From positions 24,396 to 88,395 of the forward strand of contig JAIPHA010000001.1 of assembly GCA_021735445.1 (NCBI GenBank): a DNA stretch of 64,000 nucleotides, in the 5' to 3' direction. A model generated the notes under the pieces. That model was given only the letters and a program-made list of their open reading frames with translations, was not told the DNA's origin and ran no database searches. This DNA comes from Candidatus Omnitrophota bacterium (lineage in GTDB: Bacteria; Omnitrophota; Gorgyraeia; Duberdicusellales; 4484-171). Positions 1 to 64,000 of the stretch are shown here, one piece after another. Made by a program: the position numbers and the translations under genes. How positions within the stretch are numbered: position 1 is the first letter of the stretch; the number at the start of each line of letters is the position of its first letter.

Positions 1-788
1 GGTTAGTTGACCTTTCCGCTTACCCTTTGTTAGCCGGCAATAAATATATCGAGAGAATAGTTAAATATAATCGGGCGGCTAAGGAATTTTTGAAAAAAGA
101 TAAATTTGATTTAGTAATTAACCTTGAAAAGGTCCCTGAAATTTGTTCGTTTTTAAAGGATTTGAAATACAATAAACTTTTAGGGTTTGACCCTCAAGGC
201 GGGGATAGAAAGCTTCGTGAAATCAGCAGAGATTTTGATAGCAAAAAAAACAATAGGCTTTGTTTCCAGGAAATATTAGCCGGCGCAATAGAAAAAAACT
301 GGCGGGGAGAACCCTACATACTGGGGTATGATCCGATAACAAAGCCTATTTATGATATAGGATTTAACTGGACTACCAGTAGGAAATGGTCGAATAAGGC
401 TTGGCCTCAAAAACATTGGAAGGAACTGGAAACTTTGCTTGGTTCCGGATATACAATATCTTGGCAGAGAGGGTTTAGTAACCTTTATGAGTATATTGAA
501 TGGATAAATGGATGCCGAATTATTGTTAGCGCCGATACTTTAGGGTTGCATATAGCTTTGGCTTTAAAAAAGAGGGTTGTAGCTTTGTTTGGGCCTACTG
601 TGCCTCAGGAGATATTTCTTTATAATTGCGGGTCTTTTTTAACTCCCGAAATTGAAAGAGAGTGTATTCCCTGCTGTCAACCTTATTGCCAAAGAGGGGA
701 CCCTTGTATAAATAGAATTTATCCAGAGCAGATTAAAGAAAAGATAAACCATGAGTTTAAGCAGATTAGTTGTCCCCGCGGCGTATAA
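1..788 (+). CDS. GT9 family ADP-heptose:LPS heptosyltransferase-like protein, 5'-truncated at the window edge, with a Cys-rich C-terminal tail
   Basis: The frame is open back to nt 3, and the ORF track starts it at a TTG at 27. The C-terminal half carries the GT9 signature SADTLGLHIALALKKRVVALFGPTVP (compare xNDSGPMHLAAAxGxPxVALFGPT). The tail CIPCCQPYCQRGDPC is atypical for GT9. Confidence 0.6.
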   Translation, partial: LVDLSAYPLLAGNKYIERIVKYNRAAKEFLKKDKFDLVINLEKVPEICSFLKDLKYNKLLGFDPQGGDRKLREISRDFDSKKNNRLCFQEILAGAIEKNWRGEPYILGYDPITKPIYDIGFNWTTSRKWSNKAWPQKHWKELETLLGSGYTISWQRGFSNLYEYIEWINGCRIIVSADTLGLHIALALKKRVVALFGPTVPQEIFLYNCGSFLTPEIERECIPCCQPYCQRGDPCINRIYPEQIKEKINHEFKQISCPRGV

Positions 789-1644
789 CTATATAGCTTG
801 TTTTTTAACTTTAGATTGTAATTTAAATTGCAACTATTGCATAAATTCATTCGGGAGGAAAAAAAATTTTTTTGCAGGTAATATTTCCGGAGAAAAATGG
901 GTCAAAGCATTAAACCGCCTTATTTCCCGGCCGGATTTACCGATTACCTTACAGGGAGGCGAGCCAAGCCTTCACTCTGATTTTATTTGGGTTATTAACC
1001 AGCTAAGGCCTGATTTACCAATCGATATTTTGACAAATTTGTGTTTTGATGTTGATAATTTTATAGCAAAGGTTAATTCCAGCCGCCTGCGGCGCAAAGC
1101 TCCTTATGCGAGTATTAGAGCCAGTTACCATCCACCTTATATGAATTTGGAAAAATTAATCGACTCTGCTTTAAAGTTAAAAAAAGCTGGATTTTCTGTT
1201 GGCATTTATGGCTTGAGGCATCCGGAATTTGAAAAGCAAAATCTTTTTGCCCAAAAAAAGTGTTTATCTTCAGGGATAGATTTCAGGATCAAAGATTTTT
1301 TGGGAAAGTTTAAGGGTAAAATCTATGGGAAATTTAAGTATCCTGAATCAATAGGCAGTAAAATCAAAAAAAGCTGCTTATGCCGAATTCCGGAGCTTAT
1401 AATCGGGCCGGATTGTTCGGTTTACAAATGCCACCGCGACCTTTATGGAGGGTATTGGCCAATTGGAAATCTTTTGGATAACAGTTTTAAAATAGAAAAT
1501 AAATTTAGAAAATGTTTTTCTTTTGGAGATTGTAACCCCTGTGATGTCAAAATAAAAACTAACAGGTTTGAGGCCTATGGGTATTGCTCGGCAGAAATTA
1601 AAGACATTAAGGAGAATAAAGGCAATAAGGCGGTAGAGGGATGA
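751..1644 (+). CDS. radical SAM protein with C-terminal Cys cluster (SPASM/twitch-like)
   Basis: N-terminal CNLNCNYC (CxxxCxxC), a GGEPSL glycine-rich SAM motif, and the C-terminal cysteines CLCRI...CSVYKCHRD...FGDCNPCD. Confidence 0.7.
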   Translation: MSLSRLVVPAAYNYIACFLTLDCNLNCNYCINSFGRKKNFFAGNISGEKWVKALNRLISRPDLPITLQGGEPSLHSDFIWVINQLRPDLPIDILTNLCFDVDNFIAKVNSSRLRRKAPYASIRASYHPPYMNLEKLIDSALKLKKAGFSVGIYGLRHPEFEKQNLFAQKKCLSSGIDFRIKDFLGKFKGKIYGKFKYPESIGSKIKKSCLCRIPELIIGPDCSVYKCHRDLYGGYWPIGNLLDNSFKIENKFRKCFSFGDCNPCDVKIKTNRFEAYGYCSAEIKDIKENKGNKAVEG

Positions 1645-2711
1645 GCAATGACTTTAATATGGACGGACAGAAGCTTATCTATCATATCCGGCGTTTAAAT
1701 GAATGGGTTAAGGGAGAAGAGGTTTATCCGATATATGCTGATATAGGGTTATCGGGAGGCTGTAATCAGCGTTGTATTTTTTGCACCTTCGATTACCTTG
1801 ATTATCAACCAGTATCTATCGATACAGAGTGTGTAAAAAACTTTATTGGCCAGGCGGCGGCAAAGGGGCTAAGGTCTGTGCTTTATGCAGGAGAAGGAGA
1901 GCCCCTCTTACACAACCAAGTAGGTGAAATAATAGAGTTTACTAAAAATAAAGGGGTAGACGCGGCTTTGTCTACTAATGGAGTCTTGTTAAATAAAAAA
2001 ATAGCGGGCAGAATATTGCCTTATTTAAGCTGGGTTAGGGTAAGCATAAACGCCGGAACTCCAAAAAAGTATAGTTTTATCCATGGCGCAAAACCAGATG
2101 ATTTTAAGCAAGTTTTAAAAAACCTTAAAAGCCTTGTAAAAATACGGGATAAAAATAATTATCCTTGCGCAATCGGGGCCCAGTCATTGCTGCTTCCTCA
2201 AAACTATAAAGATATTCTTAATTTAGCTGCGGCGGTAAGTGATATTGGAGTCGATTATTTGACGATAAAGCCTTTTTCCAGGCATCCCAGCAGCAAAAAA
2301 AAATTTGATTATAGCAATATTAGCCACAAAGAATTGTCCTTGTTGAAAGAAAAATTATCAGTTTATCAGCGAAGTGATTTTAAAGTCATTTACCGGCAAC
2401 GTTCTCTGGACAAGACAAGGGGCAGTAAGCCGTATAAAAAATGTTTGGGGTTTTCTTTTGCCACCCGGGTTACGGCTGAAGGCGATATCTTTCCTTGTAT
2501 TGCCTTTGAGGGCAAAAGAGGCTTTTTATTGGGAAATATCTACCAAAGCAGTTTTGATTCAATTTGGGAAGGCGCAAGGCGAAAGAAGGTGATAGATAAA
2601 ATATATTCGCAATGGGATGTCAATAACTGCAGAAAGCCCTGCCGTCTCGATGAAATTAACCGTTATTTGTGGAATTTTAAAAATCCGCCTAATCATGTTA
2701 ACTTCATATAG
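1641..2711 (+). CDS. radical SAM/SPASM domain protein
   Basis: CNQRCIFC motif, AGEGEPLL, and a C-terminal CIAFEG...NNCRKPCRLD cluster. The ATGA overlap with the upstream gene suggests an operon. Confidence 0.7.
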   Translation: MSNDFNMDGQKLIYHIRRLNEWVKGEEVYPIYADIGLSGGCNQRCIFCTFDYLDYQPVSIDTECVKNFIGQAAAKGLRSVLYAGEGEPLLHNQVGEIIEFTKNKGVDAALSTNGVLLNKKIAGRILPYLSWVRVSINAGTPKKYSFIHGAKPDDFKQVLKNLKSLVKIRDKNNYPCAIGAQSLLLPQNYKDILNLAAAVSDIGVDYLTIKPFSRHPSSKKKFDYSNISHKELSLLKEKLSVYQRSDFKVIYRQRSLDKTRGSKPYKKCLGFSFATRVTAEGDIFPCIAFEGKRGFLLGNIYQSSFDSIWEGARRKKVIDKIYSQWDVNNCRKPCRLDEINRYLWNFKNPPNHVNFI

Positions 2712-2730
2712 CCAGGTTTAATAAGCAGAA

Positions 2731-3594
2731 ATGAAAAAAGAAAAAATAAAGAAAAAAGCAAAAAAACCGGATTTAGAAAGCCTAAAAAGCAAAGCTTTAT
2801 GGTTAAGGAAAAAAGTGTTGGATATGGCGGTCAATTGCGGAACGGGCCATATAGCTCCTTCTTTTTCTTGTATAGAGATAGTTGTTGCTTTATATTATAC
2901 CTCTTTTTTAAAAACTAACCCTAAAAAACCAGAATGGAAAAACCGGGACCGATTCATTTTAAGCAAAGGCCATGCTTCTTTAGCTTTATATCCGGTTCTG
3001 GCTGATTTAGGTTTTTTCCCATTTTCTTATTTAGACAGATTTGGCAAAAATAATAACTATTTGGGAGTGCATGCTGAAAATGAAATAGCGGGGATAGATG
3101 TTTCAGTGGGCTCCTTAGGCCATGGGTTATCTATTGGAGCCGGCCTGGCCTTGGCAGCAAAAACGGATAAAAAAAAGTATCGAACCGTGGTTTTGGCAGG
3201 AGACGGCGAATGCCATGAAGGTTCTGTATGGGAAGCGGCTTTATTTGCCGCCAGCCATAAATTGAATAATTTGATTTTAATTATTGATTATAACCGTCTT
3301 TCTGCAATGGGGTTTTTAAAAGATTATCAAGATATAGAGCCGTTTGAGAAAAAATGGGAGTCATTTGGATGGGATAGCATTTTTGTTAACGGCCATTCTT
3401 TTGAAAGTATCCTCCCCGGGCTTCTTGAGGCAAACAGCCCGGGCAGAAAAGCCCCTTTAGCTATAATAGCAAAGACGATAAAAGGCAAAGGGGTACCGTT
3501 TATGGAAAATAAGCCTATTTGGCATTACCGGGTTCCCAAAGGCAGTAAGTTAGCTGCTGCGCGTCGGGAGTTAACTAAGGGGGATAATCGGTAA
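2731..3594 (+). CDS. transketolase, N-terminal (TPP-binding) subunit of a split transketolase
   Basis: GHIAPSFSCIEIV, LSKGHASLALYPVL, GSLGHGLSIGAGLALA and VLAGDGECHEGSVWEA are hallmark Transketolase_N motifs. The 287-aa size fits a split form. Confidence 0.8.
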   Translation: MKKEKIKKKAKKPDLESLKSKALWLRKKVLDMAVNCGTGHIAPSFSCIEIVVALYYTSFLKTNPKKPEWKNRDRFILSKGHASLALYPVLADLGFFPFSYLDRFGKNNNYLGVHAENEIAGIDVSVGSLGHGLSIGAGLALAAKTDKKKYRTVVLAGDGECHEGSVWEAALFAASHKLNNLILIIDYNRLSAMGFLKDYQDIEPFEKKWESFGWDSIFVNGHSFESILPGLLEANSPGRKAPLAIIAKTIKGKGVPFMENKPIWHYRVPKGSKLAAARRELTKGDNR

Positions 3595-3596
3595 AA

Positions 3597-4538
3597 ATGA
3601 AGAAAAAAAAGGAGGGGATGCGGGAAGTATTTTTTAAAGAGCTTTTTAAGTTAGCTAAAAAAAATAAAAAAATCATGCTGTTAAGTGCCGATATCGGGGC
3701 TCAATGCCATGATGATTTCAGAAAAAAATTAAAAAACCAATATATTAACGCCGGAGTAGCCGAACAAAATATGATTGGGGTAGCCGCTGGTTTAGCGATG
3801 GCAGGTAAGATTGTTTATGTTTATTCGATTACGCCTTTTGTAACTATGAGGTGTTATGAACAGATAAGGGTTGATTTATGCGGTATGAATTTACCGGTAG
3901 CGATAGTCAGTATAGGCGCGGGCCTGGATTATTCTACTTTAGGCTTTACCCATCATGGGACAGAAGACCTAACCTTAATGAAAGCATTGCCCGGGATGGC
4001 TGTGTATAGCCCTTGTGATAATACTATGGCAAAAATGTTGGTAAACGAAACCTATAAAGGCAAAACCCCGCAGTATGTAAGGCTGGATCGGCGGGGCTTT
4101 CCTTTAATTTATGAAAAGGAAAAAGATATAGATTTTCAGCAAGGATTTTCACATTTAAAAAAAGGCAAAGACCTTTATATAATTTCAACAGGAAGGATGT
4201 TGCTTAATGCTTTGGATGCAGCTAAAAGGCTGCCCCTAGATTGTGGTGTAATTGATTTATTCAGGGTAAAACCGTTTAATAAAGATAACTTAGAGCTTAT
4301 TCTCAAGAAAGTAAAGTATGTAGCCAGCTTGGAGGAGCATTTTACTGACGGCGGTATTGGTAGTTCAGTTTCTGGTTTATTGGCCGGATTAAAACACAGG
4401 CCCTTGTTTAAACCTATCGGCTTAAACAATCAGTTTTGCAGAAGCTATGGCAGCAGGAAGTATCTTCAAAATATTTGCGGGCTTGATGCCGAAAGTGTTG
4501 CCAAAAACATCTTGAATTGGATAAGCAATAATGGTTAA
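3597..4538 (+). CDS. transketolase, C-terminal (pyrimidine-binding) subunit
   Basis: GVAEQNMIGVAAGLAMAGK, EQIRVDLCGMNLPV and GFTHHGTEDLTLMKALPGM match the Transket_pyr and C-terminal domains. The gene sits immediately downstream of the N-terminal subunit. Confidence 0.8.
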   Translation: MKKKKEGMREVFFKELFKLAKKNKKIMLLSADIGAQCHDDFRKKLKNQYINAGVAEQNMIGVAAGLAMAGKIVYVYSITPFVTMRCYEQIRVDLCGMNLPVAIVSIGAGLDYSTLGFTHHGTEDLTLMKALPGMAVYSPCDNTMAKMLVNETYKGKTPQYVRLDRRGFPLIYEKEKDIDFQQGFSHLKKGKDLYIISTGRMLLNALDAAKRLPLDCGVIDLFRVKPFNKDNLELILKKVKYVASLEEHFTDGGIGSSVSGLLAGLKHRPLFKPIGLNNQFCRSYGSRKYLQNICGLDAESVAKNILNWISNNG

Positions 4539-7443
4539 TCAACCAAAATTAATATCGAATAGGTTTAAAATTAGCCAGGATTTTCTGGTTATTCTTCTTC
4601 TGGTTATTGTCGTATCTTCGCTTTTTCTTCCCATTGTTTTTGAAAGTAAAGGAATTTTTCATAACGACCAGGCGATGTCAGAATTTATGCATCGCTATTT
4701 TTTTGCCGATAATCTACAAAAAGGGATTATTCCTTTATGGGACCCTCACGTTTGGGCCGGCGCTAATTTTCACTATTCTTTTAGTTATGCCGGGGAAAAT
4801 TATTATTTTGCTCTTTGGCCTTTTTATCTTATGGCCGATTTAGATAATTTAGGCCATTCTTACTTTATGATTTCAATTCTGCCTCTTTTTATCCATTATC
4901 TATTAGCAGCTATAGGAATGTTTGTGCTATTGAGGAAAATTATAAAATGTAGCTGCCTTTCTTCTTTAACCGGGGCAATAATTTATTTATTTAGCCCGGC
5001 TTTAGTTTATTCCTACGTTTGCGAGAGCCGGGTAATTATAGAAAGTTTGCTGCCCTGGTTAATTATTATATATATGGGTAATACCTTCCGGCGGCAATGG
5101 CCGAGGCTATGCTTAGGAGGCCTTGTTTTTTTCTTTATTTGTGTATCAGGATGCATTCAAGACCTGCCTTTTGTATTGATTATTTGGGGAGGCTTTGTGG
5201 TTGCTTCAATTTGTATTAATTTAGCAAAAAAAAGAAAAAAAGCAGTAAGACAGTCATTAATTCCGGCTTTAATTATTTTTATTCTTGGAATATTGTTAAG
5301 CTCGGTCTATTTTTTTTCACTTTTAGACGGAGCTAAATATTTTAAGATAAGGCCGGAATTAGTTACCGGGATGAGGCTGGCATATTTACCGGCTAACCTA
5401 TCATTTTCTTATTTGATTACTCTTTTTATCCCTAATTTTTACGGAAGCATCTCCGGAGTTAATTTTATTTTTAGGCGGTTAATGTTTTGGTATGCCAACA
5501 TGAGCGGGGGGATGGGGATTTCTCTGGCAGTGGCTTTAGGTGTATTTTTGCCGATTTTTTTTGCCAGAAAAATGAAAAACAAGAATTATCTAATTTATGC
5601 AATTTTAGGGATTGCCTTGTATGTCCTTTCTATTTTGCTTAGTTTAGGAGCTAATTCGCCATTTTATAAATTATTTATCGGTTGGGTGCCGATAGTGGGG
5701 GGGGCAACTTATCCAATTCGTTACCGCTTTATCCAGTGTTTTTTTGCGGCGGTATTAGCGGCTTTGGGAATTCATTTTTTAACCAACTATGATTTCAGGC
5801 GGCTTAGGGAAATATTTCCTAAGTTTGTTTTAGGATACTTTATTTTTATTTTATTTTTTGTTTCTTTAGCGCTTTTTCTTCCCCGTCAGAGTTCCGGAGA
5901 ATTTTGGATTGGAAAAAGAGGAACAAAGAAAATAGAAGGGAGCGTGCCTTCCGGCGAATGGGCAGGGGTGTATACTTCAAGAAAGGCAAGAGTAAAAAAG
6001 GTCGGTTTATTTTTAAAGGAAAAATCAAAAGGCGAAATCCGCTATTCGGATAATCATTATGATTGTTCCTTAGATGAAAGTTTTTTAGTGAAAAAATATA
6101 ATATTCAAGAGAAGGGGTGGGTGGAATTCAACGTAGATGTTCCCGCCAATAAATTTCTTTGGGTTTTTAATGACGAAGGCAACCTTGGATTTTGGCAGGA
6201 TGATACTCCATCTTTTTTTTATAGCAAAGATAAATGGATAATCCAGCCGCAAGTTAATGCGATAAGCCTTTATCAAAAGGCTGGTCCGGGGGGCCCAGTA
6301 AGCCTGTTTTTTAAGTTAAAAAATTCCTATATTGAAAAGAAGCCGATAGTGAGGTCTTTTTTTTATTGGATTTTTGTTTCTTTTGTCTTAATAGCGGGAG
6401 GATACTTGTTTTTGCCTAAAAGCGTGGGGTTTTTATTGACTGTGATAATAGCAGGGGAGTCTTTAGTCTTTGGCATGACGGCTTTTTTTGGGTCTACATT
6501 TAATGAAGCCCAAACGAGAACCCGGGAGTTTTTGCCTCATAATGTAAGGGCGTTGAATCCTTTAGAACATCCGATGTTTCAGCGGATGAGTGAAAAAGTT
6601 CTTCCTTTGGTTGATAATAGCCAGCTGCGTATTGCTACTGATTATCCTTTTTATGATAATTTAGGTTATTTGACTGATAACTTTTTTTTAATGGGTGAGC
6701 CCGCCCATTTTCTTGACGCGAGGTTTAGGCGGGCGATAGAAGCGGCTTATCAGGAGCAGATGTCGATGGGGTTTTTTTATGATGGAGGCGGTTTTTTGCC
6801 AAAAGGAGGCGAATTTTTAAATAACTTTTCGGTAGGTTATTTTTTAAGCGGCCATAAGGGCCGAATATTTGATAAGGAAGAAGTTATTTCTTTTCAGGAC
6901 CAAAGAAAGTATTATTTTCATATTAACAAAAATGTTTTGCCGCGGGCCTATAGTGTTACCAGAGTGGTGCCGGCTTCAGAAGAGAGGCAGTTTGGAGAGT
7001 TAATTTCCGGGGATTTAGGCGAAGTTGTTTATGTACCGCTAGGTAGCGATATAGGAAATAAGCAAATTTCTCAAAAAGTTGTTTATAATTTTAACCAACT
7101 TCAGGAGAAAAACAAAATCAGAAAAATTAATTATGAGAACCCCAACAAGATAAGCGTAGATATCAACGTCACTGTTGCCTCTATGCTGGTTTTTAGCGAA
7201 GTGTGGCATCCGGGCTGGAAAGCTGCCGCCGGCGGGAGAGCAAAAAAAGTCTATAGAGTTAATTATTGCCAGCGGGGAGTTTGGTTAGATCCGGGAAATC
7301 ATAATTTAGTCCTTTTCTTTAACCCAAAAGGCTGGCAGACAGGAGGAAAAATTACTTTAATAACTATTATTTTTATTATTTTTCTATTGTCGGTTAAAGC
7401 GCTCGCCAAAAAAAAGAAACGGTTAAACGATTCGGAAATTTAA
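4531..7443 (+). CDS. large polytopic membrane protein, YfhO-like / GT-C fold glycosyltransferase candidate
   Basis: 970 aa with roughly 12 N-terminal TM helices. The N-terminal region (HNDQAMSEF...LWDPHVWAGANFHY) resembles the YfhO family. There is a large extracytoplasmic region, a late TM helix and a final C-terminal TM helix. Confidence 0.4.
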   Translation: MVNQPKLISNRFKISQDFLVILLLVIVVSSLFLPIVFESKGIFHNDQAMSEFMHRYFFADNLQKGIIPLWDPHVWAGANFHYSFSYAGENYYFALWPFYLMADLDNLGHSYFMISILPLFIHYLLAAIGMFVLLRKIIKCSCLSSLTGAIIYLFSPALVYSYVCESRVIIESLLPWLIIIYMGNTFRRQWPRLCLGGLVFFFICVSGCIQDLPFVLIIWGGFVVASICINLAKKRKKAVRQSLIPALIIFILGILLSSVYFFSLLDGAKYFKIRPELVTGMRLAYLPANLSFSYLITLFIPNFYGSISGVNFIFRRLMFWYANMSGGMGISLAVALGVFLPIFFARKMKNKNYLIYAILGIALYVLSILLSLGANSPFYKLFIGWVPIVGGATYPIRYRFIQCFFAAVLAALGIHFLTNYDFRRLREIFPKFVLGYFIFILFFVSLALFLPRQSSGEFWIGKRGTKKIEGSVPSGEWAGVYTSRKARVKKVGLFLKEKSKGEIRYSDNHYDCSLDESFLVKKYNIQEKGWVEFNVDVPANKFLWVFNDEGNLGFWQDDTPSFFYSKDKWIIQPQVNAISLYQKAGPGGPVSLFFKLKNSYIEKKPIVRSFFYWIFVSFVLIAGGYLFLPKSVGFLLTVIIAGESLVFGMTAFFGSTFNEAQTRTREFLPHNVRALNPLEHPMFQRMSEKVLPLVDNSQLRIATDYPFYDNLGYLTDNFFLMGEPAHFLDARFRRAIEAAYQEQMSMGFFYDGGGFLPKGGEFLNNFSVGYFLSGHKGRIFDKEEVISFQDQRKYYFHINKNVLPRAYSVTRVVPASEERQFGELISGDLGEVVYVPLGSDIGNKQISQKVVYNFNQLQEKNKIRKINYENPNKISVDINVTVASMLVFSEVWHPGWKAAAGGRAKKVYRVNYCQRGVWLDPGNHNLVLFFNPKGWQTGGKITLITIIFIIFLLSVKALAKKKKRLNDSEI

Positions 7444-7453
7444 CGAGGTTATT

Positions 7454-8728
7454 TTGGAAATATTCGATAAAATAAAATTTGATTCTAATAAAATCCCCCG
7501 CGGATGCCTTTATTTTTATTCTTCTCTTGTTATGACGAATTTTTTTAAAATCAAACCGGATAGTTTTAAGCGCGGCAAGCCTGTTTTTTTATTTGAAAAA
7601 AGATTTGCTGAATATTTCGGGGCTAAATTTGCTATAAGTTTTTCGTATGCGAGAACTTCTTTATATTATTTATTAAAGGTATTTAACTTTCCTGCCGGCA
7701 GCGAGGTCTTAACCACACCTGTCACTATCCCCGATATTATTAATGCTATTGTTTCCAATGGTTTAAAGCCGGTTTTTATAGATTTTTCTTCCAATACCGG
7801 AAGTGTTAAGGTTAAAGACATTGAAGCAAATATCAATAAAAATACGAAGTGCATACTAGTTACCCATCTAAACGGGGTGCCTTCTGATATAGATAAAATA
7901 AGAGAAATTGCCCGAAAAAATAAATTGATTCTCTTAGAAGACGCTTCTCAAGGAATAGGCGGAAAATTCGGCGCTCGCTATTTGGGAAGATGGGGGGAGG
8001 CTGGTATTTTCAGCTTATCGACCTTAAAGCCGTTGAGCACTTTTGTCGGTGGAATGGTTTTAACGGATAATAAAGTTTTAGCCGCAAAATTGAGAAAACA
8101 CGCTGTTGATAATGCCGAGAGAAAAAATTTCAGTTTTTTAACTCAGCTTTTTAAAGAATGGTTTTTATTTATTTTTTCCAATAAATACGTATTTTCTTTT
8201 TTTACTTTTTATTTTATAAAAATTATCTCTTGCCTATTTCCCGGTTTTATCGACAAGGCCCAACATCTAGATCGCGAACAGGTGAAGAAGTGGGAAGGAA
8301 TCCCTTCTAAATATAAGGCCCCTTTTACTAATTTCCAGGCTAATATAGGGCTAGGCGCCATCGAAAGATTAAAGCTTGATGCAGAAAAAAGAATCAAGCT
8401 AGGCGAAATATTATATTTTCAGTTAGATGAGGCCGGGGTTCCTGGATTAACAAAAGAATTTTTAAAACCGGGGTGCACTTTTTGGCGGTTTCCTTTATGG
8501 GTAAAAAACCCTAAAAAAATCAGAAGATACCTTTTAAATAACCATATTGATAGTACGGTATCGGGATTAAGGTGTTGCAGCAGAGAGCCGGCATTTAACA
8601 AATTTAACAAGTTAACCCCAGAGGCTTTTAAATTTATAGATAATATGATTTTTTTACCTATTCATTCTAATATGAATGTTACTCAGATTATAAATATTGC
8701 AAGGATAATCCGGGATTATTATGAATAA
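7454..8728 (+). CDS. DegT/DnrJ/EryC1/StrS-family PLP-dependent sugar aminotransferase
   Basis: LLEDASQGIGGKFG and GIFSLSTLKPLS (putative PLP lysine) in an aminotransferase fold-type I context. It carries an unusual hydrophobic insertion, FSFLTQLFKEWFLFIFSNKYVFSFFTFYFIKII. Confidence 0.6.
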   Translation: MEIFDKIKFDSNKIPRGCLYFYSSLVMTNFFKIKPDSFKRGKPVFLFEKRFAEYFGAKFAISFSYARTSLYYLLKVFNFPAGSEVLTTPVTIPDIINAIVSNGLKPVFIDFSSNTGSVKVKDIEANINKNTKCILVTHLNGVPSDIDKIREIARKNKLILLEDASQGIGGKFGARYLGRWGEAGIFSLSTLKPLSTFVGGMVLTDNKVLAAKLRKHAVDNAERKNFSFLTQLFKEWFLFIFSNKYVFSFFTFYFIKIISCLFPGFIDKAQHLDREQVKKWEGIPSKYKAPFTNFQANIGLGAIERLKLDAEKRIKLGEILYFQLDEAGVPGLTKEFLKPGCTFWRFPLWVKNPKKIRRYLLNNHIDSTVSGLRCCSREPAFNKFNKLTPEAFKFIDNMIFLPIHSNMNVTQIINIARIIRDYYE

Positions 8729-9836
8729 GATAAGAGGCTTGTTAAATAATGAAGTTTTTTTATCAGAAATTTTTCAAGCTTTTCCGAATTTAGCCGATAA
8801 TATAACTTCTTTTTTTCTTAATAGGCAGACTTTAGGCGGCCCGACTTTTTTAAGCTGGGTTTTAACTTATAATTGCCCTTTATCTTGCAGGCATTGTTAT
8901 ATTCAACCGCGTTCTGATATTTTATCAAAAGACGATAGATTGAAAATCGCTAAAAAAATAGGCCAGTCTTCTGTGTACTGGGTTTCTCTTATCGGAGGAG
9001 AACCGTTAATTACTCCTGAGATTATGGATATAGCAAAAATTTTAAAAAAAGAAAAGAAAAAAGTAACCATAACTACAAATGGTTTATTTTTAAATAATTT
9101 TATTCAAGAAATAATTGATTTGGATTTAGACGCAATTCAAATAAGTGTAGATAGCCATAAGAAAGAGCAGCATGATTATCTAAGGAATTCTCCGGGATTA
9201 TTTGAAAATGTTTTAAAATCGGTTATAGAAATAAGAAAAAAAAGAAAATCAAGCAAACCCTTTATAAAGTTGAGATGCACGTTGTCGCGAGAAAATTATT
9301 TAGAAGTTATTAATTATGTAAGGTTTTGGAAGGATAAGGCTGACGCGATTTATTTTCAACCTGTAGTTGATAATATAATGAATCGCGTAAGAGAAAGCGA
9401 GATCTTATTTAGGAAAGAAGAAGAGTCGTCTTTTAGAAAGGTATTTTCGGAATTACAAAAGGAATTTGCTAGTTTTTCTAATCTATATTATAATTTTATG
9501 CCTGATTATATTTTTCATAGAGAGCAATTGTGGAGGAAGCTAAAATTTAAGTGTATTCTTATTCCGGCTTCCGCATTATATATATTGCCTGATGGCAATA
9601 CAGCTGTTTGTTATGGCCGAAGAGATAAAACAGGAGGCAATTTAATCAATAAAAGCATTAAAGAAATCTGGAGAAGCAAGGAGGTTAAGGCTTTACAGGA
9701 TGATATAAAGAATAAACATTTAGAAGGTTTTGACCGTGAATGTTTTTGCTGGGAGCCTTATACGCTGCCTAACCTTTATTTGCTCAGTTTGTATAATTTT
9801 ATATCCAAGGTTATAGGTAAAAAATGGGAAGGATAG
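8721..9836 (+). CDS. radical SAM protein (SPASM/twitch-like C-terminus)
   Basis: CPLSCRHC motif, IGGEPLI, and C-terminal Cys residues (CILIP...AVCYG...ECFCWEP). Confidence 0.65.
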   Translation: MNKIRGLLNNEVFLSEIFQAFPNLADNITSFFLNRQTLGGPTFLSWVLTYNCPLSCRHCYIQPRSDILSKDDRLKIAKKIGQSSVYWVSLIGGEPLITPEIMDIAKILKKEKKKVTITTNGLFLNNFIQEIIDLDLDAIQISVDSHKKEQHDYLRNSPGLFENVLKSVIEIRKKRKSSKPFIKLRCTLSRENYLEVINYVRFWKDKADAIYFQPVVDNIMNRVRESEILFRKEEESSFRKVFSELQKEFASFSNLYYNFMPDYIFHREQLWRKLKFKCILIPASALYILPDGNTAVCYGRRDKTGGNLINKSIKEIWRSKEVKALQDDIKNKHLEGFDRECFCWEPYTLPNLYLLSLYNFISKVIGKKWEG

Positions 9837-10561
9837 ATAACAATTCTTTATCCGTCATCGTCCCGGCTTTTAATGAAGAGAATTATCTTAAGCCCACAGT
9901 TGAAATGGTTTCTGGTGTAGCAAAGAAACAATTTGATGATTATGAAATTATTATTTTTAATGATGGGAGTGTAGATAAAACAGGACAGATAGCTAATAAA
10001 TTAGGCAATCAATATAATCATGTTAGAGTGGTTCATCATAAGTCTCCTATTTGTCTTGGCGGTATTTATAAAGAAGGGATAAAATTGGCAAAGATGAACT
10101 ATGTTATTCTTGTAAATGGGAAGAATGATATTGTAAGTAGTGAATTGGAAAAGATATTATCTTTAAAAGGTAAGGCAGATATGATTGTTCCTTATACCAC
10201 AAATAGAGGGCAGAGATCTTTTAACCGTAGAACTCTCTCCATTATTTTTGTTTATTTTCTTAATTTTATTTTTAATTTAGATTTACGCTACTATAATCAC
10301 TATGTTTTACATAGAAGAGAGATAATAAGTATTATTAATATATACACTGATAGTTATGCGTTTCAGGCAGAAGCTCTAATAAAATTAATTAAATTGGGAT
10401 ATAGCTATATTCAGGTGGGGGTTGCTGACAATTTTGATAATGATGTTGCGACTAAGGCCTTCAGATTGAAGAATATTATTGGGATTAGTCTATTCTTTAT
10501 TAAAATAATATATGAAATCTATTTTACTAGGAGATATATATTGAAGGATAAAGGTCGTTAA
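9824..10561 (+). CDS. GT2 family glycosyltransferase (Dpm1/GtrB/CsbB-like polyprenyl-phosphate sugar synthase candidate)
   Basis: LSVIVPAFNEENYL and IIIFNDGSVDKT (DxD region), with a short C-terminal hydrophobic segment. Confidence 0.65.
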   Translation: MGRIDNNSLSVIVPAFNEENYLKPTVEMVSGVAKKQFDDYEIIIFNDGSVDKTGQIANKLGNQYNHVRVVHHKSPICLGGIYKEGIKLAKMNYVILVNGKNDIVSSELEKILSLKGKADMIVPYTTNRGQRSFNRRTLSIIFVYFLNFIFNLDLRYYNHYVLHRREIISIINIYTDSYAFQAEALIKLIKLGYSYIQVGVADNFDNDVATKAFRLKNIIGISLFFIKIIYEIYFTRRYILKDKGR

Positions 10562-10600
10562 TTTTGTGGAGAAATAGATCTTAAAGAAAACCGGGCTCTT

Positions 10601-11956
10601 ATGCGCTTGATTAAAAAAAAATCCGATATATTAAATCTTTGCGTTTATACATTAAGCTTTGCGGCTTTAATAATAGTATTTCTATTTGCTACCACTAGAT
10701 TTACTAATCCTCATTTTGGATGGGATATTAGTGCTAAAGTAGATAAATATCGCATTTTGTTTGGATTGTATGTTCTTTTGATGCCGGTTTTATATTTCAT
10801 GAAGATAAAACAAAGACAAGTTCTATTATTTATCTTGTCTTTGATGTTTTCAACTATAATGGTGGGAAAGTTGTCCTTCATTGTTTATCTGGGAAGTTTG
10901 TTCTATTATCTTCTTATATATGTTAAAATTAGGACTTTTGTTAAATTATTAATTGGAGCTATTGTATATATTGTCTTTGTTTTGCAGGTAATAAAGAGTT
11001 TTCAGTACTATCGACCTTCCTATTTATATATCTATATGTTTGTAACTCTTTTTCCTATGAGATACCTTCTTTTTTTTCATTATAACAGTAGTACTAATTT
11101 CAAGAAAGAACCAGTTCTTAATTACATAAATTATATATTTTTTCCAGCTTATCTTTTAATTCATCCTTTTATTATAATAATGCCAAAATATAGTAGTTTT
11201 AAGAATTCGTTTTCATATGGAAAGAATTATATTGCGTCTCTGAAGTCTGGAGTAATATATTTTTGTAAGGGACTTGCTATTTTATTAGTGTTAATGACGG
11301 TCGATTATTTTATAGAGAATGTTTTTGCAACATCTATTAGCAGAGAGACAGTAAATGATATATTGAGTGCAACATATATAATCCCTTATATATGGGTAAT
11401 CTCATATATATTAAGCTGTGGATATATTATACTTGGACTTATGCATGGTGTTGGTTGTCGGATAAAATCACCTTTTGGCAAGTTTGCATTACCTATGAAT
11501 ATAGTTGATTTCTATGGGCGTTTCTTACGGCATTTTAAAGATTATATTGTTAGTATATTCTATTTTCCAGTATTTCTTCTTACAAAATCATGGAATACTT
11601 ATGCTTCAATCTCTATTTCTGCTATAGCTGCTATAATGTTAGCAGGGATCTGCCATAGAGTATTGGGATTAGGTTTTCAGTTTTGTTCAATTATGCACTA
11701 TGAGGGTATAGATTTTGTTGAGAACTCGTTGGAGTTAGGTTTAGTTCAGGATGGTTTCTTTGATAAGCATTTAATTATAAAGATTATGTACCTACTTATC
11801 TTAAGTTTTATTTTCGCTATTCAGTTAATGTATAATCATGCTTCAAATTATGGGGCAGGGAAGCTTGCTTGGATTAAAAATACAAAAGATTCGTTAGTGT
11901 CTAAATTTCTACAGTTATTAATAGCAATGATAGTTGTAAGGTGCATATTTTTGTAA
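10601..11956 (+). CDS. MBOAT-like polytopic membrane O-acyltransferase (DltB/AlgI-like) candidate
   Basis: 451 aa with about 10 TM helices. A His-containing segment FYGRFLRHFKDYIVSIFYFPV resembles the MBOAT motif FWRRWH...RDYLYIPL. Its genomic context with a DltA-like ligase and DltC-like carrier supports the call. Confidence 0.45.
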   Translation: MRLIKKKSDILNLCVYTLSFAALIIVFLFATTRFTNPHFGWDISAKVDKYRILFGLYVLLMPVLYFMKIKQRQVLLFILSLMFSTIMVGKLSFIVYLGSLFYYLLIYVKIRTFVKLLIGAIVYIVFVLQVIKSFQYYRPSYLYIYMFVTLFPMRYLLFFHYNSSTNFKKEPVLNYINYIFFPAYLLIHPFIIIMPKYSSFKNSFSYGKNYIASLKSGVIYFCKGLAILLVLMTVDYFIENVFATSISRETVNDILSATYIIPYIWVISYILSCGYIILGLMHGVGCRIKSPFGKFALPMNIVDFYGRFLRHFKDYIVSIFYFPVFLLTKSWNTYASISISAIAAIMLAGICHRVLGLGFQFCSIMHYEGIDFVENSLELGLVQDGFFDKHLIIKIMYLLILSFIFAIQLMYNHASNYGAGKLAWIKNTKDSLVSKFLQLLIAMIVVRCIFL

Positions 11957-12122
11957 ATCTGAACTATAAAAACAAACTTAATTTTATCAAAATGCTTAAA
12001 AAAGCAATAAATACAAGTAAAGTTATTATAAATTATATTACAGGGTTTATTTTAACTTAAAATGGTTGATTCGTTAATAGGGAGCAGTATAGATGTTGTG
12101 ATTGAAGGGTTTTTCTAAAATT

Positions 12123-12128
12123 CAGGAG
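12123..12128 (+). promoter_or_regulatory. Shine-Dalgarno AGGAGG, 10 nt upstream of the 12139 ATG
   Basis: A perfect AGGAGG at the end of a 180-bp AT-rich intergenic region, which is the largest intergenic gap in the plus-strand block. Confidence 0.5.
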
Positions 12129-12138
12129 GTTATTTAAA

Positions 12139-12969
12139 ATGGTGTCATCTATCAGGAATTATAAAAGTTTAAAAGGATATTTAAAAGAATCTGAAACTAT
12201 GTCTTTTGTTGGTGTATATGATGTTTTTTCTGCTAAATTGGCTATTAAAGAATTTAAGGGAATATTCTTAAGTGGGTTTAGTTTTTCTGCAAGTTTTTTA
12301 GGTATGCCTGATACAGGTTGTTTCTCTAGCGAGGATATGATTGCTTTTGTTAAGAGATTAAGAACTTCTATTCCTGATGCATATCTTCTTGTAGATTGTG
12401 AAGATGGTTTTGGAGATGAAGAAAAAACTGTAGCGGTTGTAAAAGAACTAGAAGATTGTGGTGTGAGTGCTGTTATATTGGAAGATCAAAAGCGGCCTAG
12501 GAAATGTGGACAGTTGGATAATAAACTTCTTTCGTCATGTGAAGCTCAAGTTTCTAAGCTTAAAGCGGTTATAAAAGAGAGAAGGAATATGTTTATTATA
12601 GCAAGGACAGATGCGGCGGATCCTGATGAAGCTCATAGAAGAGTAGTTGAGTATTCAAAGTGTGGTGTAGATGCTATAATGATGGAAGGCATGAAAGAGC
12701 TTTCTCTTATAAGAAAGTTGAGGAAACGGGTGAATTGCCATCTGGTGGTTAATAAGATATATGGGGGAAAAACACCAAATTGGTCTGAGGACGAGCTTTA
12801 TAAGAATGGGGTGTCAATTGTAATATATAGCACTGTTTGTCTTTTCGCGGCTCAATACGCAATTCAGAGATACCTAAACAAATTAAAAGGAACGAAACTA
12901 ATACCTTCGCGAGAGACAGTTTCTCTTGTGGAATGTAACCGATTATTTGAAGATAAAAAAAATAAATAA
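12139..12969 (+). CDS. isocitrate lyase / PEP mutase (ICL/PEPM) superfamily enzyme
   Basis: VGVYDVFSAKLAIKEFKGIFLSGFSFSAS...LLVDCEDGFGDEEKTVAVVKELEDCGVSAVILEDQKRPRKCGQLDNKLL. The EDQ...RKCGQ loop resembles the lyase branch (PrpB/ICL KRCGH) more than PEP mutase (EDK...NS). Confidence 0.7.
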   Translation: MVSSIRNYKSLKGYLKESETMSFVGVYDVFSAKLAIKEFKGIFLSGFSFSASFLGMPDTGCFSSEDMIAFVKRLRTSIPDAYLLVDCEDGFGDEEKTVAVVKELEDCGVSAVILEDQKRPRKCGQLDNKLLSSCEAQVSKLKAVIKERRNMFIIARTDAADPDEAHRRVVEYSKCGVDAIMMEGMKELSLIRKLRKRVNCHLVVNKIYGGKTPNWSEDELYKNGVSIVIYSTVCLFAAQYAIQRYLNKLKGTKLIPSRETVSLVECNRLFEDKKNK

Positions 12970-12984
12970 GCAGGGGTAAGACGT

Positions 12985-14490
12985 ATGATTCAATTTTTGA
13001 ATGGTAAAATAGGTGAAATAGTTGATTATGAAAACGATGAAGAATGGTCAGCTGAAAAAATTATAAAAGAAGTAGATAAAAGAATTACATATCTTTTAGA
13101 GAAGAATGTTTTGCCTGAAGAAAAGATTATAATTATTCATGGGAATAATATTCAATTTTTTGCAGATCTTCTGGCCCTATGGTCTTTAAATGCTTGCGTA
13201 GTTTGTGTAGATCCAACTGTGGGAGCAAGAGAATTTAAAACAATAGCTAGATTTTGTGATTCTCGTATCGCATTATACAATGGCAAGGTGTCCAAAAAAT
13301 TGTCTTCATTGGTTGGTAGTTTAATAGAATTTGTAGATTTGAAGGAAATAGCCAAAGAATATAACCGGGGTTCAAAGATTCCTTTAAATAAAATTGATTT
13401 AGATAGACCTGCTCTTATTTTATTTACATCTGGAACTACCGGTAATCCTAAAGGGGTTGTTCATTCTTTAAGGACTTTAATAGCAAAATGGGAGATATTA
13501 AAAAAGCATGTACCATTGGGATATCTTGAGATATCATTGTGTCTTCTTCCGACACACTTTGGTCATGGACTTATCTGTAATTGTCTTTACCCTTTGTTAA
13601 ATGGAAAGAAACTTATTATATTACCAAGGTTTAATCTGAAATCAATTATGGAGCTAGGGCGTATAATAGATAGATACAAAGTTACATATATGAGTTCGGT
13701 TCCTGCTGTTTGGAAATCTGTTTCAAATTTAAGTGATTGTCCTCGGGGAAAGACATTACAACTTGTAACATGTGGTTCTGCTCCACTTGGGGCGAGATTA
13801 TGGAGAGATATCCAGAGATGGACTTCTACTTACAGGGTATGGAATACATACGGTATCACTGAGGTTGGAAGTTGGGTCGGTGGTTTGCAGCAAGATATAG
13901 TACGACCAGTAAGTGGATTGATTGGTTGTGGTTGGGGGGCAGACTTTATGATAACAAAAGAAGGAGCTGATTCTATAGAGGAAATTGTAGCAGAGAAGAG
14001 CCTACCGGTTGGAAGAGAAGGGCATATTTGGATTAATACAGCTGCTGTTATGTTGGGTTATTATAAAAGAGAGGATTTAACCTGTAGTGTAATGAGGGGG
14101 AAATGGTTTTATACTGGTGATATTGGATATGTAAGAAAAGACGGATTGCTTGTTCTTACTGGAAGGGTGCGCAATGAGATTAATTTTGCCGGATTAAAAA
14201 TAAGTCCGGAAGATATTGATTTAGTTATTGAAGAACATGAAGCTGTAAAAGAATCATGTGTGTTTGGAATGAATGATAAAATAACGGGAGAGATAGTAGC
14301 AGTAGCGGTTGTATTTAAAGATTATATAAATAAACCTACAATCCATGAAATGAAAAACTGGGTAAGCAATTATGTATCGGATTATAAAGTACCTAGGATA
14401 TGGTATGAGCTTAGAAACATACCAAAAACTTCACGAGGTAAATATAATAGAAAGAAAGTAGCTAAGTATTGTAAAGAACTTGGAAATTAA
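12985..14490 (+). CDS. AMP-dependent adenylating ligase (DltA / acyl-CoA synthetase family)
   Basis: The AMP-binding core FTSGTTGNPKGVVHS, plus YTGDIGYVRKDGLLVLTGRVRNEINFAGLKISPEDID (A8 motif). Length is 501 aa. Confidence 0.8.
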   Translation: MIQFLNGKIGEIVDYENDEEWSAEKIIKEVDKRITYLLEKNVLPEEKIIIIHGNNIQFFADLLALWSLNACVVCVDPTVGAREFKTIARFCDSRIALYNGKVSKKLSSLVGSLIEFVDLKEIAKEYNRGSKIPLNKIDLDRPALILFTSGTTGNPKGVVHSLRTLIAKWEILKKHVPLGYLEISLCLLPTHFGHGLICNCLYPLLNGKKLIILPRFNLKSIMELGRIIDRYKVTYMSSVPAVWKSVSNLSDCPRGKTLQLVTCGSAPLGARLWRDIQRWTSTYRVWNTYGITEVGSWVGGLQQDIVRPVSGLIGCGWGADFMITKEGADSIEEIVAEKSLPVGREGHIWINTAAVMLGYYKREDLTCSVMRGKWFYTGDIGYVRKDGLLVLTGRVRNEINFAGLKISPEDIDLVIEEHEAVKESCVFGMNDKITGEIVAVAVVFKDYINKPTIHEMKNWVSNYVSDYKVPRIWYELRNIPKTSRGKYNRKKVAKYCKELGN

Positions 14491-14504
14491 TAGTAGGAAC
14501 AATT

Positions 14505-14762
14505 ATGGAGATAGCAGAGATACAGAAGATTTTGAAAGATTTTATAATAGAATTATTAAATGAGAGAAATATACTAGATAATACCGCTCTTATTGAGTCT
14601 GGGTTAATAGATTCATTGAGCATAATTCATATTGTCTTGTTTATAGAATCCAGATTCTCTTGTAAGTTAAAGCCTTTTGATATTCAGATTGATGATTTTC
14701 AGACTATTAAAAAAATGGCTATAGTAGTTTTAAAAAAGATAGAGGCTAAAAAGTTAGATTAG
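14505..14762 (+). CDS. acyl/peptidyl carrier protein (DltC-like)
   Basis: 85 aa with the phosphopantetheine-attachment motif GLIDSLSII, located immediately downstream of the adenylating enzyme. Confidence 0.7.
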   Translation: MEIAEIQKILKDFIIELLNERNILDNTALIESGLIDSLSIIHIVLFIESRFSCKLKPFDIQIDDFQTIKKMAIVVLKKIEAKKLD

Positions 14763-14895
14763 TTAAAGAATATTAGATATAAAAGACTTTTATATTTGTA
14801 TAGTTGATTTGTGAAATATTATCAGCTTATCTGATATGGTTAGCAATATGTGTTCACGAAAATGCTTTAAGGAAATTTTGTTGTAGATATACAAA

Positions 14896-15846
14896 ATGAA
14901 AGTTCTTATTACTGGTGCTACGGGATTTATAGGAAAGAGGTTAGTACAACGACTTTTGCAAAATCATATTGAGGTGGTTTGCACGGGACGTTCTTTAAGT
15001 AAGCTAGATCATTATATAGGTAGAGTCAATATTTTATATCTTGATATACGAGATAAGGAGAAAGTTGAGGATGTATTTAAAAAAGAAAGGCCTAACCTTG
15101 TGTTTCATTGCGCTGCTAATACTACTAATAATAGTTTGAGAATATTAAGAAGAACTAATGTTCAAGGTACCAAAAATGTATTGGATGCGTGTTTAGAAGC
15201 TGGTGTAGATAAGGTTGTTTATCTTAGCTCTATAAGTGTTATAGCTGGCAATAAAGAGGCTTGTCTTAATGATTGCTTACCATATAAAGCTAGGAATAGG
15301 TATGGTAGATCAAAAATAGCGGCAGAGAAGTTGGCTCGGGAATATAGGAAGAGAGGGCTAGAAATTTCCATATTAAGGCCCTCTCTTGTGTATGGAGAAA
15401 GAGATTATCATAAGGTTTCTTTGATGGTAAGGTTAATTTCTAAGCGGCTGATTCCGATAGCAGGCAGAGGCGAAAATGAAGTTAGCCTTACCTATATAGA
15501 AAACCTTATAGATGTAATGATGATTGCGATTGATAAAAAATCCGCATATAAGGGAACCTATATTGTAGCGGATAAAGAAACGATAAGTTTTAAGGATTTG
15601 TTTTTATATATAGCAAAATTATTAGAAATAAAAAAATCCTGGTTTTTACCTGACTGGCTTGTTTCCATTTTTGCTTATTGCCCTTTTGTAGGAGGATATG
15701 CAAAAGTTTTTTTAGAAAATAATATTTGCAGTATAGATAGAATAAAAAATCAACTAAATTATATTCCTAAAATCTCTCTATATGAAGGTTTGAGAAGAAC
15801 TGTGGATGAACATAAAAAGAGGTATAAATTAAAAAGAAATTATTAG
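14896..15846 (+). CDS. NAD-dependent sugar epimerase/dehydratase (extended SDR)
   Basis: MKVLITGATGFIGKRL Rossmann motif and YGRSK (the YxxxK catalytic dyad). Confidence 0.8.
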   Translation: MKVLITGATGFIGKRLVQRLLQNHIEVVCTGRSLSKLDHYIGRVNILYLDIRDKEKVEDVFKKERPNLVFHCAANTTNNSLRILRRTNVQGTKNVLDACLEAGVDKVVYLSSISVIAGNKEACLNDCLPYKARNRYGRSKIAAEKLAREYRKRGLEISILRPSLVYGERDYHKVSLMVRLISKRLIPIAGRGENEVSLTYIENLIDVMMIAIDKKSAYKGTYIVADKETISFKDLFLYIAKLLEIKKSWFLPDWLVSIFAYCPFVGGYAKVFLENNICSIDRIKNQLNYIPKISLYEGLRRTVDEHKKRYKLKRNY

Positions 15847-15882
15847 CGGCGAGCATATTTTTTTTAAGCTTTTATTGACAAC

Positions 15883-17121
15883 ATGAAACAAATACCGCGT
15901 TTTATTCCTACATTAACGATATCAGAAATTATCCAGGCTATTTTTATTAATGTCAAAAATAGAAAAAAAATTGATTTTCTTAAATTATTTAGGGAAGAAT
16001 TCGCCAAATATATAGGTGTAAATCATGCTATCGCTGTGCCTTCGGCCCGAATTGGGCTGGCTGCTATCCTTTCAGCTTTGAAAATACCCAAAGGTAAAGA
16101 AGTTATTATTCCTAGCCTTACTCATCAGGCAATCCCTTATATATTTTGCGATTTTGGCCTAAAACCCCGGTTTGTCGACATTGATCCGGATAGATATTGT
16201 ATTGATGTTGATAAAATAGAAGAAGCAATCAATGAAACCACCGCTTTGATATTTCCTGTACACCTTTACGGAAGAGCGTGCAAGATGAAAGTTATTATGG
16301 AATTGGCCAAGAAGCACGGGTTGTTTGTGATTGAAGATTGCGCTCAGAGTTGCGGAGGGGGGTGCCTTGAGCAAAAATTAGGGAGTTTCGGTATTGCTTC
16401 AATTTTTTCTTTTCATCCCCATAAAAACATTTCTGTTTTAGGGTCAGGGATGGTAACGACTAATTCCCGGGAGATTTTTGAAGATATTACTCAATCGGTA
16501 AAACAATATGAGCGTATGTGTTGGAAAGGAGTTGTAAAAAGATTATTATATTCGGCCGGCTTAAGGTTTGCCACTCTTGCTGGGGTATGGAGAAATATTA
16601 CTGTTTTAATTTTAAAGATTTTTAACCGGCAAGGAGTCGATATTGTAGAATTTATGACCAATGAGGTTCCGGAAAAAGATAGGGAAAAAGCAAAAAAAAC
16701 CAAATGGTATTTACCCCAAAGCTATCATGGCGTTATCGGCTTGAAGCAGTTAGAAAGATTAGATTCATTAAATAAAAAACGCATCAATAACGGTAATATT
16801 TTACGGGAAGGACTAAAGAAGATAGAAGGGATTAATCTTGTTTCTCAGGCTCAATCGGATGAAAATATTTATACTACTTTTGTAGTGCGAGTTAACAACA
16901 GGGGCCGGTTTAGGCGCAGGATGCTTAGATTAGGGGTTGATACTCACTCTGGAAATATGTTTGCCGGCTCTACAATACCAGGATTTGAAAAAAGAGGTGA
17001 GTCTAAGGTCGCCGACGATATAGTAAACCGGATGGTTCATCTGCCGGTTTATCCGGATTTAAGCCGAAAAGATTTAAAAAAGATTATTGAAAGCGCGGAA
17101 AAAGCGATTAATAATGAATAA
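15883..17121 (+). CDS. DegT/DnrJ/EryC1-family PLP-dependent aminotransferase
   Basis: VIEDCAQSCGG and GSFGIASIFSFHPHKNISVLGSG (PLP lysine). Confidence 0.75.
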   Translation: MKQIPRFIPTLTISEIIQAIFINVKNRKKIDFLKLFREEFAKYIGVNHAIAVPSARIGLAAILSALKIPKGKEVIIPSLTHQAIPYIFCDFGLKPRFVDIDPDRYCIDVDKIEEAINETTALIFPVHLYGRACKMKVIMELAKKHGLFVIEDCAQSCGGGCLEQKLGSFGIASIFSFHPHKNISVLGSGMVTTNSREIFEDITQSVKQYERMCWKGVVKRLLYSAGLRFATLAGVWRNITVLILKIFNRQGVDIVEFMTNEVPEKDREKAKKTKWYLPQSYHGVIGLKQLERLDSLNKKRINNGNILREGLKKIEGINLVSQAQSDENIYTTFVVRVNNRGRFRRRMLRLGVDTHSGNMFAGSTIPGFEKRGESKVADDIVNRMVHLPVYPDLSRKDLKKIIESAEKAINNE

Positions 17122-18211
17122 AAAAAATATCCCTTGGTGGAAAACTGTTTTGGGACAAGAAGAGATAGAAGTAGTAAGGAAATCTATACTAAACCGAAAT
17201 ATTACCCAAGGAATTATTACTAAAGACTTTGAAAACCAATTGGCCGGTTTATTAGGTGTGCCTTATTTAGTTTTGGTAAATAGCGGCAGTTCTGCTCTTT
17301 TGGCCGCGTTAATTGCTTGCGGCATTGGGCCGGGAGATGAGGTTATTGTTCCCGGATTTACTTTTATCGCGACGGTTCAGGCTCCTTTAATTTTAGGGGC
17401 CAAAGTTAGACTGGTAGACGTTAAGCCCAACCGGCCGGTTATAGACGAAAACTCAATAGAAGCTGCAGTTAATTCAAAGACTAAAGCCATTATTCCGGTT
17501 CACCTGAATGGACGGGCGGCTAACCTGAAAAAAATCAATAAAATAGCTAAAAAATATAAAATATCGGTAATCGAAGATGCTGTTCAGGCCCTATGTTCTA
17601 AATGCAAAGGGGAGTTTTTAGGTACTCAATCAGACATTGGGGTGTTTTCTTTGGGGGTTACTAAATTTATCACTGCGGTTCAAGGAGGGTTTTTAGTTAC
17701 CAGAAAGAAAGATATTTTCAACAAGTTGCAAAAGATAAAAAATCATGGCTGCTTGTCTTTGGAAGGAGGGGTTTTGAAGTGTGAGACGCTAGGGTTTAAT
17801 TTTAAATTCAATGACCTCTTTGCCGGTATCGGCTTAAAACAACTAGAAAAAGTAAAAGATAAGATTAAATCATTTCAAAATATCTATAGTTTTTATAAAA
17901 AAGAACTTGTTTCGGTTAGTTGCATGGATTTGGTAGAGGTTAAGCAAGGAGAGGGTGAGCTTCCTCTGTGGATAGAGGTTATTAGTAAAAAAAGAGAAAA
18001 AGTTTTGCGCCTGTTAAAGCAAAAAAGGGTGGAGGCTAAGCCTTTTCATAAAAGTATTGGCGAAATTAGCTACATTAAGAATCGCAAAAAGCTCAAATAT
18101 TCTCAGTTTTATGCTAAAAAGGGATTGATTTTACCCAGCGGACCCGACCAGAAAAATAAAGATCTAAAGTATGTGATAAAGGCTATAAAAGAAATCGAAA
18201 AAGATTTATAA
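17114..18211 (+). CDS. DegT/DnrJ/EryC1-family PLP-dependent aminotransferase (perosamine-synthase-like)
   Basis: VIEDAVQAL and GVFSLGVTKFITAVQGG. I chose the ATG at 17114 (MNKKNIPWW), which overlaps the upstream stop, rather than the ORF-track start at 17087. Confidence 0.75.
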   Translation: MNKKNIPWWKTVLGQEEIEVVRKSILNRNITQGIITKDFENQLAGLLGVPYLVLVNSGSSALLAALIACGIGPGDEVIVPGFTFIATVQAPLILGAKVRLVDVKPNRPVIDENSIEAAVNSKTKAIIPVHLNGRAANLKKINKIAKKYKISVIEDAVQALCSKCKGEFLGTQSDIGVFSLGVTKFITAVQGGFLVTRKKDIFNKLQKIKNHGCLSLEGGVLKCETLGFNFKFNDLFAGIGLKQLEKVKDKIKSFQNIYSFYKKELVSVSCMDLVEVKQGEGELPLWIEVISKKREKVLRLLKQKRVEAKPFHKSIGEISYIKNRKKLKYSQFYAKKGLILPSGPDQKNKDLKYVIKAIKEIEKDL

Positions 18212-18236
18212 ATAGAGATAAAGAGGTGTCCTGAGT

Positions 18237-18734
18237 ATGGGGGTAGTGATTTTTAACAAAAAGAATATTTGTAAAATAAATAAAGAAGATATTAAAGACT
18301 TAAAAGAAAAAGCCAGACATGCAACAGACGGTAAAGCTAGGTTGTGCTTGCACAAAAGCAACGAAAACCTTTTGCATGAAATGATTATCGTTCTTAGAAA
18401 AGGTACGTATGTAAGGCCTCATGCGCATAAAAAAAAGACAGAGACTTTTCACCTTATTGAGGGGCGGGTTAAAGTTATAATATTTAAAGAATCAGGGTTA
18501 GTGAAAGATAGTTTGGTTATGGATAGTTTAGTCCAAAAAGGTGATTTTATCTGCAGGCTAGAAGAAGGGGTTTGGCATATGGTTATTCCGTTGTCTGATT
18601 TTTCCGTTTTCCATGAAGTAACCAATGGCCCTTACCTTGGCAAAGACGATAGCGTATTTGCCGGATGGGCCCCCTTTACTAAAGAAAAAGATAAAGTGAA
18701 GCTTTTTATGGAAGAGATATGCCGGTTAAAATAA
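18237..18734 (+). CDS. WbuC-like cupin-fold protein
   Basis: A small 165-aa protein with His-rich cupin motifs (LHKSNENLLHEMIIVLRKGTYVRPHAH...FHLIEGRVKV) in a sugar-aminotransferase context. Confidence 0.45.
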   Translation: MGVVIFNKKNICKINKEDIKDLKEKARHATDGKARLCLHKSNENLLHEMIIVLRKGTYVRPHAHKKKTETFHLIEGRVKVIIFKESGLVKDSLVMDSLVQKGDFICRLEEGVWHMVIPLSDFSVFHEVTNGPYLGKDDSVFAGWAPFTKEKDKVKLFMEEICRLK

Positions 18735-18741
18735 TTTTACA

Positions 18742-19821
18742 ATGAAAGGAATATATTCGTCTTTTAAAATATTTCATTATCCCGATAAGTTGAGCGATCT
18801 AGCCGGCGAGAAGGTATCTTCTCCTATCCATGTCAGGCTGAAGCCTACCAATAGGTGCAACCACAGGTGTAAATATTGTTGCTACAGAAACGAAAGTTTA
18901 TATTTAAGCCAACTGTTTAGTGAAAAAGACGAAACACCTTTGAATAAAATGAAACAAATTATAGATGATTTTAAATTTATCGGGGTAAAGGCGGTAACTA
19001 TCTCCGGAGGGGGAGAACCGTTGCTTTATCCACATTTGACAGAGATGGTGAGAAGGCTGTCAAAAAATAATATAAAAGTTGCTGTATTGACAAACGGCAG
19101 TTTGATGAATGGAGAAATTGCTGATGTTTTGGCAGAGGAAGCTAGCTGGGTCCGTATTTCAATGGATGCCGCCGATGCTGATAGTTATTCAAGGATAAGA
19201 AAAGTAAATTTAAAAGAATTTGATAAAGTTTGCAGCAATATATATGAGTTTGCAAAAAAACAAAACAAAAGATATCAACTTGGGATAAATTTTATTGTTA
19301 TGAGGGAAAACCATAAGGATGTTTATCAATTTTTGAAATTGATGAAAAAACTCGGAGTTAACCATGTTAAAGTTTCAGAATCTGTAATGAGCGTGGATAC
19401 GGAAGAAAACAGAAAATATCATTTTTCTATAATAAAATCCGTTAAGAGCCAAATCAAAAAAGCTATTACGGATTTGTCTAATAGCGGTTTTTCAATTATC
19501 GACAAAGTAGAAAATTTTAACAAAAAAGACGATAGTTACAACAAAACATATAACTGGTGCCCTTTTATCCAGTGTTTGACAGTTATTGGCGCAGATTTGA
19601 ATGTGTATAGTTGTCATGATAAAGCTTACACCAACAAAGGAAAATTAGGTTCTATTAAGAAAAAAAGTTTTAGAGATTTTTGGTTTAGCGATAAGGGCAA
19701 AGAAAAATTATTGAAATTAGATCCCAGCAAAGATTGTAATCACCATTGTACCCAACATGGCAAGAATTTAATGTTACTTGATTATTTTTGCCTGGATAAG
19801 AATCATTTAGATTTTATCTAA
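18742..19821 (+). CDS. radical SAM protein with SPASM/twitch-like C-terminus
   Basis: CNHRCKYC, ISGGGEPLL, and C-terminal cysteines WCPFIQC...YSCHD...CNHHC. Confidence 0.7.
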   Translation: MKGIYSSFKIFHYPDKLSDLAGEKVSSPIHVRLKPTNRCNHRCKYCCYRNESLYLSQLFSEKDETPLNKMKQIIDDFKFIGVKAVTISGGGEPLLYPHLTEMVRRLSKNNIKVAVLTNGSLMNGEIADVLAEEASWVRISMDAADADSYSRIRKVNLKEFDKVCSNIYEFAKKQNKRYQLGINFIVMRENHKDVYQFLKLMKKLGVNHVKVSESVMSVDTEENRKYHFSIIKSVKSQIKKAITDLSNSGFSIIDKVENFNKKDDSYNKTYNWCPFIQCLTVIGADLNVYSCHDKAYTNKGKLGSIKKKSFRDFWFSDKGKEKLLKLDPSKDCNHHCTQHGKNLMLLDYFCLDKNHLDFI

Positions 19822-19847
19822 ATTACTATAGAAAAGGGAGGTAGGTT

Positions 19848-20510
19848 GTGGCGTTTGTAGATTTCATTTCCCAGTTACATACAAAAACCAAGCGTAATTA
19901 CATAGAGAGGATGGCTAAATACGATAAGGCTCATTGCGCTCAAATAGCAAAAAAGCTTGATAAGGAGTATTGGGACGGAGAACGTAAATATGGTTACGGT
20001 GGTTATTATTATGATGGCAGGTGGAAGAAGGTAGCAGGGCAGATGAAGAAGCATTACAATTTATCTTCCGGGCAAAAAGTTTTAGATATAGGATGCGGGA
20101 AAGGATTTTTCCTTTATGATTTAAAATCCATTATGCCTGATATTGAAATCAGGGGGATAGATGTATCAGAATATGCTTTGACTCATGCCAAAGAAGAAGT
20201 AAAAGATTTTCTGGATTTAGGTTCGGCCTGCAACCTGCCGTATCCGGATAATTATTTTGATTTAGTGGTGTCGGTTAACACTTTGCATTATTTATATCTT
20301 AATGATTTAAAAAAAGCTTTAGAAGAAATATCAAGAGTTAGCAAAGGAGGTGGATATATAGTAGTAGAGTCTTACCGAAATGAAAAGGAAAAAGCAAATT
20401 TACTATGTTGGCAGCTAACTTGTGAGTGTTTTTTTACTCCGGGAGAATGGGAGTGGATTTTTTCTGAATTTGGATATAAGGGAGATTATTCATTTGTTTT
20501 TTTTGAATAA
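19848..20510 (+). CDS. class I SAM-dependent methyltransferase
   Basis: Motif I VLDIGCGKGFF. A GTG start is preceded by AAGGGAGG. Confidence 0.75.
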   Translation: MAFVDFISQLHTKTKRNYIERMAKYDKAHCAQIAKKLDKEYWDGERKYGYGGYYYDGRWKKVAGQMKKHYNLSSGQKVLDIGCGKGFFLYDLKSIMPDIEIRGIDVSEYALTHAKEEVKDFLDLGSACNLPYPDNYFDLVVSVNTLHYLYLNDLKKALEEISRVSKGGGYIVVESYRNEKEKANLLCWQLTCECFFTPGEWEWIFSEFGYKGDYSFVFFE

Positions 20511-20513
20511 AAT

Positions 20514-21566
20514 TTGATTATGAAATTTAGTGATTTACTATATTTTGGGCTGCAAATACCCCGGCTGCATTTACAACCATCTTTCCGGATTCCTTTAAGT
20601 ATGCATCTTGTGCTGACTAACCGCTGTAATAATCACTGCCTATATTGTAATACCCATAGTTTTCCGCAAGAGGATTTGCTTACTACAAAGTCGCTAAAAA
20701 ATATTTTATCCGAAATGAAAAAATGCGGTACCCGGCGTATTCAGTTTACAGGCGGGGAGCCGATGGTTAGGAAGGATATAGGAGCTTTGATAAATTTTGC
20801 CAAACAACTAGGTTTTTTTGTGGGGCTGTCTACTAACGGATATCAAATTGCTGAGCGAGTCGATGAATTAAAAGGTGTAGATATAGTTTTTCTTTCCTAT
20901 GACGGGCCGGGAGAAGCTCACATTTCCTTAAGGGGCCAATCCAGTTTGGGAGAGGTTTATGCTGCTTTAGGCGCTTTGAAAAAAGCCGGAATTAAAGCAT
21001 GGACTACGAGCGTTTTAACTAAAAAGAATAAAGATTATCTAGAGGATATTGTTGATTTCGCCAAAAAAAATAACATTTTAGCTAATTTTACGCGGTTAGA
21101 GTTTGTTTTAAAGAGAAGCCTTTCTCTTCATCCTTTTGTTGATAAAGTTAAAGAGTTAATCCTGTCTTTCGAAGAAAGAAGAGAAGTCTTTAGAAAATTA
21201 ATTGAATTGAAGGCCTCAGGAGGGCCGGTGGGCGATTCATTTCCATATTTAAAGAGTGTGCTAGAGTGGCCAGATAATAATCGTATAACAGATTCAGCGC
21301 CGGCTAAAAGGTATAAATGTTGGGCAGGGAAGGCTTATGGACATCTGGAAGCCGATGGTAAGCTATATTCTTGTGGGTGGGATTCTTTAAGGCAGGCTAA
21401 GGGCATAGACGTATTGGATAAGGGGTTTAAGTTTGCCTGGCAGAATTTAGTTTTTCCCAACAATTGCCGGTCATGTTCCCATGCTTGCGGAGTTGAGAAT
21501 AATCTTTTGTTTTCTTTGAATTATTCAAGCCTTTGGAATGCCTGCAAGAGTTTGAGAGGTAGTTAA
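20514..21566 (+). CDS. radical SAM/SPASM protein (paralog group with the 24578 and 25614 genes)
   Basis: CNNHCLYC, FTGGEPMV, and C-terminal CWAGK...YSCGW...NNCRSCSHACG. Confidence 0.75.
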   Translation: MIMKFSDLLYFGLQIPRLHLQPSFRIPLSMHLVLTNRCNNHCLYCNTHSFPQEDLLTTKSLKNILSEMKKCGTRRIQFTGGEPMVRKDIGALINFAKQLGFFVGLSTNGYQIAERVDELKGVDIVFLSYDGPGEAHISLRGQSSLGEVYAALGALKKAGIKAWTTSVLTKKNKDYLEDIVDFAKKNNILANFTRLEFVLKRSLSLHPFVDKVKELILSFEERREVFRKLIELKASGGPVGDSFPYLKSVLEWPDNNRITDSAPAKRYKCWAGKAYGHLEADGKLYSCGWDSLRQAKGIDVLDKGFKFAWQNLVFPNNCRSCSHACGVENNLLFSLNYSSLWNACKSLRGS

Positions 21567-21570
21567 AAAA

Positions 21571-23049
21571 ATGGGATTTTTATTTAAACACAGAAAAATA
21601 ATATTGGCCTGTATTATTTTGTTGGGCTTTGCTTTACGAATCTATTATATAAACACAAATGTTTGTTCAAACGATGACCCCCAGCATATTATAGCCGCAA
21701 GGCAGATTTCTTTAAATCCAAAAAATTTACAATTGCCTTTAGTCGACAAGCAAAAAGATAGCTGCCCGATGGGCATAAGGTATGTGATGCGTTTGGGGCT
21801 ATATCTTTTTGATAAACCGGTATTGGGAATAAAATTTCCCTGCATGCTTTTCCAGCTATTGGCTGTTTTTATGGTTTATTTTTTTGCAAAAAGATATTTT
21901 GGGATAGAGGTAGCTTTGCTTGCAGCTTTTTTGCTTTCTATAACCCAGTATAATATAGGGAATCCTTCTACAAACGGAGTTATGCATACTTTGACGATGA
22001 GTTATTTTTTGATTGTATTAAAGTCTATCGATGAAAATAAAAAAAAATGGTTATTATTATCTGGAGTTGTTTTAGGAATAGGTTTCTGGTTTAGGGAACA
22101 TGTCCCTTTAATCGCTTTAGCGGCTTTTTTGTTCCTGCTATTTTCAAAGGAAGATAGGCATTGGCTAAGGAGTAAATATCTCTGGTTTTCATTTGGTATA
22201 GCTTTTTTATTAGGGCTGCCTTTGCTTGTATCCAACTTCCGTCCGGAAATCAATCGGTTTGAATTTATATTAGAAGAATCCGCAATAGGGCCGAGTTTAA
22301 ATGCTATAGGAACTTATTTGGGAGAATTTATTTTACTGATTGTTAAACCTTTTCCCGAACTATTTCAACACGTAGCCAGCAGCCTGGACGCAGAGTATCC
22401 ACCGGTTAATTTTGTTCTAGGCGCGATCATATTAATATCGGTGGGATTGTCAGTAAAAAAAGCAAAGCCCGCGACTAGATTGTTGGTGACCTGCTTTTTG
22501 GTTAATTTCTTTTTGTTTAGCTTCATAAGGAGAAATGATGTTATTGAAAGTTTTTGGTCGTTGGGCAGCTTAGATTGGAGTGGTTTAGGTTTTACTTCAG
22601 GAATTATTTTAGCTGCCGATAGATTGATATATTGGAAAAATAAATACGGGATTCAAGCTAAAATCGCCATAGGATTAATAATTATTTTTACCTTGGCAAG
22701 AAGCTGGAGCTTTATTATTTTTCCCTTGAATGCGTATTTTCCCGTTAAGTATTACCGGGTAAAAATAGATAGTTTTGAAAATGCACAACATTTTCTTGAT
22801 AAGGGCTTAAGAAACGAATCTAAAAGGTTGCTTAGGGTTTTATGCCGGATATCAAAAAAAGGGACGCCTTATGCGGAACTTCATAGGCCAGCTGCCGCTA
22901 AGCTTGTTAAAATATTTTTAAAAGAAGGTCAATATAAAAAGGCGGGCAAGTACTTATACCGGATACTTAGCCGTAACCCTAACGATGCTTGGGCTTTATC
23001 CCTTATCGAAAAGCTTTCTTTTGCTAAAAAAGATTTTATTTGTGATTAA
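21571..23049 (+). CDS. GT-C membrane glycosyltransferase, PMT/ArnT-like (GT39/GT83-like), copy 1, with C-terminal TPR-like tail
   Basis: A polytopic N-terminus with the conserved first-loop segment ISLNPKNLQLPLVDK...RYVMRLGLYLFDKPVLGIKFP, and a helical C-terminus (YKKAGKYLYRILSRNPNDAWA). Confidence 0.55.
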   Translation: MGFLFKHRKIILACIILLGFALRIYYINTNVCSNDDPQHIIAARQISLNPKNLQLPLVDKQKDSCPMGIRYVMRLGLYLFDKPVLGIKFPCMLFQLLAVFMVYFFAKRYFGIEVALLAAFLLSITQYNIGNPSTNGVMHTLTMSYFLIVLKSIDENKKKWLLLSGVVLGIGFWFREHVPLIALAAFLFLLFSKEDRHWLRSKYLWFSFGIAFLLGLPLLVSNFRPEINRFEFILEESAIGPSLNAIGTYLGEFILLIVKPFPELFQHVASSLDAEYPPVNFVLGAIILISVGLSVKKAKPATRLLVTCFLVNFFLFSFIRRNDVIESFWSLGSLDWSGLGFTSGIILAADRLIYWKNKYGIQAKIAIGLIIIFTLARSWSFIIFPLNAYFPVKYYRVKIDSFENAQHFLDKGLRNESKRLLRVLCRISKKGTPYAELHRPAAAKLVKIFLKEGQYKKAGKYLYRILSRNPNDAWALSLIEKLSFAKKDFICD

Positions 23050-23064
23050 AATTAAAAAAAAGAA

Positions 23065-24568
23065 TATGTTTGACGAGAAATTATATAAATATAGAAAAGT
23101 AATATTATTATTCATTCTTCTTTTAGCTTTTGGGCTAAGGTTTTACGGAGCTTTGTCTATTCCGGCTCATGAAGATAATCTTATTCATGATTTTCCCTCT
23201 GCCCGCAAGATATCTTTAGAACCGGGAAATTTCAATATTCCTTTAGTTGAAACTATGGCCGAAAGCAGCGGTATGGGGTGGAAATATTTAATTCGAATAG
23301 GATGGTATCTTTTCGGCGATTCTTTAATAGGAGCAAGGCTTCCTTTTATTATTTTAGGCGTAGCTACTATTTTTTTAGTATATTTATTGGTAAATTATGG
23401 ATTAGGCAATTCGGTTGCTCTTTTTTCCTCTTTTCTCCTGGCTATCAGTTCTTATCATATTGGTTTAACCAGAAATGTAGATGATGTATCGGTTGGTTGC
23501 TTTTTTGCGTTAGGTTCTTTGTTTTTGTTGTATCAAGCGGTTCAAAAGTCAAAGCCAAAACTGCTTTTAGTTAATGGCTTGCTTATAGGGTTGTCGTTAT
23601 GGTTTAAAGAAATCAATATTTTTCTTATTCCTATTACGATTATTTTTCTTTACAGTTTGCCTCAATACAAAGGTTGGTTAAAAAATGGCTATCTCTGGTT
23701 GTCATTCTTTTTAGCTTGTATGGTAGCTTTGCCTTTAATTGTGCTAAATCTTAATCCAGAAGTTACCAGGTTTAATTATATAATGAATCAGGCGGATTTC
23801 GGCTTAAGTATAAATGCTATAGGGTTTTACCTGGGAGAATTGATATTGTTGGCTCTTAAGCCTTTTCCTGATTTGTTTAGTAAGATTGCGGTAACCGTTG
23901 ACGAAGCCCGCCCGTTTGTAAATTTTTTATTAGGAGGGGTAATTTTAGCATCGGTAGTTTTTTCATTTAGAGATAGACGGCCTTTTATCAGATTATTATT
24001 AGTGACTTTTTTATTCAATTTTGCCGTATTTAGCATTATTAGCCATATCGATAAAAGTTCTTGGTATTGGACTATGGAAAGTTCTGATTGGAGTGCTATG
24101 AGTTTTATTCCCGGAGTTATTTTAGCCGCCAATATGCTTATTGTTTTTTTAAGAAAATACAAAATCAAAGCTGCTCTATTATCAGGGGTGTTGTTATTTT
24201 TTGTGTTTATTCGTAGCTGGGCTATAGTTACCTATCCTTTAAATTATTATTTTCCGACAAGAGATTTTTACATTAAAAGATTTTTGCTGGAAGATGATAG
24301 CTGGATGGTAAAAAGTGATTTTATAAACGAAGCAAACGTTAATAAAATAAAAAAGACGAAAAAAGATGTTTTGAAACGAATTTATGATTTTTATGATCAG
24401 AATTATTTTTATAAAAGAATTTCTTCTTTTAAACTTGCTCAAATGATGATTGAAGAAAAGAGATTTAATGAGGCAAAAAAATATATCTATACGATGCTCT
24501 ATCTTAATCCTTGCGATAAAAAGGCGCGCAGGCTTTTAGAAACAATTAATAATCAAGGCGGATTTTAG
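23065..24568 (+). CDS. GT-C membrane glycosyltransferase, PMT/ArnT-like, copy 2
   Basis: ISLEPGNFNIPLVETMAESSGMGWKYLIRIGWYLFGDSLIGARLPF is paralogous to copies 1 and 3. I chose the ATG at 23065 (MFDEKLY) over the ORF-track start at 22985, which would overlap the upstream gene by 65 nt. Confidence 0.55.
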
Positions 24569-24577
24569 TTGGCAGCG

Positions 24578-25582
24578 ATGAAGTTTTTCAACAAGATAGA
24601 TACCGTTGGGAAAGTTTTAAAGGCGATAGCATTTAAAAAAAGGTTTCCTTTAGTAGCTACCTGGAATATTACTTATAAGTGCAACTTGCATTGTGGTTAT
24701 TGCGGCGCGCCCCAGTGCCGGATTCCTGAATTAGAAACAGCTAAGGTGTTAGGGGTTATCGATGAGTTAAAAAGCCTGGGGACTAGATTTATGAAATTTA
24801 GCGGGGGAGAGCCTTTATTAAGGGATGACTTTCCAGAGATTATAGATTTTTGTAAATCCAGGGGAATGGATGTGTTGATAAACTCAAATGGGGTTGTTTT
24901 TAAAGATAAATTCAGATTAGTTAAAAATAATATAGACGAGGTCCAATTTAGCCTGGATGGAGAAAAAGAGGTCCACGATAAGATAAGAGGCCAAGGCGTA
25001 TACGATAAAGTTATAGAGTCGATTGAATTATGTAAAATCCATAATATAAATGTATTTTTAAACACAGTGATATCTAAATATAACCTTAACAGCATTGACC
25101 ATATTTTGAAAATAACTAATAAGTATAATATTGGTGTTTATTTTCAACCGGCCGACCAACTTTATTCAACACATAGCAATAAAGACATACACTCTTTATT
25201 TAGCCCTAAGGAGAAAGATTACAAGCAAATAATAAAATTGATTATGACGGAAAAGAAAAAAGGCAATAAATCTATTTCTAATAGTTTAACAGGCCTTAAC
25301 CATCTCTATAAATGGCCGGCTCCCGTTAAAGTGTATTGTTTGGAATATTTATTGGGATGCTTGATAGAGCCGGATGGGAGTGTTTTTGTTTGTAATATGT
25401 TTGCTGATTATCAAAAATACCTGGTTCCTTTTTATGGTAATTTCAGGGATTCCTATAGGCAGGTAAAGCTGCCTCATGTTTGCAATTGTTGTTACTGCGG
25501 GAGCGAGGTAGAACTCCAGCTGCTAAAAAAAATGGACCCTAAAGCCATGTGGGGTATCTGGAGTAGATTTAGCCGGCAGTAA
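24578..25582 (+). CDS. radical SAM/SPASM protein (tandem paralog A)
   Basis: CNLHCGYC, FSGGEPLL, and C-terminal CLEY...VFVCNMF...CNCCYCG. I chose the ATG at 24578 over the TTG at 24569. Confidence 0.75.
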   Translation: MKFFNKIDTVGKVLKAIAFKKRFPLVATWNITYKCNLHCGYCGAPQCRIPELETAKVLGVIDELKSLGTRFMKFSGGEPLLRDDFPEIIDFCKSRGMDVLINSNGVVFKDKFRLVKNNIDEVQFSLDGEKEVHDKIRGQGVYDKVIESIELCKIHNINVFLNTVISKYNLNSIDHILKITNKYNIGVYFQPADQLYSTHSNKDIHSLFSPKEKDYKQIIKLIMTEKKKGNKSISNSLTGLNHLYKWPAPVKVYCLEYLLGCLIEPDGSVFVCNMFADYQKYLVPFYGNFRDSYRQVKLPHVCNCCYCGSEVELQLLKKMDPKAMWGIWSRFSRQ

Positions 25583-25613
25583 TATTTTGTTTGCCCCAAG
25601 GTATTTATAAAAT

Positions 25614-26606
25614 ATGAAATTATCAGAAAAAATTAGTATTTTTAACAAAATTGCACAAGCTGTTTTGTTTAAGAAAAAATACCCTTTAATAGCTGCTTGG
25701 AATATTACCTATAGATGTAACTGCGCTTGCAAATATTGCGGAATTAAAAGGGATAAAGATAAACGGGAAAAGCTTAATACCGGCGAAGTATTTGCGATAA
25801 TTAATCAATTATCTCAAGCCGGAGTTAAATTTATTAACTTTGGCGGCGGAGAACCTTTGATCAGAGATGATTTTGAAGAGATCCTAGATTACTGTAACCA
25901 GAAAAAAATTTATGTGGGAGTGATATCTAACGGTATATTAGCCGGTAAAAAAATTAAGGTATTAGAAAAGGTTAATAAGGTTCAATTAAGTTTAGATGGG
26001 CCCAGAGAAATAAATGATTTTGTGAGAGGCAAGGGGGTTTATGATAAAGTTATTGAAACGATTAACCTCTGTAAGAGAAATAATATCCGGGTAGGGCTGA
26101 TTACTGTAATATCGAAATATAATGTTGCCGATATTGCCGCTATTGTTGATATTTCTAAGCAATACGGAGTAGAGATGCATGTTCAGCCAGCGACTTCTAA
26201 TCTTTCTGGCGACAGCAAAAAAGATGTTTTGGAATCACCCTTAGAAGAAGACTATAAAAATGCGCTTCAGTATTTAATAGATGAAAAAAGAAAAGGCAAC
26301 CATTTAATTAACCATAGCATCTCCGGATTAAAACACATGTATGATTGGCCTAAAGCCAGGAAGATAAACTGTTTTGCAAGTTTATTATTTTTTAATATAG
26401 AGCCGGATGGGAGGATTTTTGTATGTAATATGTTTCCGGAATATCAAAAATATTTAATTCCGCTAGGGGATAATTTCAAAGAAACCTTTTATAAATTAAA
26501 ATTACCTCATTGTTGCAGTTGTTGTTGGAATAGTTCCATGGTTGAGTTTAATTTAATGGGAAATCTTAGGGTACCTTCTTTTTTAGAAATAGCAAAGAAA
26601 TTATAA
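25614..26606 (+). CDS. radical SAM/SPASM protein (tandem paralog B)
   Basis: CNCACKYC, FGGGEPLI, and C-terminal CFAS...IFVCNMF...CCSCCWN. It is colinear with the 24578 gene along its whole length. Confidence 0.75.
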   Translation: MKLSEKISIFNKIAQAVLFKKKYPLIAAWNITYRCNCACKYCGIKRDKDKREKLNTGEVFAIINQLSQAGVKFINFGGGEPLIRDDFEEILDYCNQKKIYVGVISNGILAGKKIKVLEKVNKVQLSLDGPREINDFVRGKGVYDKVIETINLCKRNNIRVGLITVISKYNVADIAAIVDISKQYGVEMHVQPATSNLSGDSKKDVLESPLEEDYKNALQYLIDEKRKGNHLINHSISGLKHMYDWPKARKINCFASLLFFNIEPDGRIFVCNMFPEYQKYLIPLGDNFKETFYKLKLPHCCSCCWNSSMVEFNLMGNLRVPSFLEIAKKL

Positions 26607-26629
26607 AAAGCTAATTTGGATTTATTTTT

Positions 26630-28042
26630 ATGCATAAGTGGTTATATAGATACAGAAGGCCGTTAATTTTATTTTTTTTGCTTGTTGCCTTTGCCCTGCG
26701 TTATTACGGCGCTGTCTCGATTCCTCCTGTCTGGGATGAGGTTTATAATGAATTTCCCGACGCCAGGCGTATCTCTTTTTCTAAAGGCAATATCAATATT
26801 CCCATTGTTGATACTACTCCCGAAGGAGGGGTTATGTTACCTAAATATGTAATATATTTAGGTTGGACGATTTTTGGTAATTCTCTTATTGGCGCCAGGT
26901 TGCCGTTTATCCTCAGCGGCGTTTTCCTTGTTTTATTAATATACCTAATCGTTAAAAAATATATAGGGATAGAAGCTGCTCTTATAAGCGCTTTATTGGC
27001 TTCAATAAGCCAGTATTGCGTTGGCGCCTCCCGTTGGTCTGACTCTCAATCCTTAAGCATGATTATCGCCCTTGTTTCATTATTTGTTTTTTACCGGGCT
27101 CTTCTTGATTCGAATAAATATATGATTTTATTAAACGGGCTGCTTATCGGGATAGCTTGTTGGTTTTATGAGAATCTAATTTTTTTAATTCCGATTTATA
27201 TAATATTTTTACTAGTATGCCCTAAATACCGGAGTTGGCTTAAAAGCAAATATTTGTGGTGGTCTTTTGTTATTGCTCTTTTTGCCGCGGCTCCTTTGGT
27301 TGTAATGACTTTGAATTCAGGCGCTGAGAGGTTTAAATACATTTACGCAGAGACAGCCGTGGGGTTAAGCCTTAATGCTATCGGACTGTATTTAGGTGAA
27401 TTGATATTATTAGTTATTAAAAATTTCCCTGATTTATTTGAATTTGTAGCCAAAAGCCTTGATTCAGAGGCCCCCCCGGCTAATTTTTTATTTGGCATTA
27501 TTATACTGGTTTCTGTTGTAAGGTCGTTTAAGAGCAAGCAACCTTTCATTAGGTTATTGGTAGTCTGGTTTATGTTTAATTTTATTGTGTTTAGTTTTTT
27601 AAGAAGAAATGACGTTATTCAAAGCATTTGGTCTTTAGGAAGCCTTGACTGGGGTAGTTTGGGGTTTATGGCTGGATTGATATTAGCTGCTAATCAATTG
27701 TATCTAATCGCTAAGAAAAAAGATAAACGGGGGGCAGCGATATTTATAATATTAGTTACTTTCATCTTGTTTAAAACATGGGATTTTGTCAGTTACCCGC
27801 TTAACAGTTATTTTCCGGTTAGAGAATATTTACTTAAAACGGCGCATTTTGGTGATGTTGCTTACTTAAAGAGTGCCGGGAAAACAGAGGATGCCAAGGA
27901 GATACTGAAAAGAATATATAAGCTTGCTAAAAATAAGAGAACTAAATACAGGGCTGCCTGGGAATTAGCGAATATTTTAAAAAGTGAAGGTAAAAATCAA
28001 GAAGCAGAAGAATACCTGTCTATTATCCAAAGAGGCAGTTAA
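26630..28042 (+). CDS. GT-C membrane glycosyltransferase, PMT/ArnT-like, copy 3
   Basis: ISFSKGNINIPIVDTTPEGGVMLPKYVIYLGWTIFGNSLIGARLPF, colinear with copies 1 and 2. Confidence 0.55.
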   Translation: MHKWLYRYRRPLILFFLLVAFALRYYGAVSIPPVWDEVYNEFPDARRISFSKGNINIPIVDTTPEGGVMLPKYVIYLGWTIFGNSLIGARLPFILSGVFLVLLIYLIVKKYIGIEAALISALLASISQYCVGASRWSDSQSLSMIIALVSLFVFYRALLDSNKYMILLNGLLIGIACWFYENLIFLIPIYIIFLLVCPKYRSWLKSKYLWWSFVIALFAAAPLVVMTLNSGAERFKYIYAETAVGLSLNAIGLYLGELILLVIKNFPDLFEFVAKSLDSEAPPANFLFGIIILVSVVRSFKSKQPFIRLLVVWFMFNFIVFSFLRRNDVIQSIWSLGSLDWGSLGFMAGLILAANQLYLIAKKKDKRGAAIFIILVTFILFKTWDFVSYPLNSYFPVREYLLKTAHFGDVAYLKSAGKTEDAKEILKRIYKLAKNKRTKYRAAWELANILKSEGKNQEAEEYLSIIQRGS

Positions 28043-28048
28043 AAAAAA

Positions 28049-29128
28049 ATGAAAGTTTTCCGGCGTCAATACTCTTTAAAAGAATTACTAATTTTTAAAA
28101 AATCATTAGTAAAGCTGCTTTTGAACCCTAAAAAAATAATTAATTTTATAATGGTTCAGGTGTCGCGTGTTTTTAAACTTAAAAAATGCTTGGGGCTGCC
28201 TTTTAATGTTTTAATAGAGCCTATTGCCGAATGTAATTATCAATGTATAAAGTGTGAAAAATTTTCCGATGTTTATAGAAATGACGGCCCTAAAGGCGGC
28301 ATTAAAGCTATGAATATTTTATTATACCGCAAGATCATTGATGAGATAGGAGATACTTTAATTTCGCTGCGCCTTTGGAATCAAGGGGAGCCATTAATGA
28401 ATGGTGCTATTTTTGAGATGATTAAATACGCCAAAAAGAAGGATGTCGTAGTCGCTGTAAGTTCTAACTTAGCGCTTTTGACCCAAGATAGGGCAAAAAG
28501 CATAGTTCAATCAGGATTAGATTATTTAATTGTTTCTTTTGACGGAGCTACCCGACAAAGCTATAAATTCCATCATGGCATTGATTGTTTCAAGAGAGTT
28601 TTAGATAATATCAGAATGATAGTTGATTTTAAGAAAAAAACAAATTCTTTTCTTCCCCTGATCGAGCTTCAGTTTATCGTTATGAAGGAAAACGAAAAAG
28701 ATATTAATAAAATGGCAGAAATAGCAAAAGAGTTGCATTTAGATAAGCTCACTTTTTTAAGGTTAGATACAACTTATATTAATTTTAACAAGTTTAAAAA
28801 TATTTCTTCTAAAAAGGATCTATTGCCGGATAACCGAAATTACAGGCTTGATATGGGTAAGATTAATGCTTTAAAAAGATGCAGGATTGCCTGGGAAGAA
28901 ACCTTAATCCGTTATTCGGGGTTGGTTTTGCCTTGCGCTACAGATTTAGGCCAAAAGCATAAGCTGGGCAGAGTATCTGAAAATGGAAAATATTTAGGAT
29001 TTAAGAAGTTATGGAATAATCATAACTACCAAAAATTCCGGCAAGAAGCCGGAAGCAAGGCGGATATCTGCCACAATTGCGCTAAAAGGGATAATAACAT
29101 CAAAGACCAAATAATTTTTAACAAGTAA
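28049..29128 (+). CDS. radical SAM protein with SPASM/twitch-like C-terminus
   Basis: CNYQCIKC, WNQGEPLM, and C-terminal CRIAW...LPCATD...CHNCAKRD. Confidence 0.65.
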   Translation: MKVFRRQYSLKELLIFKKSLVKLLLNPKKIINFIMVQVSRVFKLKKCLGLPFNVLIEPIAECNYQCIKCEKFSDVYRNDGPKGGIKAMNILLYRKIIDEIGDTLISLRLWNQGEPLMNGAIFEMIKYAKKKDVVVAVSSNLALLTQDRAKSIVQSGLDYLIVSFDGATRQSYKFHHGIDCFKRVLDNIRMIVDFKKKTNSFLPLIELQFIVMKENEKDINKMAEIAKELHLDKLTFLRLDTTYINFNKFKNISSKKDLLPDNRNYRLDMGKINALKRCRIAWEETLIRYSGLVLPCATDLGQKHKLGRVSENGKYLGFKKLWNNHNYQKFRQEAGSKADICHNCAKRDNNIKDQIIFNK

Positions 29129-29138
29129 CATTATTAAA

Positions 29139-30584
29139 ATGAAAAAGATGGATAAAGATTTAGTAGGCCTTATTTTAGCTGCGGGAAGGAGTGAGAGGTT
29201 TTCTTGTGTTGGCAGAGATAAACCGAAGGTGCTCTTTAAGGTAGGGGGACGCAGATTATTGTTAAGAAATATTGAATTAATGCGGGATCAATTAAATATA
29301 AAATACATATATATTGTTGTCGGTTATGGCAAAGAGTCGATAATCAATTTGTGTGGCAAGGGGGATAAATTAGGGGTATCAATTAATTATATTGTAAATA
29401 ACAATTTATCAAAAGGGCTGGCCTATGGATTGTTTTTGCTTAAAGAGTATGTTAATAAACCTTTTTGTGTGTTGTTGGGGGATGAATTTTATTATCGCTC
29501 TAACCATGCAAAGCTAGTTGATTTTTTAGGAGATAATTTTTTAGGGATATGCGGGGTAAAAAAGCAGGCAGAAGAAAGGTTGATAAAAAAGAATTACTCT
29601 GTTGAAATAAAAAATAACAGGATTGATGCGCTTAGCGAAAAGCCACCTATAGTCAAAAATGACTATTTAGGCTGCGGAACTTTTTTATTTTCTCCGAAAA
29701 TATTTTTTTATATCGAAAAAGCCTTGAAGTTCAAGGTAGCCAAAAAGATTGAAATTGCCGATGTCTTAAATCTAGCGGCTCAGGAAGGGGAAATAATTTA
29801 TCCTTTTTTTATCAAGGGAGAATATGTTAATGTTAATAGCTTAGGTGATTTAAACAGCGCAAAACAAATCGTAAGGGGCAGAAAACATCAAAGCAGTAAG
29901 GTGAGCTTAATCATTCCCGCAGATAATGAGGCTGAAGCTATCGGGGCCGTTTTAGATGATTTTAAAGATAAAGTTGATGAAATAATAGTAGCGGATAATA
30001 ATTCTCTGGATAATACTGCCAGCATCGCAAAAGACAAGGGGGCTTGTGTATTTACCAATAACTATAGCGGATATGGCGCGGCGCTAAAGTTTGCCGCTCA
30101 AAAAGCCTCCGGCGATATTTTAGTATTTGTAGAAGCAGATGGTTCGTTTCGGTCTTATGATTTAGAGAAGATTTTAAAATGCCTTAAAAATTATGATATG
30201 GTGATTGGGACAAGGACTGCTAAGGCGGTTAGCATGAATATTTTTTTAAGATATGGAAATATCCTGATGGCAAGATTGGTAAAATTTTTGTGGAAAAAGC
30301 ATTTTCCGCCCCGACTTTCGGATGTCGGTTGTACCTATAGAGCCATATGGAAAAGTTCATATTTAGAAATATCTTCTGATTTAAAAACAGATGGGCCCGA
30401 ATTTTCTTTAGAAATGATGATTGAATCGATAAAAAATAGTTTTAAAATAAGAGAAATCCCCGTGAGTTATTTCGAGAGGCAGGGAGGAGTTTCTAAGCAT
30501 TCAAAGAATTTACTCGGGGTTATAAAAACGGCGATGAGGATGTTAAGGGTAATAGGCTTGAAAAAGATTAAACTTTTTAGATGA
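29139..30584 (+). CDS. bifunctional fusion: N-terminal sugar-phosphate nucleotidyltransferase-like domain and C-terminal GT2 glycosyltransferase
   Basis: N-terminal GLILAAGRSERF...KPKVLF (NTP-transferase G-x-G-x-R loop) and C-terminal VSLIIPADNEAEAI...IIVADNNSLDNT...GYGAALK (GT2 / Dpm1-like). Confidence 0.55.
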   Translation: MKKMDKDLVGLILAAGRSERFSCVGRDKPKVLFKVGGRRLLLRNIELMRDQLNIKYIYIVVGYGKESIINLCGKGDKLGVSINYIVNNNLSKGLAYGLFLLKEYVNKPFCVLLGDEFYYRSNHAKLVDFLGDNFLGICGVKKQAEERLIKKNYSVEIKNNRIDALSEKPPIVKNDYLGCGTFLFSPKIFFYIEKALKFKVAKKIEIADVLNLAAQEGEIIYPFFIKGEYVNVNSLGDLNSAKQIVRGRKHQSSKVSLIIPADNEAEAIGAVLDDFKDKVDEIIVADNNSLDNTASIAKDKGACVFTNNYSGYGAALKFAAQKASGDILVFVEADGSFRSYDLEKILKCLKNYDMVIGTRTAKAVSMNIFLRYGNILMARLVKFLWKKHFPPRLSDVGCTYRAIWKSSYLEISSDLKTDGPEFSLEMMIESIKNSFKIREIPVSYFERQGGVSKHSKNLLGVIKTAMRMLRVIGLKKIKLFR

Positions 30585-31936
30585 ATTCATTTATCCTAAA
30601 TTTAGAGAATTTGTGGCAAGACAGCGTAGCTATAATGCTAAGGTGGTTTATTGAAACTTATGATGCTGAATATTGGATTCCGGTGCTGATAAATGTTTAT
30701 AACAGTATTTTTGAAAGAATATTGTTATTTACCGGAATTTTTACGGTATGGACGGTTTATTTTTTCATTATAAGAAAGAATTCCCGCAGGATTAAAAATA
30801 TTATTGTTTTATATATTATTTTTTTATTTTTATCGGGCGGGATAATTTATTTTTCGGATATAAAATATTTTGTAGAAATTTTTCTTTTTAACGCTGTTTT
30901 TTATATATTTTTATCTTTTCCTATAAAAAAAACCAGTTTTTTATTAAATACTTTGCGGATTATTTTTATTTTTTTTCTTTCTGGGCTAATTGCTTTTAGC
31001 GCTTATCCATTGCCGCCTAAGGCGGTTCCTGAAATTAATTATAAAGCAAATGTTAGGAAGATAGCGGATGGGGATTTTTCTAAAATAGAACCAGATTGGG
31101 CCAAAAAAAGATTATTTATCTCTGGTTTTGAACAGCCGACTTTGCTTGAATACAACCCTAAACAGCAGAGTCTTGATAAAATACCGGCGCTTAAAACCGG
31201 TTATGCTCAATATCATAAGATAAATCAGAAAAAAAGGGAAATTTATCTCTATAATAAAGAGATTAAGAAGCTGGTAGTCTTTGACTTAGACACTTTTTCT
31301 CTAAAAAGGATGTCTTCGCCTATTCCGATGGCTGTTGGCGATAATTTTATTGAGTATGACAATAAAAATGAGCTTATATTTATCGAATCAGAGATGAATA
31401 AAAAAGGAGGGTATAAATTTGCAGCTTTAAATATGAGTAGCTTAGAAGTCGAGAAAAGATTTGATATCAATGGCTATTTATTGATGAATCCCGAAAAAGA
31501 CAAGCTGTACGCTTATAGCTACTTTTGGCTTAAAAACCCCTGCTTTTATCTGCTTGATACAGATAAATTAGAAATTGTAAAAAGAAAAAAAATAACAATG
31601 CCTATTTTAGAGTATGTTGTTTCAAATAAGTATAAAAAAATATATTGTAGTTCTCCTTTTGCCAGAAAAATAATAATTTTAGATATAGTTAGCTTAAATA
31701 GAATTGGTGTTATCAAAATACCGTTTGGGATGAGAATATTAACTATTGATAAAAAAAGAAACCTTCTTTTTGTGGGGGGGTTTTTAGACGGTAAAGTTCA
31801 TATGATTGATATCAAGACAAAAAAAACGTTAAAACGGTACAATGTGGGATTTTGGTTAAGAGATTTTTGCCTGGATTCAAAAAAAAGGATTCTGTATGTA
31901 GTTGGTAAATATGGGCTGTATCAAATTAATTATTAA
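30581..31936 (+). CDS. membrane-anchored protein with C-terminal beta-propeller-like (YVTN-type) repeats
   Basis: About four N-terminal TM helices, then repeated about 40-aa units (KLYAYSY..., KIYCSSPFARKIIILDI..., LLFVGGFLDGKVHMIDI..., ILYVVGKYGLYQI). Confidence 0.35.
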   Translation: MNSFILNLENLWQDSVAIMLRWFIETYDAEYWIPVLINVYNSIFERILLFTGIFTVWTVYFFIIRKNSRRIKNIIVLYIIFLFLSGGIIYFSDIKYFVEIFLFNAVFYIFLSFPIKKTSFLLNTLRIIFIFFLSGLIAFSAYPLPPKAVPEINYKANVRKIADGDFSKIEPDWAKKRLFISGFEQPTLLEYNPKQQSLDKIPALKTGYAQYHKINQKKREIYLYNKEIKKLVVFDLDTFSLKRMSSPIPMAVGDNFIEYDNKNELIFIESEMNKKGGYKFAALNMSSLEVEKRFDINGYLLMNPEKDKLYAYSYFWLKNPCFYLLDTDKLEIVKRKKITMPILEYVVSNKYKKIYCSSPFARKIIILDIVSLNRIGVIKIPFGMRILTIDKKRNLLFVGGFLDGKVHMIDIKTKKTLKRYNVGFWLRDFCLDSKKRILYVVGKYGLYQINY

Positions 31937-31980
31937 AATATTTTTCTAACCAGGGTTTAGATATTAAGGAGTTAAGGTAG

Positions 31981-32901
31981 GTGGCAATTGCAAAGAAAGG
32001 TTTGAATTATAAAGCGGCGTTAAGAGTTGTTTTTTCTGTTTCGATAACTTTTATTATCTTTTTTTTGATTTTTAGAAATGTTGATATAAAAGCGGTCAAA
32101 AGTTCGATAAGCAGGGCGGATTTATATCTTTTTTTGCTTGCGGCAATACTTTCTGTAATCGAGGCAGTTTTTTTAGCTTCTTTTAGGTGGAGGCTAATGT
32201 TAAGGAGGCTGGGTTATAAAATCGGCTTTAAAGAAGCTTTGGTTGTTGTGATCGGCTCAGAACCGGTTGGGAACTTTTTCCCTTTAAAAACCGGAGAATT
32301 TTTTAAAGTTTTATACCTAAGGCGTGCCCGGGGGGTTCCTGTAGCAAAAACTACGCTACTTGTTTTATGTGAACAGTTGTTGAATTTCTTGTCTTTATTT
32401 ATCTTTGTCATTTTAGGCGGGATTTTATCTCTTAAAGCGTTATTGTTTAACTTTTTTTTGATAAATACACCGATAGATAAAAGCGGCCTGAGGGGCAAGG
32501 CTAAAACTATCTGTAAAAAAATATCTAATTTTTTTAAAATAGAATACACAAACGCTATTAAGATATTTCAAGATAAGCAGATAATATTTTATTCTTTTTT
32601 GATATTTGCATTTGAATTGTTCATTGTCTACCTGTTAGCGGAATCTTTAGGGATATTTATCCCGGCGGTAAATATATTAGTTTTTGTCCCCTTGGTGGTG
32701 ATAGTAAGCAGCCTGCCTTTTACGGTTGCCGGTACGGGGATAAGAGAAGTTTCTCTATTGTTTTTTTTCGCTCAATTCGGTTCTCCGGAGGCTTTGCTGT
32801 CGCTAGGTTTATTGTATTCATTCGTTGAATATCTATTGCCTTTATTGATGGGCTTGTTATGGGTGGGCCGGTTCTGGAGAGGGATAGTTTTTAAAGATTA
32901 G
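31981..32901 (+). CDS. polytopic membrane protein, UPF0104/LPG-synthase-TM-like ('flippase-like') candidate
   Basis: 306 aa with about 8 TM helices and a GTG start after AAGGAG. Proteins of this type are commonly found next to GT2 genes, but no diagnostic motif was verified. Confidence 0.3.
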   Translation: MAIAKKGLNYKAALRVVFSVSITFIIFFLIFRNVDIKAVKSSISRADLYLFLLAAILSVIEAVFLASFRWRLMLRRLGYKIGFKEALVVVIGSEPVGNFFPLKTGEFFKVLYLRRARGVPVAKTTLLVLCEQLLNFLSLFIFVILGGILSLKALLFNFFLINTPIDKSGLRGKAKTICKKISNFFKIEYTNAIKIFQDKQIIFYSFLIFAFELFIVYLLAESLGIFIPAVNILVFVPLVVIVSSLPFTVAGTGIREVSLLFFFAQFGSPEALLSLGLLYSFVEYLLPLLMGLLWVGRFWRGIVFKD

Positions 32902-32930
32902 GCGCTAAAGATAAGGGTGGTTTTAAGAGA

Positions 32931-34286
32931 GTGGCAGAAAAAGTGTTATTGATTAATGCTCCGTCTGAAAATAGGTATTTTCCCGGGATGTTGCCTCCTT
33001 TGGGAGCTTTGTACCTAACTGCTGTTTTAAGAAAAAACTTAATAAGCACAGATTTCATTGATCTTAATCTTAGCCGGAATTGGATAAAAGAGTTAAGGGT
33101 ATCGATAAATTCATTTAAGCCCCGGTTGGTGGGGATATCTTCGAATATTTCCAATACCCGCCAGGCTTTAACGGCTGCTTTTATTATTAAATCGATAAAT
33201 AAAGATTTAATTGTATTTTTAGGAGGGCCAGGGCCTACGGCCAGGCTTGAGGATTATTTATCCGGTAGCATAGATTTTATAATTCCTTTTGAAGCAGAAA
33301 GGATAATAACTGATTTTGTGCGGGCGCAAGATAGAGGTTTAATTGAAGGGGTTATCCGATGCAATGATGGCCAAATAGTATCAGGGATGGAGAACCTAGA
33401 GAGAATGCCGGTAGAAAATCTCGATGATTTGCCTTTTCCGGCCTATGATTTGTTAGATATAAAAGGTTATTATGAAACTACTTATAAAAGGAGGCCGATT
33501 GTTTCGATGGTTACATCGAGAGGCTGTCCTTCTAATTGTATATTTTGTTCCCGAGCGGTATCAGGAAATAAATGGCGGGCCCGTTCTGCTGAAAATGTAG
33601 TCGATGAAATGGAATGGCTAAAAAAAGAAATCGGGGCCAGAGAAATAGCCATACAAGATGATAATTTTACTCTTGATCAGGAGAGAGCGCAAAAGATATG
33701 TGAATTAATAAAAAAGAGAAAATTAAACATATCTTGGCAATTAGATAATGGTGTCAGGGTAGACAAGTTGTCTAAAGATTTATTAGCCTTAATGAAGGAA
33801 TCCGGATGCTGGAAGATAGTTATTGCCCCTGAGGTCGGAGATAAAAAAGAAGCAAAATATATAAAAAAAGGCATATCCTTTAATAAATTTATGGAAGCAT
33901 CATCCTGGTGCAAAGAAATTGGTATGGTTTATCATGCCAATTTTATCATGGGGTTTCCTTTTCAAAATAAAGAGAGTTTAGAAAAACAGATAGATTTTGC
34001 TATAGAATTAGATCCTTTAATTGTTAGCTTTGCTAAGCTTACTGTTTTTCCCGGGACAGAATTGTTTGATAAAAAAAAGAAATATAAAAGAAGAGATACC
34101 TTTAATGATTTTTCTGACAAAAATAATCTTTTGGGAAAAATGTTTTGCAAAGCGCATTTTAACTTTTATTTCCGGCCCAGAAAGATAATTGAGATTATAA
34201 AAACAATAGGAATAAAATTGTTTATCAGAGGCGCTTTATTTGTAACGAGGGCCTTTTTTAGGGGGCAAGCTAATGGAAAAGTATAA
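32931..34286 (+). CDS. B12-binding-domain radical SAM protein
   Basis: An N-terminal Rossmann-like B12-binding region (VLLINAPSEN...LGALYL...LVGISS) followed by SRGCPSNCIFC. Confidence 0.7.
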   Translation: MAEKVLLINAPSENRYFPGMLPPLGALYLTAVLRKNLISTDFIDLNLSRNWIKELRVSINSFKPRLVGISSNISNTRQALTAAFIIKSINKDLIVFLGGPGPTARLEDYLSGSIDFIIPFEAERIITDFVRAQDRGLIEGVIRCNDGQIVSGMENLERMPVENLDDLPFPAYDLLDIKGYYETTYKRRPIVSMVTSRGCPSNCIFCSRAVSGNKWRARSAENVVDEMEWLKKEIGAREIAIQDDNFTLDQERAQKICELIKKRKLNISWQLDNGVRVDKLSKDLLALMKESGCWKIVIAPEVGDKKEAKYIKKGISFNKFMEASSWCKEIGMVYHANFIMGFPFQNKESLEKQIDFAIELDPLIVSFAKLTVFPGTELFDKKKKYKRRDTFNDFSDKNNLLGKMFCKAHFNFYFRPRKIIEIIKTIGIKLFIRGALFVTRAFFRGQANGKV

Positions 34287-35667
34287 CTTAACGCAACTTT
34301 CCGATATCAGCGATTTAGCGCAGCAAGAGGTTATTGGTTATTACAAAAAATATATAAATCCCGGGATTGCTTTCTTTTTAAAGGTGTTAGGGTTTGCTCA
34401 GCATAAAATTGTAAAATCCGAAGGGATGTACCTATACACCGAATCCGGGAAAAAGATAATGGACTTTTTAGGGGGGATGAGTGTTTTAAATCACGGCCAT
34501 AACCACCCCCGTATTTTAAAAGCCAGGCGAAATTTTAATAAAAATAAAAGGCTAGAGATTTGTAAGGCTTTTATCTCTCAATACCAGAGCGTGTTGGCTA
34601 AAAATTTGGCTGAAATTTTTCCGGAAAATTTACAATACTCTTTTTTTTGTAATAGCGGAGCCGAAGCTAATGAAGGGGCTTTAAAGATAGCTCTTTTGTA
34701 TCAGAGGACAAAAAGTAAGGATAAGGTGGTTTATACGGATTTAGGCTATCACGGGAAAACTTTTGCAACGATGTCGGTTTCGGGTTCTTTTTCCCGCCCG
34801 CATCGCGAACTTTTTAAACAAATTCCCGGTTGTATAGAAATTCCTTTTGGAGACATCGACACATTTGCTAAAATCAGCAAAGAGCGTAATGACTTAGCCG
34901 TAGTTATCCTGGAGGCAATTAAGGCTGATTTAGCTTTATTGCCTCCTCCGGGGTATTTAAAAGAACTTTATTCTTTGTGCCAAAAAAATGGTATTCTTTT
35001 GATTGTTGATGAAATTTTTGCCGGTTTCGGCCGGACCGGTAAGATGTTTTCTTTTGAATATGGCGATATTGTGCCGGATATAGTAACTTTTTCTAAATCT
35101 TTAGGCGGCGGCAAAGCATCGATAGCCGGTTATATAGTGAAGCCTCAAATATTTAAAAAAACATACGGGCAGTTAGGAAATTGCACTATTCATACTACAA
35201 CTTTTGGCGGATTGGGAGAGGAGTGCGCTACGGCTATCGAGGCTTTAAATATTATAAACGACGACGGGTTGGTAGAGAACGCGAGAGTTCAGGGTGAATA
35301 CTTGCTTTCCCAAATGAGATATTTGAAAGCGAAATACCCTCAATACATAAAAGAGGTAAGGTCTGTGGGCTTGTTGGGGACTTTTCAGTTTAGGAATTCT
35401 GCCGATATATTTGGGCCGGCTTTTTTAAAGAGAATCCCCGGCCTAAAAAAAGGGATGACTGGTTTATTTCCTGCGGCAGTGGCTTCTGAACTATTTAAAA
35501 AACATAATATCTTAATTTATAGCGGAGGCAAGGAAGATTATCTTCCGGTAAATCCTGCCTTAATCGTAAAAAGGGGCGAAATCGATTCTTTCATAAAAGC
35601 GATGGATGATGTTTTAGGAAGAAATATTTTTAATTTGGCAATGAAGTTAACTCTAAATGTGGTATAG
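34273..35667 (+). CDS. class III (AT-III) PLP-dependent aminotransferase
   Basis: DEIFAGFGRTGKMF and TFSKSLGGG (PLP lysine) are typical of the acetylornithine/GABA aminotransferase family. Confidence 0.8.
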   Translation: MEKYNLTQLSDISDLAQQEVIGYYKKYINPGIAFFLKVLGFAQHKIVKSEGMYLYTESGKKIMDFLGGMSVLNHGHNHPRILKARRNFNKNKRLEICKAFISQYQSVLAKNLAEIFPENLQYSFFCNSGAEANEGALKIALLYQRTKSKDKVVYTDLGYHGKTFATMSVSGSFSRPHRELFKQIPGCIEIPFGDIDTFAKISKERNDLAVVILEAIKADLALLPPPGYLKELYSLCQKNGILLIVDEIFAGFGRTGKMFSFEYGDIVPDIVTFSKSLGGGKASIAGYIVKPQIFKKTYGQLGNCTIHTTTFGGLGEECATAIEALNIINDDGLVENARVQGEYLLSQMRYLKAKYPQYIKEVRSVGLLGTFQFRNSADIFGPAFLKRIPGLKKGMTGLFPAAVASELFKKHNILIYSGGKEDYLPVNPALIVKRGEIDSFIKAMDDVLGRNIFNLAMKLTLNVV

Positions 35668-35696
35668 CGATTATACCTTAAAATGGGTGGTAAAAA

Positions 35697-36326
35697 ATGA
35701 AGGCTAGCAACAAGGGGCAAGTTATTGAAGGTTATTTTAAGAGAGGATCTGATTATGTTTTTGCGGTTATTTTGCTTTTTATCTTTTTTCCTTTTTTTAT
35801 AATTATTCCTTTGCTCCTAAAGTTTATCTGTCGGGATTCGCCATTATTTGTGCAAAAAAGGCTGGGCTATAAAGGTAAAGAGTTTAAAATGTATAAATTT
35901 AAAACAATGAAAGGGGGAGCAGCCTCCGGTGAGAAAAACCTTCAAATTGCGGAATTAGGCCAAAAGGCGAGATTCTATGATCACAAAGTCAATTCTGCAA
36001 TTACTCCTTTGGGAAGATTTTTAAGAAGATCCAGCTTAGACGAGCTGCCTCAATTATTTAATGTTTTAAGAGGGCAGATGAGCTTGGTGGGGCCGCGCCC
36101 TTTTATGCCCAATAAAGAGTTAAGGCAGGATCCTTTGTATGGGATTAGGTCTTCTAGACTGCCGGGGATAACCGGGCTGCCTCAGATAAAAGGCCGCGGC
36201 GATTTAACTATAAAAGAGTGGTTGCTGCTTGACGCAAGGTATGTGGATAATTGGTCTCTTTTTTTTGATTTTAAGATTATTCTTTTAACAGTTCCGGTGG
36301 TCTTGAGCAGAAAAGGCGCATATTGA
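35697..36326 (+). CDS. small PglC/WbaP-C-terminal-type priming phosphoglycosyltransferase (bacterial sugar transferase)
   Basis: One N-terminal re-entrant hydrophobic helix, YKFKTM, and RRSSLDELPQLFNVLRGQMSLVGPRP. Confidence 0.85.
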   Translation: MKASNKGQVIEGYFKRGSDYVFAVILLFIFFPFFIIIPLLLKFICRDSPLFVQKRLGYKGKEFKMYKFKTMKGGAASGEKNLQIAELGQKARFYDHKVNSAITPLGRFLRRSSLDELPQLFNVLRGQMSLVGPRPFMPNKELRQDPLYGIRSSRLPGITGLPQIKGRGDLTIKEWLLLDARYVDNWSLFFDFKIILLTVPVVLSRKGAY

Positions 36327-36333
36327 TGATTTT

Positions 36334-37749
36334 TTAATTGGTTTTTTTTGTTAAAAGAATCTTTAATAACTGTATATTTTTTAAACTCAATTCCTTAAAA
36401 GCTATTAGCGCGGCTATATATATTGCCAAAAAGGATATTGTGGCAGTAAAAGCAGAGAGGCCAAGCCAGGATAGAAAGAGGTAAATTATTAAAGATATAC
36501 CGGCTGGTTTCAGGGAAGAGTTAAACATACTTTGGGAATAATCTTTGGTGGCTAAGATGAAATACCCTAAAATCGGGCCGGCGGCTGCAGCGATAAGGGT
36601 TGCGGCCGCAGCTCCCGTGAAGCTAAAACGGGGTATTAATAAAAGATTAAGCCCTATATTTACTCCCGCCGATACTCCGGTAAATAAAGGGTCCAGCCTT
36701 TGTTTGTTTGAGGCAACTAATATTTGCCGGTTAACCATGCCGAAGAAATAGAATATTTGGGCAAAAATTAGGATATTTAAAGCCGGCGCGGCCGATGAGA
36801 ATTCTTGGCCGTAGATATTTATTATAATTTCCCGGGAAGAAAGGTTAATCAAGAAGGCCAACGGTATTATCAATATGGCCAGGTATTTAAAGCTTAAGCG
36901 GTAGATAGATTTAAACCTCTTGGGTTGGCGGTTATGGTATTTCGATAAGAGAGGCAACAGAGAAGCTGATAAAGCTAAAGCAATGATGTTAAATGATTCA
37001 GCGATTTTTACCGAAGCCGCATAAGTTCCCAGATAGCTGCTGCCTTTTATTTGATATAACATTAGCTGGTCTATCCTGTGCATAAAAGCAACAAATAAGG
37101 CGGTAAGAGCCAAAGGAGCCGAATGCCTGAATATTTTTTTTGATAATCGGTAGTCTATTTTAAAAACAGGTTTGATAATTTTATTTCCGGATAATACCAG
37201 AACGGTTAAAAGTAAGATATGGATAAAAATCATTGCCGTAAAAATAGAATAGATATTTCCTTTAATGATAATTATTAGGATGATGGCAGCCAAGAAAACT
37301 AAATTGGTAATAGTTTTTGAAAGAGCATATCGCTTCATGCGAAGAAATGCTTTAAAGACAGTTTTGTAGGAAGAGATTAAACTGTTTAAAATTAACAAGG
37401 TAACTATTAAAACCAGATAAGCCGGATTGATAGAACCATTTAGCGAGATGAAAATAGCAAAGACTAAAGCCAGCAAGATATGGAATAAGGCTATATTGCC
37501 TATTATTTTTTCTTTTACCGGGCTGTAGTTATTTTTGACTAATTCTTTTACGGCAACCGGCTCCAGCCAGGTATTAGCAATCATTAAGAAAAAATGGATT
37601 ATTGCTAAAATTAAAGCGTAGTCGCCAAAGTTAGCTTTACCTAAATATCTGGCTAAGATAATAGTTAAACAGAGGGAAGTTAGGGCGGTAACTATTTTTT
37701 CGGCTAAAACGAATCCGCTATTGCTGGTTATAGTTTTTAATAAATTCAT
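36334..37749 (-). CDS. Wzx-like oligosaccharide flippase (MOP superfamily)
   Basis: About 12-14 TM helices with a polysaccharide-biosynthesis-protein-like N-terminus. I chose the ATG at 37749, which forms an ATGA overlap with the upstream GT2 stop. Confidence 0.6.
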   Translation of the reverse strand: MNLLKTITSNSGFVLAEKIVTALTSLCLTIILARYLGKANFGDYALILAIIHFFLMIANTWLEPVAVKELVKNNYSPVKEKIIGNIALFHILLALVFAIFISLNGSINPAYLVLIVTLLILNSLISSYKTVFKAFLRMKRYALSKTITNLVFLAAIILIIIIKGNIYSIFTAMIFIHILLLTVLVLSGNKIIKPVFKIDYRLSKKIFRHSAPLALTALFVAFMHRIDQLMLYQIKGSSYLGTYAASVKIAESFNIIALALSASLLPLLSKYHNRQPKRFKSIYRLSFKYLAILIIPLAFLINLSSREIIINIYGQEFSSAAPALNILIFAQIFYFFGMVNRQILVASNKQRLDPLFTGVSAGVNIGLNLLLIPRFSFTGAAAATLIAAAAGPILGYFILATKDYSQSMFNSSLKPAGISLIIYLFLSWLGLSAFTATISFLAIYIAALIAFKELSLKNIQLLKILLTKKTN

Positions 37750-38582
37750 TTTTTTTTGGTTTTGTAGAAATTGTAATCCAGCCAACTGTGGTAAAAACCC
37801 ATAAAGAGATCTAAAAATAATAAATTAAAATTAGCGCTGGAGGCGTCTCGGGCAAAAAAAGAGAGAGAAAGGCGGAAATTCCGGATAATTTTTTTTATCA
37901 AGCAACTCATAGTAACCGGCTGAGGGTATTGAAAAAAAATCCACCTCCAGAATGCAGTAAGAACTGTTGTTACCGTATCTTTTCGATAGTGGTATGCTTT
38001 AGCCGAAGGCGTATAGATTAATTGATATTTGCTTTTCATGATTTTTTTTGAGATAGCGTAATCTTCATAATTGGTTTTGTATTTATTGTTATAGCCGCCC
38101 ATTTTTTTTAAAATTTCCTTTTTGTAGAGGCAGTTGTTCCCATAGAGAAAAGGAGGGTTTTTTAGGGTTTTATCTCCCCAGGATTGCCGCATGTGGACAT
38201 CCCTCCATTTGTTAGCGAGGCCTTTTTTATTTGTTTCAATCAACCTTCCTCCTGCCCCGGCTACATTTTTTCTTTTGATTTGTTTGATCAGATTTTCCAG
38301 CCAGTTGGGGCTGGCTGCAGTGTCTGCATCCAATGAAGCAAGCAGATTATTTTTTGCATTTTTTAAGGCAGTGTTTCTTGCCGCGGCGATACCTTTGTTT
38401 TTTTTATGGGTTATGATTTTTACCGGATAGTTTGATGCAATTTTTTCTAAATTGCCGCTGGAACCGTCATCTATTAGGATTATTTCATCAACCGGATAAG
38501 TCTGGATAAGTACGCTGTCTAGGCATTTTTTTAAATATTGCCTATGGTTATAGACAGGAATATAAAGACTAATTTTTTTCAT
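37746..38582 (-). CDS. GT2 family glycosyltransferase
   Basis: ISLYIPVYNHRQYL and IILIDDGSS. Confidence 0.75.
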   Translation of the reverse strand: MKKISLYIPVYNHRQYLKKCLDSVLIQTYPVDEIILIDDGSSGNLEKIASNYPVKIITHKKNKGIAAARNTALKNAKNNLLASLDADTAASPNWLENLIKQIKRKNVAGAGGRLIETNKKGLANKWRDVHMRQSWGDKTLKNPPFLYGNNCLYKKEILKKMGGYNNKYKTNYEDYAISKKIMKSKYQLIYTPSAKAYHYRKDTVTTVLTAFWRWIFFQYPQPVTMSCLIKKIIRNFRLSLSFFARDASSANFNLLFLDLFMGFYHSWLDYNFYKTKKK

Positions 38583-39666
38583 TTGCGCCTAATTCTTGAT
38601 AGAGGTTTTCTAAATTTGTAATTATTTTTTCCCAGTTGTATTCTAATTTTACTTTTTGCCGGGCTTTTTTGCCAAGGTTTTCAACTAAACCAGGATTATT
38701 AATTAGATATTTTAACTTATTTTTTAAGTCAGTACAATTACCGGATTCAAACAATATACCGGAGTTTTCCACAATCTCCTGATTTTCTTTAATTTTGCTG
38801 GTTAAAACACAGAGGCCATAACTCATTGCTTCTAATAAAGAAAGAGGCGAGCCTTCGATGCTTGAGGGTAAAATAAAAAGATAAGCGTTGCGGTAAAGGC
38901 CATCAAGAGCTTTTTCTTTTATGAATCCGGGAAATTCAATTTTTGGCCCGGCAATTCGTTTAAGGTTTAAGAAGTATTTTTTATAATAGGAAGCGGTTCC
39001 GGCTATAACCAGTTTTAGGTTTGTATTAAGCTGATTAAATGCCCGGATTAATAGATCTATTTCTTTTTCCGGGGTTAATCTCCCGACAAACAAGATATAT
39101 TTTTTTTCTTTTTTCAAAGGAGAATTGCCTATTACCGGGATATTAGTGCCATTGGGGATGTAGAAAAAACTTTTTTTAAATTTATCGTGAAAATAAGATT
39201 TAAGGTTTTTAGATACTACTATTGTTCTATCGGGAAAATAACCGGCCGCGTATTCACCAATTTTTAAGACAATTTTAGGTACAATACCCCATTTTTTTCT
39301 TTGCCAATCCAGGCCGTGGACAGTAACTACTACTTTTTTATTAAATATTTTAGGCAGAAAAGAAAATAGAGCCGGGCCCAAAGCGTGAATGTGTACGATA
39401 TCGACATTAAAATTAAAAAAGAGAAGGTGAAGAAGTGATAAAACAGTGTGGCTGCAGGTCTCTAAGTACCTGTTTTTTAAAGCCGGCAGATAAATCAGTT
39501 TTATATTTTTATGATTAATTTTTTGAAAATAATTATGGTTGTTTTGACAATAGGCATGGATTAAATGGCCGCGGTTTGCCAGGCGCAGAGCGGTTTCTTT
39601 TAGAGATTTTTCTATCCCTGAATATTGAGAAGTTATGCCTCTTGTGCCGATGATTGCTATTTTCAT
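38569..39666 (-). CDS. GT4 family glycosyltransferase (GT-B)
   Basis: FVGRLTPEKEIDLL and SSIEGSPLSLLEAMSYGLCVLTS (the E-x7-E region). Confidence 0.8.
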   Translation of the reverse strand: MKIAIIGTRGITSQYSGIEKSLKETALRLANRGHLIHAYCQNNHNYFQKINHKNIKLIYLPALKNRYLETCSHTVLSLLHLLFFNFNVDIVHIHALGPALFSFLPKIFNKKVVVTVHGLDWQRKKWGIVPKIVLKIGEYAAGYFPDRTIVVSKNLKSYFHDKFKKSFFYIPNGTNIPVIGNSPLKKEKKYILFVGRLTPEKEIDLLIRAFNQLNTNLKLVIAGTASYYKKYFLNLKRIAGPKIEFPGFIKEKALDGLYRNAYLFILPSSIEGSPLSLLEAMSYGLCVLTSKIKENQEIVENSGILFESGNCTDLKNKLKYLINNPGLVENLGKKARQKVKLEYNWEKIITNLENLYQELGANEKN

Positions 39667-39672
39667 TCGATT

Positions 39673-41130
39673 TTATCGATTAATTAAGTATTTTAAAAAT
39701 CTTAATAGGGATTTTACCCTGAAATTAAATTGAGCTAGTGAATTAATTTTAGCCAGTTCTTTAAGAATAAAACGGGCCGATAAATATTGCCGAAGATAAT
39801 TCATTTTTACTATTTTTTTTAATTCTTTCGCCGAGATATTAGGCAGGTTTAGCTGAGCCTGGCGGAGATTGTCAGAAGGGATAAAATCTTTGTATTTAAG
39901 CCATCCGTTTTTCTTTGCCGTTTGATACAAGAATGTATTGGGCAGGGGGGAGGCAATCGCATAATGGACAAAAAAGGATTTATTTTTTTTAACCTTTTTA
40001 ATATTTTCTGATATGGTTTCTTTTGTCTCCAGCTGAGAACATCCCAGAAGAAGCGAGATCTCGGCTTCTATTTTACAATCTTTAACCAGCTTGATCGCTT
40101 TGTAAATATCGGCCAGATTAAGGCCTTTTTTAATATCATTAAGTATCGATTGATTAAAAGATTCAGTACCGATATATATCAGGCTGCAGCCGGCTTCTCT
40201 CATCAAAGCAAGGATTTGTTTATCTTTTAGGTAATCGGCGCGGGCGCAACAGATCCATTTTAAATTTAATTTTTTAATTGCTTCACAGATTGCTATTGTC
40301 CTTTCTTTATCCCAGATAAATTGGTTGTCGCAAATCTCTACCGCTTGGTAGCCCAGAGAAGCTATTTGTTTGAATTCTTCAATCACTTTCCGGGCCGATT
40401 TCAGCCTAAGAGGAGGTTTTTCCGGATTTGATTTTTTATACTCCAGCTCTATAGCCTGGTCTATAGCCTGGGGGGCGCAATAGCTGCAGCCATACTTGCA
40501 GCCTCGGGAAGCAGAGAGGATAGTGGCCGGCCCCTGGCTGAGCCTGTTGAAGAAGTATTTTCCTTTTATTAGTTGATAATCGGGAGAACAAAGTTTATCT
40601 AAATTAATTAACTTTCCGCAAGGATTAGAGATAACTTTATTTTTTTTTAAAAAGGATAAATTGTTAAGATTAAAATAGCCGGATTTACCTTCTATTATTG
40701 TTTCTGTTAAACGGCTGAAAGGCCTTTCCGGTTCTCCCCTGATAACAAAATAGTTTTTCTTTTTTAAAAACAACTCTGGTTTCCAGGTGGGATAGGCGCC
40801 GCTAAAAATTATTTTTACATCTTTTATTCGGTTTGAAATTATTTCGGCAGCTAAAAGATCTTCTTTTAACGATAGCCATACACTGAAAAAAACAACTATT
40901 TTTATAGATAGATTTTTTTTGATAAAGGCGGTAAAATCTTTTAAATTATATCCTTCTGCGGGGCAATCAAGAAAACGTGTTTTATAGTTTGCCTCTTTTG
41001 CAAGAGTAGCTAGCTGGATGAGGTGAATCGAGGGCTTATAATCAAAGCCATAGTTGCATCCATAGACTCTATCTACCGGCATTTTTTTCGAATTTAACTG
41101 TTTGGGGGGGATAAGGAATAGAATATCCAT
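39673..41130 (-). CDS. B12-binding-domain radical SAM protein
   Basis: An N-terminal B12-binding-like domain, then SASRGCKYGCSYC. Confidence 0.7.
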   Translation of the reverse strand: MDILFLIPPKQLNSKKMPVDRVYGCNYGFDYKPSIHLIQLATLAKEANYKTRFLDCPAEGYNLKDFTAFIKKNLSIKIVVFFSVWLSLKEDLLAAEIISNRIKDVKIIFSGAYPTWKPELFLKKKNYFVIRGEPERPFSRLTETIIEGKSGYFNLNNLSFLKKNKVISNPCGKLINLDKLCSPDYQLIKGKYFFNRLSQGPATILSASRGCKYGCSYCAPQAIDQAIELEYKKSNPEKPPLRLKSARKVIEEFKQIASLGYQAVEICDNQFIWDKERTIAICEAIKKLNLKWICCARADYLKDKQILALMREAGCSLIYIGTESFNQSILNDIKKGLNLADIYKAIKLVKDCKIEAEISLLLGCSQLETKETISENIKKVKKNKSFFVHYAIASPLPNTFLYQTAKKNGWLKYKDFIPSDNLRQAQLNLPNISAKELKKIVKMNYLRQYLSARFILKELAKINSLAQFNFRVKSLLRFLKYLINR

Positions 41131-42378
41131 TTATTTAGCTAGTGGCAATTCGTTTTTGATTAGTTGTCTGTATATTTTTATTATTTTTTGGTAATGGCTG
41201 TTTTCATTGTTAAAGGTATCTATTTTTTCTTTTGCATTTTGCCCGATTTTTTTAGCTATTTCCGGATTGGCCAGCAGGTATTTAATTTTTTCGGCAAGCT
41301 CACGATGGTTGCCCGGTGAAAATAATATGCCGGTTTTATTATCAGTTATTATTTCAGGGAGAGCTCCTATTTTTGACGCAAGAATGGGCTTACTCGCCTT
41401 AGAGGCTTCGTAGGCAACTAAGCTGGAGGCCTCCGGCCATAGGGAAGGGATGATAACTAGATAAGCATTTTTTACGATGCCGGCCAATTCGTTATTTTTT
41501 TTATAGCCTAAAAATCCGACATTCTTTAGCCGGTAAGTTTTAACTAAATTTTTTAAGTTTTGCTGGTAAGGGCCGGAACCGGCGATTTTTACGGCGGTGG
41601 TAGGTATGTATTGCGCGGCTTTTAATAAAACCTGGACACCTTTTTTATGGGTCAGATTCCCAAAGTAGAGGATATAATGGCCTTTGCTGTATCCTGAGTC
41701 GAATTTTTTTAAATTTATCGCATGGGGAAGATAAGTTATCTTGTCTTTTTTGATGCCAAAATCAATTAATCTTTTTTTTACAAAGCGGGAAGGGGCAATA
41801 AATAAATCTATATTTTTTGTATATATTTTTGTGATTTTACAAAAATACATTTCCAGGCAAGCCAGAAAGCTTTTTAGGTAGGAATTTTTTATGCATCTGT
41901 ACCTGACCGCATTAAAATATTTATGCCTTCGGCATTTCTGGCAATATTGATTATTGGTAAAGAGTGAATAATTTGGGCAGATAATCTTATAGTCGTGGAT
42001 AGTCATAACTGTAGGTATTTTTTTCTTCTTAAGCAGGCAGAGAATAGAGCTGGACAGATGGTGGTAGATGTTATGGATATGGGCAAGGTCGGGCCGGACA
42101 TCGTCTATTAACCGGGCGATTTTTCTTTTAGCGGAAAAAGAATAGATTAAATCCAAAGAGAGTTTTAGATTATAAATAATTCCTTTTTGCCCGGAGCTGT
42201 TGAAGTCTTTTTGGCTAACAAAGTATTTAGAATAAGGGGAAGGTTGATTCCGGTTGTTTTGGCTGGCGAAGGTGATTATCTTGTTACCATTTTTTTTTAA
42301 GATTTTTTTTAAATCAAATAAGTATCTTTCTGTCCCTCCTGCTAAAAAGTTGAATTTATTACAAATTAGTATTTTCAT
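41131..42378 (-). CDS. GT4 family glycosyltransferase with an inserted Cys cluster
   Basis: LYFGNLTHKKGVQVLL and WPEASSLVAYEASKASKPILASKIGALPEI. A CPNY...CQKCRRH...C insertion lies in the N-terminal domain. Confidence 0.75.
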   Translation of the reverse strand: MKILICNKFNFLAGGTERYLFDLKKILKKNGNKIITFASQNNRNQPSPYSKYFVSQKDFNSSGQKGIIYNLKLSLDLIYSFSAKRKIARLIDDVRPDLAHIHNIYHHLSSSILCLLKKKKIPTVMTIHDYKIICPNYSLFTNNQYCQKCRRHKYFNAVRYRCIKNSYLKSFLACLEMYFCKITKIYTKNIDLFIAPSRFVKKRLIDFGIKKDKITYLPHAINLKKFDSGYSKGHYILYFGNLTHKKGVQVLLKAAQYIPTTAVKIAGSGPYQQNLKNLVKTYRLKNVGFLGYKKNNELAGIVKNAYLVIIPSLWPEASSLVAYEASKASKPILASKIGALPEIITDNKTGILFSPGNHRELAEKIKYLLANPEIAKKIGQNAKEKIDTFNNENSHYQKIIKIYRQLIKNELPLAK

Positions 42379-42431
42379 TATTTTTAATCATTTTAATGAA
42401 ATGGAAACACTTGTCAACCAAGACTAGGTTA

Positions 42432-43271
42432 TTATCTAGTTAATAGCCCGGTGAAATAGCCAAAGCTTAAAATTGTTTTAAAGAGGAAAGTGAGTTGGAA
42501 AGTAACCAGAAACCGGATTGGATTGATAATTAAAATTAGAAAATTTTGGCAGATAGTTTTGTATTTTCTATTTATTTTAGCTAAAAAGTAACCTTCCCGA
42601 TAGCTTCTTTTTAAGAGAGAGGCAATTCTTAACTTAGATTGGCTAATAGCATGAAAGACAACCGCCTTTTTGCTAAAGCCCATTTTAAAGTTGTTTTCTA
42701 AAGCTTTGGCGGCCCTGTCAATATCTTCGCCATATTGTGAGTATTTGGCAATAAGCGGTGAAAAGCGGCCCCGGATAGGCATTTCCCGAACCGGTTTTAA
42801 GACATAATCCCGATAAGCTACATTAGAACCTAAAGGCAGTAACTTATGGTTTACTTCATCCTGTAAGCCTATTAACCAATTCAGTGAAGGCTGCCACCAC
42901 CAGGGGAAATTTATTTTGTTGCCGAGTTTAACGGCCCCTCCGATAAAATCATAATTTTTTAGGGTGTTTTCAAGGTTTTTTAGCCAGTCCTGAGAAGGCC
43001 GGCAATCATCGTCGGTAAAAGCGATTATCTTTCCCCGGCAGTTATTTATTCCGAGGTTTTTGCAAGTTCTTAGATTTGTCCTTCGGTGAAGGGGTATGAA
43101 TTTAATTCTATTTAAAAAGTTATTTTTTATAAAAGAAGTTGTTTTATCGCAAGAGCCGTTATCGATAACGATTATTTCGTAAGCGCTGTTTATGTTTTGG
43201 GTTAGAAGAGATTCCAGGCATTTTGTTAAAAGGTACTTCCTGTTGTAGGTTACTACTATTATACTGATCAT
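42432..43271 (-). CDS. GT2 family glycosyltransferase
   Basis: ISIIVVTYNRKYLL and IIAFTDDDC. Confidence 0.75.
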   Translation of the reverse strand: MISIIVVTYNRKYLLTKCLESLLTQNINSAYEIIVIDNGSCDKTTSFIKNNFLNRIKFIPLHRRTNLRTCKNLGINNCRGKIIAFTDDDCRPSQDWLKNLENTLKNYDFIGGAVKLGNKINFPWWWQPSLNWLIGLQDEVNHKLLPLGSNVAYRDYVLKPVREMPIRGRFSPLIAKYSQYGEDIDRAAKALENNFKMGFSKKAVVFHAISQSKLRIASLLKRSYREGYFLAKINRKYKTICQNFLILIINPIRFLVTFQLTFLFKTILSFGYFTGLLTR

Positions 43272-45538
43272 TTAAGATTTATTTTTAGGGATAAAAGTCT
43301 GTTTTTGCCTTTTGACAAAAAGATTTTACCTTCTTTGCTTTGGTAGTTTATCCAGCGCAGCCTTTTGTTGTATCTTAACATTTTTTTTATTTTGAATTTG
43401 TTAATCGTTAGAGTAGATTCTATTTTAGGAAAATGATGGTAAGGGCTGTTTATAGTTATTGAGTTGTCTTGGGAAACAAAATATTTTTCGCTATATTGAA
43501 GAACTTTTTTTACGCGAAAATCCCCGTTTTTTTCGTTTGCCCGGTATTGTTTATAGAAGTGAGGAAAAATTAAAGCAAACGAAGGTTGTGTTATTAAGGC
43601 GTCTTTGGTTGCGATAAAATCCAGGTTAAAGATTAATGTTTGGCTGTCTTTTAAGTAAAAACTCCATCTTTCTTTTATGGAAACGCCGGGCCAGGCCGCG
43701 GTTGCCTCCAGGCTATTTGCGCTTTTTTCGGTAATGTTCCATTTTGCGTTGGTGGTAAAAAACGTTTTATTTTTATATTTAAATCTGCCGAAAGCTCCTG
43801 TTGAGGCTAATAAAGGCACTTTTTTAGAGAGCAGGTGCAGAAAACCATCCCGGAAGTAGAGGCTTAAGCCATTTTTTGATATTTTTACAGGCTTCTTTTT
43901 TCTTTTAAATATCAGAAAATTATTCCCCGATAAATAAGGAACTTTCCCAAGGAAAGAAAAATTAGATTTTTTTTCCTTAAATGTTTTTCTCGTGGATATA
44001 AACTTTGATTTTAATTGCGGCATTTCGCTTATTTCGTTTATCTCTTTCTCCGGCATTCTCTCCAGCATAACTAGATAATCAGCGGCATTTATAAGGGTGG
44101 CGGGGGAATCTATTTCCTGATAAGAAGTTTCTTCGCTTAAAGAGGTTGAGGTCGTATAAAAAGGATAATTTTTTATAGCGCTAAGGTAAGCCATTGGTTC
44201 ATAAGTGTTTGGAGCAGGGCTGAGAAAGAAGATATTCCGATAGTAAGGAAGGGTTTGTGAGTCATGCTTAGAAATTAGCGACAATATTTTTTGGTTGGGA
44301 TAAACATTACGGCTTGGGGTAGAAGTTTTAGCTTGGCTGTTGCGAAAAATAAGGTCATTCTTTTTGGGCCAAAAACCGAATCCGTAGGAGATTGCAAGCT
44401 GTTGGAGGATGCCAAATATGACAATTATTGTGATGCCCAGATTTCTAATTTTTTTATGGCTTATCTTTGTTATGGCAATAGCTGAAATGATTGCCATTGC
44501 CGGGAGGATAGGCATAAGGTATCTTTGATCTTTGGGAAGGTAGAAAAGCGCGCCCAAAAGCAATAATGGCGCAATTAACCAAAGGTAGATTATTTTTTTA
44601 TAGAGAGGTTTAATTTTTATCCGGATAAAGGATATTAAACTAAGGGAAAAAACTATCGAAAATAAAGGAAGCAAAGAGTTGTTAAATATTTCTTGAATTG
44701 ACCAGAAGATAAATTTTAGGCTTGTTGCCAGCCAATGGGTTATTAAGGCCAAGACTGAGCCGTGGGGGGCCGAATAGGTAGGATTGAGCCAGGAGGAAAA
44801 AGTAAGGCGTGACCATATCTCATATATTTTTAATTTTAAAAAGGGGAAGGTAAATATAGCAATTATAGCTATGCCGGCTGCGGCAACTGTTATCTTTTTT
44901 GTTTTGTTACCAGCTGATTTTGTGGCTTTAATTAGAACCAGCAAAAAAGGAGCAGCCAGCATTCCCAAAAAATTAATAGATTTTATCAATAAGCCCAGAG
45001 CCGCCGAGGCAAAGAAAAGGAGGGTGTATTTATAGTTAGAGAATAATTTTGATTTTATCAGAAAATAGACAGCAAGGCTGACTGTAGCAGTAAGCGGTAA
45101 ATCCAACATATATATTTTTAGGTGATTAAATATCAGCGGATAAACGCTGATTATAAATGCTGCCAGAATTCCGGCTTTTTTGTTGGCTAAGTTTTTCGCG
45201 ATTCCATAAGTAGAAAGGATGAGAATAGTTATAAATATTGCGCTATTTACCAAGACGCCCGAGTCTTGGCTAATACCGGTAAGAAAATAAAAAGGAGCTG
45301 TTAGGTAGGCTATTAAAACACCGTGCCAGCGGTAATGAATTAACCGGTCAAGAACACGGGGGAGGAGAGGGATAAGATTGCTCTTAATTTCATCAAATAC
45401 AGAAAGGCTTAAAAGAAAATGGTGGTGGGAGTCATGTATTAAATAAGTTTGGTCAATATTTAACCAAATTATAAGATTAATTATCTGTAATAAAATGACA
45501 ATAAGCAGAACTAGCGGTACGGTTATTTTTTTCGGCAT
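43268..45538 (-). CDS. GT-C membrane glycosyltransferase (ArnT/PMT-like) with large C-terminal soluble domain
   Basis: 756 aa with about 11 N-terminal TM helices and an ArnT-like loop (RWHGVLIAYLTAPFYFLTG), followed by roughly 350 aa of non-membrane sequence. Confidence 0.5.
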   Translation of the reverse strand: MPKKITVPLVLLIVILLQIINLIIWLNIDQTYLIHDSHHHFLLSLSVFDEIKSNLIPLLPRVLDRLIHYRWHGVLIAYLTAPFYFLTGISQDSGVLVNSAIFITILILSTYGIAKNLANKKAGILAAFIISVYPLIFNHLKIYMLDLPLTATVSLAVYFLIKSKLFSNYKYTLLFFASAALGLLIKSINFLGMLAAPFLLVLIKATKSAGNKTKKITVAAAGIAIIAIFTFPFLKLKIYEIWSRLTFSSWLNPTYSAPHGSVLALITHWLATSLKFIFWSIQEIFNNSLLPLFSIVFSLSLISFIRIKIKPLYKKIIYLWLIAPLLLLGALFYLPKDQRYLMPILPAMAIISAIAITKISHKKIRNLGITIIVIFGILQQLAISYGFGFWPKKNDLIFRNSQAKTSTPSRNVYPNQKILSLISKHDSQTLPYYRNIFFLSPAPNTYEPMAYLSAIKNYPFYTTSTSLSEETSYQEIDSPATLINAADYLVMLERMPEKEINEISEMPQLKSKFISTRKTFKEKKSNFSFLGKVPYLSGNNFLIFKRKKKPVKISKNGLSLYFRDGFLHLLSKKVPLLASTGAFGRFKYKNKTFFTTNAKWNITEKSANSLEATAAWPGVSIKERWSFYLKDSQTLIFNLDFIATKDALITQPSFALIFPHFYKQYRANEKNGDFRVKKVLQYSEKYFVSQDNSITINSPYHHFPKIESTLTINKFKIKKMLRYNKRLRWINYQSKEGKIFLSKGKNRLLSLKINLK

Positions 45539-45620
45539 GGCTTAAAAATTATATCTTGAACAGGCATCAGACGCAACCATTATATGTTTTCTTTCTTTTT
45601 CTTTCTTTTTTAAAGTGGTC

Positions 45621-45629
45621 TGATATAAT
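45621..45629 (+). promoter_or_regulatory. extended -10 element TGaTATAAT in a divergent intergenic region
   Basis: An exact TGnTATAAT in the 174-bp gap between the divergently transcribed operons. Confidence 0.3.
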
Positions 45630-45652
45630 TAAAAAATTGACGGTAAACAGCT

Positions 45653-45681
45653 TTGACAAAAAATAGGAAAAGAGATATGAT
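45653..45681 (+). promoter_or_regulatory. sigma70-like promoter candidate, TTGACA-17 nt-TATGAT
   Basis: A consensus -35, a 17-nt spacer and a near-consensus -10, lying 32 nt upstream of the 45713 ATG (Wzm-like gene). Confidence 0.4.
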
Positions 45682-45712
45682 TTATTCTAAGTTTTAAGCA
45701 AAAAATAGTAAG

Positions 45713-46492
45713 ATGATTATAAACAGAATAAAAAAACTCTTTTATCAGCGCGATATCTTAGCGGAGATGGTTTTTAAGCAGTTTAGGGCCAGTTATTCCG
45801 GAGCGATGTTGGGGGTCTGGTGGGCTATAATCATTCCTTGTATTCTCGCTGTCTGTATAAATATAATTTTTACCACTGTTTTTAAAATAAACATCGAAAA
45901 TTTCACTTTTTTTGTGCTTTCGGGGATATTGCCCTGGTTGTTTTTTTCGGCAGCGGTGGTTGAGGCTACTAACTCATTTTTAACCGATGCCGCAATGTTT
46001 AGGCAAAAAATGCTGCCTTTGGAGTTTGTGCCGTTTAAATCTGTATTATCTAATTTTTTAAGTTTTTTAATCGGCATCGGTTTTCTTTTGCCTTTTTTTA
46101 TTATTTCTAATATCCAAATTATTAAAGTTTTACCGGCTTTAATTTTTGTGTTTATCTTTAATTTAATTTTTATTTTGGGGTTGTCTCTTATTTTTGCCGT
46201 GATCAATGTTTATTCCCGGGACATAATTCATTTTCTCTCTGTGGGCCTGATGGTTTGGTTTTGGATTACTCCTGTTTTTTATTCTTTGAATATGGTGCCT
46301 TATCCCTACCGTTGGATATCTATTTTAAATCCCATGACCTATTATGTAACTTCTTACCGCAGTATTTTATTTTACGGTAAGCTCCCTTCTTTACCGGTAG
46401 CAGTTACGGGCATTGTTTTAGCTTTAATTTTTATTATAGCCGGGAATTTATTTTTAATTAAAAAAGAACCGTCACTATTAAAACAACTATGA
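45713..46492 (+). CDS. ABC-2 type transporter permease (Wzm/TagG-like polysaccharide exporter)
   Basis: 259 aa with 6 TM helices, and the ABC-2 start DILAEMVFKQFRASYSGAMLGVWWAII. Confidence 0.75.
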   Translation: MIINRIKKLFYQRDILAEMVFKQFRASYSGAMLGVWWAIIIPCILAVCINIIFTTVFKINIENFTFFVLSGILPWLFFSAAVVEATNSFLTDAAMFRQKMLPLEFVPFKSVLSNFLSFLIGIGFLLPFFIISNIQIIKVLPALIFVFIFNLIFILGLSLIFAVINVYSRDIIHFLSVGLMVWFWITPVFYSLNMVPYPYRWISILNPMTYYVTSYRSILFYGKLPSLPVAVTGIVLALIFIIAGNLFLIKKEPSLLKQL

Positions 46493-49400
46493 AAGCAGTA
46501 AATTTAGATAATATTTGGGAGAAATACCGGATTAAATTCGTTAAAGAAAACGGAGTTAGCTGGCGGGAGGTTTGGGCTCTTAGGGAAGTCAATTTTGCGG
46601 TTGAGCAAGGAGAGGTCTTAGGAATAATCGCCCAAAACGGCGCAGGTAAGACAACTTTATTAAAAATTATAGCCGGGATGTTGATGCCGGATCGCGGCAA
46701 AGTCAATGTCAGGGGAAAAGTTTCTACCTTAATGGAATTAGGGGCCGGCTTTAACCGTGAATTTACCGGCCGGGAAAATATTATTCTTAATGCCCGGATT
46801 TATGGATTGAGCAAAAAAGATATCAACATAAAGATGCAAGAGGTTATTGAATTTGCCGGATTGGGAGAGTTTATTGACGCGCCGATTAAGTATTATTCGC
46901 AAGGAATGTACCTGCGCCTTGCTTTTTCTTTAGCTATTTCTCTTGATCCCGATATTCTCTTGATAGATGATATTATCGCTGTAGGCGATGAAGCTTCTTC
47001 TTGCCGCTGTATCGATAAAATAAGGCAATTAAAAAAAGAGGGTAAGACAATAATTTTGGTTACTCATCAGATGGATATGGTGGCTCAGATGTGCGACCGG
47101 GTGATTCATCTAAATAAAGGAAAAATTATCGATGCGGGAAGTCCGGGAAAAATTATTCCGGCCTATCTGGAAACCGTAGGCAGAAAGGAAGGGATAAAAG
47201 TTTTTGAAAAATATGATTTTCGGGTTGTTTTTAACAACGGACGGTTAAGCTTATCTTATGCCGGTAATCCTTTGACCGGTAAAATGGGAGTGTCTGCGGT
47301 TTGGTTTAACCCCCGGATTAATGGCTGGGTAAGTTCAAAGGATTTAAATTGGCAAAATATAGCCAAAGATAATGCTAGTTTTATTTTTGAAGGCAGCCAT
47401 CAGGGTTTCGATAGCCTGCAGGTTTGGACAATTAGTTTAGAGAAAGATATTTTGGAATGGACAGTTAAATTTGAAGGCAAAGAAATTCAAAATCCTCATT
47501 TTGATCTCGGGTTTAGGGCCTTATATGACCATTGGGTGGTTGAAAAAAAAGAAGAAGAATTTCTTCCTTTTCTTTCTAAACTTAATTGGCAGGATTTGGG
47601 TACCCATGATTGTTTTTTTGGAGGCGTGGGCATGTTTTCTTCTCAAAAATCAGGCAGCTTGCCGGCATTTATTTTTGGTCAAAAAAAGCAAGCTCAAAAA
47701 ATCAAATTATTTAATACCGGCTACCATAATGAAACCAGAGTGGCCCAATCTTTACTTGATTCTAATTGTGCTGAATTTTATATTAGGTTATTTTCCCAAA
47801 AAAGAAATTTACTCAAATACATGGAGAAGAAGAAAAAAGAACTTCCCGCTTCATATAGATTCTGCCGGTTGGAGTATAAACATCTTCGAATAGAAGCAAG
47901 CGGACGAGAAAAAACAATAAAAATTTATTATCGAGGCAGGGAAGTTACTGCCGGCTGCGGCATGTCTGTATCTTTTCAGAGAAAAGAAGAATGGTATAGC
48001 GCCGTAAGTGCCAGGTGGAAGCTTGTTCAAAAAGAGGATTGTATTCAGGGGGAATTATTTTGGCCCGATTTTAGGCTTCGCCAGGTGTGGGAAATTAGTA
48101 TCAAAGAAGGAGGAGTATGTTGGAAGGCGGATATCGATACAGCTAAGATTAACGAGATAGACGATTTTAAAATGGGAATATTGGTAAGAGAAGAGTATAA
48201 AAGGTATGTTTCCGGACACCAGGAAGGCGTTTTCCCCAAAGATTTTACCAACTGGATGGATATCGACTTAGAAGATAAAAAAGCTGAGCATTTAGGAACT
48301 AACGCTAGCGGTGATTTACCGGGGATTATTTTAACTAATAAAGGCAGATGGATGAATGTCGTTGAAAATAGCGATAAAAAAAACCGCTGCCGGGCTTTGC
48401 AATTTAGGTTACCTTTTCGAAATTTTAAAGAGAAAGGATTTTCCACTGAGATTAATATTTTTAAAGATAATTTATTTGCGGGCAAATGCGTCGAAGAAAA
48501 AAAACCATTTTGGCCTTCCAATTTAGTTTCTGTATCCGCGGCAGCCGTTAAAGTGGGTATTGATTTAGATGCGAAAAAAATAAGATTGTTTTATCAAGGC
48601 CGGGAAATCAGCGAAAGGGCTTGTTTGCGTAACCATTTATTGATTTCGGAAAAAGGGTTTGAGTCACGGTTTATGGGTTGGCAAGTTGAGCAGATATCAA
48701 AAGATAAAGCAGTGTTAACCATGAGTATAAAAAATTTTCCCGTAGTTGAAAGATGGGAGTTTTTTTGCGGAGAAGATAATTCTTTAAAAATCAGGATAGA
48801 TTTAGAAGTTGGAAAAAAAGTAAGGATAATCGATAATGGCTTAAGCCTGGAGCTTAAAGACGGTTATCAAAGTTGGTTTACCGCCGGCGAAAAGGGAGAC
48901 TTTATTGCTAAAAAATATGAAAATGATACCGGCGCCATCCGGATGAAAGATAGTAATGTCTCGGCTATTTGCTTAAAGTCCGGTGAGAGTAAAAATTTCC
49001 CCGATTTGACTTTTGCTTTTAATCCTTCTTGCCAGGATAGAATTATTAATTTGTACAAAAAGAGGCCGGGAAATGACTATGGCTCTTCAATTGGCATATA
49101 TACAGCAAAATTATCGACCAGAAAAAAATCTTTTTTTAAGCCGGGTAGTTACAATTTATTAGAAGGTAAGATGTTTTTTGGGAAACAACCGGGATTAAGC
49201 AGTTTTCAAAAGAAAACCAATAAAGTTAAACTAGCCAGGCCGGGTTTGGAGTTGAATTTTTACCAAGGGAAAGGGAGGTTATATTGGAAGGGAAAAGAGA
49301 TAACAGCAGGTTTAGGGATCTATAGCTGCTTTTGCCATTTTGGAATTTGGCATGATTCTTCTCTTGCTGCCTGGGAAGTAATAGAGCAAAATCGGGATAA

Positions 49401-49869
49401 TTTGAGCCTGGCAGGCGATTGGGCCCACCTTCCTGTTTCTCAGGTGTGGAAGATAAAACTAAGAGAAGATAAGCGAATAATTTGGGAGGTAGAAACTGAA
49501 GTCCATCAAGAGTTAGAGTTGGAGGCAATACAAAATAATCTTATGGTTTCACCTCTATATAAAGAGTGGGCGGCGCCTGGCTTTAGCCGGGGTGAATTTA
49601 GCGAGATTTTTACCGGTAGTTATGATATATTGCCCTTTAGGGCCTGGAGCGGGCCGGCTGACAAACTATTAGTTAAAAGCAGAGAGTTACCTGATTTGAG
49701 TTTTAGGCGGGATAAAACAAGCGGGGGGCTGCAAGGGCTTTTAGAAAATAGTGATTATTTTTACCGGTCTCGTTTGATTCAGTACCAACAGATTGGTGTC
49801 GAAAAATTGAAGCCGGGTAAATATAGTAATTTTAAAGGAGTGGTTGAAATTGAGCCGAAAGAAAATTAA
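46489..49869 (+). CDS. Wzt/TagH-like ABC ATPase with an about 870-aa C-terminal extension of four tandem repeat domains
   Basis: Walker A AQNGAGKTT, signature YSQGMYLRLAF (the Wzt/KpsT YSxGM type), Walker B ILLIDDIIAVGD and H-loop VTHQ, followed by four repeats of about 200 aa each. Confidence 0.8.
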   Translation: MKAVNLDNIWEKYRIKFVKENGVSWREVWALREVNFAVEQGEVLGIIAQNGAGKTTLLKIIAGMLMPDRGKVNVRGKVSTLMELGAGFNREFTGRENIILNARIYGLSKKDINIKMQEVIEFAGLGEFIDAPIKYYSQGMYLRLAFSLAISLDPDILLIDDIIAVGDEASSCRCIDKIRQLKKEGKTIILVTHQMDMVAQMCDRVIHLNKGKIIDAGSPGKIIPAYLETVGRKEGIKVFEKYDFRVVFNNGRLSLSYAGNPLTGKMGVSAVWFNPRINGWVSSKDLNWQNIAKDNASFIFEGSHQGFDSLQVWTISLEKDILEWTVKFEGKEIQNPHFDLGFRALYDHWVVEKKEEEFLPFLSKLNWQDLGTHDCFFGGVGMFSSQKSGSLPAFIFGQKKQAQKIKLFNTGYHNETRVAQSLLDSNCAEFYIRLFSQKRNLLKYMEKKKKELPASYRFCRLEYKHLRIEASGREKTIKIYYRGREVTAGCGMSVSFQRKEEWYSAVSARWKLVQKEDCIQGELFWPDFRLRQVWEISIKEGGVCWKADIDTAKINEIDDFKMGILVREEYKRYVSGHQEGVFPKDFTNWMDIDLEDKKAEHLGTNASGDLPGIILTNKGRWMNVVENSDKKNRCRALQFRLPFRNFKEKGFSTEINIFKDNLFAGKCVEEKKPFWPSNLVSVSAAAVKVGIDLDAKKIRLFYQGREISERACLRNHLLISEKGFESRFMGWQVEQISKDKAVLTMSIKNFPVVERWEFFCGEDNSLKIRIDLEVGKKVRIIDNGLSLELKDGYQSWFTAGEKGDFIAKKYENDTGAIRMKDSNVSAICLKSGESKNFPDLTFAFNPSCQDRIINLYKKRPGNDYGSSIGIYTAKLSTRKKSFFKPGSYNLLEGKMFFGKQPGLSSFQKKTNKVKLARPGLELNFYQGKGRLYWKGKEITAGLGIYSCFCHFGIWHDSSLAAWEVIEQNRDNLSLAGDWAHLPVSQVWKIKLREDKRIIWEVETEVHQELELEAIQNNLMVSPLYKEWAAPGFSRGEFSEIFTGSYDILPFRAWSGPADKLLVKSRELPDLSFRRDKTSGGLQGLLENSDYFYRSRLIQYQQIGVEKLKPGKYSNFKGVVEIEPKEN

Positions 49870-50260
49870 AGAAGCTGAAATATTTAAGAATCAGTTAAGA
49901 GTTAATTTTAAAGATAAAGCAATCCATATTTTTTGGCAAGGGAATAAGATAACTGAAAAAATAGGCCTAAATTCAGCGATAAGTACTTTTGGCCTATGGA
50001 CTAATTCTTCTTTTGCCGAATGGGAGGTAGTTGGCAGCGGCGAGAGCTGGATGAAATTAAAAGCCAGATGGAGTTATCTGCCGGTTATCCAATATTGGTC
50101 TCTAAAATTAGGCGATAATTATCAGATTGATTTAGAGATAGATATGGAGGTAGAGGAAGAGCTTTGTATTAAAGAGACTAAGCTATTGTTGTTGGTTTCT
50201 CCGCTTTATAAAAACTGGTTTAGCGGGTTTAGGGAGGAAAATTTTCCTCAGCTTAACGGT
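47230..50260 (+). repeat. five tandem divergent copies (about 0.55-0.65 kb each) of a protein-domain-coding repeat spanning the Wzt 3' region and the next gene's 5' end
   Basis: Visible by eye in the translations (FYQGREI..., LYWKGKEITAG..., IFWQGNKITEK... and recurring W-E-V/I...LPV-Q-W-I-L blocks). The copies are diverged at the nucleotide level. Confidence 0.55.
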
Positions 50261-52114
50261 TGGCAAGAGTTGTATAATTTTAGAGGCCACTCTGTTTTAA
50301 CCGGTGTGCGTTTTCCTCTTGACGGCGCGGTTCTTCCTCCGGTAGCTTTAGAATTTAAGCCTAAGAAGGGCTTAGAAAATTATACTTTTATCGAGAATCC
50401 TTCCGCGGAAATAAATACGCGTTTTCTGGGTGAAAAAATATTATTTAAGGGCAAGGAAAGGTATTTTTCTCCCGGATATCATAGCTGGTTTAGGACAAAA
50501 ATTAAAGTATTTGAAACTGAACAAGAAGTTAGCCGGTATATCGAGAGGCAGCGGAAGAAGTATTTTAGGAAAAAGAAACAAAATGTTTTAAAAAATAAAC
50601 CTTTAAATTATAAGCCTGCTGAGAAAGTGTTGTTAGCAAATATGCCTTGGCAGGATAAGGCGCGTCAGGGGGTGCGGTCGGGATCGCGTTGGCCGCATAT
50701 GAAAGATAAAAGCGAAGGCAAATATTTGCCTTTTCCTTTTTTTTTAGCCTATAGCGCTTCTTTATTAAGGGCTAATGGGGTTAAGACGGATTTAATCGAT
50801 GCGATTGCAGAAAGAATGCAATCTGATGATTTTATCGAAACTCTTGCCGGTAAAAATATCGATTACTTGGTTGTAGAGACTTCGGTCCCTTCTTTTGATT
50901 ATGACATTAAATTATTGGAGAGAATTTCTTTATTGGGGATTAATATTATTTTATGCGGCCCTCATCCTTTGATAGCCTCTTCTGATTTTTTAGCTGAAAA
51001 TGATTTTATTGATTTTGTTATTTTTGGCGAATATGAAGTTACTCTGCTTGAGCTGCTTAAGTTTTTTTCTAAAAATGACAAAGATTTTTCCTCGATTAAA
51101 GGCTTGGTTTGGCGCAGGAGAAGCGGAGAGGTGGTAAAGAATGAAGCCAGGCCGCCTTTTGACATAAATATTTTGCCTTGGCCGCATCGGGAAAGTTTGC
51201 CGATGGAAAATTATTGGGACCTTCCCGGAGATATTCCTTATCCTTCGGTTCAGATGGTCGCATCCCGGGGATGCCCTTTTGGCTGTAATTTCTGCCTCTG
51301 GCCGCAAGTGCTTTTTGGAGGCAGCAGTTATCGGATTAGGAATATTAAAGATTGTATTGATGAGATGGAGTTTATGGTGAGAAAAAAGGGTTACAAATCA
51401 GTATATTTTGACGATGACACTTTTAATATCGGGAAAAGAAGGATGATTGAATTTTGTAATGAGATAATTAAAAGAGGGTTGGAAGATACCCCTTGGGCGA
51501 TTATGGCCAAGGCTGACCTGATGGATGAAGAAATTTTAGATAATATGAAAAAAGCCGGATTGTGCGCTGTAAAATATGGGGTAGAAAATGCCGAACAAAG
51601 TTTAGTTGACCGGTGCGGCAAGGGATTGGATTTAGCTAAAGCAAAAAGGATGATTGATTACACTAAAAGCTTGGGGATTAAGGTGCATCTTACTTTTTCT
51701 TTTGGCTTACGCGGCGAAACTAAAGAGACTATTGAAAAGACTATCGATTATGCCTTGAAATCAGACCCTGATTCGATACAGTTTTCCATAATCACTCCTT
51801 TTCCGGGGACACGGCTTTTTGAGGAATTGGAAAAGGAAGGAAAAATTTTAACCAGGGATTGGTCTTTATATGACGGGCATAACAGCTGTGTGTTTGCGCC
51901 CGATAACCTTTCCTGGCAGGATTTAAAAGATGCTAAAGATTACGCTTATAGGCTATGGGCTGATTGGCAGATGCGCAAAAGAGGCTGGCGGGGGAATCTT
52001 AATAGATTTTATAATTACAGTAAGTCCGGCGGGGTAAAAAAAGCTTTGTTAAAGAGCGGAAAATATTTAGGCTATCTTGTTTTCAAGCGAAGAAAATTTA
52101 TGGGAAAAATTTAA
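49844..52114 (+). CDS. B12-binding radical SAM protein with an N-terminal copy of the Wzt repeat domain
   Basis: The N-terminal approximately 150 aa are homologous to Wzt repeat 4 (LVSPLYKNWFSGF versus MVSPLYKEWAAPGF). They are followed by a B12-binding-like domain and VASRGCPFGCNFC. Confidence 0.7.
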   Translation: MKLSRKKIKEAEIFKNQLRVNFKDKAIHIFWQGNKITEKIGLNSAISTFGLWTNSSFAEWEVVGSGESWMKLKARWSYLPVIQYWSLKLGDNYQIDLEIDMEVEEELCIKETKLLLLVSPLYKNWFSGFREENFPQLNGWQELYNFRGHSVLTGVRFPLDGAVLPPVALEFKPKKGLENYTFIENPSAEINTRFLGEKILFKGKERYFSPGYHSWFRTKIKVFETEQEVSRYIERQRKKYFRKKKQNVLKNKPLNYKPAEKVLLANMPWQDKARQGVRSGSRWPHMKDKSEGKYLPFPFFLAYSASLLRANGVKTDLIDAIAERMQSDDFIETLAGKNIDYLVVETSVPSFDYDIKLLERISLLGINIILCGPHPLIASSDFLAENDFIDFVIFGEYEVTLLELLKFFSKNDKDFSSIKGLVWRRRSGEVVKNEARPPFDINILPWPHRESLPMENYWDLPGDIPYPSVQMVASRGCPFGCNFCLWPQVLFGGSSYRIRNIKDCIDEMEFMVRKKGYKSVYFDDDTFNIGKRRMIEFCNEIIKRGLEDTPWAIMAKADLMDEEILDNMKKAGLCAVKYGVENAEQSLVDRCGKGLDLAKAKRMIDYTKSLGIKVHLTFSFGLRGETKETIEKTIDYALKSDPDSIQFSIITPFPGTRLFEELEKEGKILTRDWSLYDGHNSCVFAPDNLSWQDLKDAKDYAYRLWADWQMRKRGWRGNLNRFYNYSKSGGVKKALLKSGKYLGYLVFKRRKFMGKI

Positions 52115-52118
52115 CTAA

Positions 52119-55100
52119 ATGGAATATTGGGATAAATTATTTGCGGCAATAGAAGAAGGCAGCGGCCGCCTTTGCGGGCCGCATACTTTACAAATTGACC
52201 TTACCGATAGGTGCAACAACGATTGTATAGGCTGTTGGGTCCACTCTCCTTTATTAGATAAAAAAGAAATTTTTCCAAATGGCAAAAAGGACCTCCCGTT
52301 TAGCCAGGTAAGGCATTTGATAGAAGACAGCGCTAAATTAGGAGTTAGAGAAATTATTCTTTCCGGTTCGGGAGAGCCTTTTCTTTATCCGGAGATAGAA
52401 GAAGTAATAAAGTTGATAAAAAACCGTGGAATTTATTTAAATATTATTACCAATGTTTTATTAATGGAGGAAAAGCTAGCCGAGCTATTAGTTAAATATC
52501 AAGTTGATTTGATAACCGCAAGCATTTGGGCTGGAAGCCCTGAAATTTATTCTTTGACTCATCCCGGCAAAAAAGAGAAAGATTTTTGGAAAATTAAAAA
52601 AAATTTATTAAAGTTAGCTTACTATAAGAAAAAATATAAATCATTATCGCCGCATTTAAAAATATACAATGTAATTTGCAGTAAAAATTATAGCGATCTG
52701 GAGGCAATGGTAGAGTTTGCTAAAGCTAGCGACAGTGACTCGGTAGAGTTTCAGGTTGTCGATATTATTCCCGGCCGGACCGATTCTTTAGCCTTAGACA
52801 GAAAACACAAGGAAGAAATAACTAATCAGCTGAAAAAAATAAGGCAGAAAGAGGAGATGGTATTTTTCAACTTTCCTCGGGATGTTGACTTAGAAGAGTT
52901 AATCGAAAAAGAAAATCTTGATTTTGGCAAAGTTTGGAAAAACAGAAAAAAAGGTTTTAGCGCTAAACAACTGCCTGATTCCTTGGTTTGCCCCAAAGGT
53001 TATCAGATTGATGAGCAACGGGAAATCGTTTCTGAGTCTATTTCTGTTACTGAGACAAAACCGGCTGTGTTTTGGTATAAATTTAAAAGCGATTTTTGCA
53101 ATAGTTGTGAAGATAACAACAGCTGCCTGGCTCGAGATAAAGCAATTAGCGTAAAGCTTCTTAGTATTTTGGGGATAGGCACTTTGTTAAGAAGAATATT
53201 TCGTTCTGATTTAGAAAAAGGTATTTATGAAAAACAAATTAATTATTTTCCTTGTTATATCGGTTGGTATTATGCCCGGATTTTAACCGACGGGACTATA
53301 ACGCCTTGTTGTAAAGCAGTCAATTTTCCTTTAGGTAATATCGGCAAAGATTCTTTTTTTAATACCTGGAACTCGCCGGCTTACAATGAATTTAGAAAAA
53401 AAGCTAAGGATTTAAATAAAAGCGACCCATACTTTGCCTCGATAGATTGCCTAAGGAGTTGTGATAATTGGGGGATGAATCTTACGGTAGGCAAAAGGCT
53501 AAAACAATTTAAAAACATCAATCCTTTAATAGTTAAAAATCAAGGCCAAAGGATAGTTATACTCGCGAAAAGTTTTACGGCCGGAAATCTTAATATCGGA
53601 GATCATAACTTTGGCAAAAATATAGTTGTAGACGGAGGCCAAAAAGAAGGCTTTGCCCGTTATCTGTTTAAGGTGCGGCAAGCAAAGAATTTTGAGTTGT
53701 GGGCTCGTTATGCTAGTGGAAGTTTTCGCCCGGTAGATATTTATATCGACGGAAAAATAGTTAAAAAGTCTGGGCTGAGTGAAATAACCGGGGGGTGGAC
53801 GGTTAATTATTTGAAATGGAATAAAGAAGCGGAAGTTAAATTAACTGAAGGAGAACACATTTTAGAGATAAGCTCAAAACAATGTATCCCTCATATTGAA
53901 CAATTAGGGTTATTCGAAACGGGAGCGTTACCCCGTCAGTTAAAGAAGGAAAGCAAAGCCGGTTATTGGCGGATGTTTAGCGAACATATTCTTGATAAAG
54001 GCTTGGCCGGCGCCTTAAGGAGAGTGCTTGATAATCTCGCTCCGGATCAGATTAAAGACCGTTATCTGGAGATGCTAGGCATTTATGACCGGCGGTATGG
54101 TTATAAAGGCCCTTTTCATCTACAGATAGATTTAACTAATGATTGCAATAACAATTGTATTGCTTGTTGGTGCAACTCTTCGCTTTATAAAAAGCCGCGT
54201 TTGTCTAAAGAAGAAAAAAAACAATACCTTCCCTTTAGGTTAGTTAAAGAGCTTTTAGATGATGCTTCTCGAATGGGGGCAACCGAGGTATATTATTCCG
54301 GGTCAGGAGAACCTTTTATGCATCCCCGAATTATGGATATTTTAGAGTATACTAAAAAAAAGGGGTTAATTTGCCATGTAAATACTAATTTTACTCTCCT
54401 AAATAAAGAAAGGCTGGACCGCCTTATCAAGATAGGCTTGGATTACCTGACAGTAAGCACCTGGGCCGGAAGCAAAGAGATATATGCCAAGACTCACCCT
54501 AATAAAACCGAATCCGAGTTTGAGAAAATAAAAGATAATCTTATTTATCTTAACAAAAACAAAAAATGTGCCCCCTCAATTAAGCTTTATAATGTGCTTT
54601 TTAATATGAATTATTTTGAAATTGATAAGATGATTGAGTTTGCGAAAAAAACCGCTTCGGAGTCGGTGGAGTTTACTTTAGTCGACACTATCCCCGGTGT
54701 TACCGACGTGTTAGCTTTAGGCGAGAGCCAGTTAAAGGAGCTTAAAAGAAGATGTGAGGATATTCAATATAAGTTAGAGCAGGAAAGTAAACTAAAAGGA
54801 AGCAGTTTGACCCTTTTTCAGTTTGATCAGTTTTTACGGCGAGTTTCGAATTCGGCCGATGCCAAACAGGCAAAATATGATAAAGGGGTAATCGATAGCA
54901 TGCCTTGTTATATTGGTTGGCTTTTTGCCCGGATAGTGCCTAACGGAGAGGTCCATTCCTGCTTAAAAGCGCACCGGATACCGACCGGTTCTTTATACTC
55001 TAAAAAGTTTTCAGAGATTTGGAATTCGCCTCAGCAAGCTAATTTTCGAAAAAAAACCTGTGTTTACCGTAAAGATGACCCTTTTTTTAGATTAATTGGC

Positions 55101-56378
55101 AATGATCCGGAAACAAAGGAAGCGGGGTGCTATAAAAGCTGTGACGATATTGGCAGGAACAGCTGGATGCATAAAAGAATGACGATGTTGACCCGGCCGG
55201 AAAAAGCTTTTTTAAAAGTTGCCGCTAAGGGCTTAAAATTGGCCAGGAAGATTAATCTGCCTCGAAAGACTTCTTTAAGACAAGGTAAGAATCTCCGCAT
55301 CGCGGGGATTCGGCAGGGGCGTCAAGCTTTTCAAGGGCCTGAACAGGTAGTGGTTGATTTAACCAATAGATGTAATTTGCGTTGCCTGTCTTGTTGGCTC
55401 TATTCTCCTTTGCTTGCCGGAAGCCAACCATCTTATGATTCATTAAATCAAGAGTTACCCGGGAAGAAGGTGTTTAAACTTATTGATGATTTAGCCTCTA
55501 TGGGCACCGAACGGATACGTTTTACCGGGGGAGGAGAGCCTCTTATCCATAAAGATTTTTTTCGCTTAGTTGAATATGCGCATAAGCGGGGATTATTGGT
55601 AGGGGTTACCACTAATTTCGGCTTAATTGATAAAAAGGGAATTTCCAGGCTTGTAAACGCAGGTTTAGAAGAGTTGTGCATTAGTATTTGGGCCTCTAAC
55701 CTTGGTACTTATTGTAAGGTTCACCCGGGGACTGATTCCCGCTATTTTGAAAAACTAAAAAATAATTTAGCTTACTTACAAAAAATGAAAACAGGTAAAC
55801 CGCGGATTACTTTTGCTAATGTAATTATGAATAAAAATGTTAACGATTTTACGGAGATGTATAATTTCGGGCGTAAATTCGGGGCAGATGCTTTGTATTT
55901 TACTATAGTAGATATTTTATCCGGCCAGACCGATTCTCTTTTGTTAAATCCCAAACAGCGGGATCAGCTAAAAGCAGAAGCCTTAGCGGTTGAAGAAAAA
56001 GCCGGTAGAGAGGGGATAGAATTAGAGTTTTTTGAAGGGTTTATGAATAGGTTGGACCAAGATAAAGAAGATTTTCAAAAAGGAGAATATGATAAATCTT
56101 TAGTCAACCAGATACCTTGTTATGTGGGATGGATATTTTCCCGTATTTTGGCCGATGGGAGCATAGCGCCTTGCTGCAGGGGGGTTAAGAAGATAATGGG
56201 AAATATTAATAAAGAAAGTTTTAAAAATATATGGTTTTCGGATAAATACAATGAATTTAGGGCTAAAGCTAAATATTTATCCAAACAAGATAGTTATTTT
56301 AAAGAAATAGGCTGCACTAAAGAGTGTGATAATCTTATGCATAATCAGGAAATGGAGAGAAGGATTTTAGAAGGGTGA
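52119..56378 (+). CDS. triple radical SAM/SPASM fusion protein (1419 aa) with an inserted beta-sandwich (CBM-like) domain
   Basis: Three colinear units carry CNNDCIGC, CNNNCIAC and CNLRCLSC. Each is followed by SGSGEP or GGGEP and a SPASM-like C-Y-I/V-G-W...PCC/SC...C...C block. The insert lies at about aa 470-620. Confidence 0.75.
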   Translation: MEYWDKLFAAIEEGSGRLCGPHTLQIDLTDRCNNDCIGCWVHSPLLDKKEIFPNGKKDLPFSQVRHLIEDSAKLGVREIILSGSGEPFLYPEIEEVIKLIKNRGIYLNIITNVLLMEEKLAELLVKYQVDLITASIWAGSPEIYSLTHPGKKEKDFWKIKKNLLKLAYYKKKYKSLSPHLKIYNVICSKNYSDLEAMVEFAKASDSDSVEFQVVDIIPGRTDSLALDRKHKEEITNQLKKIRQKEEMVFFNFPRDVDLEELIEKENLDFGKVWKNRKKGFSAKQLPDSLVCPKGYQIDEQREIVSESISVTETKPAVFWYKFKSDFCNSCEDNNSCLARDKAISVKLLSILGIGTLLRRIFRSDLEKGIYEKQINYFPCYIGWYYARILTDGTITPCCKAVNFPLGNIGKDSFFNTWNSPAYNEFRKKAKDLNKSDPYFASIDCLRSCDNWGMNLTVGKRLKQFKNINPLIVKNQGQRIVILAKSFTAGNLNIGDHNFGKNIVVDGGQKEGFARYLFKVRQAKNFELWARYASGSFRPVDIYIDGKIVKKSGLSEITGGWTVNYLKWNKEAEVKLTEGEHILEISSKQCIPHIEQLGLFETGALPRQLKKESKAGYWRMFSEHILDKGLAGALRRVLDNLAPDQIKDRYLEMLGIYDRRYGYKGPFHLQIDLTNDCNNNCIACWCNSSLYKKPRLSKEEKKQYLPFRLVKELLDDASRMGATEVYYSGSGEPFMHPRIMDILEYTKKKGLICHVNTNFTLLNKERLDRLIKIGLDYLTVSTWAGSKEIYAKTHPNKTESEFEKIKDNLIYLNKNKKCAPSIKLYNVLFNMNYFEIDKMIEFAKKTASESVEFTLVDTIPGVTDVLALGESQLKELKRRCEDIQYKLEQESKLKGSSLTLFQFDQFLRRVSNSADAKQAKYDKGVIDSMPCYIGWLFARIVPNGEVHSCLKAHRIPTGSLYSKKFSEIWNSPQQANFRKKTCVYRKDDPFFRLIGNDPETKEAGCYKSCDDIGRNSWMHKRMTMLTRPEKAFLKVAAKGLKLARKINLPRKTSLRQGKNLRIAGIRQGRQAFQGPEQVVVDLTNRCNLRCLSCWLYSPLLAGSQPSYDSLNQELPGKKVFKLIDDLASMGTERIRFTGGGEPLIHKDFFRLVEYAHKRGLLVGVTTNFGLIDKKGISRLVNAGLEELCISIWASNLGTYCKVHPGTDSRYFEKLKNNLAYLQKMKTGKPRITFANVIMNKNVNDFTEMYNFGRKFGADALYFTIVDILSGQTDSLLLNPKQRDQLKAEALAVEEKAGREGIELEFFEGFMNRLDQDKEDFQKGEYDKSLVNQIPCYVGWIFSRILADGSIAPCCRGVKKIMGNINKESFKNIWFSDKYNEFRAKAKYLSKQDSYFKEIGCTKECDNLMHNQEMERRILEG

Positions 56379-56411
56379 TTTAAACTAATCTGTATTAAGA
56401 GGAGTTATCAG

Positions 56412-59150
56412 ATGGAACTTAAAGATAAAAGAACAGAGAAAGAAAGCAGTTTTAAACCGGCTTTTATTCAGATAGACTTTCAGATTACCGCTAAATGCAA
56501 CGCTAAATGTATGTTTTGCCAGTGTTGGCGGGATAGCGCTAATCTTGGCGCTAAGGATTTACCGGGAGAAAAATGGATAGAGTCTGCTCAAAAGTTAAAA
56601 GATTTTACTAATCTGGATTTGGTTTGCATTGGGGGCGGCGAACCCTTGCTTTATCCGCATCTTTTTCAGGTGTTAAAGGGGCTGCGCCGCCTGGAAATAC
56701 CTTCTGTGGTAGTCACCAACGGGAGCCTCTTTTCAGAGGAGAATTGCAAAAAAATTATTGATTCAGGGGTAGGGCATATTGATTTTTCTCTGGATTCTTT
56801 TTCTGAGAAGCATAACCGGATGCGTGGATTTCCCGGATTGTTTGAAAAGTGCTGTGAAGCGATGGATACTTTAAAAAGAATTTCTCCCAAGATAAGCCTG
56901 GGGGTATCTACTTTAATTTGCGGGGAAAATATTTCTGAATTACCTGAGTTTACTGAATGGAGTTTAGGCAATTTACCGATTGATGCTATCAATTTTCAGG
57001 CTTACAACCAGGTCGTGGATTATTCCGGCAATAATTGGTGGGAAAAATCACTTTTATGGCCAAAGAATAGAGAAACCGTAATTAGAGTAATGGATTGTCT
57101 GATAAAAAAAGGAGAAGAAGGAGCAAGGATAGCCAATAATCCCATTCAGCTGGAGAAATTTAAAAGGTATTTTCTAAATCCGGAAAGTAAACTTAATATA
57201 AAATGCCCGGCCGGAGCTTTTAATTTTTCTGTTAGCCATCAGGGTAATATAATCGGATGTATCGCAGAATCGCCGCTGGGAAATATTAAAGAGAGTAATC
57301 CTGTCGATGTATACAAGCAAAAATTCGGCAATATTAGGCAGAAAGCCAGCCAGTGCAAGGAAAACTGCCATTTTTTAATTAACTGTTATTTTCCTCTTCA
57401 TTGGAAGCGCTGGAATAGTATAGTCAAAGATATGGTAAAAGAAGGCGAGGAGGATTATAAGCCGGGTAAGGTGATTTTGCCTCCGGAGATAAAAGAAATT
57501 ACTTCTGTCCCGGTTGAGGGGTATCCGGATTTAATCAATCATAAAGACTATAGCCATTTGGATTCAATCGGAAAATATAAAGATAGCTTTGAAAACAGAA
57601 AGATGCCCTGTACTCCGGAAGGTTTGCCCCAAATTTACCTTTGCGGGGATAGTTCGGAGGTTCACCGCTGGGGAGTGGATTTAGAAGAAAATGATTTTTT
57701 TAAGCAGTTAGATAAGCTTAAACAGTTATCCCGAGAGAAGTTGGTATATCATACGGTAGTTGGAGTAAGGAGGACGAATTTTTACCGTTTAGGGAAAATA
57801 TATAATTTGATAAGAAGAGTGAAGGAAGAAAAGGAAGTTGATTTTCCCAAGTTCAACATTAAACCGTTTAAAGACGTAAAAGAACGGTTTTACCGGTATT
57901 TAACTGTGATAAATAGCTTTACAAAGAAAGAGGGAGTAGAATTCAGGATAACAGACAAGCGGTTGGATCAATTGTTAGGCATTATTGAAGAAAGCCAAAA
58001 ACAAAAAGGTTTAGAAGAAAATGATTTTTGGCGCGCTTTGGGCCCGGTATGCAAGGATGCGTTTATTGGACCGCGTTTTATTTTGCTTGATTTAGCCGGC
58101 CGTTGCAACCTTGATTGCGTCTATTGTAGAAGATTCTCTCCTTGGAATAAAGAATATTGGCGGAAGCAGCATCCGGAGCTTTCCGGGTTTATAGATTTTG
58201 AGGTTGTTAAAAATGTGCTTTTAGACGCTAAGGAGATGGGGGTAGAAACAGTGCTTTTGGTAGGAGGCGGAGAGCCGACTCTTCATCCTAAATTTAAAGA
58301 AATAATTGAGCTTATCAGCAAATTGGGAATGAAGTTTAATTTTTCCACCAACGGAGTTTTGCTGGGTTTATATAATAATTATTTAGTAGACGGCCATTGT
58401 GACAGCGTTACCGTTAGCCTTTCTTTTGCCAGCAAAAAATCATTTTCTTCTATCCGTCCGACTTCTAATAGCAAGGTTATGAAAAATATAGAAAAAAATG
58501 TAAAAAAATTAGCAAAATTAAAGGCGAGCCGAAAAGCTGCCTATCCCGGGATTATTGCTTTGTATGCTATTTGTAAATATAATTATAAAGAGATTTTAAA
58601 GATGGTAGCTCAGGCAAAAAAAATAGGCGCAGATACGATATGGTTTCAGTTGACTCATTTAGAAGATTTCAGCCGGGACAAGCTTTATATTGAAGCTAAG
58701 GAGATGGAAAAGGTAAAAGAGTTATTGAGCCGGGCAAAAGCTCTTGCTCAGAAAAAAGGATTGTCTTTTAATTCGTTTATCGAATTTGAGATGAATCATT
58801 ATGACCAAAAACGGGGCGATTGGTCTAAGAAGGGATTGTTGAAGCAAGGCTGTTTTGTCGGCTGGCATTTTTCTTTTATTCATCTAAGGCAGGAAGTTTT
58901 TATGTGCTGCGGGGCCAAAACCGTGGGTATTTTAGATAAAGGAGGAAGAGGCTTTAAAGACCTTTGGTTTTCCGATGCATATCGCCGCTACCGCAATGAC
59001 GGCCTTATAATGCATAGAGAAAATCCTCTTACCATCTATGGTAAACCTTTGTATGAAAAATATTGTGATTCCTGTGACAACCATGACCAAAATACGAAAA
59101 TGTTAAAGTTGATAAAAAAATATAAGTTAGCTGAATTTGTGCAGCGGTGA
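56412..59150 (+). CDS. double radical SAM fusion protein (912 aa)
   Basis: Unit 1 has CNAKCMFC with GGGEPLL and a CPAG...GCIA...CKENCH cluster. Unit 2 has CNLDCVYC with GGGEPTL and GCFVGW...MCCG...CDSCDNHD. A strong SD (AAGAGGAG) precedes the gene. Confidence 0.75.
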   Translation: MELKDKRTEKESSFKPAFIQIDFQITAKCNAKCMFCQCWRDSANLGAKDLPGEKWIESAQKLKDFTNLDLVCIGGGEPLLYPHLFQVLKGLRRLEIPSVVVTNGSLFSEENCKKIIDSGVGHIDFSLDSFSEKHNRMRGFPGLFEKCCEAMDTLKRISPKISLGVSTLICGENISELPEFTEWSLGNLPIDAINFQAYNQVVDYSGNNWWEKSLLWPKNRETVIRVMDCLIKKGEEGARIANNPIQLEKFKRYFLNPESKLNIKCPAGAFNFSVSHQGNIIGCIAESPLGNIKESNPVDVYKQKFGNIRQKASQCKENCHFLINCYFPLHWKRWNSIVKDMVKEGEEDYKPGKVILPPEIKEITSVPVEGYPDLINHKDYSHLDSIGKYKDSFENRKMPCTPEGLPQIYLCGDSSEVHRWGVDLEENDFFKQLDKLKQLSREKLVYHTVVGVRRTNFYRLGKIYNLIRRVKEEKEVDFPKFNIKPFKDVKERFYRYLTVINSFTKKEGVEFRITDKRLDQLLGIIEESQKQKGLEENDFWRALGPVCKDAFIGPRFILLDLAGRCNLDCVYCRRFSPWNKEYWRKQHPELSGFIDFEVVKNVLLDAKEMGVETVLLVGGGEPTLHPKFKEIIELISKLGMKFNFSTNGVLLGLYNNYLVDGHCDSVTVSLSFASKKSFSSIRPTSNSKVMKNIEKNVKKLAKLKASRKAAYPGIIALYAICKYNYKEILKMVAQAKKIGADTIWFQLTHLEDFSRDKLYIEAKEMEKVKELLSRAKALAQKKGLSFNSFIEFEMNHYDQKRGDWSKKGLLKQGCFVGWHFSFIHLRQEVFMCCGAKTVGILDKGGRGFKDLWFSDAYRRYRNDGLIMHRENPLTIYGKPLYEKYCDSCDNHDQNTKMLKLIKKYKLAEFVQR

Positions 59151-59159
59151 TAAACAATT

Positions 59160-60617
59160 ATGGCAGTTAACAATGATCCAGCTAGAAAAGTTTTGATAGC
59201 GGTATGCCCGATGTGGGACATAAGATGGCCGCCTCTGGGGTTAAGCTATTTGGCTTCTTATCTTGAGAGCCAGGGTATTGCCGTTGATATTTTAGATATA
59301 AATATAGATGTTTATTCAAATTCGTCCACCGAGCGAAAAGAACTTTGGAGGATGGAGAGTTATAATCATTGGTTTTTTGAAGATAAATTCGAACGATTGG
59401 CTTTTCAGGATCAGATAGACCAATATGCGCAAAACATTTTAGATAAGGGTTATCAAGTAGTAGGTTTTTCTTTATATGCGGCTAATATTTTATTTTCGGT
59501 TAAACTGGCTACTATTTTAAAAAAAGCAAACCCCGAGCTATTCATTATCTTCGGCGGGCCGGCTTGCTGGTTCCTTCACGACCATCCTAAGATGCCTATC
59601 CAATATATGGTTTCACCTAAAACCAGCGAATCCTTCATTGAACCCGGCGTGGTAGATGTTTTTGTAAGAGGAGAAGGGGAAGAGGCGGCTAAAAGGGTAA
59701 TACTATCACATTTTAATAGTTATAAAGACAAGGTTCCCGGCACAGTAGTTTATTCGCAAGGAAGATATATTATCCAGGAGCCGCCGCAGCGGATAAATGA
59801 CTTAGATAAATTACCCTATCCGGATTGGGAAAGGGTTTCCCTGGACCTCTACCGGGAAGAGATAGGGGTGCCGATATTATTTAGCAGGGGGTGTGTTAAC
59901 AGATGCGCTTTTTGTATTGATTGGAAAATCTGGCAGAAAAAATACCGGGTTAGGTCCGCCGAAAATATTTTTCAGGAAATGAGGGAAGTAGTAGAAAAAT
60001 ATAAGGTGAATGTATTTGTATCCAATGATTTATTGTTTAACGCAAGATTAGATGTATTGGAAGATTTAGCCGGCTTTATTATAAATTCGGGATTAAAGAT
60101 ATCCTGGAATGTCCAGGGGTTGATAAGGGCGGACATGGGGTTTCCTTTATTAAGAAAAATGCGGGTAAGCGGCCTTGAGAGGGTGACTTATGGAGTTGAG
60201 AGTTTATCTGACAAAGTGCTTAAAGATATGGGGAAGCCGTATAATTTTTCCGATATTCAAAAGGTATTAAGAAACAGCAAAAAAGCCGGAATTGTTACCG
60301 CTTTTAACCTTATTGTGGGTTTTCCGACAGAAAGTGAAAAGGATTTTATCCAAACAAAAGAAAGGCTGGCTTTGATAAAAGATGATGTTGACATGATAGC
60401 CGGATTACAGGGTTGCGGCTTAAAAGACGGTTCTGATATATATATGCATCCTGAAAAATATTCTATTTTACCGGAGCTAAAAAATGATTTTTGGAAAAGC
60501 CTGAGAGGGAATAATAATTTAGAAGTCAGACAAAGAAGGATTAATGAGTTGTCTGATTTTGCTCAAAAATTAGGTTTAAAGATTGAATTTAAAGGGATTC
60601 CCGCTCCAAGCAGTTAA
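59160..60617 (+). CDS. B12-binding-domain radical SAM protein
   Basis: N-terminal KVLIAVCPMWD...LGLSYL...VVGFSL (B12-binding-like), then FSRGCVNRCAFC. Confidence 0.7.
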   Translation: MAVNNDPARKVLIAVCPMWDIRWPPLGLSYLASYLESQGIAVDILDINIDVYSNSSTERKELWRMESYNHWFFEDKFERLAFQDQIDQYAQNILDKGYQVVGFSLYAANILFSVKLATILKKANPELFIIFGGPACWFLHDHPKMPIQYMVSPKTSESFIEPGVVDVFVRGEGEEAAKRVILSHFNSYKDKVPGTVVYSQGRYIIQEPPQRINDLDKLPYPDWERVSLDLYREEIGVPILFSRGCVNRCAFCIDWKIWQKKYRVRSAENIFQEMREVVEKYKVNVFVSNDLLFNARLDVLEDLAGFIINSGLKISWNVQGLIRADMGFPLLRKMRVSGLERVTYGVESLSDKVLKDMGKPYNFSDIQKVLRNSKKAGIVTAFNLIVGFPTESEKDFIQTKERLALIKDDVDMIAGLQGCGLKDGSDIYMHPEKYSILPELKNDFWKSLRGNNNLEVRQRRINELSDFAQKLGLKIEFKGIPAPSS

Positions 60618-60629
60618 AATGGTTTATCT

Positions 60630-63600
60630 ATGAAAACAGAAAAAAAATCTTTTCCCAGATATTTATCTATTCAAACCACTTCTTTATGTAATGCTTCTTG
60701 CCTGTTTTGCCCTTACGATGAGGTGAAGAGTTTATTCCCGGCTAAAGTTATGGAGCCCGGCCTCTATAAAAAAATAATAGATGAATCGAGCGAGCATAAG
60801 GAAATAGAAAGAATTATACTGTATATGAACAACGAGCCTTTAACTGATCCGGATATTATAGGAAGGATTAATTATGCAAAAGAAAAGTTGCCTGGGGCAA
60901 GCGTGCATCTTTTGACTAACGGAACGTTGCTTGATGAGAGGATGGCGGATCAGCTTATAAAATCCCGGCTGGATTGGCTGGGGATTAGCTTTCATGGAAT
61001 AAGGAAAGAAACAATTGAAAAAACAATGGGGATTTCTTATGATTTAGCCTTTAGCCGGATTAATAAATTTATCGAAAAGGTTAAAAAAAGTAAAAAATTA
61101 AAAGAATACTTGATGGTTACTTTGATAAAGCATAAATATTTAAGCGAAGAGGAAAAAAATCAGGCGATAAAATTTTGGAAAAGGAAGGGAATAGAAAGAA
61201 TATCTTATTTTAAAAGGCCAATTTCGCGGGCAGGCAACATTAAGAGGTTACCTAAAGTATACAACCAAGGCAAGATTACCGGTTGTAAATCTATCTGGGC
61301 CGATGAAATGCTGCATGTTGTAGAAGACGGGAAAGTGGTTTTGTGTTGTATGGACTGGAAGAGGGAAGTTGTTTTGGGAGACCTTAACAATCAGACGGTT
61401 AAAGAAGTATGGCAGGGCAGAAGAAAAAAAACATGGGAGATGATTCAGAGGCAAAGCCAAATGCCGGCTGACTTTTTGTGCAGGAGGTGCGAGGAAGCGG
61501 TTGTTGAGGAGCCGGCAAATGTTTTACTGGTGAACCTTCCTCCCTGGGGTGTAGATAACCCACCTTTGGCGGTAGCTTGCCTGGGTGGCTATCTCCAGGC
61601 AAAAAATATCGAAGTTGATATTTTCGATATGAATATAGAACTTTTCAATAATAGCCCTGCCAAAGATAGGCATCTTTGGAGCATGAACTATTCTCATCTT
61701 TGGCGGCAGAAAAAAGATTATGAAAAGATACGGAGATTGCTGGATAGCCAAATTAATTATTTAATTGAAAAAGTTATAAATTCTGATAAAAAAATAGTTG
61801 GTTTTTCTCTGCCGACTAATTGCTCGCTTTTTATCCTGAGAGAGATAACAGAAAAGCTTAAAAATAGCGGCAGCAAAAAGATAATTATTGCCGGGGGAGG
61901 GTCGGTTTCGATAAAAGAACAAAGAGAAGAACTACACCATATAGCCGGACAATTTATAGATTACTATGTTGCCGGTGAAGGAGAGGAGGTTCTTTATAAA
62001 ATTATTGAATGCCTGAATCAAAAAAACCCAGCTGGTATAGAAAGTTTAGAGGGGGTATTTACAAAAGGAAAAAATAAGGAGTCCGGCTTAGCCCAGATAA
62101 AGGATTTAAATTCTTTGCCTTATCCTTCTTTTGATAAGTTGGATTTAAAAAATTACCAAGCGCCGGAAAGTTTGCCGATGGAGTTTTCCCGGGGGTGTGT
62201 GGGCAGGTGTACTTATTGCGCTTTTAAAACGGTTTCGCCTCTTTTTAGAATAAAATCAGCTTCTTACTTATTTCATCAAATCAGGTCTCACCAGCAAAAA
62301 TACGGAATGAAGCATGTGAGTTTTTCTGATGCTGCGATTAATGGTAATCCGGCTGTTTTAGGGGAGTTGTGCGATTTGTTAATTAAAGAAAAAGTAGAGG
62401 TGAAGATGTCGGCTTTGGCGATCCCCCGCCCAGAGATGACTTTGGTTTTTTTAAAAAAAATGGGCCGGGCCGGATTTTACCGCCTGGAGTATGGAGCAGA
62501 AAGCGGCTCCGATAAAGTTTTAGGCCTTATGCGCAAAATTTTTACGGTTAAGTCCGCCCAACAGGTAATAGAAGATTCGTCGAAGGCGGGAATCAAAGTT
62601 TACCTTTATTTTATTGTAGGGTATCCGGGCGAATCAAAAGAAGACTTTTTAAAGACTAAAAAATTTTTGAAAAAAGTTGCTCCTTTTGTAACTATGATTA
62701 AATCAATCAACCCTCTTTTTGTTATGGCCGGTTCGGAGTTATCTTGTTTGCCTGAAAAATACGGCATTAATTTCGGCGAAAAAAACCGGGATATTAATTG
62801 GTTTACCAAGGATAATACTATTGATATCAGGAAAAGACGGGTTGAGGAGTTAAAGAATTATGCAAGGCAAATAAGAATCCCTTTTACCGAAGAAGGTGAG
62901 CATTTGGAATTTACCGGATTTTTTCCTGCAAAAAGGTGTGAAATTTTATTTCTTAACTTACCTCCCTGGGCTCAGGATAATCCTCATATCGGGGTAGGAT
63001 ACCTTTGTTCATATTTGCGTAAGCGGGGTGTTTTTCCTAGGGTGATTGACTTAAACAAGAGGTTTTTTCTAAATTATCCCGAATATAAAATGCTCTGGCA
63101 TGTGGAAAATAAAAATTTCTGGTCTAATCCAGACACTTATCCTTTAGTTGCGGATATATTTAAAGAGGGGATGAATCAGGCTATCTCTGAGGTTGTTAAG
63201 GTAAATCCCCTATTGGTAGGAATTTCTGTGGTGGACCCTAAGGAAAGGTTGGCTATAGATTTTATTAAACGGATAAAAAGGCGGCTTCCGGACAGTAAAA
63301 TAATATTGGGCGGGCCGGCTGTTTCTACCGCCAAGCAACGACAAATTTTTTTAGATCAAGCCGGCAGAGATATTGATTTGTTTGTTATCGGAGAAGGGGA
63401 AGAACGGTGCTATACAGCTGTAAACAGAGCAAAAGAGAAAAAAAGTTTAGCGAAAATAAACGGAACTATAGTTAAGACAGCAGACGGCTGGGAAGAAACT
63501 TTTCTTAAACCAAGCAAAACTATCGCGCAGATTCCGTTTCCTACTTACCAAGAGTTTGATATGGAAAGTTACGGAAAATCTCTCTTGGTAGAGTGGTCAA

Positions 63601-64000
63601 GGGGCTGCCATAACCGTTGTTCATTTTGTAAAAATTGGCGCCTTTTTCCTTTTTACCGGCCTAAGGCGCCGGAGAAAGTCCTGGATGAGTTAAAATACCA
63701 GATTAATATCTACGGGATAAGAAAATTTACGGTAGTGGATTCTATCTTAAATGGAGACCCTGATAAGCTTTATCAAGTTTGTTCTTTGATTATTGATAAT
63801 GATTTGGATATAGATTGGAGTGGCCAGATAGCGCCCAGTGAAAAAATGAGTTATAGCTTTTTTAAACATATGCGTCAGTCTGGGTGCCGGCAGCTACAGA
63901 TTGGGGTTGAAAGCGCAGATAACAGAGTGTTAAAAAAGATGCGTAAAAGTTATACGGCCGAAATGAGCCAAAAGGCGGTACGAAACGCCAAAAGAGCGGG
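60630..64000 (+). CDS. multi-domain radical SAM fusion, 3'-truncated by the window end (more than 1123 aa)
   Basis: Absent from the ORF track because it has no in-window stop. My codon-by-codon translation from the ATG at 60630 finds no stop through 64000. Rounded to codon boundaries, domain 1 is about 60630-61515, domain 2 about 61516-62943 and domain 3 about 62944 to beyond 64000. Domain 1 carries CNASCLFC with a C-terminal CC...CRRC cluster. Domain 2 has a B12-binding-like N-terminus followed by FSRGCVGRCTYC. Domain 3 has a second B12-binding-like N-terminus followed by WSRGCHNRCSFC. Confidence 0.7.
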   Translation, partial: MKTEKKSFPRYLSIQTTSLCNASCLFCPYDEVKSLFPAKVMEPGLYKKIIDESSEHKEIERIILYMNNEPLTDPDIIGRINYAKEKLPGASVHLLTNGTLLDERMADQLIKSRLDWLGISFHGIRKETIEKTMGISYDLAFSRINKFIEKVKKSKKLKEYLMVTLIKHKYLSEEEKNQAIKFWKRKGIERISYFKRPISRAGNIKRLPKVYNQGKITGCKSIWADEMLHVVEDGKVVLCCMDWKREVVLGDLNNQTVKEVWQGRRKKTWEMIQRQSQMPADFLCRRCEEAVVEEPANVLLVNLPPWGVDNPPLAVACLGGYLQAKNIEVDIFDMNIELFNNSPAKDRHLWSMNYSHLWRQKKDYEKIRRLLDSQINYLIEKVINSDKKIVGFSLPTNCSLFILREITEKLKNSGSKKIIIAGGGSVSIKEQREELHHIAGQFIDYYVAGEGEEVLYKIIECLNQKNPAGIESLEGVFTKGKNKESGLAQIKDLNSLPYPSFDKLDLKNYQAPESLPMEFSRGCVGRCTYCAFKTVSPLFRIKSASYLFHQIRSHQQKYGMKHVSFSDAAINGNPAVLGELCDLLIKEKVEVKMSALAIPRPEMTLVFLKKMGRAGFYRLEYGAESGSDKVLGLMRKIFTVKSAQQVIEDSSKAGIKVYLYFIVGYPGESKEDFLKTKKFLKKVAPFVTMIKSINPLFVMAGSELSCLPEKYGINFGEKNRDINWFTKDNTIDIRKRRVEELKNYARQIRIPFTEEGEHLEFTGFFPAKRCEILFLNLPPWAQDNPHIGVGYLCSYLRKRGVFPRVIDLNKRFFLNYPEYKMLWHVENKNFWSNPDTYPLVADIFKEGMNQAISEVVKVNPLLVGISVVDPKERLAIDFIKRIKRRLPDSKIILGGPAVSTAKQRQIFLDQAGRDIDLFVIGEGEERCYTAVNRAKEKKSLAKINGTIVKTADGWEETFLKPSKTIAQIPFPTYQEFDMESYGKSLLVEWSRGCHNRCSFCKNWRLFPFYRPKAPEKVLDELKYQINIYGIRKFTVVDSILNGDPDKLYQVCSLIIDNDLDIDWSGQIAPSEKMSYSFFKHMRQSGCRQLQIGVESADNRVLKKMRKSYTAEMSQKAVRNAKRA

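Follow-up and report, generated by a model that had tools for sequence, protein, structure and literature searches.

In the 64,000-nucleotide stretch of Candidatus Omnitrophota DNA analysed here (hereafter the window), positions 10601-14762 lie in a cell-surface sugar island and contain a cassette of four adjacent genes, which encode a strongly diverged membrane acyltransferase of the DltB type, a small-acid lyase, an activating ligase and a carrier protein. From its sequence features, we favour (with a probability of about 55%) a Dlt-type, carrier-dependent acylation of an envelope glycan across the membrane, in which the acyl group would be a non-amino organic acid supplied by an enzyme of the isocitrate lyase/PEP mutase (ICL/PEPM) superfamily. 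This kit recurs in other uncultivated bacteria and is previously unstudied. The overall reading of the first-pass annotation, a carrier-mediated transfer of an unusual acid onto an extracytoplasmic glycan, is supported: the polytopic protein is indeed a member of the MBOAT superfamily, the ligase/carrier pair is located in glycan clusters rather than in lipid-metabolism contexts, and the four genes co-occur elsewhere.

The cassette and its genomic surroundings

The four open reading frames match their earlier description exactly, and the two motifs originally used to recognize the ligase and the carrier are real. The features of the cassette and its immediate neighbours, all on the + strand, are the following:

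9824-10561, +: GT2 glycosyltransferase (245 aa, hydrophobic C-terminal helix; PF00535, 3.6e-17)
10601-11956, +: divergent DltB-like MBOAT-superfamily membrane acyltransferase (451 aa)
11507-11545, +: DFYGRFLRHFKDY, degenerate form of the 'FWRRW(H/N)...RDY' motif of MBOATs
11654-11656, +: His352 codon (within AGICHRV); the residue occupies the alignment column of the invariant catalytic His of MBOATs (His336 in DltB)
12139-12969, +: ICL/PEPM-superfamily enzyme, C-C lyase branch (276 aa; PF13714 PEP_mutase, 2.7e-35)
12481-12513, +: gating loop EDQKRPRKCGQ, lyase-type EDQ-x5-CG with the catalytic Cys123
12985-14490, +: ANL-superfamily adenylate-forming ligase (501 aa; PF00501, 2.3e-50, and PF13193, 1e-12)
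13423-13455, +: core motif A3, FTSGTTGNPKG (ligase aa 147-157), P-loop of adenylate-forming enzymes
13552-13569, +: THFGHG, A4 region; its Gly pairs, in the alignment, with the 'FD' motif Asp of NRPS/DltA
14505-14762, +: stand-alone carrier protein (85 aa; PF00550, 18.1 bits, under the gathering score of 20.8)
14613-14615, +: codon of Ser37 (GLIDSLSI, carrier aa 33-40), predicted phosphopantetheine attachment site
14896-15846, +: SDR, a context gene outside the conserved cassette
15883-17121 and 17087-18211, +: two DegT aminotransferases, context genes outside the conserved cassette

The PEPM, ligase and carrier genes are separated by only 14-15 nt (15 nt between PEPM and ligase) and no terminator signal lies between them, which argues for their co-transcription. 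The GT2 gene ends 39 nt upstream of the MBOAT-like gene; its PDB matches are generic, and its product may make a lipid-linked sugar acceptor. Downstream, the SDR and the two DegT genes are probably involved in amino-sugar synthesis. The window also encodes a heptosyltransferase, Bac_transf, a Wzx-type flippase, GT1/GT2 enzymes, four PMT_2 GT-C enzymes and a YfhO-like protein in addition to the DegT aminotransferases, and the surrounding island is an LPS-like envelope-glycan island. As previously noted for DltD, this protein is missing, as are a DltX-like microprotein and an SGNH protein, both from the cassette and from the remainder of the window to the extent that it is annotated; the window likewise yielded no phosphopantetheinyl transferase.

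Proposed functional counterparts of the Dlt proteins

The MBOAT-like family shows a sequence affinity specifically to DltB. His352 falls in a column occupied by His in 35 of 47 family members when a one-residue register shift is allowed in the alignment, and the HMMER alignment of this region to the DltB GFWHG segment is off by one column. In the degenerate motif, Arg307 is near-invariant across the family alignment, while Leu309 replaces the second polar catalytic residue, with His311 two residues further on; this second residue is not conserved. Since the catalytic His is also often Tyr, Asn or Ser in the closest relatives, the chemistry of this subfamily may differ from that of classical MBOATs. 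The protein contains no C-terminal FxYxxF/Tyr shuttle motif. With neither this shuttle nor DltX or DltD/SGNH, the final transfer step is therefore left without a known catalyst.

The ligase possesses the complete set of ANL core motifs. Among PDB entries, 4CL, oxalyl-CoA synthetase and LgrA match it best, together with fatty-acyl ligases, and DltA is not among the best 60. A modest-confidence HMMER alignment to the LgrA segment 'YIFDIS' places a Gly at the position of the Asp that binds the substrate α-amino group in NRPS/DltA enzymes; the THFGHG segment is invariant across three ligase orthologs. Together, these matches and this replacement suggest that the substrate is best read as a non-amino organic acid and not D-Ala, in line with what had been proposed initially. 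The ligase probably loads the carrier protein. The D36-S37 pair of the carrier is invariant in the alignment, and the protein forms a family with the carriers of five other loci (L003-L006 and L008; 33-53% identity, invariant I-D-S). Its profile matches include PltL, PigG, the aminoacyl carrier protein 4h2s ('aminoacyl carrier protein 1', 1.8e-6 for the family) and DltC. Judging from these matches, it is a stand-alone type II carrier, nearer to the type II PCPs (PltL, PigG, 4h2s) than to DltC. Therefore, the "clear equivalents" of DltA and DltC announced in the first-pass annotation are equivalents in function only, as the ligase does not resemble DltA and the carrier has closer kin among the type II PCPs. 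The expected Pfam assignments were obtained for PF13714 and PF00501, but the carrier remains under the PF00550 gathering score.

The fourth protein is indeed an isocitrate-lyase/PEP-mutase-superfamily enzyme, and it belongs to the lyase branch. Its best PDB matches are 4iqd, the petal death protein and 2-methylisocitrate lyases, and it scores under every NCBIfam equivalog cut-off (prpB, 152 bits against 354; PEP mutase, 83.6 bits against 319.6). A PEP mutase is ruled out, as the gating loop is EDQ-x5-CG and not the EDK-x5-NS of mutases. The lyase catalytic core (D58/E115/C123/R156) is intact; the catalytic roles of these Cys, Asp, Glu and Arg residues have been described for ICL/PEPM lyases (PMC7609661). 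The pocket is PDP/DMML-like, with the motif N-x-I-x-GGKTP. The sequence and PDB comparisons showed no equivalent of the arginine (Arg241) with which MICL binds the succinate carboxylate. Because the window copy departs from its subfamily at several near-invariant residues (H125Q, giving KCGQ instead of K(K/R)CGH, as well as H208Y, Q206K, P233V and D88E), its activity could be altered or reduced.

Recurrence and modularity in other loci

In each of the six loci that make up the close MBOAT subfamily (the window, L003, L004, L005, L006/7 and L008), a homologous carrier gene lies within two genes of the MBOAT, and two distant family members (P0027 and P0032) are MBOAT-carrier fusions. The full gene set is observed again in L006/L007, in the order GT2-carrier-MBOAT-PEPM-ligase, with an MBOAT only 28% identical to that of the window. 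A GT2 gene adjoins or is near the MBOAT-like gene also in L006, L008 and L005. The PEPM gene adjoins the ligase in five independent loci (the window, L006, L009, L010 and L014/15), in both gene orders. Ligase orthologs with 53-59% identity adjoin PEPM and/or carrier genes in L003, L006, L009 and L014; the neighbour is the carrier in L003 and L014, and in L006 the ligase lies inside the MBOAT-carrier cassette. More distant relatives of the ligase (41-48%) invariably have a carrier gene downstream and an acyltransferase gene after it, and ligase-carrier pairs also occur with soluble acyltransferases. In all, the ligase has more than 2,000 relatives at E ≤ 1e-60. Since it recurs in independent lineages, this arrangement is not a chance juxtaposition.

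The module is nevertheless combinatorial. In L004, L005 and L008, a tRNA-synt_2b protein of about 300 aa accompanies the same carrier and an MBOAT of the close subfamily, showing that the loader is swappable: an aaRS-like aminoacyl-carrier ligase here stands in for the ANL one. The PEPM gene is absent from many ligase-carrier modules (L018, L019), so that, although the four-gene set predicted from the window does recur, the PEPM enzyme is an optional add-on. Because of these absences, and because homologs at 44% identity are found in unrelated contexts, it is synteny that points to this enzyme as the proposed supplier of the acid. An SDR and DegT set similar to that of the window, with a formyltransferase, lies near the ligase in L018.

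Proposed acylation route and competing explanations

In the route that we favour, the ICL/PEPM-family lyase would cleave an α-hydroxy or α-oxo di- or tricarboxylate, releasing a small non-amino carboxylic or 2-oxo acid. The ANL ligase would then adenylate this acid and transfer it as a thioester to the phosphopantetheine arm on Ser37 of the carrier, as family chemistry and conserved synteny suggest. From the fold, the synteny and the gene fusions, we infer that the acyl-carrier docks at the cytoplasmic face of the MBOAT, where the acyl group would pass through the tunnel using His352. In the most speculative step, it would reach an extracytoplasmic acceptor, a GT2-made polyprenyl-phosphate sugar or the finished glycan, without the DltX/DltD relay of teichoic-acid D-alanylation. 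The acid and the acceptor named here are both putative.

It is possible, although we consider it doubtful, that the ligase-carrier-MBOAT module is real but that the ligase activates a common cellular acid, while the PEPM enzyme acts elsewhere in the sugar pathway, e.g., on a keto-acid sugar or in making pyruvate or glyoxylate for another step. Modules without PEPM, the breadth and housekeeping-like contexts of its subfamily, the NeuB and CMP-sugar synthetase genes beside it in L010 and its occurrence without an adjoining ligase in L013 agree with this idea; the five independent loci with PEPM directly beside the ligase in both orders, the ligase fragment preceding PEPM in L010 and the 15 nt gap in the window speak against it. 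A lipidation system seems unlikely. Here, a fatty-acyl-AMP/ACP ligase would feed an MBOAT that, like its eukaryotic counterparts, attaches medium- or long-chain acyl groups to a glycan, a glycolipid or a protein. In favour of this, structural comparison of the MBOAT model puts HHAT, PORCN and LPCAT3 among its close neighbours, the ligase has a long-chain-fatty-acid-CoA ligase subfamily as its top NCBIfam match (222 bits), and FadD13, FadD10 and other fatty-acyl ligases appear among its PDB matches. However, every NCBIfam score of the ligase is far under the family cut-offs, and 4CL and oxalyl-CoA synthetases outscore the fatty-acyl ligases in the PDB. In addition, the MBOAT affinity is to DltB, the aaRS-like ligases feeding the same MBOAT/carrier pair in sister loci imply small polar acyl groups, and fatty-acid supply leaves no role for a conserved PEPM lyase.

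Reductive off-loading appears highly improbable. In this scenario, ligase and carrier would feed the SDR as a thioester reductase, and a DegT enzyme would transaminate the aldehyde, yielding an amino building block; the MBOAT would have no functional link to it. The SDR does match the TIGR01746 thioester reductase (96.9 bits) as well as NAD_binding_4 (86.7 bits), and the DegT genes come after it, but it scores highest against the sugar-nucleotide Epimerase family (148 bits), DegT enzymes have NDP-keto-sugars as substrates, the cassette has no SDR behind it in L006 or L014, and the carrier is tied to the MBOAT by synteny and fusions. Finally, a canonical or near-canonical dlt operon, or a phosphonate pathway with a genuine PEP mutase, is effectively refuted by the motif tests. 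The affinity to DltB, the presence of DltC among the carrier matches and the name of the PEP_mutase Pfam family could evoke them; nevertheless, DltD and DltX are absent, the ligase lacks the amino-binding Asp, the gating loop and model score exclude a mutase, and no phosphonopyruvate decarboxylase was found.

The Dlt mechanism, in which an adenylate-forming enzyme, a carrier and an MBOAT act across the membrane, has been described (PMC12148441, PMC11035591). The window shares this loader, small stand-alone carrier and MBOAT with the Firmicutes DltA, DltC, DltB, DltX and DltD system for teichoic acids; it differs in its acyl-CoA-ligase-like loader, its PCP-like carrier, the lack of DltX, DltD/SGNH, FxYxxF and a conserved second catalytic residue, the added lyase, and its location in an LPS-like glycan island of Omnitrophota. 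Omnitrophota are presumably of the Gram-negative type. The MBOAT-SGNH acetylation systems (PatA/PatB, AlgI/AlgJ/AlgX, WssH) also acylate extracytoplasmic glycans across the membrane with an MBOAT fold, but their donor is acetyl-CoA, their Tyr shuttle is a C-terminal hexapeptide carried by two extra helices, and they require an SGNH partner, whereas the window has a carrier-protein donor, no shuttle motif in its MBOAT protein and no SGNH gene.

The aaRS-like amino acid:[carrier protein] ligases of Bradyrhizobium and Agrobacterium (PDB 4h2s family) resemble our systems through the carrier family and the loaders of L004, L005 and L008, although the window's own loader is an ANL ligase. We know of no established biological role for them, and we found no literature linking them to MBOATs. 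In Vibrio cholerae, AlmEFG (glycine on lipid A) and the O1 RfbK-O proteins (tetronate N-acylation of perosamine) also supply an unusual acyl group to a Gram-negative envelope glycan or lipid with a ligase and a stand-alone carrier. To our knowledge, however, the last transfer there is made by a lipid A-type acyltransferase (AlmG) or by soluble enzymes, and neither an MBOAT nor a PEPM-family enzyme takes part. As for the lyase itself, it shares PF13714, the Mg-binding Asp/Glu, the gating-loop Cys and the Arg with the petal death protein, 2,3-dimethylmalate lyase, 2-methylisocitrate lyase and oxaloacetate acetylhydrolase, and the pocket motif with the petal death protein. In contrast to these enzymes, the window copy is below all equivalog cut-offs, carries KCGQ and the other substitutions, and belongs to a glycan-acylation cassette, not to central metabolism.

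The cassette and its glycan island

The four open reading frames of the cassette, all on the + strand, have exactly the boundaries assigned to them in the first-pass annotation:

10601-11956, +, MBOAT-like membrane protein (451 aa)
12139-12969, +, PEPM-family protein (276 aa)
12985-14490, +, ANL ligase (501 aa)
14505-14762, +, carrier protein (85 aa)

The two motifs quoted in that annotation are also present, FTSGTTGNPKG at residues 147-157 of the ligase and GLIDSLSI at residues 33-40 of the carrier. The gaps measure 182 nt between the MBOAT and PEPM genes, 15 nt between the PEPM and ligase genes, and 14 nt between the ligase and carrier genes. Promoter and terminator scans gave matches at chance level only, no Rfam family matched within 10400-15000, and the 182-nt gap is unstructured, folding no better than its shuffles (z = -0.23). 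The locus is present in two assemblies. The G+C minimum of the window (10001-12000; 0.287 vs 0.32-0.40 elsewhere) coincides with the MBOAT-like gene and is likely due to a composition rich in Phe, Ile, Leu, Tyr and Lys, not to a foreign origin.

The cassette lies inside a glycan island that occupies nearly the entire window. Besides part of a heptosyltransferase, it encodes a Bac_transf priming transferase, a flippase of the Wzx type, enzymes of the GT1 and GT2 families, four PMT_2 proteins of the GT-C class and a YfhO-like protein of 970 aa. Three DegT and one class-III aminotransferases, an ABC-2 permease together with a 1,126-aa ATPase, and at least 14 radical-SAM genes are also found there. 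Part of this gene set forms an Arn-like or three-component glycosylation toolkit, composed of a small GT2, the PMT_2 enzymes, the YfhO-like protein, an SDR and DegT enzymes with ArnB among their best NCBIfam matches, which suggests periplasmic transfer of polyprenyl-phosphate-linked amino sugars:

4531-7443, 9824-10561, 21571-24568, 26630-28042, 43268-45538(-), 14896-18211: glycosylation toolkit

The PDB search did not settle whether the GT2 is a polyprenyl-phosphate glycosyltransferase.

A divergent DltB-related MBOAT and its carrier, ligase and lyase

The PF03062 check proposed for the membrane protein came back empty: at E <= 10, neither this model nor PF13813 matched it, direct searches of Pfam, NCBIfam and PDB sequences gave no match, and a word-indexed search of 5.8 billion proteins retrieved only the protein itself. 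Its family was recovered by exhaustive HMMER search only, as 51 cluster representatives (9 at E <= 1e-30). The sole PDB match of a profile built from 47 representatives was DltB (8jem/6bug, E = 3.5e-12, about 310 residues). TIGR04091 (DltB), which the window protein itself does not match, was matched individually by 21 of the 47, up to 2.9e-9, and no other MBOAT model was matched; weak Pfam MBOAT and MBOAT_2 matches occur in only three and four of these relatives. Because of these three lines of evidence, the window protein is to be regarded as a highly divergent, DltB-related MBOAT. It has the multi-helix funnel/tunnel architecture of the MBOAT fold and a His for the catalytic-His column; its earlier placement in the superfamily is upheld.

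This residue, His352, lies in the invariant catalytic-His column, where 35 of 47 members have His if a shift of one residue in register is allowed. Against the DltB GFWHG motif (catalytic His336) it is off by no more than one column. Tyr (in about eight), Asn or Ser replace the catalytic His in many of the closest relatives. The roles of the DltB active-site residues, including the second polar residue His289, have been described (PMC11035591). This second polar position, held by Asn or Asp in MBOATs other than DltB, is Asn in the wider-family motif WWRRWNxHFRD and Leu309 in the window protein; two residues further, His311 occupies a position with His or Tyr in 46 of 47 members. Cys362 is invariant among the 11 closest family members, and at the place of the window protein's Cys448, 4-5 residues from the C-terminal end, roughly half of the closest relatives carry a Tyr. 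A second 451-aa membrane protein (30581-31936), adjoining an LPG_synthase_TM protein (31981-32901), has no Pfam match and no similarity to the MBOAT-like family.

The carrier has the make-up of a phosphopantetheine-binding protein, helical and of approximately 80 aa, and its helix 2 begins with the (D/N)S(L/M) Ser; this Ser37 motif is invariant and is the predicted phosphopantetheine attachment site. On its own the protein scores under the Pfam gathering threshold (18.1 vs 20.8 bits), and it groups tightly with the carriers of five other loci, I-D-S being invariant in the six homologs. Its profile matches many PCP/ACP structures (best 2e-9), with the type II PCPs PltL and PigG and the aminoacyl carrier protein 4h2s ranking above DltC, and the DltC models reach 26.9 and 19.9 bits vs cut-offs of 68 and 52. 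The earlier description as DltC-like holds in function only, the carrier being closer to type II PCPs than to DltC.

The ligase possesses the complete ANL motifs (A3 FTSGTTGNPKG, A7 YTGD, A10-Lys SRGK), and PF00501 and PF13193 both score above thresholds. Among solved structures it stands closest to 4-coumarate, oxalyl and fatty-acyl CoA ligases and to NRPS A-domains. Its best 60 PDB and best 25 NCBIfam matches do not include DltA, and in the LgrA alignment the alpha-amino-anchoring Asp of the NRPS/DltA 'FD' motif is replaced by Gly (THFGHG); the label DltA-like is thus to be dropped. More than 2,000 wider relatives were found at E <= 1e-60, and a metagenome scan with the ligase alignment (N-terminal patterns) gave two relatives only, 25% identical.

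The PEPM protein belongs to PF13714 (2.7e-35), with a catalytic core (D58/E115/C123/R156) that is intact and invariant in 124 relatives; the corresponding Mg-binding and catalytic roles are known for MICL Asp58, Glu115, Cys123 and Arg158 (PMC7609661). With EDQ-x5-CG, the gating loop (EDQKRPRKCGQ) follows the lyase pattern, and the K(K/R)CGH signature reads RKCGQ in the window, with His in 122 of the 124 relatives. All scores are far under the NCBIfam equivalog cut-offs. A true PEP mutase was rejected, as the loop is not EDK-x5-NS, the gating-loop motif of that enzyme, and TIGR02320 reaches 83.6 bits vs a cut-off of 319.55. 2-Methylisocitrate lyase (PrpB) was likewise rejected: TIGR02317 gives 152 bits vs 354.4, and a Phe aligns with the MICL Arg of the GAYRAM region, which binds the succinate carboxylate. 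The pocket motif VNKIYGGKTP is closer to petal death protein than to methylisocitrate lyase. The subfamily is broad (274 matches at E <= 1e-20, 43-55% identity), and the window enzyme deviates from its near-invariant residues at H125Q, H208Y, Q206K, P233V and D88E. In a neighbour-joining tree of 124 relatives, it joins only the enzyme of L009, one of the related loci, and no single ligase-linked clade is resolved.

The Dlt pathway requires DltX (FxYxxF) and DltD, an SGNH protein, and the MBOATs of other bacterial systems bear a Tyr motif at their own C-terminus (PMC12148441). We found no plausible small ORF for a DltX-like microprotein in the intergenic gaps of the cassette, and the MBOAT tail (...IAMIVVRCIFL) lacks both the FxYxxF shuttle motif and any Tyr. 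The absence of DltD noted in the first-pass annotation is borne out, with no SGNH, DltD or GDSL match in any annotated window ORF and nothing retrieved from the window by tblastn with the GDSL-like protein of the related locus L004. In its cytoplasmic half the cassette would thus work like Dlt; lacking DltX, DltD and the C-terminal Tyr motif, and with a ligase that is not of the DltA type, it is not a dlt operon.

Recurrence in related loci

The recurrence of these genes across loci is the decisive evidence. The complete set recurs in an independent lineage (L006/L007), in the order GT2, carrier, MBOAT-like (28% identical), PEPM (47%) and ligase (55%), which answers positively the earlier question of co-occurrence, with an MBOAT of low identity. 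Partial sets are found in L003 (ligase C-terminus, 55%, carrier, MBOAT-like), L009 (PEPM, 55%, ligase N-terminus), L010 (ligase C-terminus, PEPM, adjoining NeuB and a CMP-sugar synthetase) and L014/L015 (methyltransferase, PEPM, ligase, 53%, carrier, and a soluble 405-aa protein). The related-locus search with the 11-sequence MBOAT alignment gave one genome locus.

In L004, L005 and L008, the same MBOAT subfamily and carrier family are accompanied by an approximately 300-aa class II aaRS-like protein (tRNA-synt_2b), with no ANL ligase in that place:

L004:2369-4934, aaRS-like + carrier + MBOAT set
L005:6734-9308, aaRS-like + carrier + MBOAT set
L008:6138-9380, aaRS-like + carrier + MBOAT set

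Such an arrangement suggests glycan aminoacylation by an MBOAT that receives its substrate from amino acid:carrier-protein ligases. In addition, two distant MBOAT-like proteins, P0027 (535 aa) and P0032 (642 aa), have a C-terminal carrier domain (E = 8e-13 and 5e-9 vs the carrier profile), and, because this domain belongs to the family of the window carrier, they represent Rosetta-stone fusions. From gene content, MBOAT and carrier would therefore constitute the conserved core, with an interchangeable loader, the enzyme that charges the carrier.

Behind the wider ligase relatives (41-48% identical; L018, L019) come a carrier and then another type of acyltransferase, and there is no PEPM gene. 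The candidate transferase of L018 (L018:8788-10002) is a 404-aa soluble protein without Pfam match, and a soluble protein of about 405 aa, likewise without Pfam match, follows the ligase-carrier pair of L014 (L014:4361-5578); that of L019 (L019:8793-9890) is a GNAT (Acetyltransf_9) beside an STT3/AglB oligosaccharyltransferase. In glycan clusters, ligase and carrier would thus serve generally as an acyl-donor module, to which the PEPM lyase is an accessory, present beside the ligase at some loci only.

A DUF3108-like protein of 225-240 aa with one N-terminal TM helix (L006:7521-8243, L004:1612-2289; 40% mutually identical) accompanies the MBOAT cassette under either loader, and it may be an extracytoplasmic partner with a final-transfer role in these two loci. 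By tblastn from the related loci, the DUF3108-like, GDSL-like, DUF5989 and 405-aa partner proteins have no counterpart in the window.

Proposed route, alternatives and neighbouring features

The most economical mechanism is a four-step route through lyase, ligase, carrier and MBOAT. The lyase would make a small non-amino acid, as suggested by synteny; the ligase would load it on the carrier and the DltB-like MBOAT would pass the acyl group across the membrane, two steps to which synteny, fusions and family chemistry point; and the acceptor, judging from the neighbouring GT2 and the many GT-C genes around, would be a glycan outside the cytoplasm or a sugar linked to polyprenyl phosphate. Oxalate is one candidate acid, given an OAH-like lyase together with a ligase sometimes labelled oxalate-CoA ligase by JGI; it is no more than one candidate, as 4CL scores higher and the JGI labels are automatic.

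Taking all loci together, we tentatively propose, at a probability of roughly 0.3, that a Pfam-undetected, DltB-derived MBOAT clade is the core of a modular, DltX/DltD-independent acylation of envelope glycans across the inner membrane. The dedicated carrier would have two possible loaders: an ANL ligase supplied by its own ICL/PEPM lyase, which would give a non-amino acyl group (e.g., oxalyl or a short 2-oxo/alkyl acid), and an aaRS-like amino acid:carrier-protein ligase. From the carrier, the MBOAT would hand the group straight to the polyprenyl-phosphate sugar that the adjacent GT2 makes, and a GT-C enzyme would install that sugar afterwards.

Among the alternatives, the PEPM enzyme could serve another pathway step, as a homolog in an Opitutia genome lies in an unrelated context and the L018 and L019 ligases have no such neighbour; considering the lyase-ligase linkage in L006/L007, L009, L010 and L014/L015, we find this doubtful. 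Fatty-acyl lipidation would agree with the fatty-acyl CoA ligases among the ligase relatives, which also include 4-coumarate and oxalyl enzymes, and seems improbable. Reductive off-loading through the downstream SDR and DegT enzymes is very improbable, and a thioester-reductase role for the SDR carries little weight. Least probable of all is true D-alanylation or a phosphonate pathway: the cassette shares the carrier-MBOAT arrangement with Dlt and its lyase the PEPM family, but the motif tests on ligase and gating loop effectively exclude both.

To our knowledge, carrier-dependent trans-membrane MBOAT acylation has a single paradigm, the D-alanylation of Gram-positive teichoic acids, and literature searches found no description of the present gene combination, in line with the first-pass remark that a PEPM-family enzyme in a dlt operon has no known precedent. 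What is new here is the variant gene set, since carrier-dependent MBOAT acylation itself is already known. The cassette and its relatives suggest that the same carrier-MBOAT logic exists in uncultivated Gram-negative-type lineages, in the proposed version with different acyl groups, interchangeable loaders and no DltX/DltD relay, which would widen the known chemistry of envelope glycans. They also expose an MBOAT clade missed by standard domain libraries and provide, as far as we found, the first link of an ICL/PEPM-family lyase to glycan decoration. Amino acid:carrier-protein ligases have, as far as we know, long been orphans with no assigned biological role; the aaRS-like loci offer them a testable function, and the proposed acylation system, if true, would assign them such a role. 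The system appears modular, recurrent and overlooked by standard annotation, with components small enough for in vitro reconstitution.

Other features of the island deserve mention. Radical-SAM genes are unusually dense for a glycan island (window 751-60617; e.g., 52119-56378, 56412-59150, 49844-52114), and include a 1,419-aa protein with three fused rSAM+SPASM modules and one of 912 aa with two rSAM modules; five of the rSAM enzymes are of the B12-binding type. At 45713-49869, the ABC-2 permease gene is followed by that of the 1,126-aa ABC ATPase, an unusually long one, in which the ABC domain match covers residues 31-161 only, leaving a long C-terminal extension without annotation. A transketolase-like TPP enzyme (2731-4538) is split, its N-terminal and pyrimidine/C-terminal halves being encoded by separate genes.

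Follow-up and report, generated by a model that had tools for sequence, protein, structure and literature searches.

A radical SAM-rich gene cassette with three GT-C glycosyltransferase paralogs in a Candidatus Omnitrophota bacterium, a probable variant of the Arn/Gtr/YfhO type of system

Three-component systems consisting of a GT2 glycosyltransferase, a flippase, and a GT-C glycosyltransferase are established (PMC5836110, PMC8035078, PMC7389260), and the named examples closest to the locus described here are GtrA/GtrB/GtrC, which acts on O-antigen, CsbB(GtlA)/GtcA/YfhO(GtlB), which acts on teichoic acids, and the ArnB/ArnC/ArnE-F/ArnT pathway of lipid A. For the radical SAM (rSAM) enzymes the precedents lie elsewhere. 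In TDP-desosamine biosynthesis, DesI/DesII/DesV work in the order aminotransferase, rSAM deaminase, aminotransferase, with DesII turning a 4-amino sugar nucleotide into a 3-keto sugar (PMC11434129); BtrN takes an aminocyclitol to the ketone by oxidation (PMC13598754); and the twitch-type rSAM BlsE, whose substrate is cytosylglucuronic acid, belongs to the blasticidin S pathway (PDB 7vob; PMC3715490). A further point of comparison is the mycobacterial embC-embA-embB array, whose three tandem GT-C paralogs use a polyprenyl-phosphate sugar on the outer side of the membrane.

We analysed a 64,000-nucleotide stretch of DNA (the window, whose coordinates are used throughout) from a Candidatus Omnitrophota bacterium (GCA_021735445.1, JAIPHA010000001.1:24396-88395). 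Four intact rSAM genes lie at positions 20514-29128 together with three GT-C genes of the PMT_2 (GT39/GT83-like) family, which are paralogous and full-length; all seven are on the + strand and separated by gaps of at most 31 bp. The series opens with an rSAM of 350 aa (20514..21566, 'rS350' type; Radical_SAM 2.5e-24), followed by GT-C paralog 1 of 492 aa (21571..23049; PMT_2 9.4e-23) and paralog 2 of 500 aa (23066..24568; PMT_2 1.6e-19). Two rSAMs of 'rS330' type come next, copy a of 337 aa (24569..25582, with an ATG at 24578; Radical_SAM 1.2e-23) and copy b of 330 aa (25614..26606), then GT-C paralog 3 of 470 aa (26630..28042; PMT_2 2.2e-18) and an rSAM-SPASM of 359 aa (28049..29128; SPASM 7.7e-10, Radical_SAM 1.2e-8). 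The longest reading frame of paralog 2 opens at 22985, whereas homolog starts and the family alignment indicate that translation probably begins at the Met at 23066. Gene calls and Pfam agree with the gene order in a preliminary description of this DNA, which had also put the gaps below 50 bp. The segment is not self-contained; it sits inside a glycan island of more than 60 kb with at least 18 rSAM domains, and probably forms the central part of a cassette for surface-glycan synthesis of a kind typical of Omnitrophota.

The three PMT_2 proteins are GT-C glycosyltransferases, not the unrelated transporters that the preliminary description had named as a possible source of error. They score 81.6 (21571), 71.1 (22985), and 67.4 bits (26630) against a PF13231 gathering cutoff of 26.1, and an AlphaFold model of the 26630 protein (pLDDT 91.5, pTM 0.91), which has an NCBI counterpart of 100% identity, the GT39 protein P0001 of a 'Candidatus Omnitrophica bacterium', matches STT3, AglB, PglB, ArnT, Pmt4, and ALG9 in the PDB by Foldseek (E 3e-6 to 4e-4, probability 1.00). 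Their paralogy is not spurious: in an all-vs-all comparison they are colinear end to end at 36-45% identity (E 1e-99 to 1e-134), with paralogs 2 and 3 sharing 45% and paralog 1 sharing 36-39% with the other two. The paralogs fall in separate branches of the GT-C family tree, each with orthologs from other genomes, which suggests a long-standing functional specialisation.

All 18 residues that are invariant in an alignment of 26 family members are kept in each of the three paralogs. Among them is D36 (26630 numbering), which lies in the first extracytoplasmic loop in the contexts 'VWDEVY', 'HEDNL', and 'SNDDP', is invariant in 26 of 26 members, and is predicted to be the catalytic acidic residue of the GT-C first outer loop. 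An earlier candidate for the catalytic base was the D/E that closes the first-loop segment I-S-L/F...I/L-P-L/I-V-D/E some 24 residues downstream; the segment is found in all three paralogs, but its final position is variable (G, V, N, K) among the 26 family members. The TPR-like character of the C-terminal tail proposed for all three proteins is weak: Pfam TPR stays below threshold (E 0.003-0.007), and the 26630 model has about five C-terminal helices. One member of the subfamily carries an LVIVD beta-propeller fused at this end; LVIVD repeats are generally placed outside the cytoplasm, which suggests that the tail is extracytoplasmic as well.

The four rSAMs of the region all match PF04055 above cutoff and carry CX3CX2C motifs (CNNHCLYC, CNLHCGYC, CNCACKYC, CNYQCIKC). 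The three at 20514, 24569, and 25614 are mutually colinear, with 24569 and 25614 forming a close pair (46% identity) to which 20514 is related at 26-28% over full length (E 1e-30). The SPASM type assigned earlier to the whole set applies to 28049 only, since PF13186 is not matched by any of the three at E<=0.01. Beyond CX3CX2C, the trio's family has only four further cysteines, arranged as a CX12GX4C element and a CxxC, of which three (C253, C271, C301) never vary and the fourth, C304, is present in 90% or more of the sequences; this pattern fits a single, twitch-like auxiliary cluster rather than a full SPASM domain.

Both structural comparison methods gave BlsE as the best fold match of rS330, at a sequence identity of 15-16% only. 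Just below it come SkfB, anSME, and SuiB, which modify peptides or proteins and outrank DesII (10th) and BtrN (17th), so the fold alone is no proof of a sugar substrate. The BlsE family TIGR04466 (cutoff 400) is among the best 25 NCBIfam matches of 20514 (41.7 bits) and of the rSAMs at 8721 and 1641, at 40-52 bits across these, and is absent from the best 25 of both 24569 and 25614. DesII is not the closest fold, and its family TIGR04426 gave no equivalog-level match. The NCBIfam equivalog cutoffs are not reached by any of the enzymes here, so the substrates are all assigned from similarity at the family level.

The surrounding genes, assigned by Pfam and NCBIfam and on the + strand where coordinates are given, point to sugar metabolism. 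Upstream lie a split transketolase (2731-4538), a YfhO-like GT-C of 970 aa (4531-7443), a DegT (from 7454), an rSAM-SPASM (from 8721), and a small GT2 (9824-10561), members of a cassette that also co-occurs in related loci (L003, L007, L009, L013). Closer to the region are two DegT-family sugar aminotransferases, DegT1 at 15883-17121 (DegT 3.8e-69) and a second at 17087-18211 (1.4e-78), whose NCBIfam matches are PseC/ArnB/DesI-like, then a WbuC-family cupin (18237-18734; 140 bits vs a cutoff of 42), an rSAM of 359 aa (18742-19821), and a highly conserved methyltransferase of 220 aa (19848-20510). Downstream, 29139..30584 encodes a sugar-1-phosphate nucleotidyltransferase fused to a putative polyprenyl-phosphate-type GT2 (NTP_transferase plus Glycos_transf_2). 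The best NCBIfam matches of its GT2 half, all below cutoff, are AglJ (1.2e-31), Dol-P-hexose transferase (1e-22), PpgS (9e-15), and ArnC (6e-7); it also matches the sequence of the Dol-P-Man synthase 5mlz in the PDB (E 3e-6), and no clear membrane anchor is seen in the GT2 domains. A flippase-like membrane protein follows (31981..32901; LPG_synthase_TM 6.2e-36, TIGR00374 67 bits vs a cutoff of 43), with only 28% identity between loci, and members of its family also follow the GT-Cs in L004 and L010; Pfam scans of the window genes found no small GtrA/GtcA-type flippase. The class-III aminotransferase at 34273..35667 (Aminotran_3 2.2e-77) is 67-72% identical across loci and elsewhere usually stands directly after a GT-C (L001, L007, L011). 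In all, the sugar genes of the island include three DegT, an SDR, the WbuC cupin, a polyprenyl-phosphate glycosylphosphotransferase, Wzx, GT2/GT4, and Wzm/Wzt, and it holds both Wzx- and ABC-type polymer export routes.

Compared with the Gtr, YfhO, and Arn systems, the locus likewise combines a candidate polyprenyl-phosphate-type GT2, a flippase candidate, and PMT_2/ArnT-like and YfhO-like GT-Cs in one cluster, together with a DegT-type aminotransferase comparable to ArnB. It differs in a sugar-tailoring front end with 5-8 rSAM genes, which is not known from those systems, in a flippase candidate that is MprF-TM-like rather than of GtrA/GtcA or ArnE/F type, in a GT2 fused to a nucleotidyltransferase, and in up to three GT-C paralogs that form a small subfamily of their own, marked by a TPR-like tail. 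We therefore regard it as a known type of system, Arn/Gtr/YfhO, with a variant front end exceptionally rich in rSAMs.

To place the gene order in context, we compared nine related loci of ~21 kb, mostly from Omnitrophota and all metagenomic. The same gene families recur in the nine, in fluid order. GT-C copies range from 0 to 3 and rSAMs from 3 to 8 per locus without 1:1 scaling: the GT-C:rSAM counts are 1:7 in L001 and L011, 1:5 in L007, 2:6 in L009, 2:8 in L010, and 3:8 in L004, while the more distant L006, L008, and L013 keep the rSAM set with no GT-C of the subfamily within 10 kb. What is retained is the association of rSAMs with other partners. Orthologs of rS330 lie directly 3' of the DegT1 ortholog in six of six Omnitrophota-type loci, and in four of these (L001, L004, L007, L011) they stand between the 15883 and 17087 orthologs; in the window the two DegT genes adjoin and the rS330 pair is found among the GT-Cs instead. 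In the full-cassette loci (L001, L004, L007, L010, L011) the gene immediately after the methyltransferase is the 20514 ortholog (57-62% identity), and the order WbuC, rSAM359, methyltransferase is kept in these and in L009, with one extra rSAM before the methyltransferase in L001. Because order is variable, counts are unscaled, and rS330 and rS350 are tied to DegT1 and to the methyltransferase, the interleaving of rSAM and GT-C genes is best read, from gene order, as a local rearrangement, in which the GT-C gene was duplicated and the rS330 pair relocated, and not as a functional module.

On balance we favour a route in which the rSAMs tailor a nucleotide-activated amino sugar that is passed to polyprenyl phosphate, flipped, and transferred outside the cytoplasm by the GT-C paralogs; its substrates, reaction types, and acceptor are predictions. 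In the cytoplasm, the nucleotidyltransferase half of 29139 would supply a nucleotide-activated hexose, which the SDR at 14896 would process. The DegT at 15883 would aminate the sugar, and the twitch-like rSAMs 24569/25614 would act next, by radical elimination or oxidation beside the new amine or a hydroxyl, as DesII, BlsE, or BtrN do, to give a keto intermediate that the second DegT (17087) could aminate. The order DegT, rSAM, DegT of related loci, with a SAM-dependent methyltransferase downstream, resembles DesI/DesII/DesV, and the shared logic would be to introduce an amine, form a ketone by radical elimination, aminate again, and methylate. Extra tailoring may come from the WbuC cupin, rSAM 18742, the methyltransferase 19848, rSAM 20514, the SPASM rSAM 28049, and the split transketolase. 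The finished sugar would be loaded onto polyprenyl phosphate by the GT2 of 29139 (C-terminal half) and/or 9824, the neighbours that, with the flippase-like protein, make a polyprenyl-phosphate-linked sugar the putative GT-C donor, and would cross the membrane via 31981. Relying on the Asp that is invariant in the first outer loop, the three GT-Cs would transfer it to extracytoplasmic acceptors, each probably with a different acceptor or position, and the acceptor is most likely the polymer that the island's Wzx- and Wzm/Wzt-dependent genes produce.

A different use of the same donor is suggested by the Emb proteins. If the GT-Cs worked as EmbC/EmbA/EmbB or Aft do, they would use one polyprenyl-phosphate sugar to build a periplasmic homopolymer or to add branches step by step, instead of decorating a polymer made beforehand. 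We consider this unlikely, even though the Emb array too consists of three GT-C paralogs in tandem, the fold is related, with Emb structures among the Foldseek matches of 26630 (E 0.009-0.09), and the apparent specialisation of the paralogs would suit it. As fold matches, STT3, ArnT, and Pmt4 rank above Emb, the island already has two export routes for polymers, and the Emb proteins are ~1,050-1,090 aa long with large periplasmic carbohydrate-binding domains, in contrast to 470-500 aa and a short helical tail here. Multi-step polymerisation would also not be sustained by the copy number, since many related genomes have a single GT-C (L001, L003, L007, L011). A peptide or protein substrate for the rSAMs, or at least for the SPASM one, for instance a surface protein or an enzyme matured at its cofactor or active site in the manner of anSME, with the GT-Cs O-glycosylating that protein as PMT/TMTC enzymes do, is in our view quite unlikely. 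The fold neighbours SkfB, anSME, and SuiB leave room for it; nevertheless, no small ORF lies outside the genes of 20514-29128, and the few in the remaining gaps of the window look like noise, with none plausible as a precursor, in line with the preliminary description. Pfam scans of the rSAMs returned Radical_SAM, Fer4_12, and SPASM only, with no RRE/PqqD-like domain, no peptidase was found, and the sole ABC transporter belongs to the glycan-type ABC-2 (Wzm/Wzt) group. Sugar-nucleotide enzymes (DegT, SDR, WbuC, NTase, GT2) make up the conserved partners, and the top fold match, BlsE, is a sugar-nucleoside enzyme, albeit one from a nucleoside antibiotic cluster and not a glycan cluster. These observations fit a glycan role for the rSAMs rather than a peptide role.

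The preliminary description had itself proposed a modular assembly line in which each rSAM is dedicated to one GT-C and every pair would produce and attach one sugar with a radical modification of its own. The genes do alternate in the window, with all seven intact, a SPASM rSAM adjoins a GT-C in the window and in four related loci, and the GT-Cs of L009 are likewise interspersed with rS330 and DegT genes. The neighbourhood comparison that it had suggested as a check speaks against this, as the pairing does not recur in 1:1 units, rS330 and rS350 follow DegT1 and the methyltransferase instead of a GT-C, and rSAM sets exist without a nearby GT-C of the subfamily. Since rSAM enzymes are Fe-S proteins of the cytoplasm and GT-Cs act outside it, the two would be awkwardly placed to form a physical pair. 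Dedicated pairs are accordingly very unlikely in our estimate; what stands of the earlier interpretation is that the GT-Cs are real, that a RiPP precursor is missing from the window, and that the context is one of glycan synthesis, and what falls away is the repeated module and the catalytic base that it had chosen.

The rSAM at 28049 stands apart from its neighbours. It is the sole rSAM of the region with a Pfam SPASM domain and belongs to a lineage distinct from the other three, with which it is not colinear; its nearest relative inside the window is 1641, at 28% identity. A SPASM rSAM stands next to a GT-C repeatedly, in L001, L004, L007, L010, and the window, which could reflect a direct functional link that our preferred model leaves unexplained. 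The neighbours in L001 and L007 are 28049 orthologs (49-53% identity), L004 has weaker best matches (23%) beside its GT-C, and in L010 the SPASM rSAM that adjoins the GT-C pair is assigned to the 28049 type.

The array between 20514 and 29128 is best read as part of a lipid-linked system for extracytoplasmic glycosylation, in a variant that is rich in rSAMs and specific to Omnitrophota. Its genes run in the order rSAM (20514-21566), GT-C (21571-23049), GT-C (22985/23066-24568), rSAM (24569-25582, with an ATG at 24578), rSAM (25614-26606), GT-C (26630-28042), and rSAM-SPASM (28049-29128), with intergenic gaps of 0-31 bp. In Pfam, all four rSAMs match Radical_SAM, and the three GT-Cs score 67-82 bits with PMT_2, whose cutoff is 26. 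All-against-all BLASTP aligns the GT-Cs colinearly over their full length at 36-45% identity (E 1e-99 to 1e-134), and the similarity among paralogs is thus not spurious. Given the Pfam matches, the full-length paralogy, and the tight gaps, the physical array is genuine, far above chance, and the gene order of the preliminary description stands with corrections. The region contains no extragenic small ORF, which bears out the earlier claim that it holds nothing of precursor-peptide size, and short ORFs in gaps elsewhere in the window are few and resemble noise. Promoter and terminator scans of 18000-37000 gave chance-level results only and hence are uninformative on operon structure; the window (GC ~35%) gave no Rfam or tRNA match along its whole length.

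The rSAM-SPASM label, previously given to all four radical enzymes, holds for 28049, which has a Pfam SPASM match, but not for 20514, 24569, and 25614, which have none. These three are mutually colinear as described: 24569 and 25614 are the closest pair (46% identity by BLASTP), and 20514 aligns with both over its full length at 26-28%. The SPASM enzyme 28049 belongs to a separate rSAM lineage, its closest relative within the window being 1641. The family of 24569 and 25614 (rS330) has ~50 members at >38% identity, and those with a named source are mostly from Omnitrophota. In a 39-sequence alignment, the CX3CX2C triad and C253, C271, and C301 are invariant, and C304 is present in at least 90%; the resulting CX12GX4C plus CxxC pattern fits a single auxiliary cluster of twitch-like type rather than a seven-cysteine SPASM domain.

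The GT-Cs form a small and distinctive subfamily. Each of the three paralogs retains all 18 positions that are invariant in a 26-member alignment. The sole invariant acidic residue of the first loop in that alignment is D36 (26630 numbering), found in the context 'VWDEVY' ('HEDNL' in paralog 2, 'SNDDP' in paralog 1) a few residues past the first transmembrane helix, which is where the catalytic Asp of GT-C enzymes lies. The catalytic base had earlier been placed at the D/E ending an I-P-x-V-D/E motif, an assignment we reject, as other members carry G, V, N, or K there. A sequence search against PDB chains found no match for the GT-C and only a fold search succeeded: the AlphaFold model of 26630 (pLDDT 91.5) matches STT3, AglB, PglB, ArnT, Pmt4, and ALG9, and the proteins are therefore GT-C glycosyltransferases, as first proposed, and not unrelated transporters. 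The 26630 protein has a 100% identical counterpart at NCBI, in a MAG of a 'Candidatus Omnitrophica bacterium', and a word-indexed search with it retrieved only 24 relatives, all metagenomic or from Omnitrophota. When 1.84 billion cluster representatives were searched exhaustively with a profile, 24,796 PMT_2-type proteins passed E<=1e-3 and only 124 passed E<=1e-30; ~25 were full-length members of this subfamily. In a neighbor-joining tree without bootstrap, the window's GT-Cs sit on separate branches, two of the three being closer to proteins of other genomes (P0002 for 26630, at 59% identity, and P0007 for 21571), so the GT-C duplications are old.

The TPR-like tail ascribed to these proteins survives as ~five terminal helices in the AlphaFold model, but Pfam TPR matches are sub-threshold. 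This C-terminus is probably extracytoplasmic, judging from the positive-inside loop pattern of the sequence itself and from the metagenomic homolog P0105 (989 aa), in which a GT-C of the subfamily is fused to a C-terminal LVIVD-repeat beta-propeller. Together with a separate LVIVD-like protein that follows the GT-C and the class-III aminotransferase in the related locus L001, and with a weak YncE beta-propeller match at 30581-31936 in the window, the fusion suggests that these GT-Cs have a beta-propeller partner.

The array sits in an uninterrupted run of forward-strand genes (27-36326); the next block, 36334-45538, is on the minus strand, and a further forward-strand block comes after it. Upstream lie a GT9, two rSAMs, a split transketolase, and a 970-aa, weakly YfhO-like protein of GT-C type (4531-7443); a DegT aminotransferase, an rSAM-SPASM, and a GT2; a PEP-mutase-superfamily protein and an AMP-ligase with a carrier protein; an SDR, two adjacent DegT aminotransferases (15883 and 17087), and a WbuC cupin (above cutoff); and rSAM 18742, followed by a 220-aa methyltransferase. 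Downstream are a nucleotidyltransferase-GT2 fusion, whose GT2 half is closest to AglJ, Dol-P-hexose transferase, PpgS, ArnC, and Dol-P-Man synthase, then a beta-propeller-like protein, a flippase-like protein (TIGR00374, above cutoff), a B12-rSAM, a class-III aminotransferase, and a polyprenyl-phosphate glycosylphosphotransferase. None of the rSAMs or GT-Cs scored above the cutoff of an NCBIfam family, nor did the methyltransferase or the YfhO-like protein, and no enzyme of the cassette reached an equivalog cutoff. The trio of GT2, flippase-like protein, and GT-C, with the conserved YfhO-like protein, follows the same logic as three-component glycosylation systems (PMC5836110, PMC8035078, PMC7389260) and as the Arn pathway. 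Also in the glycan cluster, 12139-14762 encodes the PEP-mutase/isocitrate-lyase-superfamily protein (top match methylisocitrate lyase, below cutoff), the AMP-binding ligase, and an 85-aa carrier-protein-like ORF, which hint at an acyl or phosphonate-type decoration.

How the radical enzymes and transferases relate was addressed by comparing ten related loci, with genes typed against the window proteins. The GT-C and rSAM alignments lacked a stretch of sufficient conservation to mark the cassette, and the methyltransferase alignment served as its marker. If, as the preliminary description had it, each rSAM and GT-C pair added one differently radical-modified sugar, the two numbers should climb together as adjacent pairs. 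A SPASM rSAM next to a GT-C does recur among these loci, as does the adjacency methyltransferase, rS350 (the 20514 type), optional SPASM rSAM, and GT-C. However, in the nine loci tabulated, GT-C and rSAM counts do not rise as adjacent pairs (1 and 7 in L001, 1 and 3 in L003, 3 and 8 in L004, 0 and 4 in L006, 1 and 5 in L007, 2 and 6 in L009, 2 and 8 in L010, 1 and 7 in L011, 0 and 3 in L013), and the reading of repeated modules is not supported. The data fit a single tailoring pathway, in which many cytoplasmic enzymes would supply one lipid-linked donor system and the number of terminal GT-C transferases would differ by lineage. The simplest form, with one GT-C, is L007 (Omnitrophota GCA_028716965.1), which has the order transketolase halves N and C, YfhO, GT2, SPASM, first DegT, rS330, second DegT, WbuC, rS359 (the 18742 type), methyltransferase, rS350, SPASM, GT-C, and class-III aminotransferase. 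The rS330 gene immediately follows the first DegT in 6/6 Omnitrophota-type loci; the window differs in that its two DegT genes are adjacent and its rS330 pair lies 7 kb downstream, between GT-Cs. In other respects the order of genes shifts from locus to locus; L009 reads DegT1-rS330-GTC-DegT2-GTC.

Some of the rSAMs may instead act on a protein substrate, because peptide-modifying rSAMs are among the close structural neighbors of the rS330 model. For 25614 (pLDDT 90.1), the best match is followed by SkfB (23.5), anSME (22.2), SuiB, MoaA, and viperin. That nearest structure, by two methods, is BlsE (Foldseek E 4.8e-14; TM 0.72 over 326 columns), whose substrate is the sugar nucleoside cytosylglucuronic acid (PMC3715490). 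DesII turns a 4-amino sugar nucleotide into a 3-keto sugar by deamination (PMC11434129), and BtrN oxidizes an aminocyclitol between two transaminations (PMC13598754). By analogy with these three enzymes, the DegT-rSAM-DegT sandwich suggests that, in the single tailoring pathway, rS330 enzymes would generate a keto intermediate that the second DegT would aminate in turn. SPASM and twitch rSAMs in such a setting should not be annotated as RiPP maturases.

The cassette suggests that an unusual sugar is present at the surface of Omnitrophota, tiny, largely uncultured, and apparently host-dependent bacteria whose surface presumably mediates cell contact. More tentatively, and not as something we would count on, it may make an undescribed amino sugar, modified in several radical steps by five to eight rSAMs. 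A dedicated small GT-C subfamily would deliver this sugar through a polyprenyl-phosphate carrier. The enzymes would include rSAMs of twitch, SPASM, and B12 types, the split transketolase, and the pan-bacterial methyltransferase, and the GT-C paralogs would vary the position of the sugar on the surface of these host-dependent nanobacteria. Five to eight rSAMs would exceed the number in any sugar pathway known to us, and the literature searched gave no description of this cassette. Characterized sugar-acting rSAMs are few (DesII, BtrN, AprD4, BlsE, and a few others) and come mostly from antibiotic pathways. A conserved surface-glycan cassette that ties five to eight rSAMs to lipid-linked extracytoplasmic transfer is a compact candidate set for new anaerobic carbohydrate chemistry; this is the main value of a system of moderate interest overall.

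The highly conserved SAM methyltransferase (19848-20510) reaches well beyond this phylum: at least 559 genomes of many phyla encode proteins with 55-79% identity to it, among them Planctomycetota, Verrucomicrobiota, Chlamydiota, Elusimicrobiota, Acidobacteriota, and Alphaproteobacteria (including Azospirillum aestuarii), as well as Schlesneria sp., Clostridia, and Bifidobacteriaceae. Its commonest neighbors, counted over the 80 best loci, are the two transketolase halves (48/80 and 52/80), DegT (24/80), WbuC (19/80), and SDR (16/80), and it looks like the marker of a widespread, uncharacterized sugar-tailoring module. The class-III aminotransferase (34273-35667) directly follows the GT-C in L001, L007, and L011; its 67-72% identity across loci is unusually high compared with the cassette's rSAMs and GT-Cs.

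The remainder of the island comprises Wzx, GT2/GT4 genes, a 756-aa PMT_2 protein, Wzm/Wzt, and giant multi-rSAM proteins. The PMT_2 protein (43268-45538, minus strand) brings the GT-C candidates in the window to five. The Wzt-like ABC ATPase (46489-49869, 1126 aa) has an ABC_tran match confined to its first ~160 residues and a long C-terminal extension with no Pfam match at E<=0.001. Downstream of Wzm/Wzt and B12-rSAM genes lie three large proteins: one of 1419 aa with three rSAM and three SPASM domains (52119-56378), one of 912 aa with two rSAM domains (56412-59150), and an ORF of at least 1127 aa (60630-64000) that begins with a CxxxCxxC motif. The window tail past 60618 is therefore not ORF-free, as this last frame continues beyond the window end. 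The 64-kb window contains at least 18 rSAM domains.

Follow-up and report, generated by a model that had tools for sequence, protein, structure and literature searches.

What is the domain that hangs in several copies from the ATPase of a predicted glycan exporter in Omnitrophota, and why does it recur on enzymes encoded around it? ABC-transporter-dependent glycan export is known through one paradigm, in which a single jelly-roll carbohydrate-binding domain (CBD) on Wzt reads the terminal cap. The window (the whole 64-kb stretch of DNA that was analysed) is a glycan island that encodes transferases of the GT2, GT4 and GT-C types together with sugar aminotransferases and an initiating phosphotransferase (Bac_transf). 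A preliminary description had recognised in it a Wzt-like ATPase extended by diverged repeats of a domain (hereafter R), and had viewed R as a glycan-binding module shared with a radical enzyme. The relevant features are collected in Table 1.

Table 1. Genes and domains of the window that bear on domain R (aa, residues of the respective protein; E-values of R copies are those of the independent profile unless stated)
Feature	Position	Strand	Description and evidence
GT-C glycosyltransferase	43268..45538	-	PMT_2-type, 756 aa, ~11 predicted TM helices; PF13231 E 9.7e-12
R6	43274..43903	-	aa 546-755, C-terminus of the PMT_2 GT-C protein; E 2e-14; independent profile E 3e-17
Wzm-type ABC-2 permease	45713..46492	+	259 aa; PF01061 ABC2_membrane E 1.8e-10
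Wzt-like ATPase	46489..49869	+	1126 aa; ABC nucleotide-binding domain, then R1-R4
Wzt nucleotide-binding domain	46489..47181	+	aa 1-231; PF00005 E 1.3e-18
R1	47182..47844	+	'first-position' subtype, Wzt aa 232-452; E 2e-39
R2	47851..48510	+	a middle subtype, Wzt aa 455-674; E 2e-41
R3	48526..49197	+	second middle subtype, Wzt aa 680-903; E 4e-36
R4	49210..49866	+	'last-position' subtype, Wzt aa 908-1126; E 6e-56
R5-B12-radical-SAM enzyme	49844..52114	+	756 aa from TTG 49844
R5	49859..50563	+	aa 6-240 of the B12-radical-SAM enzyme; E 6e-29
B12-binding domain			aa 301-404 of ORF 49844..52114; PF02310 E 2.2e-8
Radical_SAM domain			aa 472-636 of ORF 49844..52114, CPFGCNFC; PF04055 E 1.1e-18
Triple radical-SAM/SPASM fusion protein	52119..56378	+	1419 aa, without R; Radical_SAM x3, SPASM x3
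Double radical-SAM protein	56412..59150	+	tailoring enzyme
B12-radical-SAM protein	59160..60617	+	tailoring enzyme

The exporter and its tandem array

As the preliminary description had it, the ATPase is assigned to the Wzt/TagH type, on the basis of PF00005 (ABC_tran, aa 31-161, with no other Pfam domain in the protein at E<=0.1), of the NCBIfam matches of its nucleotide-binding domain (TagH, 9.6e-54 and 2.5e-49; galactan Wzt/RfbE, 1.8e-46; all under the cut-offs) and of the adjoining Wzm-type ABC-2 permease, the top NCBIfam match of which is galactan Wzm/RfbD (E 4.6e-13, under the equivalog cut-off). The Wzm stop and the Wzt start overlap by 4 nt, and Wzm lies upstream of ABC-Rn (i.e. an ABC ATPase with several R copies) in every related locus with upstream sequence. 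The genomic context (GT2/GT4/GT-C, Bac_transf, sugar aminotransferases) speaks for a predicted role in the export of a polyprenyl-linked glycan. The nucleotide-binding domain carries Walker A (AQNGAGKTT), signature (YSQGM), Walker B (ILLIDD) and H-loop (VTHQ) motifs, with Asp in the column of the catalytic Glu; this residue occupies the column in 70 of the 87 ABC-Rn proteins whose motif columns were compared (Glu in 17), which sets most members of the group apart from classical Wzt. In the Aquifex aeolicus Wzt the catalytic Glu that follows the Walker B Asp is Glu167, and a Glu167Gln mutant, built to block ATP hydrolysis, is called catalytically inactive (PMC6379404). Neither the Wzt-like ATPase nor the R5-bearing enzyme was found to contain transmembrane segments (R1-R5 are predicted to be cytoplasmic), and the R array contains neither a hydrophobic segment nor an amphipathic anchor. 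A membrane-spanning extension of the kind reported for Bacillus subtilis TagH was ruled out, as a hydrophobic segment is absent after the nucleotide-binding domain.

The presence of four diverged tandem copies on the ATPase, claimed earlier, was borne out by two approaches. BLASTP among the four C-terminal segments gave E-values of 2e-14 to 4e-4 (except R1 vs R3, E 0.45), and an independent profile, for which six distant homologues supplied 21 repeat copies (identity to the window Wzt <=33 %), returned exactly six matches with domain E<1 among the 170 six-frame ORFs of the window. One of these (R5) forms the N-terminus of the downstream B12-radical-SAM enzyme, as had been proposed; this region matched all four Wzt segments by BLASTP (E 1e-28, 8e-12, 1e-9 and 5e-6) and is nearest to R4 within the window (34 % identity). 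The fifth copy was thus rightly recognised, but it ends at about 50563 and not at 50260, and a further copy (R6, on the neighbouring GT-C gene) had been overlooked. The motifs quoted at the time (Y-x-G-R/K-E-I/V-T, LPVxQxW and SPLYKEW/NW) were all found in the translations. Each R is an all-beta globular domain of ~220 aa, joined to the next by short K/E-rich linkers; the low complexity or coiled coil that the preliminary description had named as speaking against its reading is absent.

The R5-bearing radical-SAM enzyme

The gene that follows Wzt is classified as a class B (B12-binding) radical SAM, since its product combines a B12-binding domain with a core containing CxxxCxxC. It overlaps the Wzt 3' end, in which a Shine-Dalgarno-like AAAGGAG lies at 49834-49840, so that the TTG at 49850 may be its actual start. 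Its top NCBIfam match is HpnJ (E 5e-71), for which the score of 240 bits against a cut-off of 578 indicates that it is not an HpnJ equivalog; a hopanoid reading of this similarity was rejected, as the score is far under the cut-off and a published hopanoid study offers no link. The domain pair (B12-binding and Radical_SAM with CxxxCxxC) is that of sugar-acting class B radical SAM enzymes of the HpnJ, AprD4 and GenK type (HpnJ acts on a glucosamine moiety), although we know of no class B enzyme with an N-terminal supersandwich module or with coupling to an ABC exporter.

An unannotated family of position-specific repeats

An exhaustive HMM search found R in at least 609 cluster representatives. 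No sequence match to it was present in Pfam or NCBIfam, the repeat profile matched no PDB sequence at E<=10, and a literature search found no paper describing the module; the preliminary description had believed multi-repeat Wzt C-termini shared with an enzyme to be undescribed. The usual architecture is ABC-R2 to ABC-R5: among the best 150 of the 609 representatives, 90 consist of an ABC domain with two to seven R copies, and the others include PMT_2 GT-C proteins with R2-R4, R2-R4 joined to rSAM/SPASM (radical-SAM/SPASM) enzymes, R joined to B12-rSAM, and one ABC-R5-rSAM/SPASM polypeptide (RKY36779.1). In these 150 proteins the fusion partners of R are all glycan-pathway enzymes or transporters.

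Within the arrays, best hits respect position (first to first in 79/90 cases, last to last in 83/90, middle to middle in 82/103). The top match of window R1 in other proteins is their first repeat, that of R2 is repeat 2 of 4 in protein P0011, and that of R3 is repeat 3 of 4 in P0006. Single-linkage clustering of 422 repeats put the first and last subtypes together, and the best-hit analysis was used instead. Judged by their sequences, the repeats are old, position-specific paralogues, from which we conclude that each would have its own long-kept role.

The arrays belong to a conserved cassette in which Wzm, Wzt-Rn and an R-bearing gene are succeeded by rSAM/SPASM x3. The gene after Wzt-Rn begins with R in 29 of the 30 Omnitrophota loci having downstream sequence; a SPASM x3 gene (or three separate genes) lies downstream of R-B12rSAM in most of 32 related loci, a set found with a seven-copy alignment of the last-repeat subtype and hence biased to close relatives. 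In seven of these loci R is a free-standing protein of ~290-310 aa ahead of a separate B12-rSAM gene, and in other genomes the downstream copy is likewise found on rSAM/SPASM enzymes or free-standing. The ranking of the radical-SAM copy as the fifth and best conserved was a local peculiarity, since the downstream copy, compared in 29 loci, is an old paralogue in its own right. In the same 29 loci it scores on average 56.2 bits against the last repeat of its own Wzt and 54.6 bits against foreign ones, which gives, at this crude level, no sign of gene conversion, pairwise co-evolution or co-variation of the two.

Fold and relatives

The model of R (R4 was the copy modelled) is of the galactose-mutarotase-like beta-supersandwich fold, and among the structural neighbours listed (drawn from solved structures only) the great majority are sugar-handling domains; the earlier view of a glycan-binding-type module thus agrees with a fold commonly used for holding carbohydrates. 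The fold is not confined to carbohydrate binders: the matches extend to the P1 domain of YidC and to a capsid protein of PBCV-1. Its relatives comprise the aldose 1-epimerases, N-/C-terminal accessory domains of GH2, GH15, GH31, GH36, GH38, GH65, GH94 and GH97, PL families, OpgG/OpgD and cyclic beta-1,2-glucan synthase. R shares the fold with them at 6-15 % sequence identity, but occurs in tandem arrays and, unlike the accessory domains, is never joined to a glycoside hydrolase here: its partners are an exporter ATPase, radical-SAM enzymes and GT-C transferases. Residues conserved family-wide are aromatic and polar (T, G, W, S, Q, Y, F, P, N and R by type; T39, G43, W54, S57, W62, Q85, W87, Y124, W127, F137, N187 and R195 in the numbering of the R4 model), and some of the Trp, Tyr and Phe probably belong to the core and not to a binding site.

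The obvious comparison is the classical Wzt CBD (PF14524; Escherichia coli O9a, Raoultella terrigena, A. aeolicus), which resembles R in being a cytoplasmic beta-sandwich-type domain C-terminal on a Wzt-type ATPase that pairs with Wzm. Besides binding the polymer cap (also functioning in trans), that CBD brings in the lipid-linked polymer, influences ATPase activity and forms dimers (PMC9445017). It is, however, a ~150-aa jelly roll that is present once and dimerises by swapped C-terminal strands, whereas R is a ~220-aa supersandwich and not such a strand-swapped jelly roll, is repeated on the ATPase (two to five copies or more, each specific to its position) and is found on radical-SAM and GT-C enzymes as well. 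That the repeats are Wzt_C-type domains, as had been suspected, could not be upheld, as PF14524 has no match in the window Wzt at E<=0.1 (nor at E<=0.01 in seven homologues scanned) and the two domains have no sequence relationship.

A copy predicted on the other side of the membrane

The GT-C gene with R6 at its C-terminal end is transcribed divergently from Wzt, and a PDB sequence search with its product gave no match at E<=1. Its N-terminus (MPKK) is predicted inside, and in the GT-C fusions the number of helices ahead of R is odd (consensus 11), all K/R-rich short loops lying on the N-terminal, cytoplasmic side; this topology comes from a home-made analysis of nine aligned homologues, which combined hydropathy with the positive-inside rule and used no trained predictor. 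Towards its C-terminus the GT-C protein of the window is strongly basic (62 K+R vs 27 D+E in aa 386-756). We infer a periplasmic location of R6, which is predicted to lie outside the cytoplasm. The layout of PMT_2-R6 (and of PMT_2-R2 to PMT_2-R4) recalls mycobacterial EmbA/B/C and AftD, whose multi-spanning GT-C core likewise carries a C-terminal periplasmic domain that binds sugar and probably holds the acceptor polymer, but the fold of that domain differs and R is additionally intracellular on exporter and radical-SAM enzymes. A signal-anchored R-R protein (P0139) also exists. R is predicted to occur on proteins of both membrane sides, the exported polymer being the obvious common factor.

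What the module may do

Our leading explanation, to which we give about even credence, is that R is a non-catalytic carbohydrate-binding-type module specific to an Omnitrophota glycan pathway, which would tether one polymer to the exporter, the radical enzymes and an external glycosyltransferase; glycan binding, the glycan concerned and the coupling to export are what we infer. Four position-specific R paralogues would hang in the cytoplasm from each Wzt nucleotide-binding domain (eight per transporter, if Wzt is a dimer as in characterised Wzm-Wzt systems), forming a platform that keeps the lipid-linked polymer at the exporter. The R copy on the translationally coupled B12-radical-SAM enzyme would bring radical tailoring to the same polymer, and R6 would let the GT-C enzyme re-grip it after export. 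Modification and export would thereby be physically coupled, by analogy with the cap-reading CBD of classical Wzt.

The main rival to glycan binding, possible but on balance unlikely, is a protein-protein docking role, in which the array would recruit R-tagged enzymes by R-R contacts (e.g. between the last Wzt repeat and the downstream R) without touching the glycan. The R-bearing gene lies directly after Wzt-Rn and overlaps it, and AAAGGAG falls within the 3' end of Wzt, an arrangement characteristic of stoichiometric subunits; R genes in trans or free-standing right after Wzt (the latter in seven loci) fit docking equally well, one ABC-R5-rSAM/SPASM polypeptide exists, the classical CBD dimerises (PMC9445017), window R5 is nearest to R4 (E 1e-28), and supersandwich domains such as YidC P1 do not bind sugar. 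Yet R also resides on the predicted external GT-C end and on P0139, where contact with a cytoplasmic Wzt array would be impossible; moreover, the downstream copy resembles the last repeat of its own Wzt no more than it does foreign ones, and four to five distinct position-specific subtypes exceed the needs of a simple docking site.

A more far-reaching form of the glycan-binding explanation, which we regard as rather doubtful, takes the array as a new cytoplasmic platform in which the R subtypes differ in the state or the segment of the polymer that they bind. Radical-SAM tailoring in several steps would then have the exporter as its checkpoint or assembly line, the module being reused outside by the GT-C enzyme, and the Walker B Glu-to-Asp exchange would slow ATP turnover, with the transporter gated by occupancy of the R array.

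It is improbable that R binds a non-carbohydrate ligand of the pathway (the polyprenyl-phosphate carrier, another lipid, or an unfolded peptide, the ligand suggested for the cleft of YidC P1). Among the radical-SAM neighbours, some do show weak matches, far under the cut-offs, to the lipid-modifying ladderane-type B12 rSAM and tetraether synthase Tes families, but the great majority of the structural neighbours listed handle sugar, R keeps company with Wzm/Wzt, with GT-C, GT2 and GT4 transferases and with sugar aminotransferases, and the array is devoid of hydrophobic segments and amphipathic anchors. A catalytic R (mutarotase/epimerase-like or glycanase-like) that itself modifies the polymer is very improbable: OpgD/OpgG supersandwich domains are indeed glucanases, but R has no Pfam match to the aldose 1-epimerase family (PF01263, Aldose_epim) and lacks its catalytic His/Glu pair (no His, Glu or Asp is common to all repeat subtypes), shares 6-15 % identity with the enzymes, is shorter than the epimerases (~220 vs ~290-340 aa), and it would be unusual for a catalytic domain to stand four or five times in tandem. 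That the repeats are a diverged, cap-reading Wzt C-terminal CBD is scarcely credible in spite of the same place behind a Wzt-type nucleotide-binding domain and a beta-rich fold, as homology is refuted by the lack of a PF14524 match, and cap reading as functional analogy falls under the glycan-binding explanation.

Significance

Taken together, these observations point to a second, unrelated solution to glycan export used by a whole phylum, in which the ATPase carries two to five supersandwich modules in a row in place of the single CBD, and in which the same module has spread to radical-SAM enzymes and a GT-C transferase within one conserved cassette. They define an unannotated domain family and offer a tangible starting point for asking how radical-SAM chemistry could be directed to polysaccharides, on which little has apparently been described. 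For the Omnitrophota, an uncultured phylum of reportedly host-dependent nanobacteria, the finding points to surface-glycan machinery.

A beta domain held in common by three adjacent genes

Pfam is blank over the last ~895 residues of the ATPase (MCF7897191.1) and over the first ~250 of the B12-radical-SAM (B12-rSAM) enzyme encoded next to it. All-against-all comparison (BLASTP) of four ~220-aa segments of the ATPase and the rSAM N-terminus gave E values down to 1e-28, with R1 vs R3 as the sole pair without significance by itself; the rSAM copy (R5) matched R4, R3, R2 and R1 at E 1e-28, 8e-12, 1e-9 and 5e-6. An independent profile, made only of 21 repeat copies from six homologues (<=33 % identical to the window ATPase), was run over the 170 ORFs from six-frame translation of the window and recovered six domains at domain E<1 (see table). 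The preliminary description had proposed four tandem, diverged copies after the ABC domain and a further one as N-terminus of the downstream B12-rSAM, and both proposals were borne out. It had overlooked a sixth copy (R6), whose host gene, a PMT_2 GT-C glycosyltransferase, is transcribed divergently from Wzt; the domain (R) is therefore common to three adjacent genes.

Coordinates of features in the window (E values of R copies are from the independent profile)
Feature	Position	Strand	Detail
Transketolase-like pair	2731..4538		N-terminal TPP domain, then pyrimidine + C-terminal domains
ORF	4531..7443		970 aa; no Pfam match at E<=1e-5
ORF	10601..11956		451 aa; no Pfam match at E<=1e-5
PEP-mutase-family protein (PF13714) and AMP-binding enzyme	12139..14490		adjoining
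PMT_2 GT-C paralogues	21571.., 22985.., 26630.., 43268..		last = host of R6
ORF	30581..31936		451 aa; no Pfam match at E<=1e-5
Bac_transf phosphotransferase	35697..36326	+	initiating
Wzx-type flippase	36334..37785	-	Polysacc_synt
PMT_2 glycosyltransferase	43268..45538	-	R6 host
R6	43274..43903	-	aa 546-755 of host; E 3e-17
ABC-2 permease	45713..46492		Pfam; upstream of ATPase
Wzt-like ATPase	46489..49869	+	1126 aa; ABC_tran aa 31-161, sole Pfam domain
R1	Wzt aa 232-452		E within 2e-39 to 6e-56
R2	Wzt aa 455-674		E within 2e-39 to 6e-56
R3	Wzt aa 680-903		E 4e-36
R4	Wzt aa 908-1126		E within 2e-39 to 6e-56
B12-rSAM enzyme	49844..52114	+	756 aa; B12-binding aa 301-404, Radical_SAM aa 472-636 (Pfam)
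R5	rSAM enzyme aa 6-240		E 6e-29
Triple rSAM/SPASM fusion	52119..56378		1419 aa
Double rSAM protein	56412..59150		912 aa
ORF off window end	60630..>64000		SPASM, three Radical_SAM stretches, B12-binding domain

As an ABC-2 permease gene lies upstream and the ATPase matches TagH and Wzt/RfbE best in NCBIfam (each time under the equivalog cut-off), the label 'Wzt-like' is fair. In characterised Wzt a catalytic Glu follows the Walker B Asp, and the A. aeolicus Glu167Gln variant was constructed so that ATP would not be hydrolysed (PMC6379404). The window Walker B reads ILLIDD (aa ~157-162; gene part 46489..47181), with Asp replacing this Glu, as in 70 of the 87 ABC-Rn proteins (ATPases carrying n copies of R), and hydrolysis may conceivably be slower. 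The first Walker A glycine is Ala, which is unique among the 87. The Shine-Dalgarno-like AAAGGAG within the final Wzt codons (49834..49869 region), the overlap of the B12-rSAM gene with the Wzt stop and its TTG-only starts (49844, or 49850 with better spacing) suggest that B12-rSAM synthesis is translationally coupled to Wzt.

Fold and family

R found no match in Pfam, in PDB sequences, or in NCBIfam among the matches listed. With five sequences as input, AlphaFold predicted an all-beta structure at moderate confidence (pLDDT 64); with 28 repeat copies it modelled R4 with ~18 strands and no long helix (pLDDT 93.8, pTM 0.89), and Foldseek supports the fold assignment of this second model (probability 1.00, TM(query) ~0.6). 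As modelled, R belongs to the galactose-mutarotase-like superfamily by structure, not by sequence. Residues conserved family-wide (R4-model numbering) are T39, G43, W54, S57, W62, Q85, W87, Y124, W127, G135, F137, P168, N187 and R195; no His/Glu pair is conserved across the family, which makes an epimerase unlikely.

The known carbohydrate-binding domain (CBD) of Wzt is a single jelly-roll, dimeric through strand exchange; it recruits the polymer, influences ATPase activity and is able to work in trans (PMC9445017). The suggested kinship of the repeats with this domain (Wzt_C) did not hold: PF14524 gave no match and the Wzt CBD is absent among the structural matches listed, so that R, which lacks every testable defining feature of Wzt_C, occupies the position of the Wzt CBD but is a distinct domain.

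Searched exhaustively by HMM, 1.84 billion cluster representatives yielded 609 R-containing proteins at E<=1e-3 (230 at E<=1e-30). The best 150 of the 609 comprised ABC-R2 (22, plus one with a C-terminal extension), ABC-R3 (41), ABC-R4 (14), ABC-R5 (10, plus one extended) and ABC-R7 (1); 11 proteins with a >300-aa N-terminal region before R2-R4 (10 match the window GT-C, and both scanned ones are PMT_2); four with R2-R4 before a >300-aa C-terminal region, all rSAM/SPASM by Pfam; four B12-rSAM/R fusions; and a remainder made up mostly of fragments. The extended ABC-R5 (RKY36779.1, Omnitrophota MAG) is an ABC-R5-rSAM/SPASM polypeptide of 1856 aa; either it is a Rosetta-stone fusion that links the exporter to a tailoring enzyme, or a frameshift artefact has run two overlapping genes together. 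All named members derive from Candidatus Omnitrophota MAGs, annotated only as 'ABC transporter ATP-binding protein'.

A conserved cassette with position-specific repeats

Motifs of the last-repeat subtype, a choice that biases the result towards relatives of the window system, were scanned against a single genome for each species and returned 32 loci, nearly all from Omnitrophota MAGs (some deposited as 'uncultured Planctomycetia'). Wzm (the ABC-2 permease) precedes ABC-Rn in every locus with upstream sequence, and in 29 of the 30 loci that extend downstream, R opens the following gene, as a rule an overlapping one. This gene takes four forms (R-B12rSAM, R-B12rSAM-SPASM, R-B12rSAM-B12rSAM, or R alone as a ~300-aa protein with a B12-rSAM gene behind it) and is succeeded by three rSAM/SPASM units, fused or separate; the window follows this order exactly, and its triple SPASM fusion is kept in many related loci.

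Sequence comparison shows the repeats to be ancient and tied to position: the best match in another protein lies at the same position for 79/90 first, 82/103 middle and 83/90 last repeats. The downstream R forms a separate orthologous group (mean identity 38 % among downstream copies, 46 % among last repeats, and only ~55 bits between the two); the 34 % identity of R4 and R5 is unusually high.

Radical-SAM richness of the glycan island

The window is a glycan island unusually rich in radical-SAM (~22 domains over 15 ORFs in 64 kb, one under the Pfam cut-off), which also encodes GT2/GT4/GT9 transferases, three DegT-type aminotransferases and one class-III, a methyltransferase and an LPG_synthase_TM protein. 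The PEP-mutase-family protein beside an AMP-binding enzyme hints that the same island makes a phosphonate decoration, and the transketolase-like pair may be active in sugar side-chain chemistry. The Wzx-type flippase and the initiating phosphotransferase lie ~8 kb from the Wzm/Wzt pair; with this flippase, two export routes are encoded side by side. GC ranges from 29 to 40 %, GC skew is positive in all 2-kb bins (0.09-0.34), and genes lie on the + strand save for the block 36334..45538.

Putative role of R

Since neither Wzt nor the rSAM enzyme has a hydrophobic segment beyond the norm for its domains, R1-R5 are predicted to be cytoplasmic. Relatives of the R6 gene combine PMT_2 with two to four R copies; averaged hydropathy over nine aligned homologues gave 11 helices, with the N-terminus and every short K/R-rich loop inside, and by this simple method the C-terminal R domains of GT-C fusions are predicted outside the cytoplasm, in line with other GT-C enzymes. 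P0139, also of this family, is an R-R protein with a signal anchor.

Taken together, the sugar-handling fold, the aromatic and polar conserved residues without a catalytic set, fusion partners that each come from glycan assembly or export, the occurrence on both membrane sides and the conserved cassette argue for R as a putative non-catalytic glycan-binding module, a reading to which we give about even credence. Through R a single polymer would stay in touch with the exporter and with the tailoring enzymes of the radical-SAM type and, once exported, with the GT-C transferase; R would thus correspond in function to the Wzt CBD, and the window system would work in the manner of a CBD-dependent Wzm/Wzt exporter. 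In the main rival reading, the enzymes would be docked on the transporter by contacts between R domains. It accounts equally for the close coupling of the genes, for R genes that stand alone and for the ABC-R5-rSAM fusion, but we consider it the less likely of the two; it fits less well with the predicted external copies and with the absence of within-locus co-variation (downstream R and last repeat from one locus score no higher than pairs from different loci). Glycan binding and docking could coexist.

Literature on Wzt with a mutarotase-like domain, radical SAM with Wzm, a supersandwich on an ABC transporter and Omnitrophota radical SAM yielded no description of such an arrangement, in agreement with the preliminary view that a multi-repeat Wzt C-terminus common to an enzyme was new. 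The exporter class is known; the new part is the putative multi-copy recognition module that it holds in common with enzymes.
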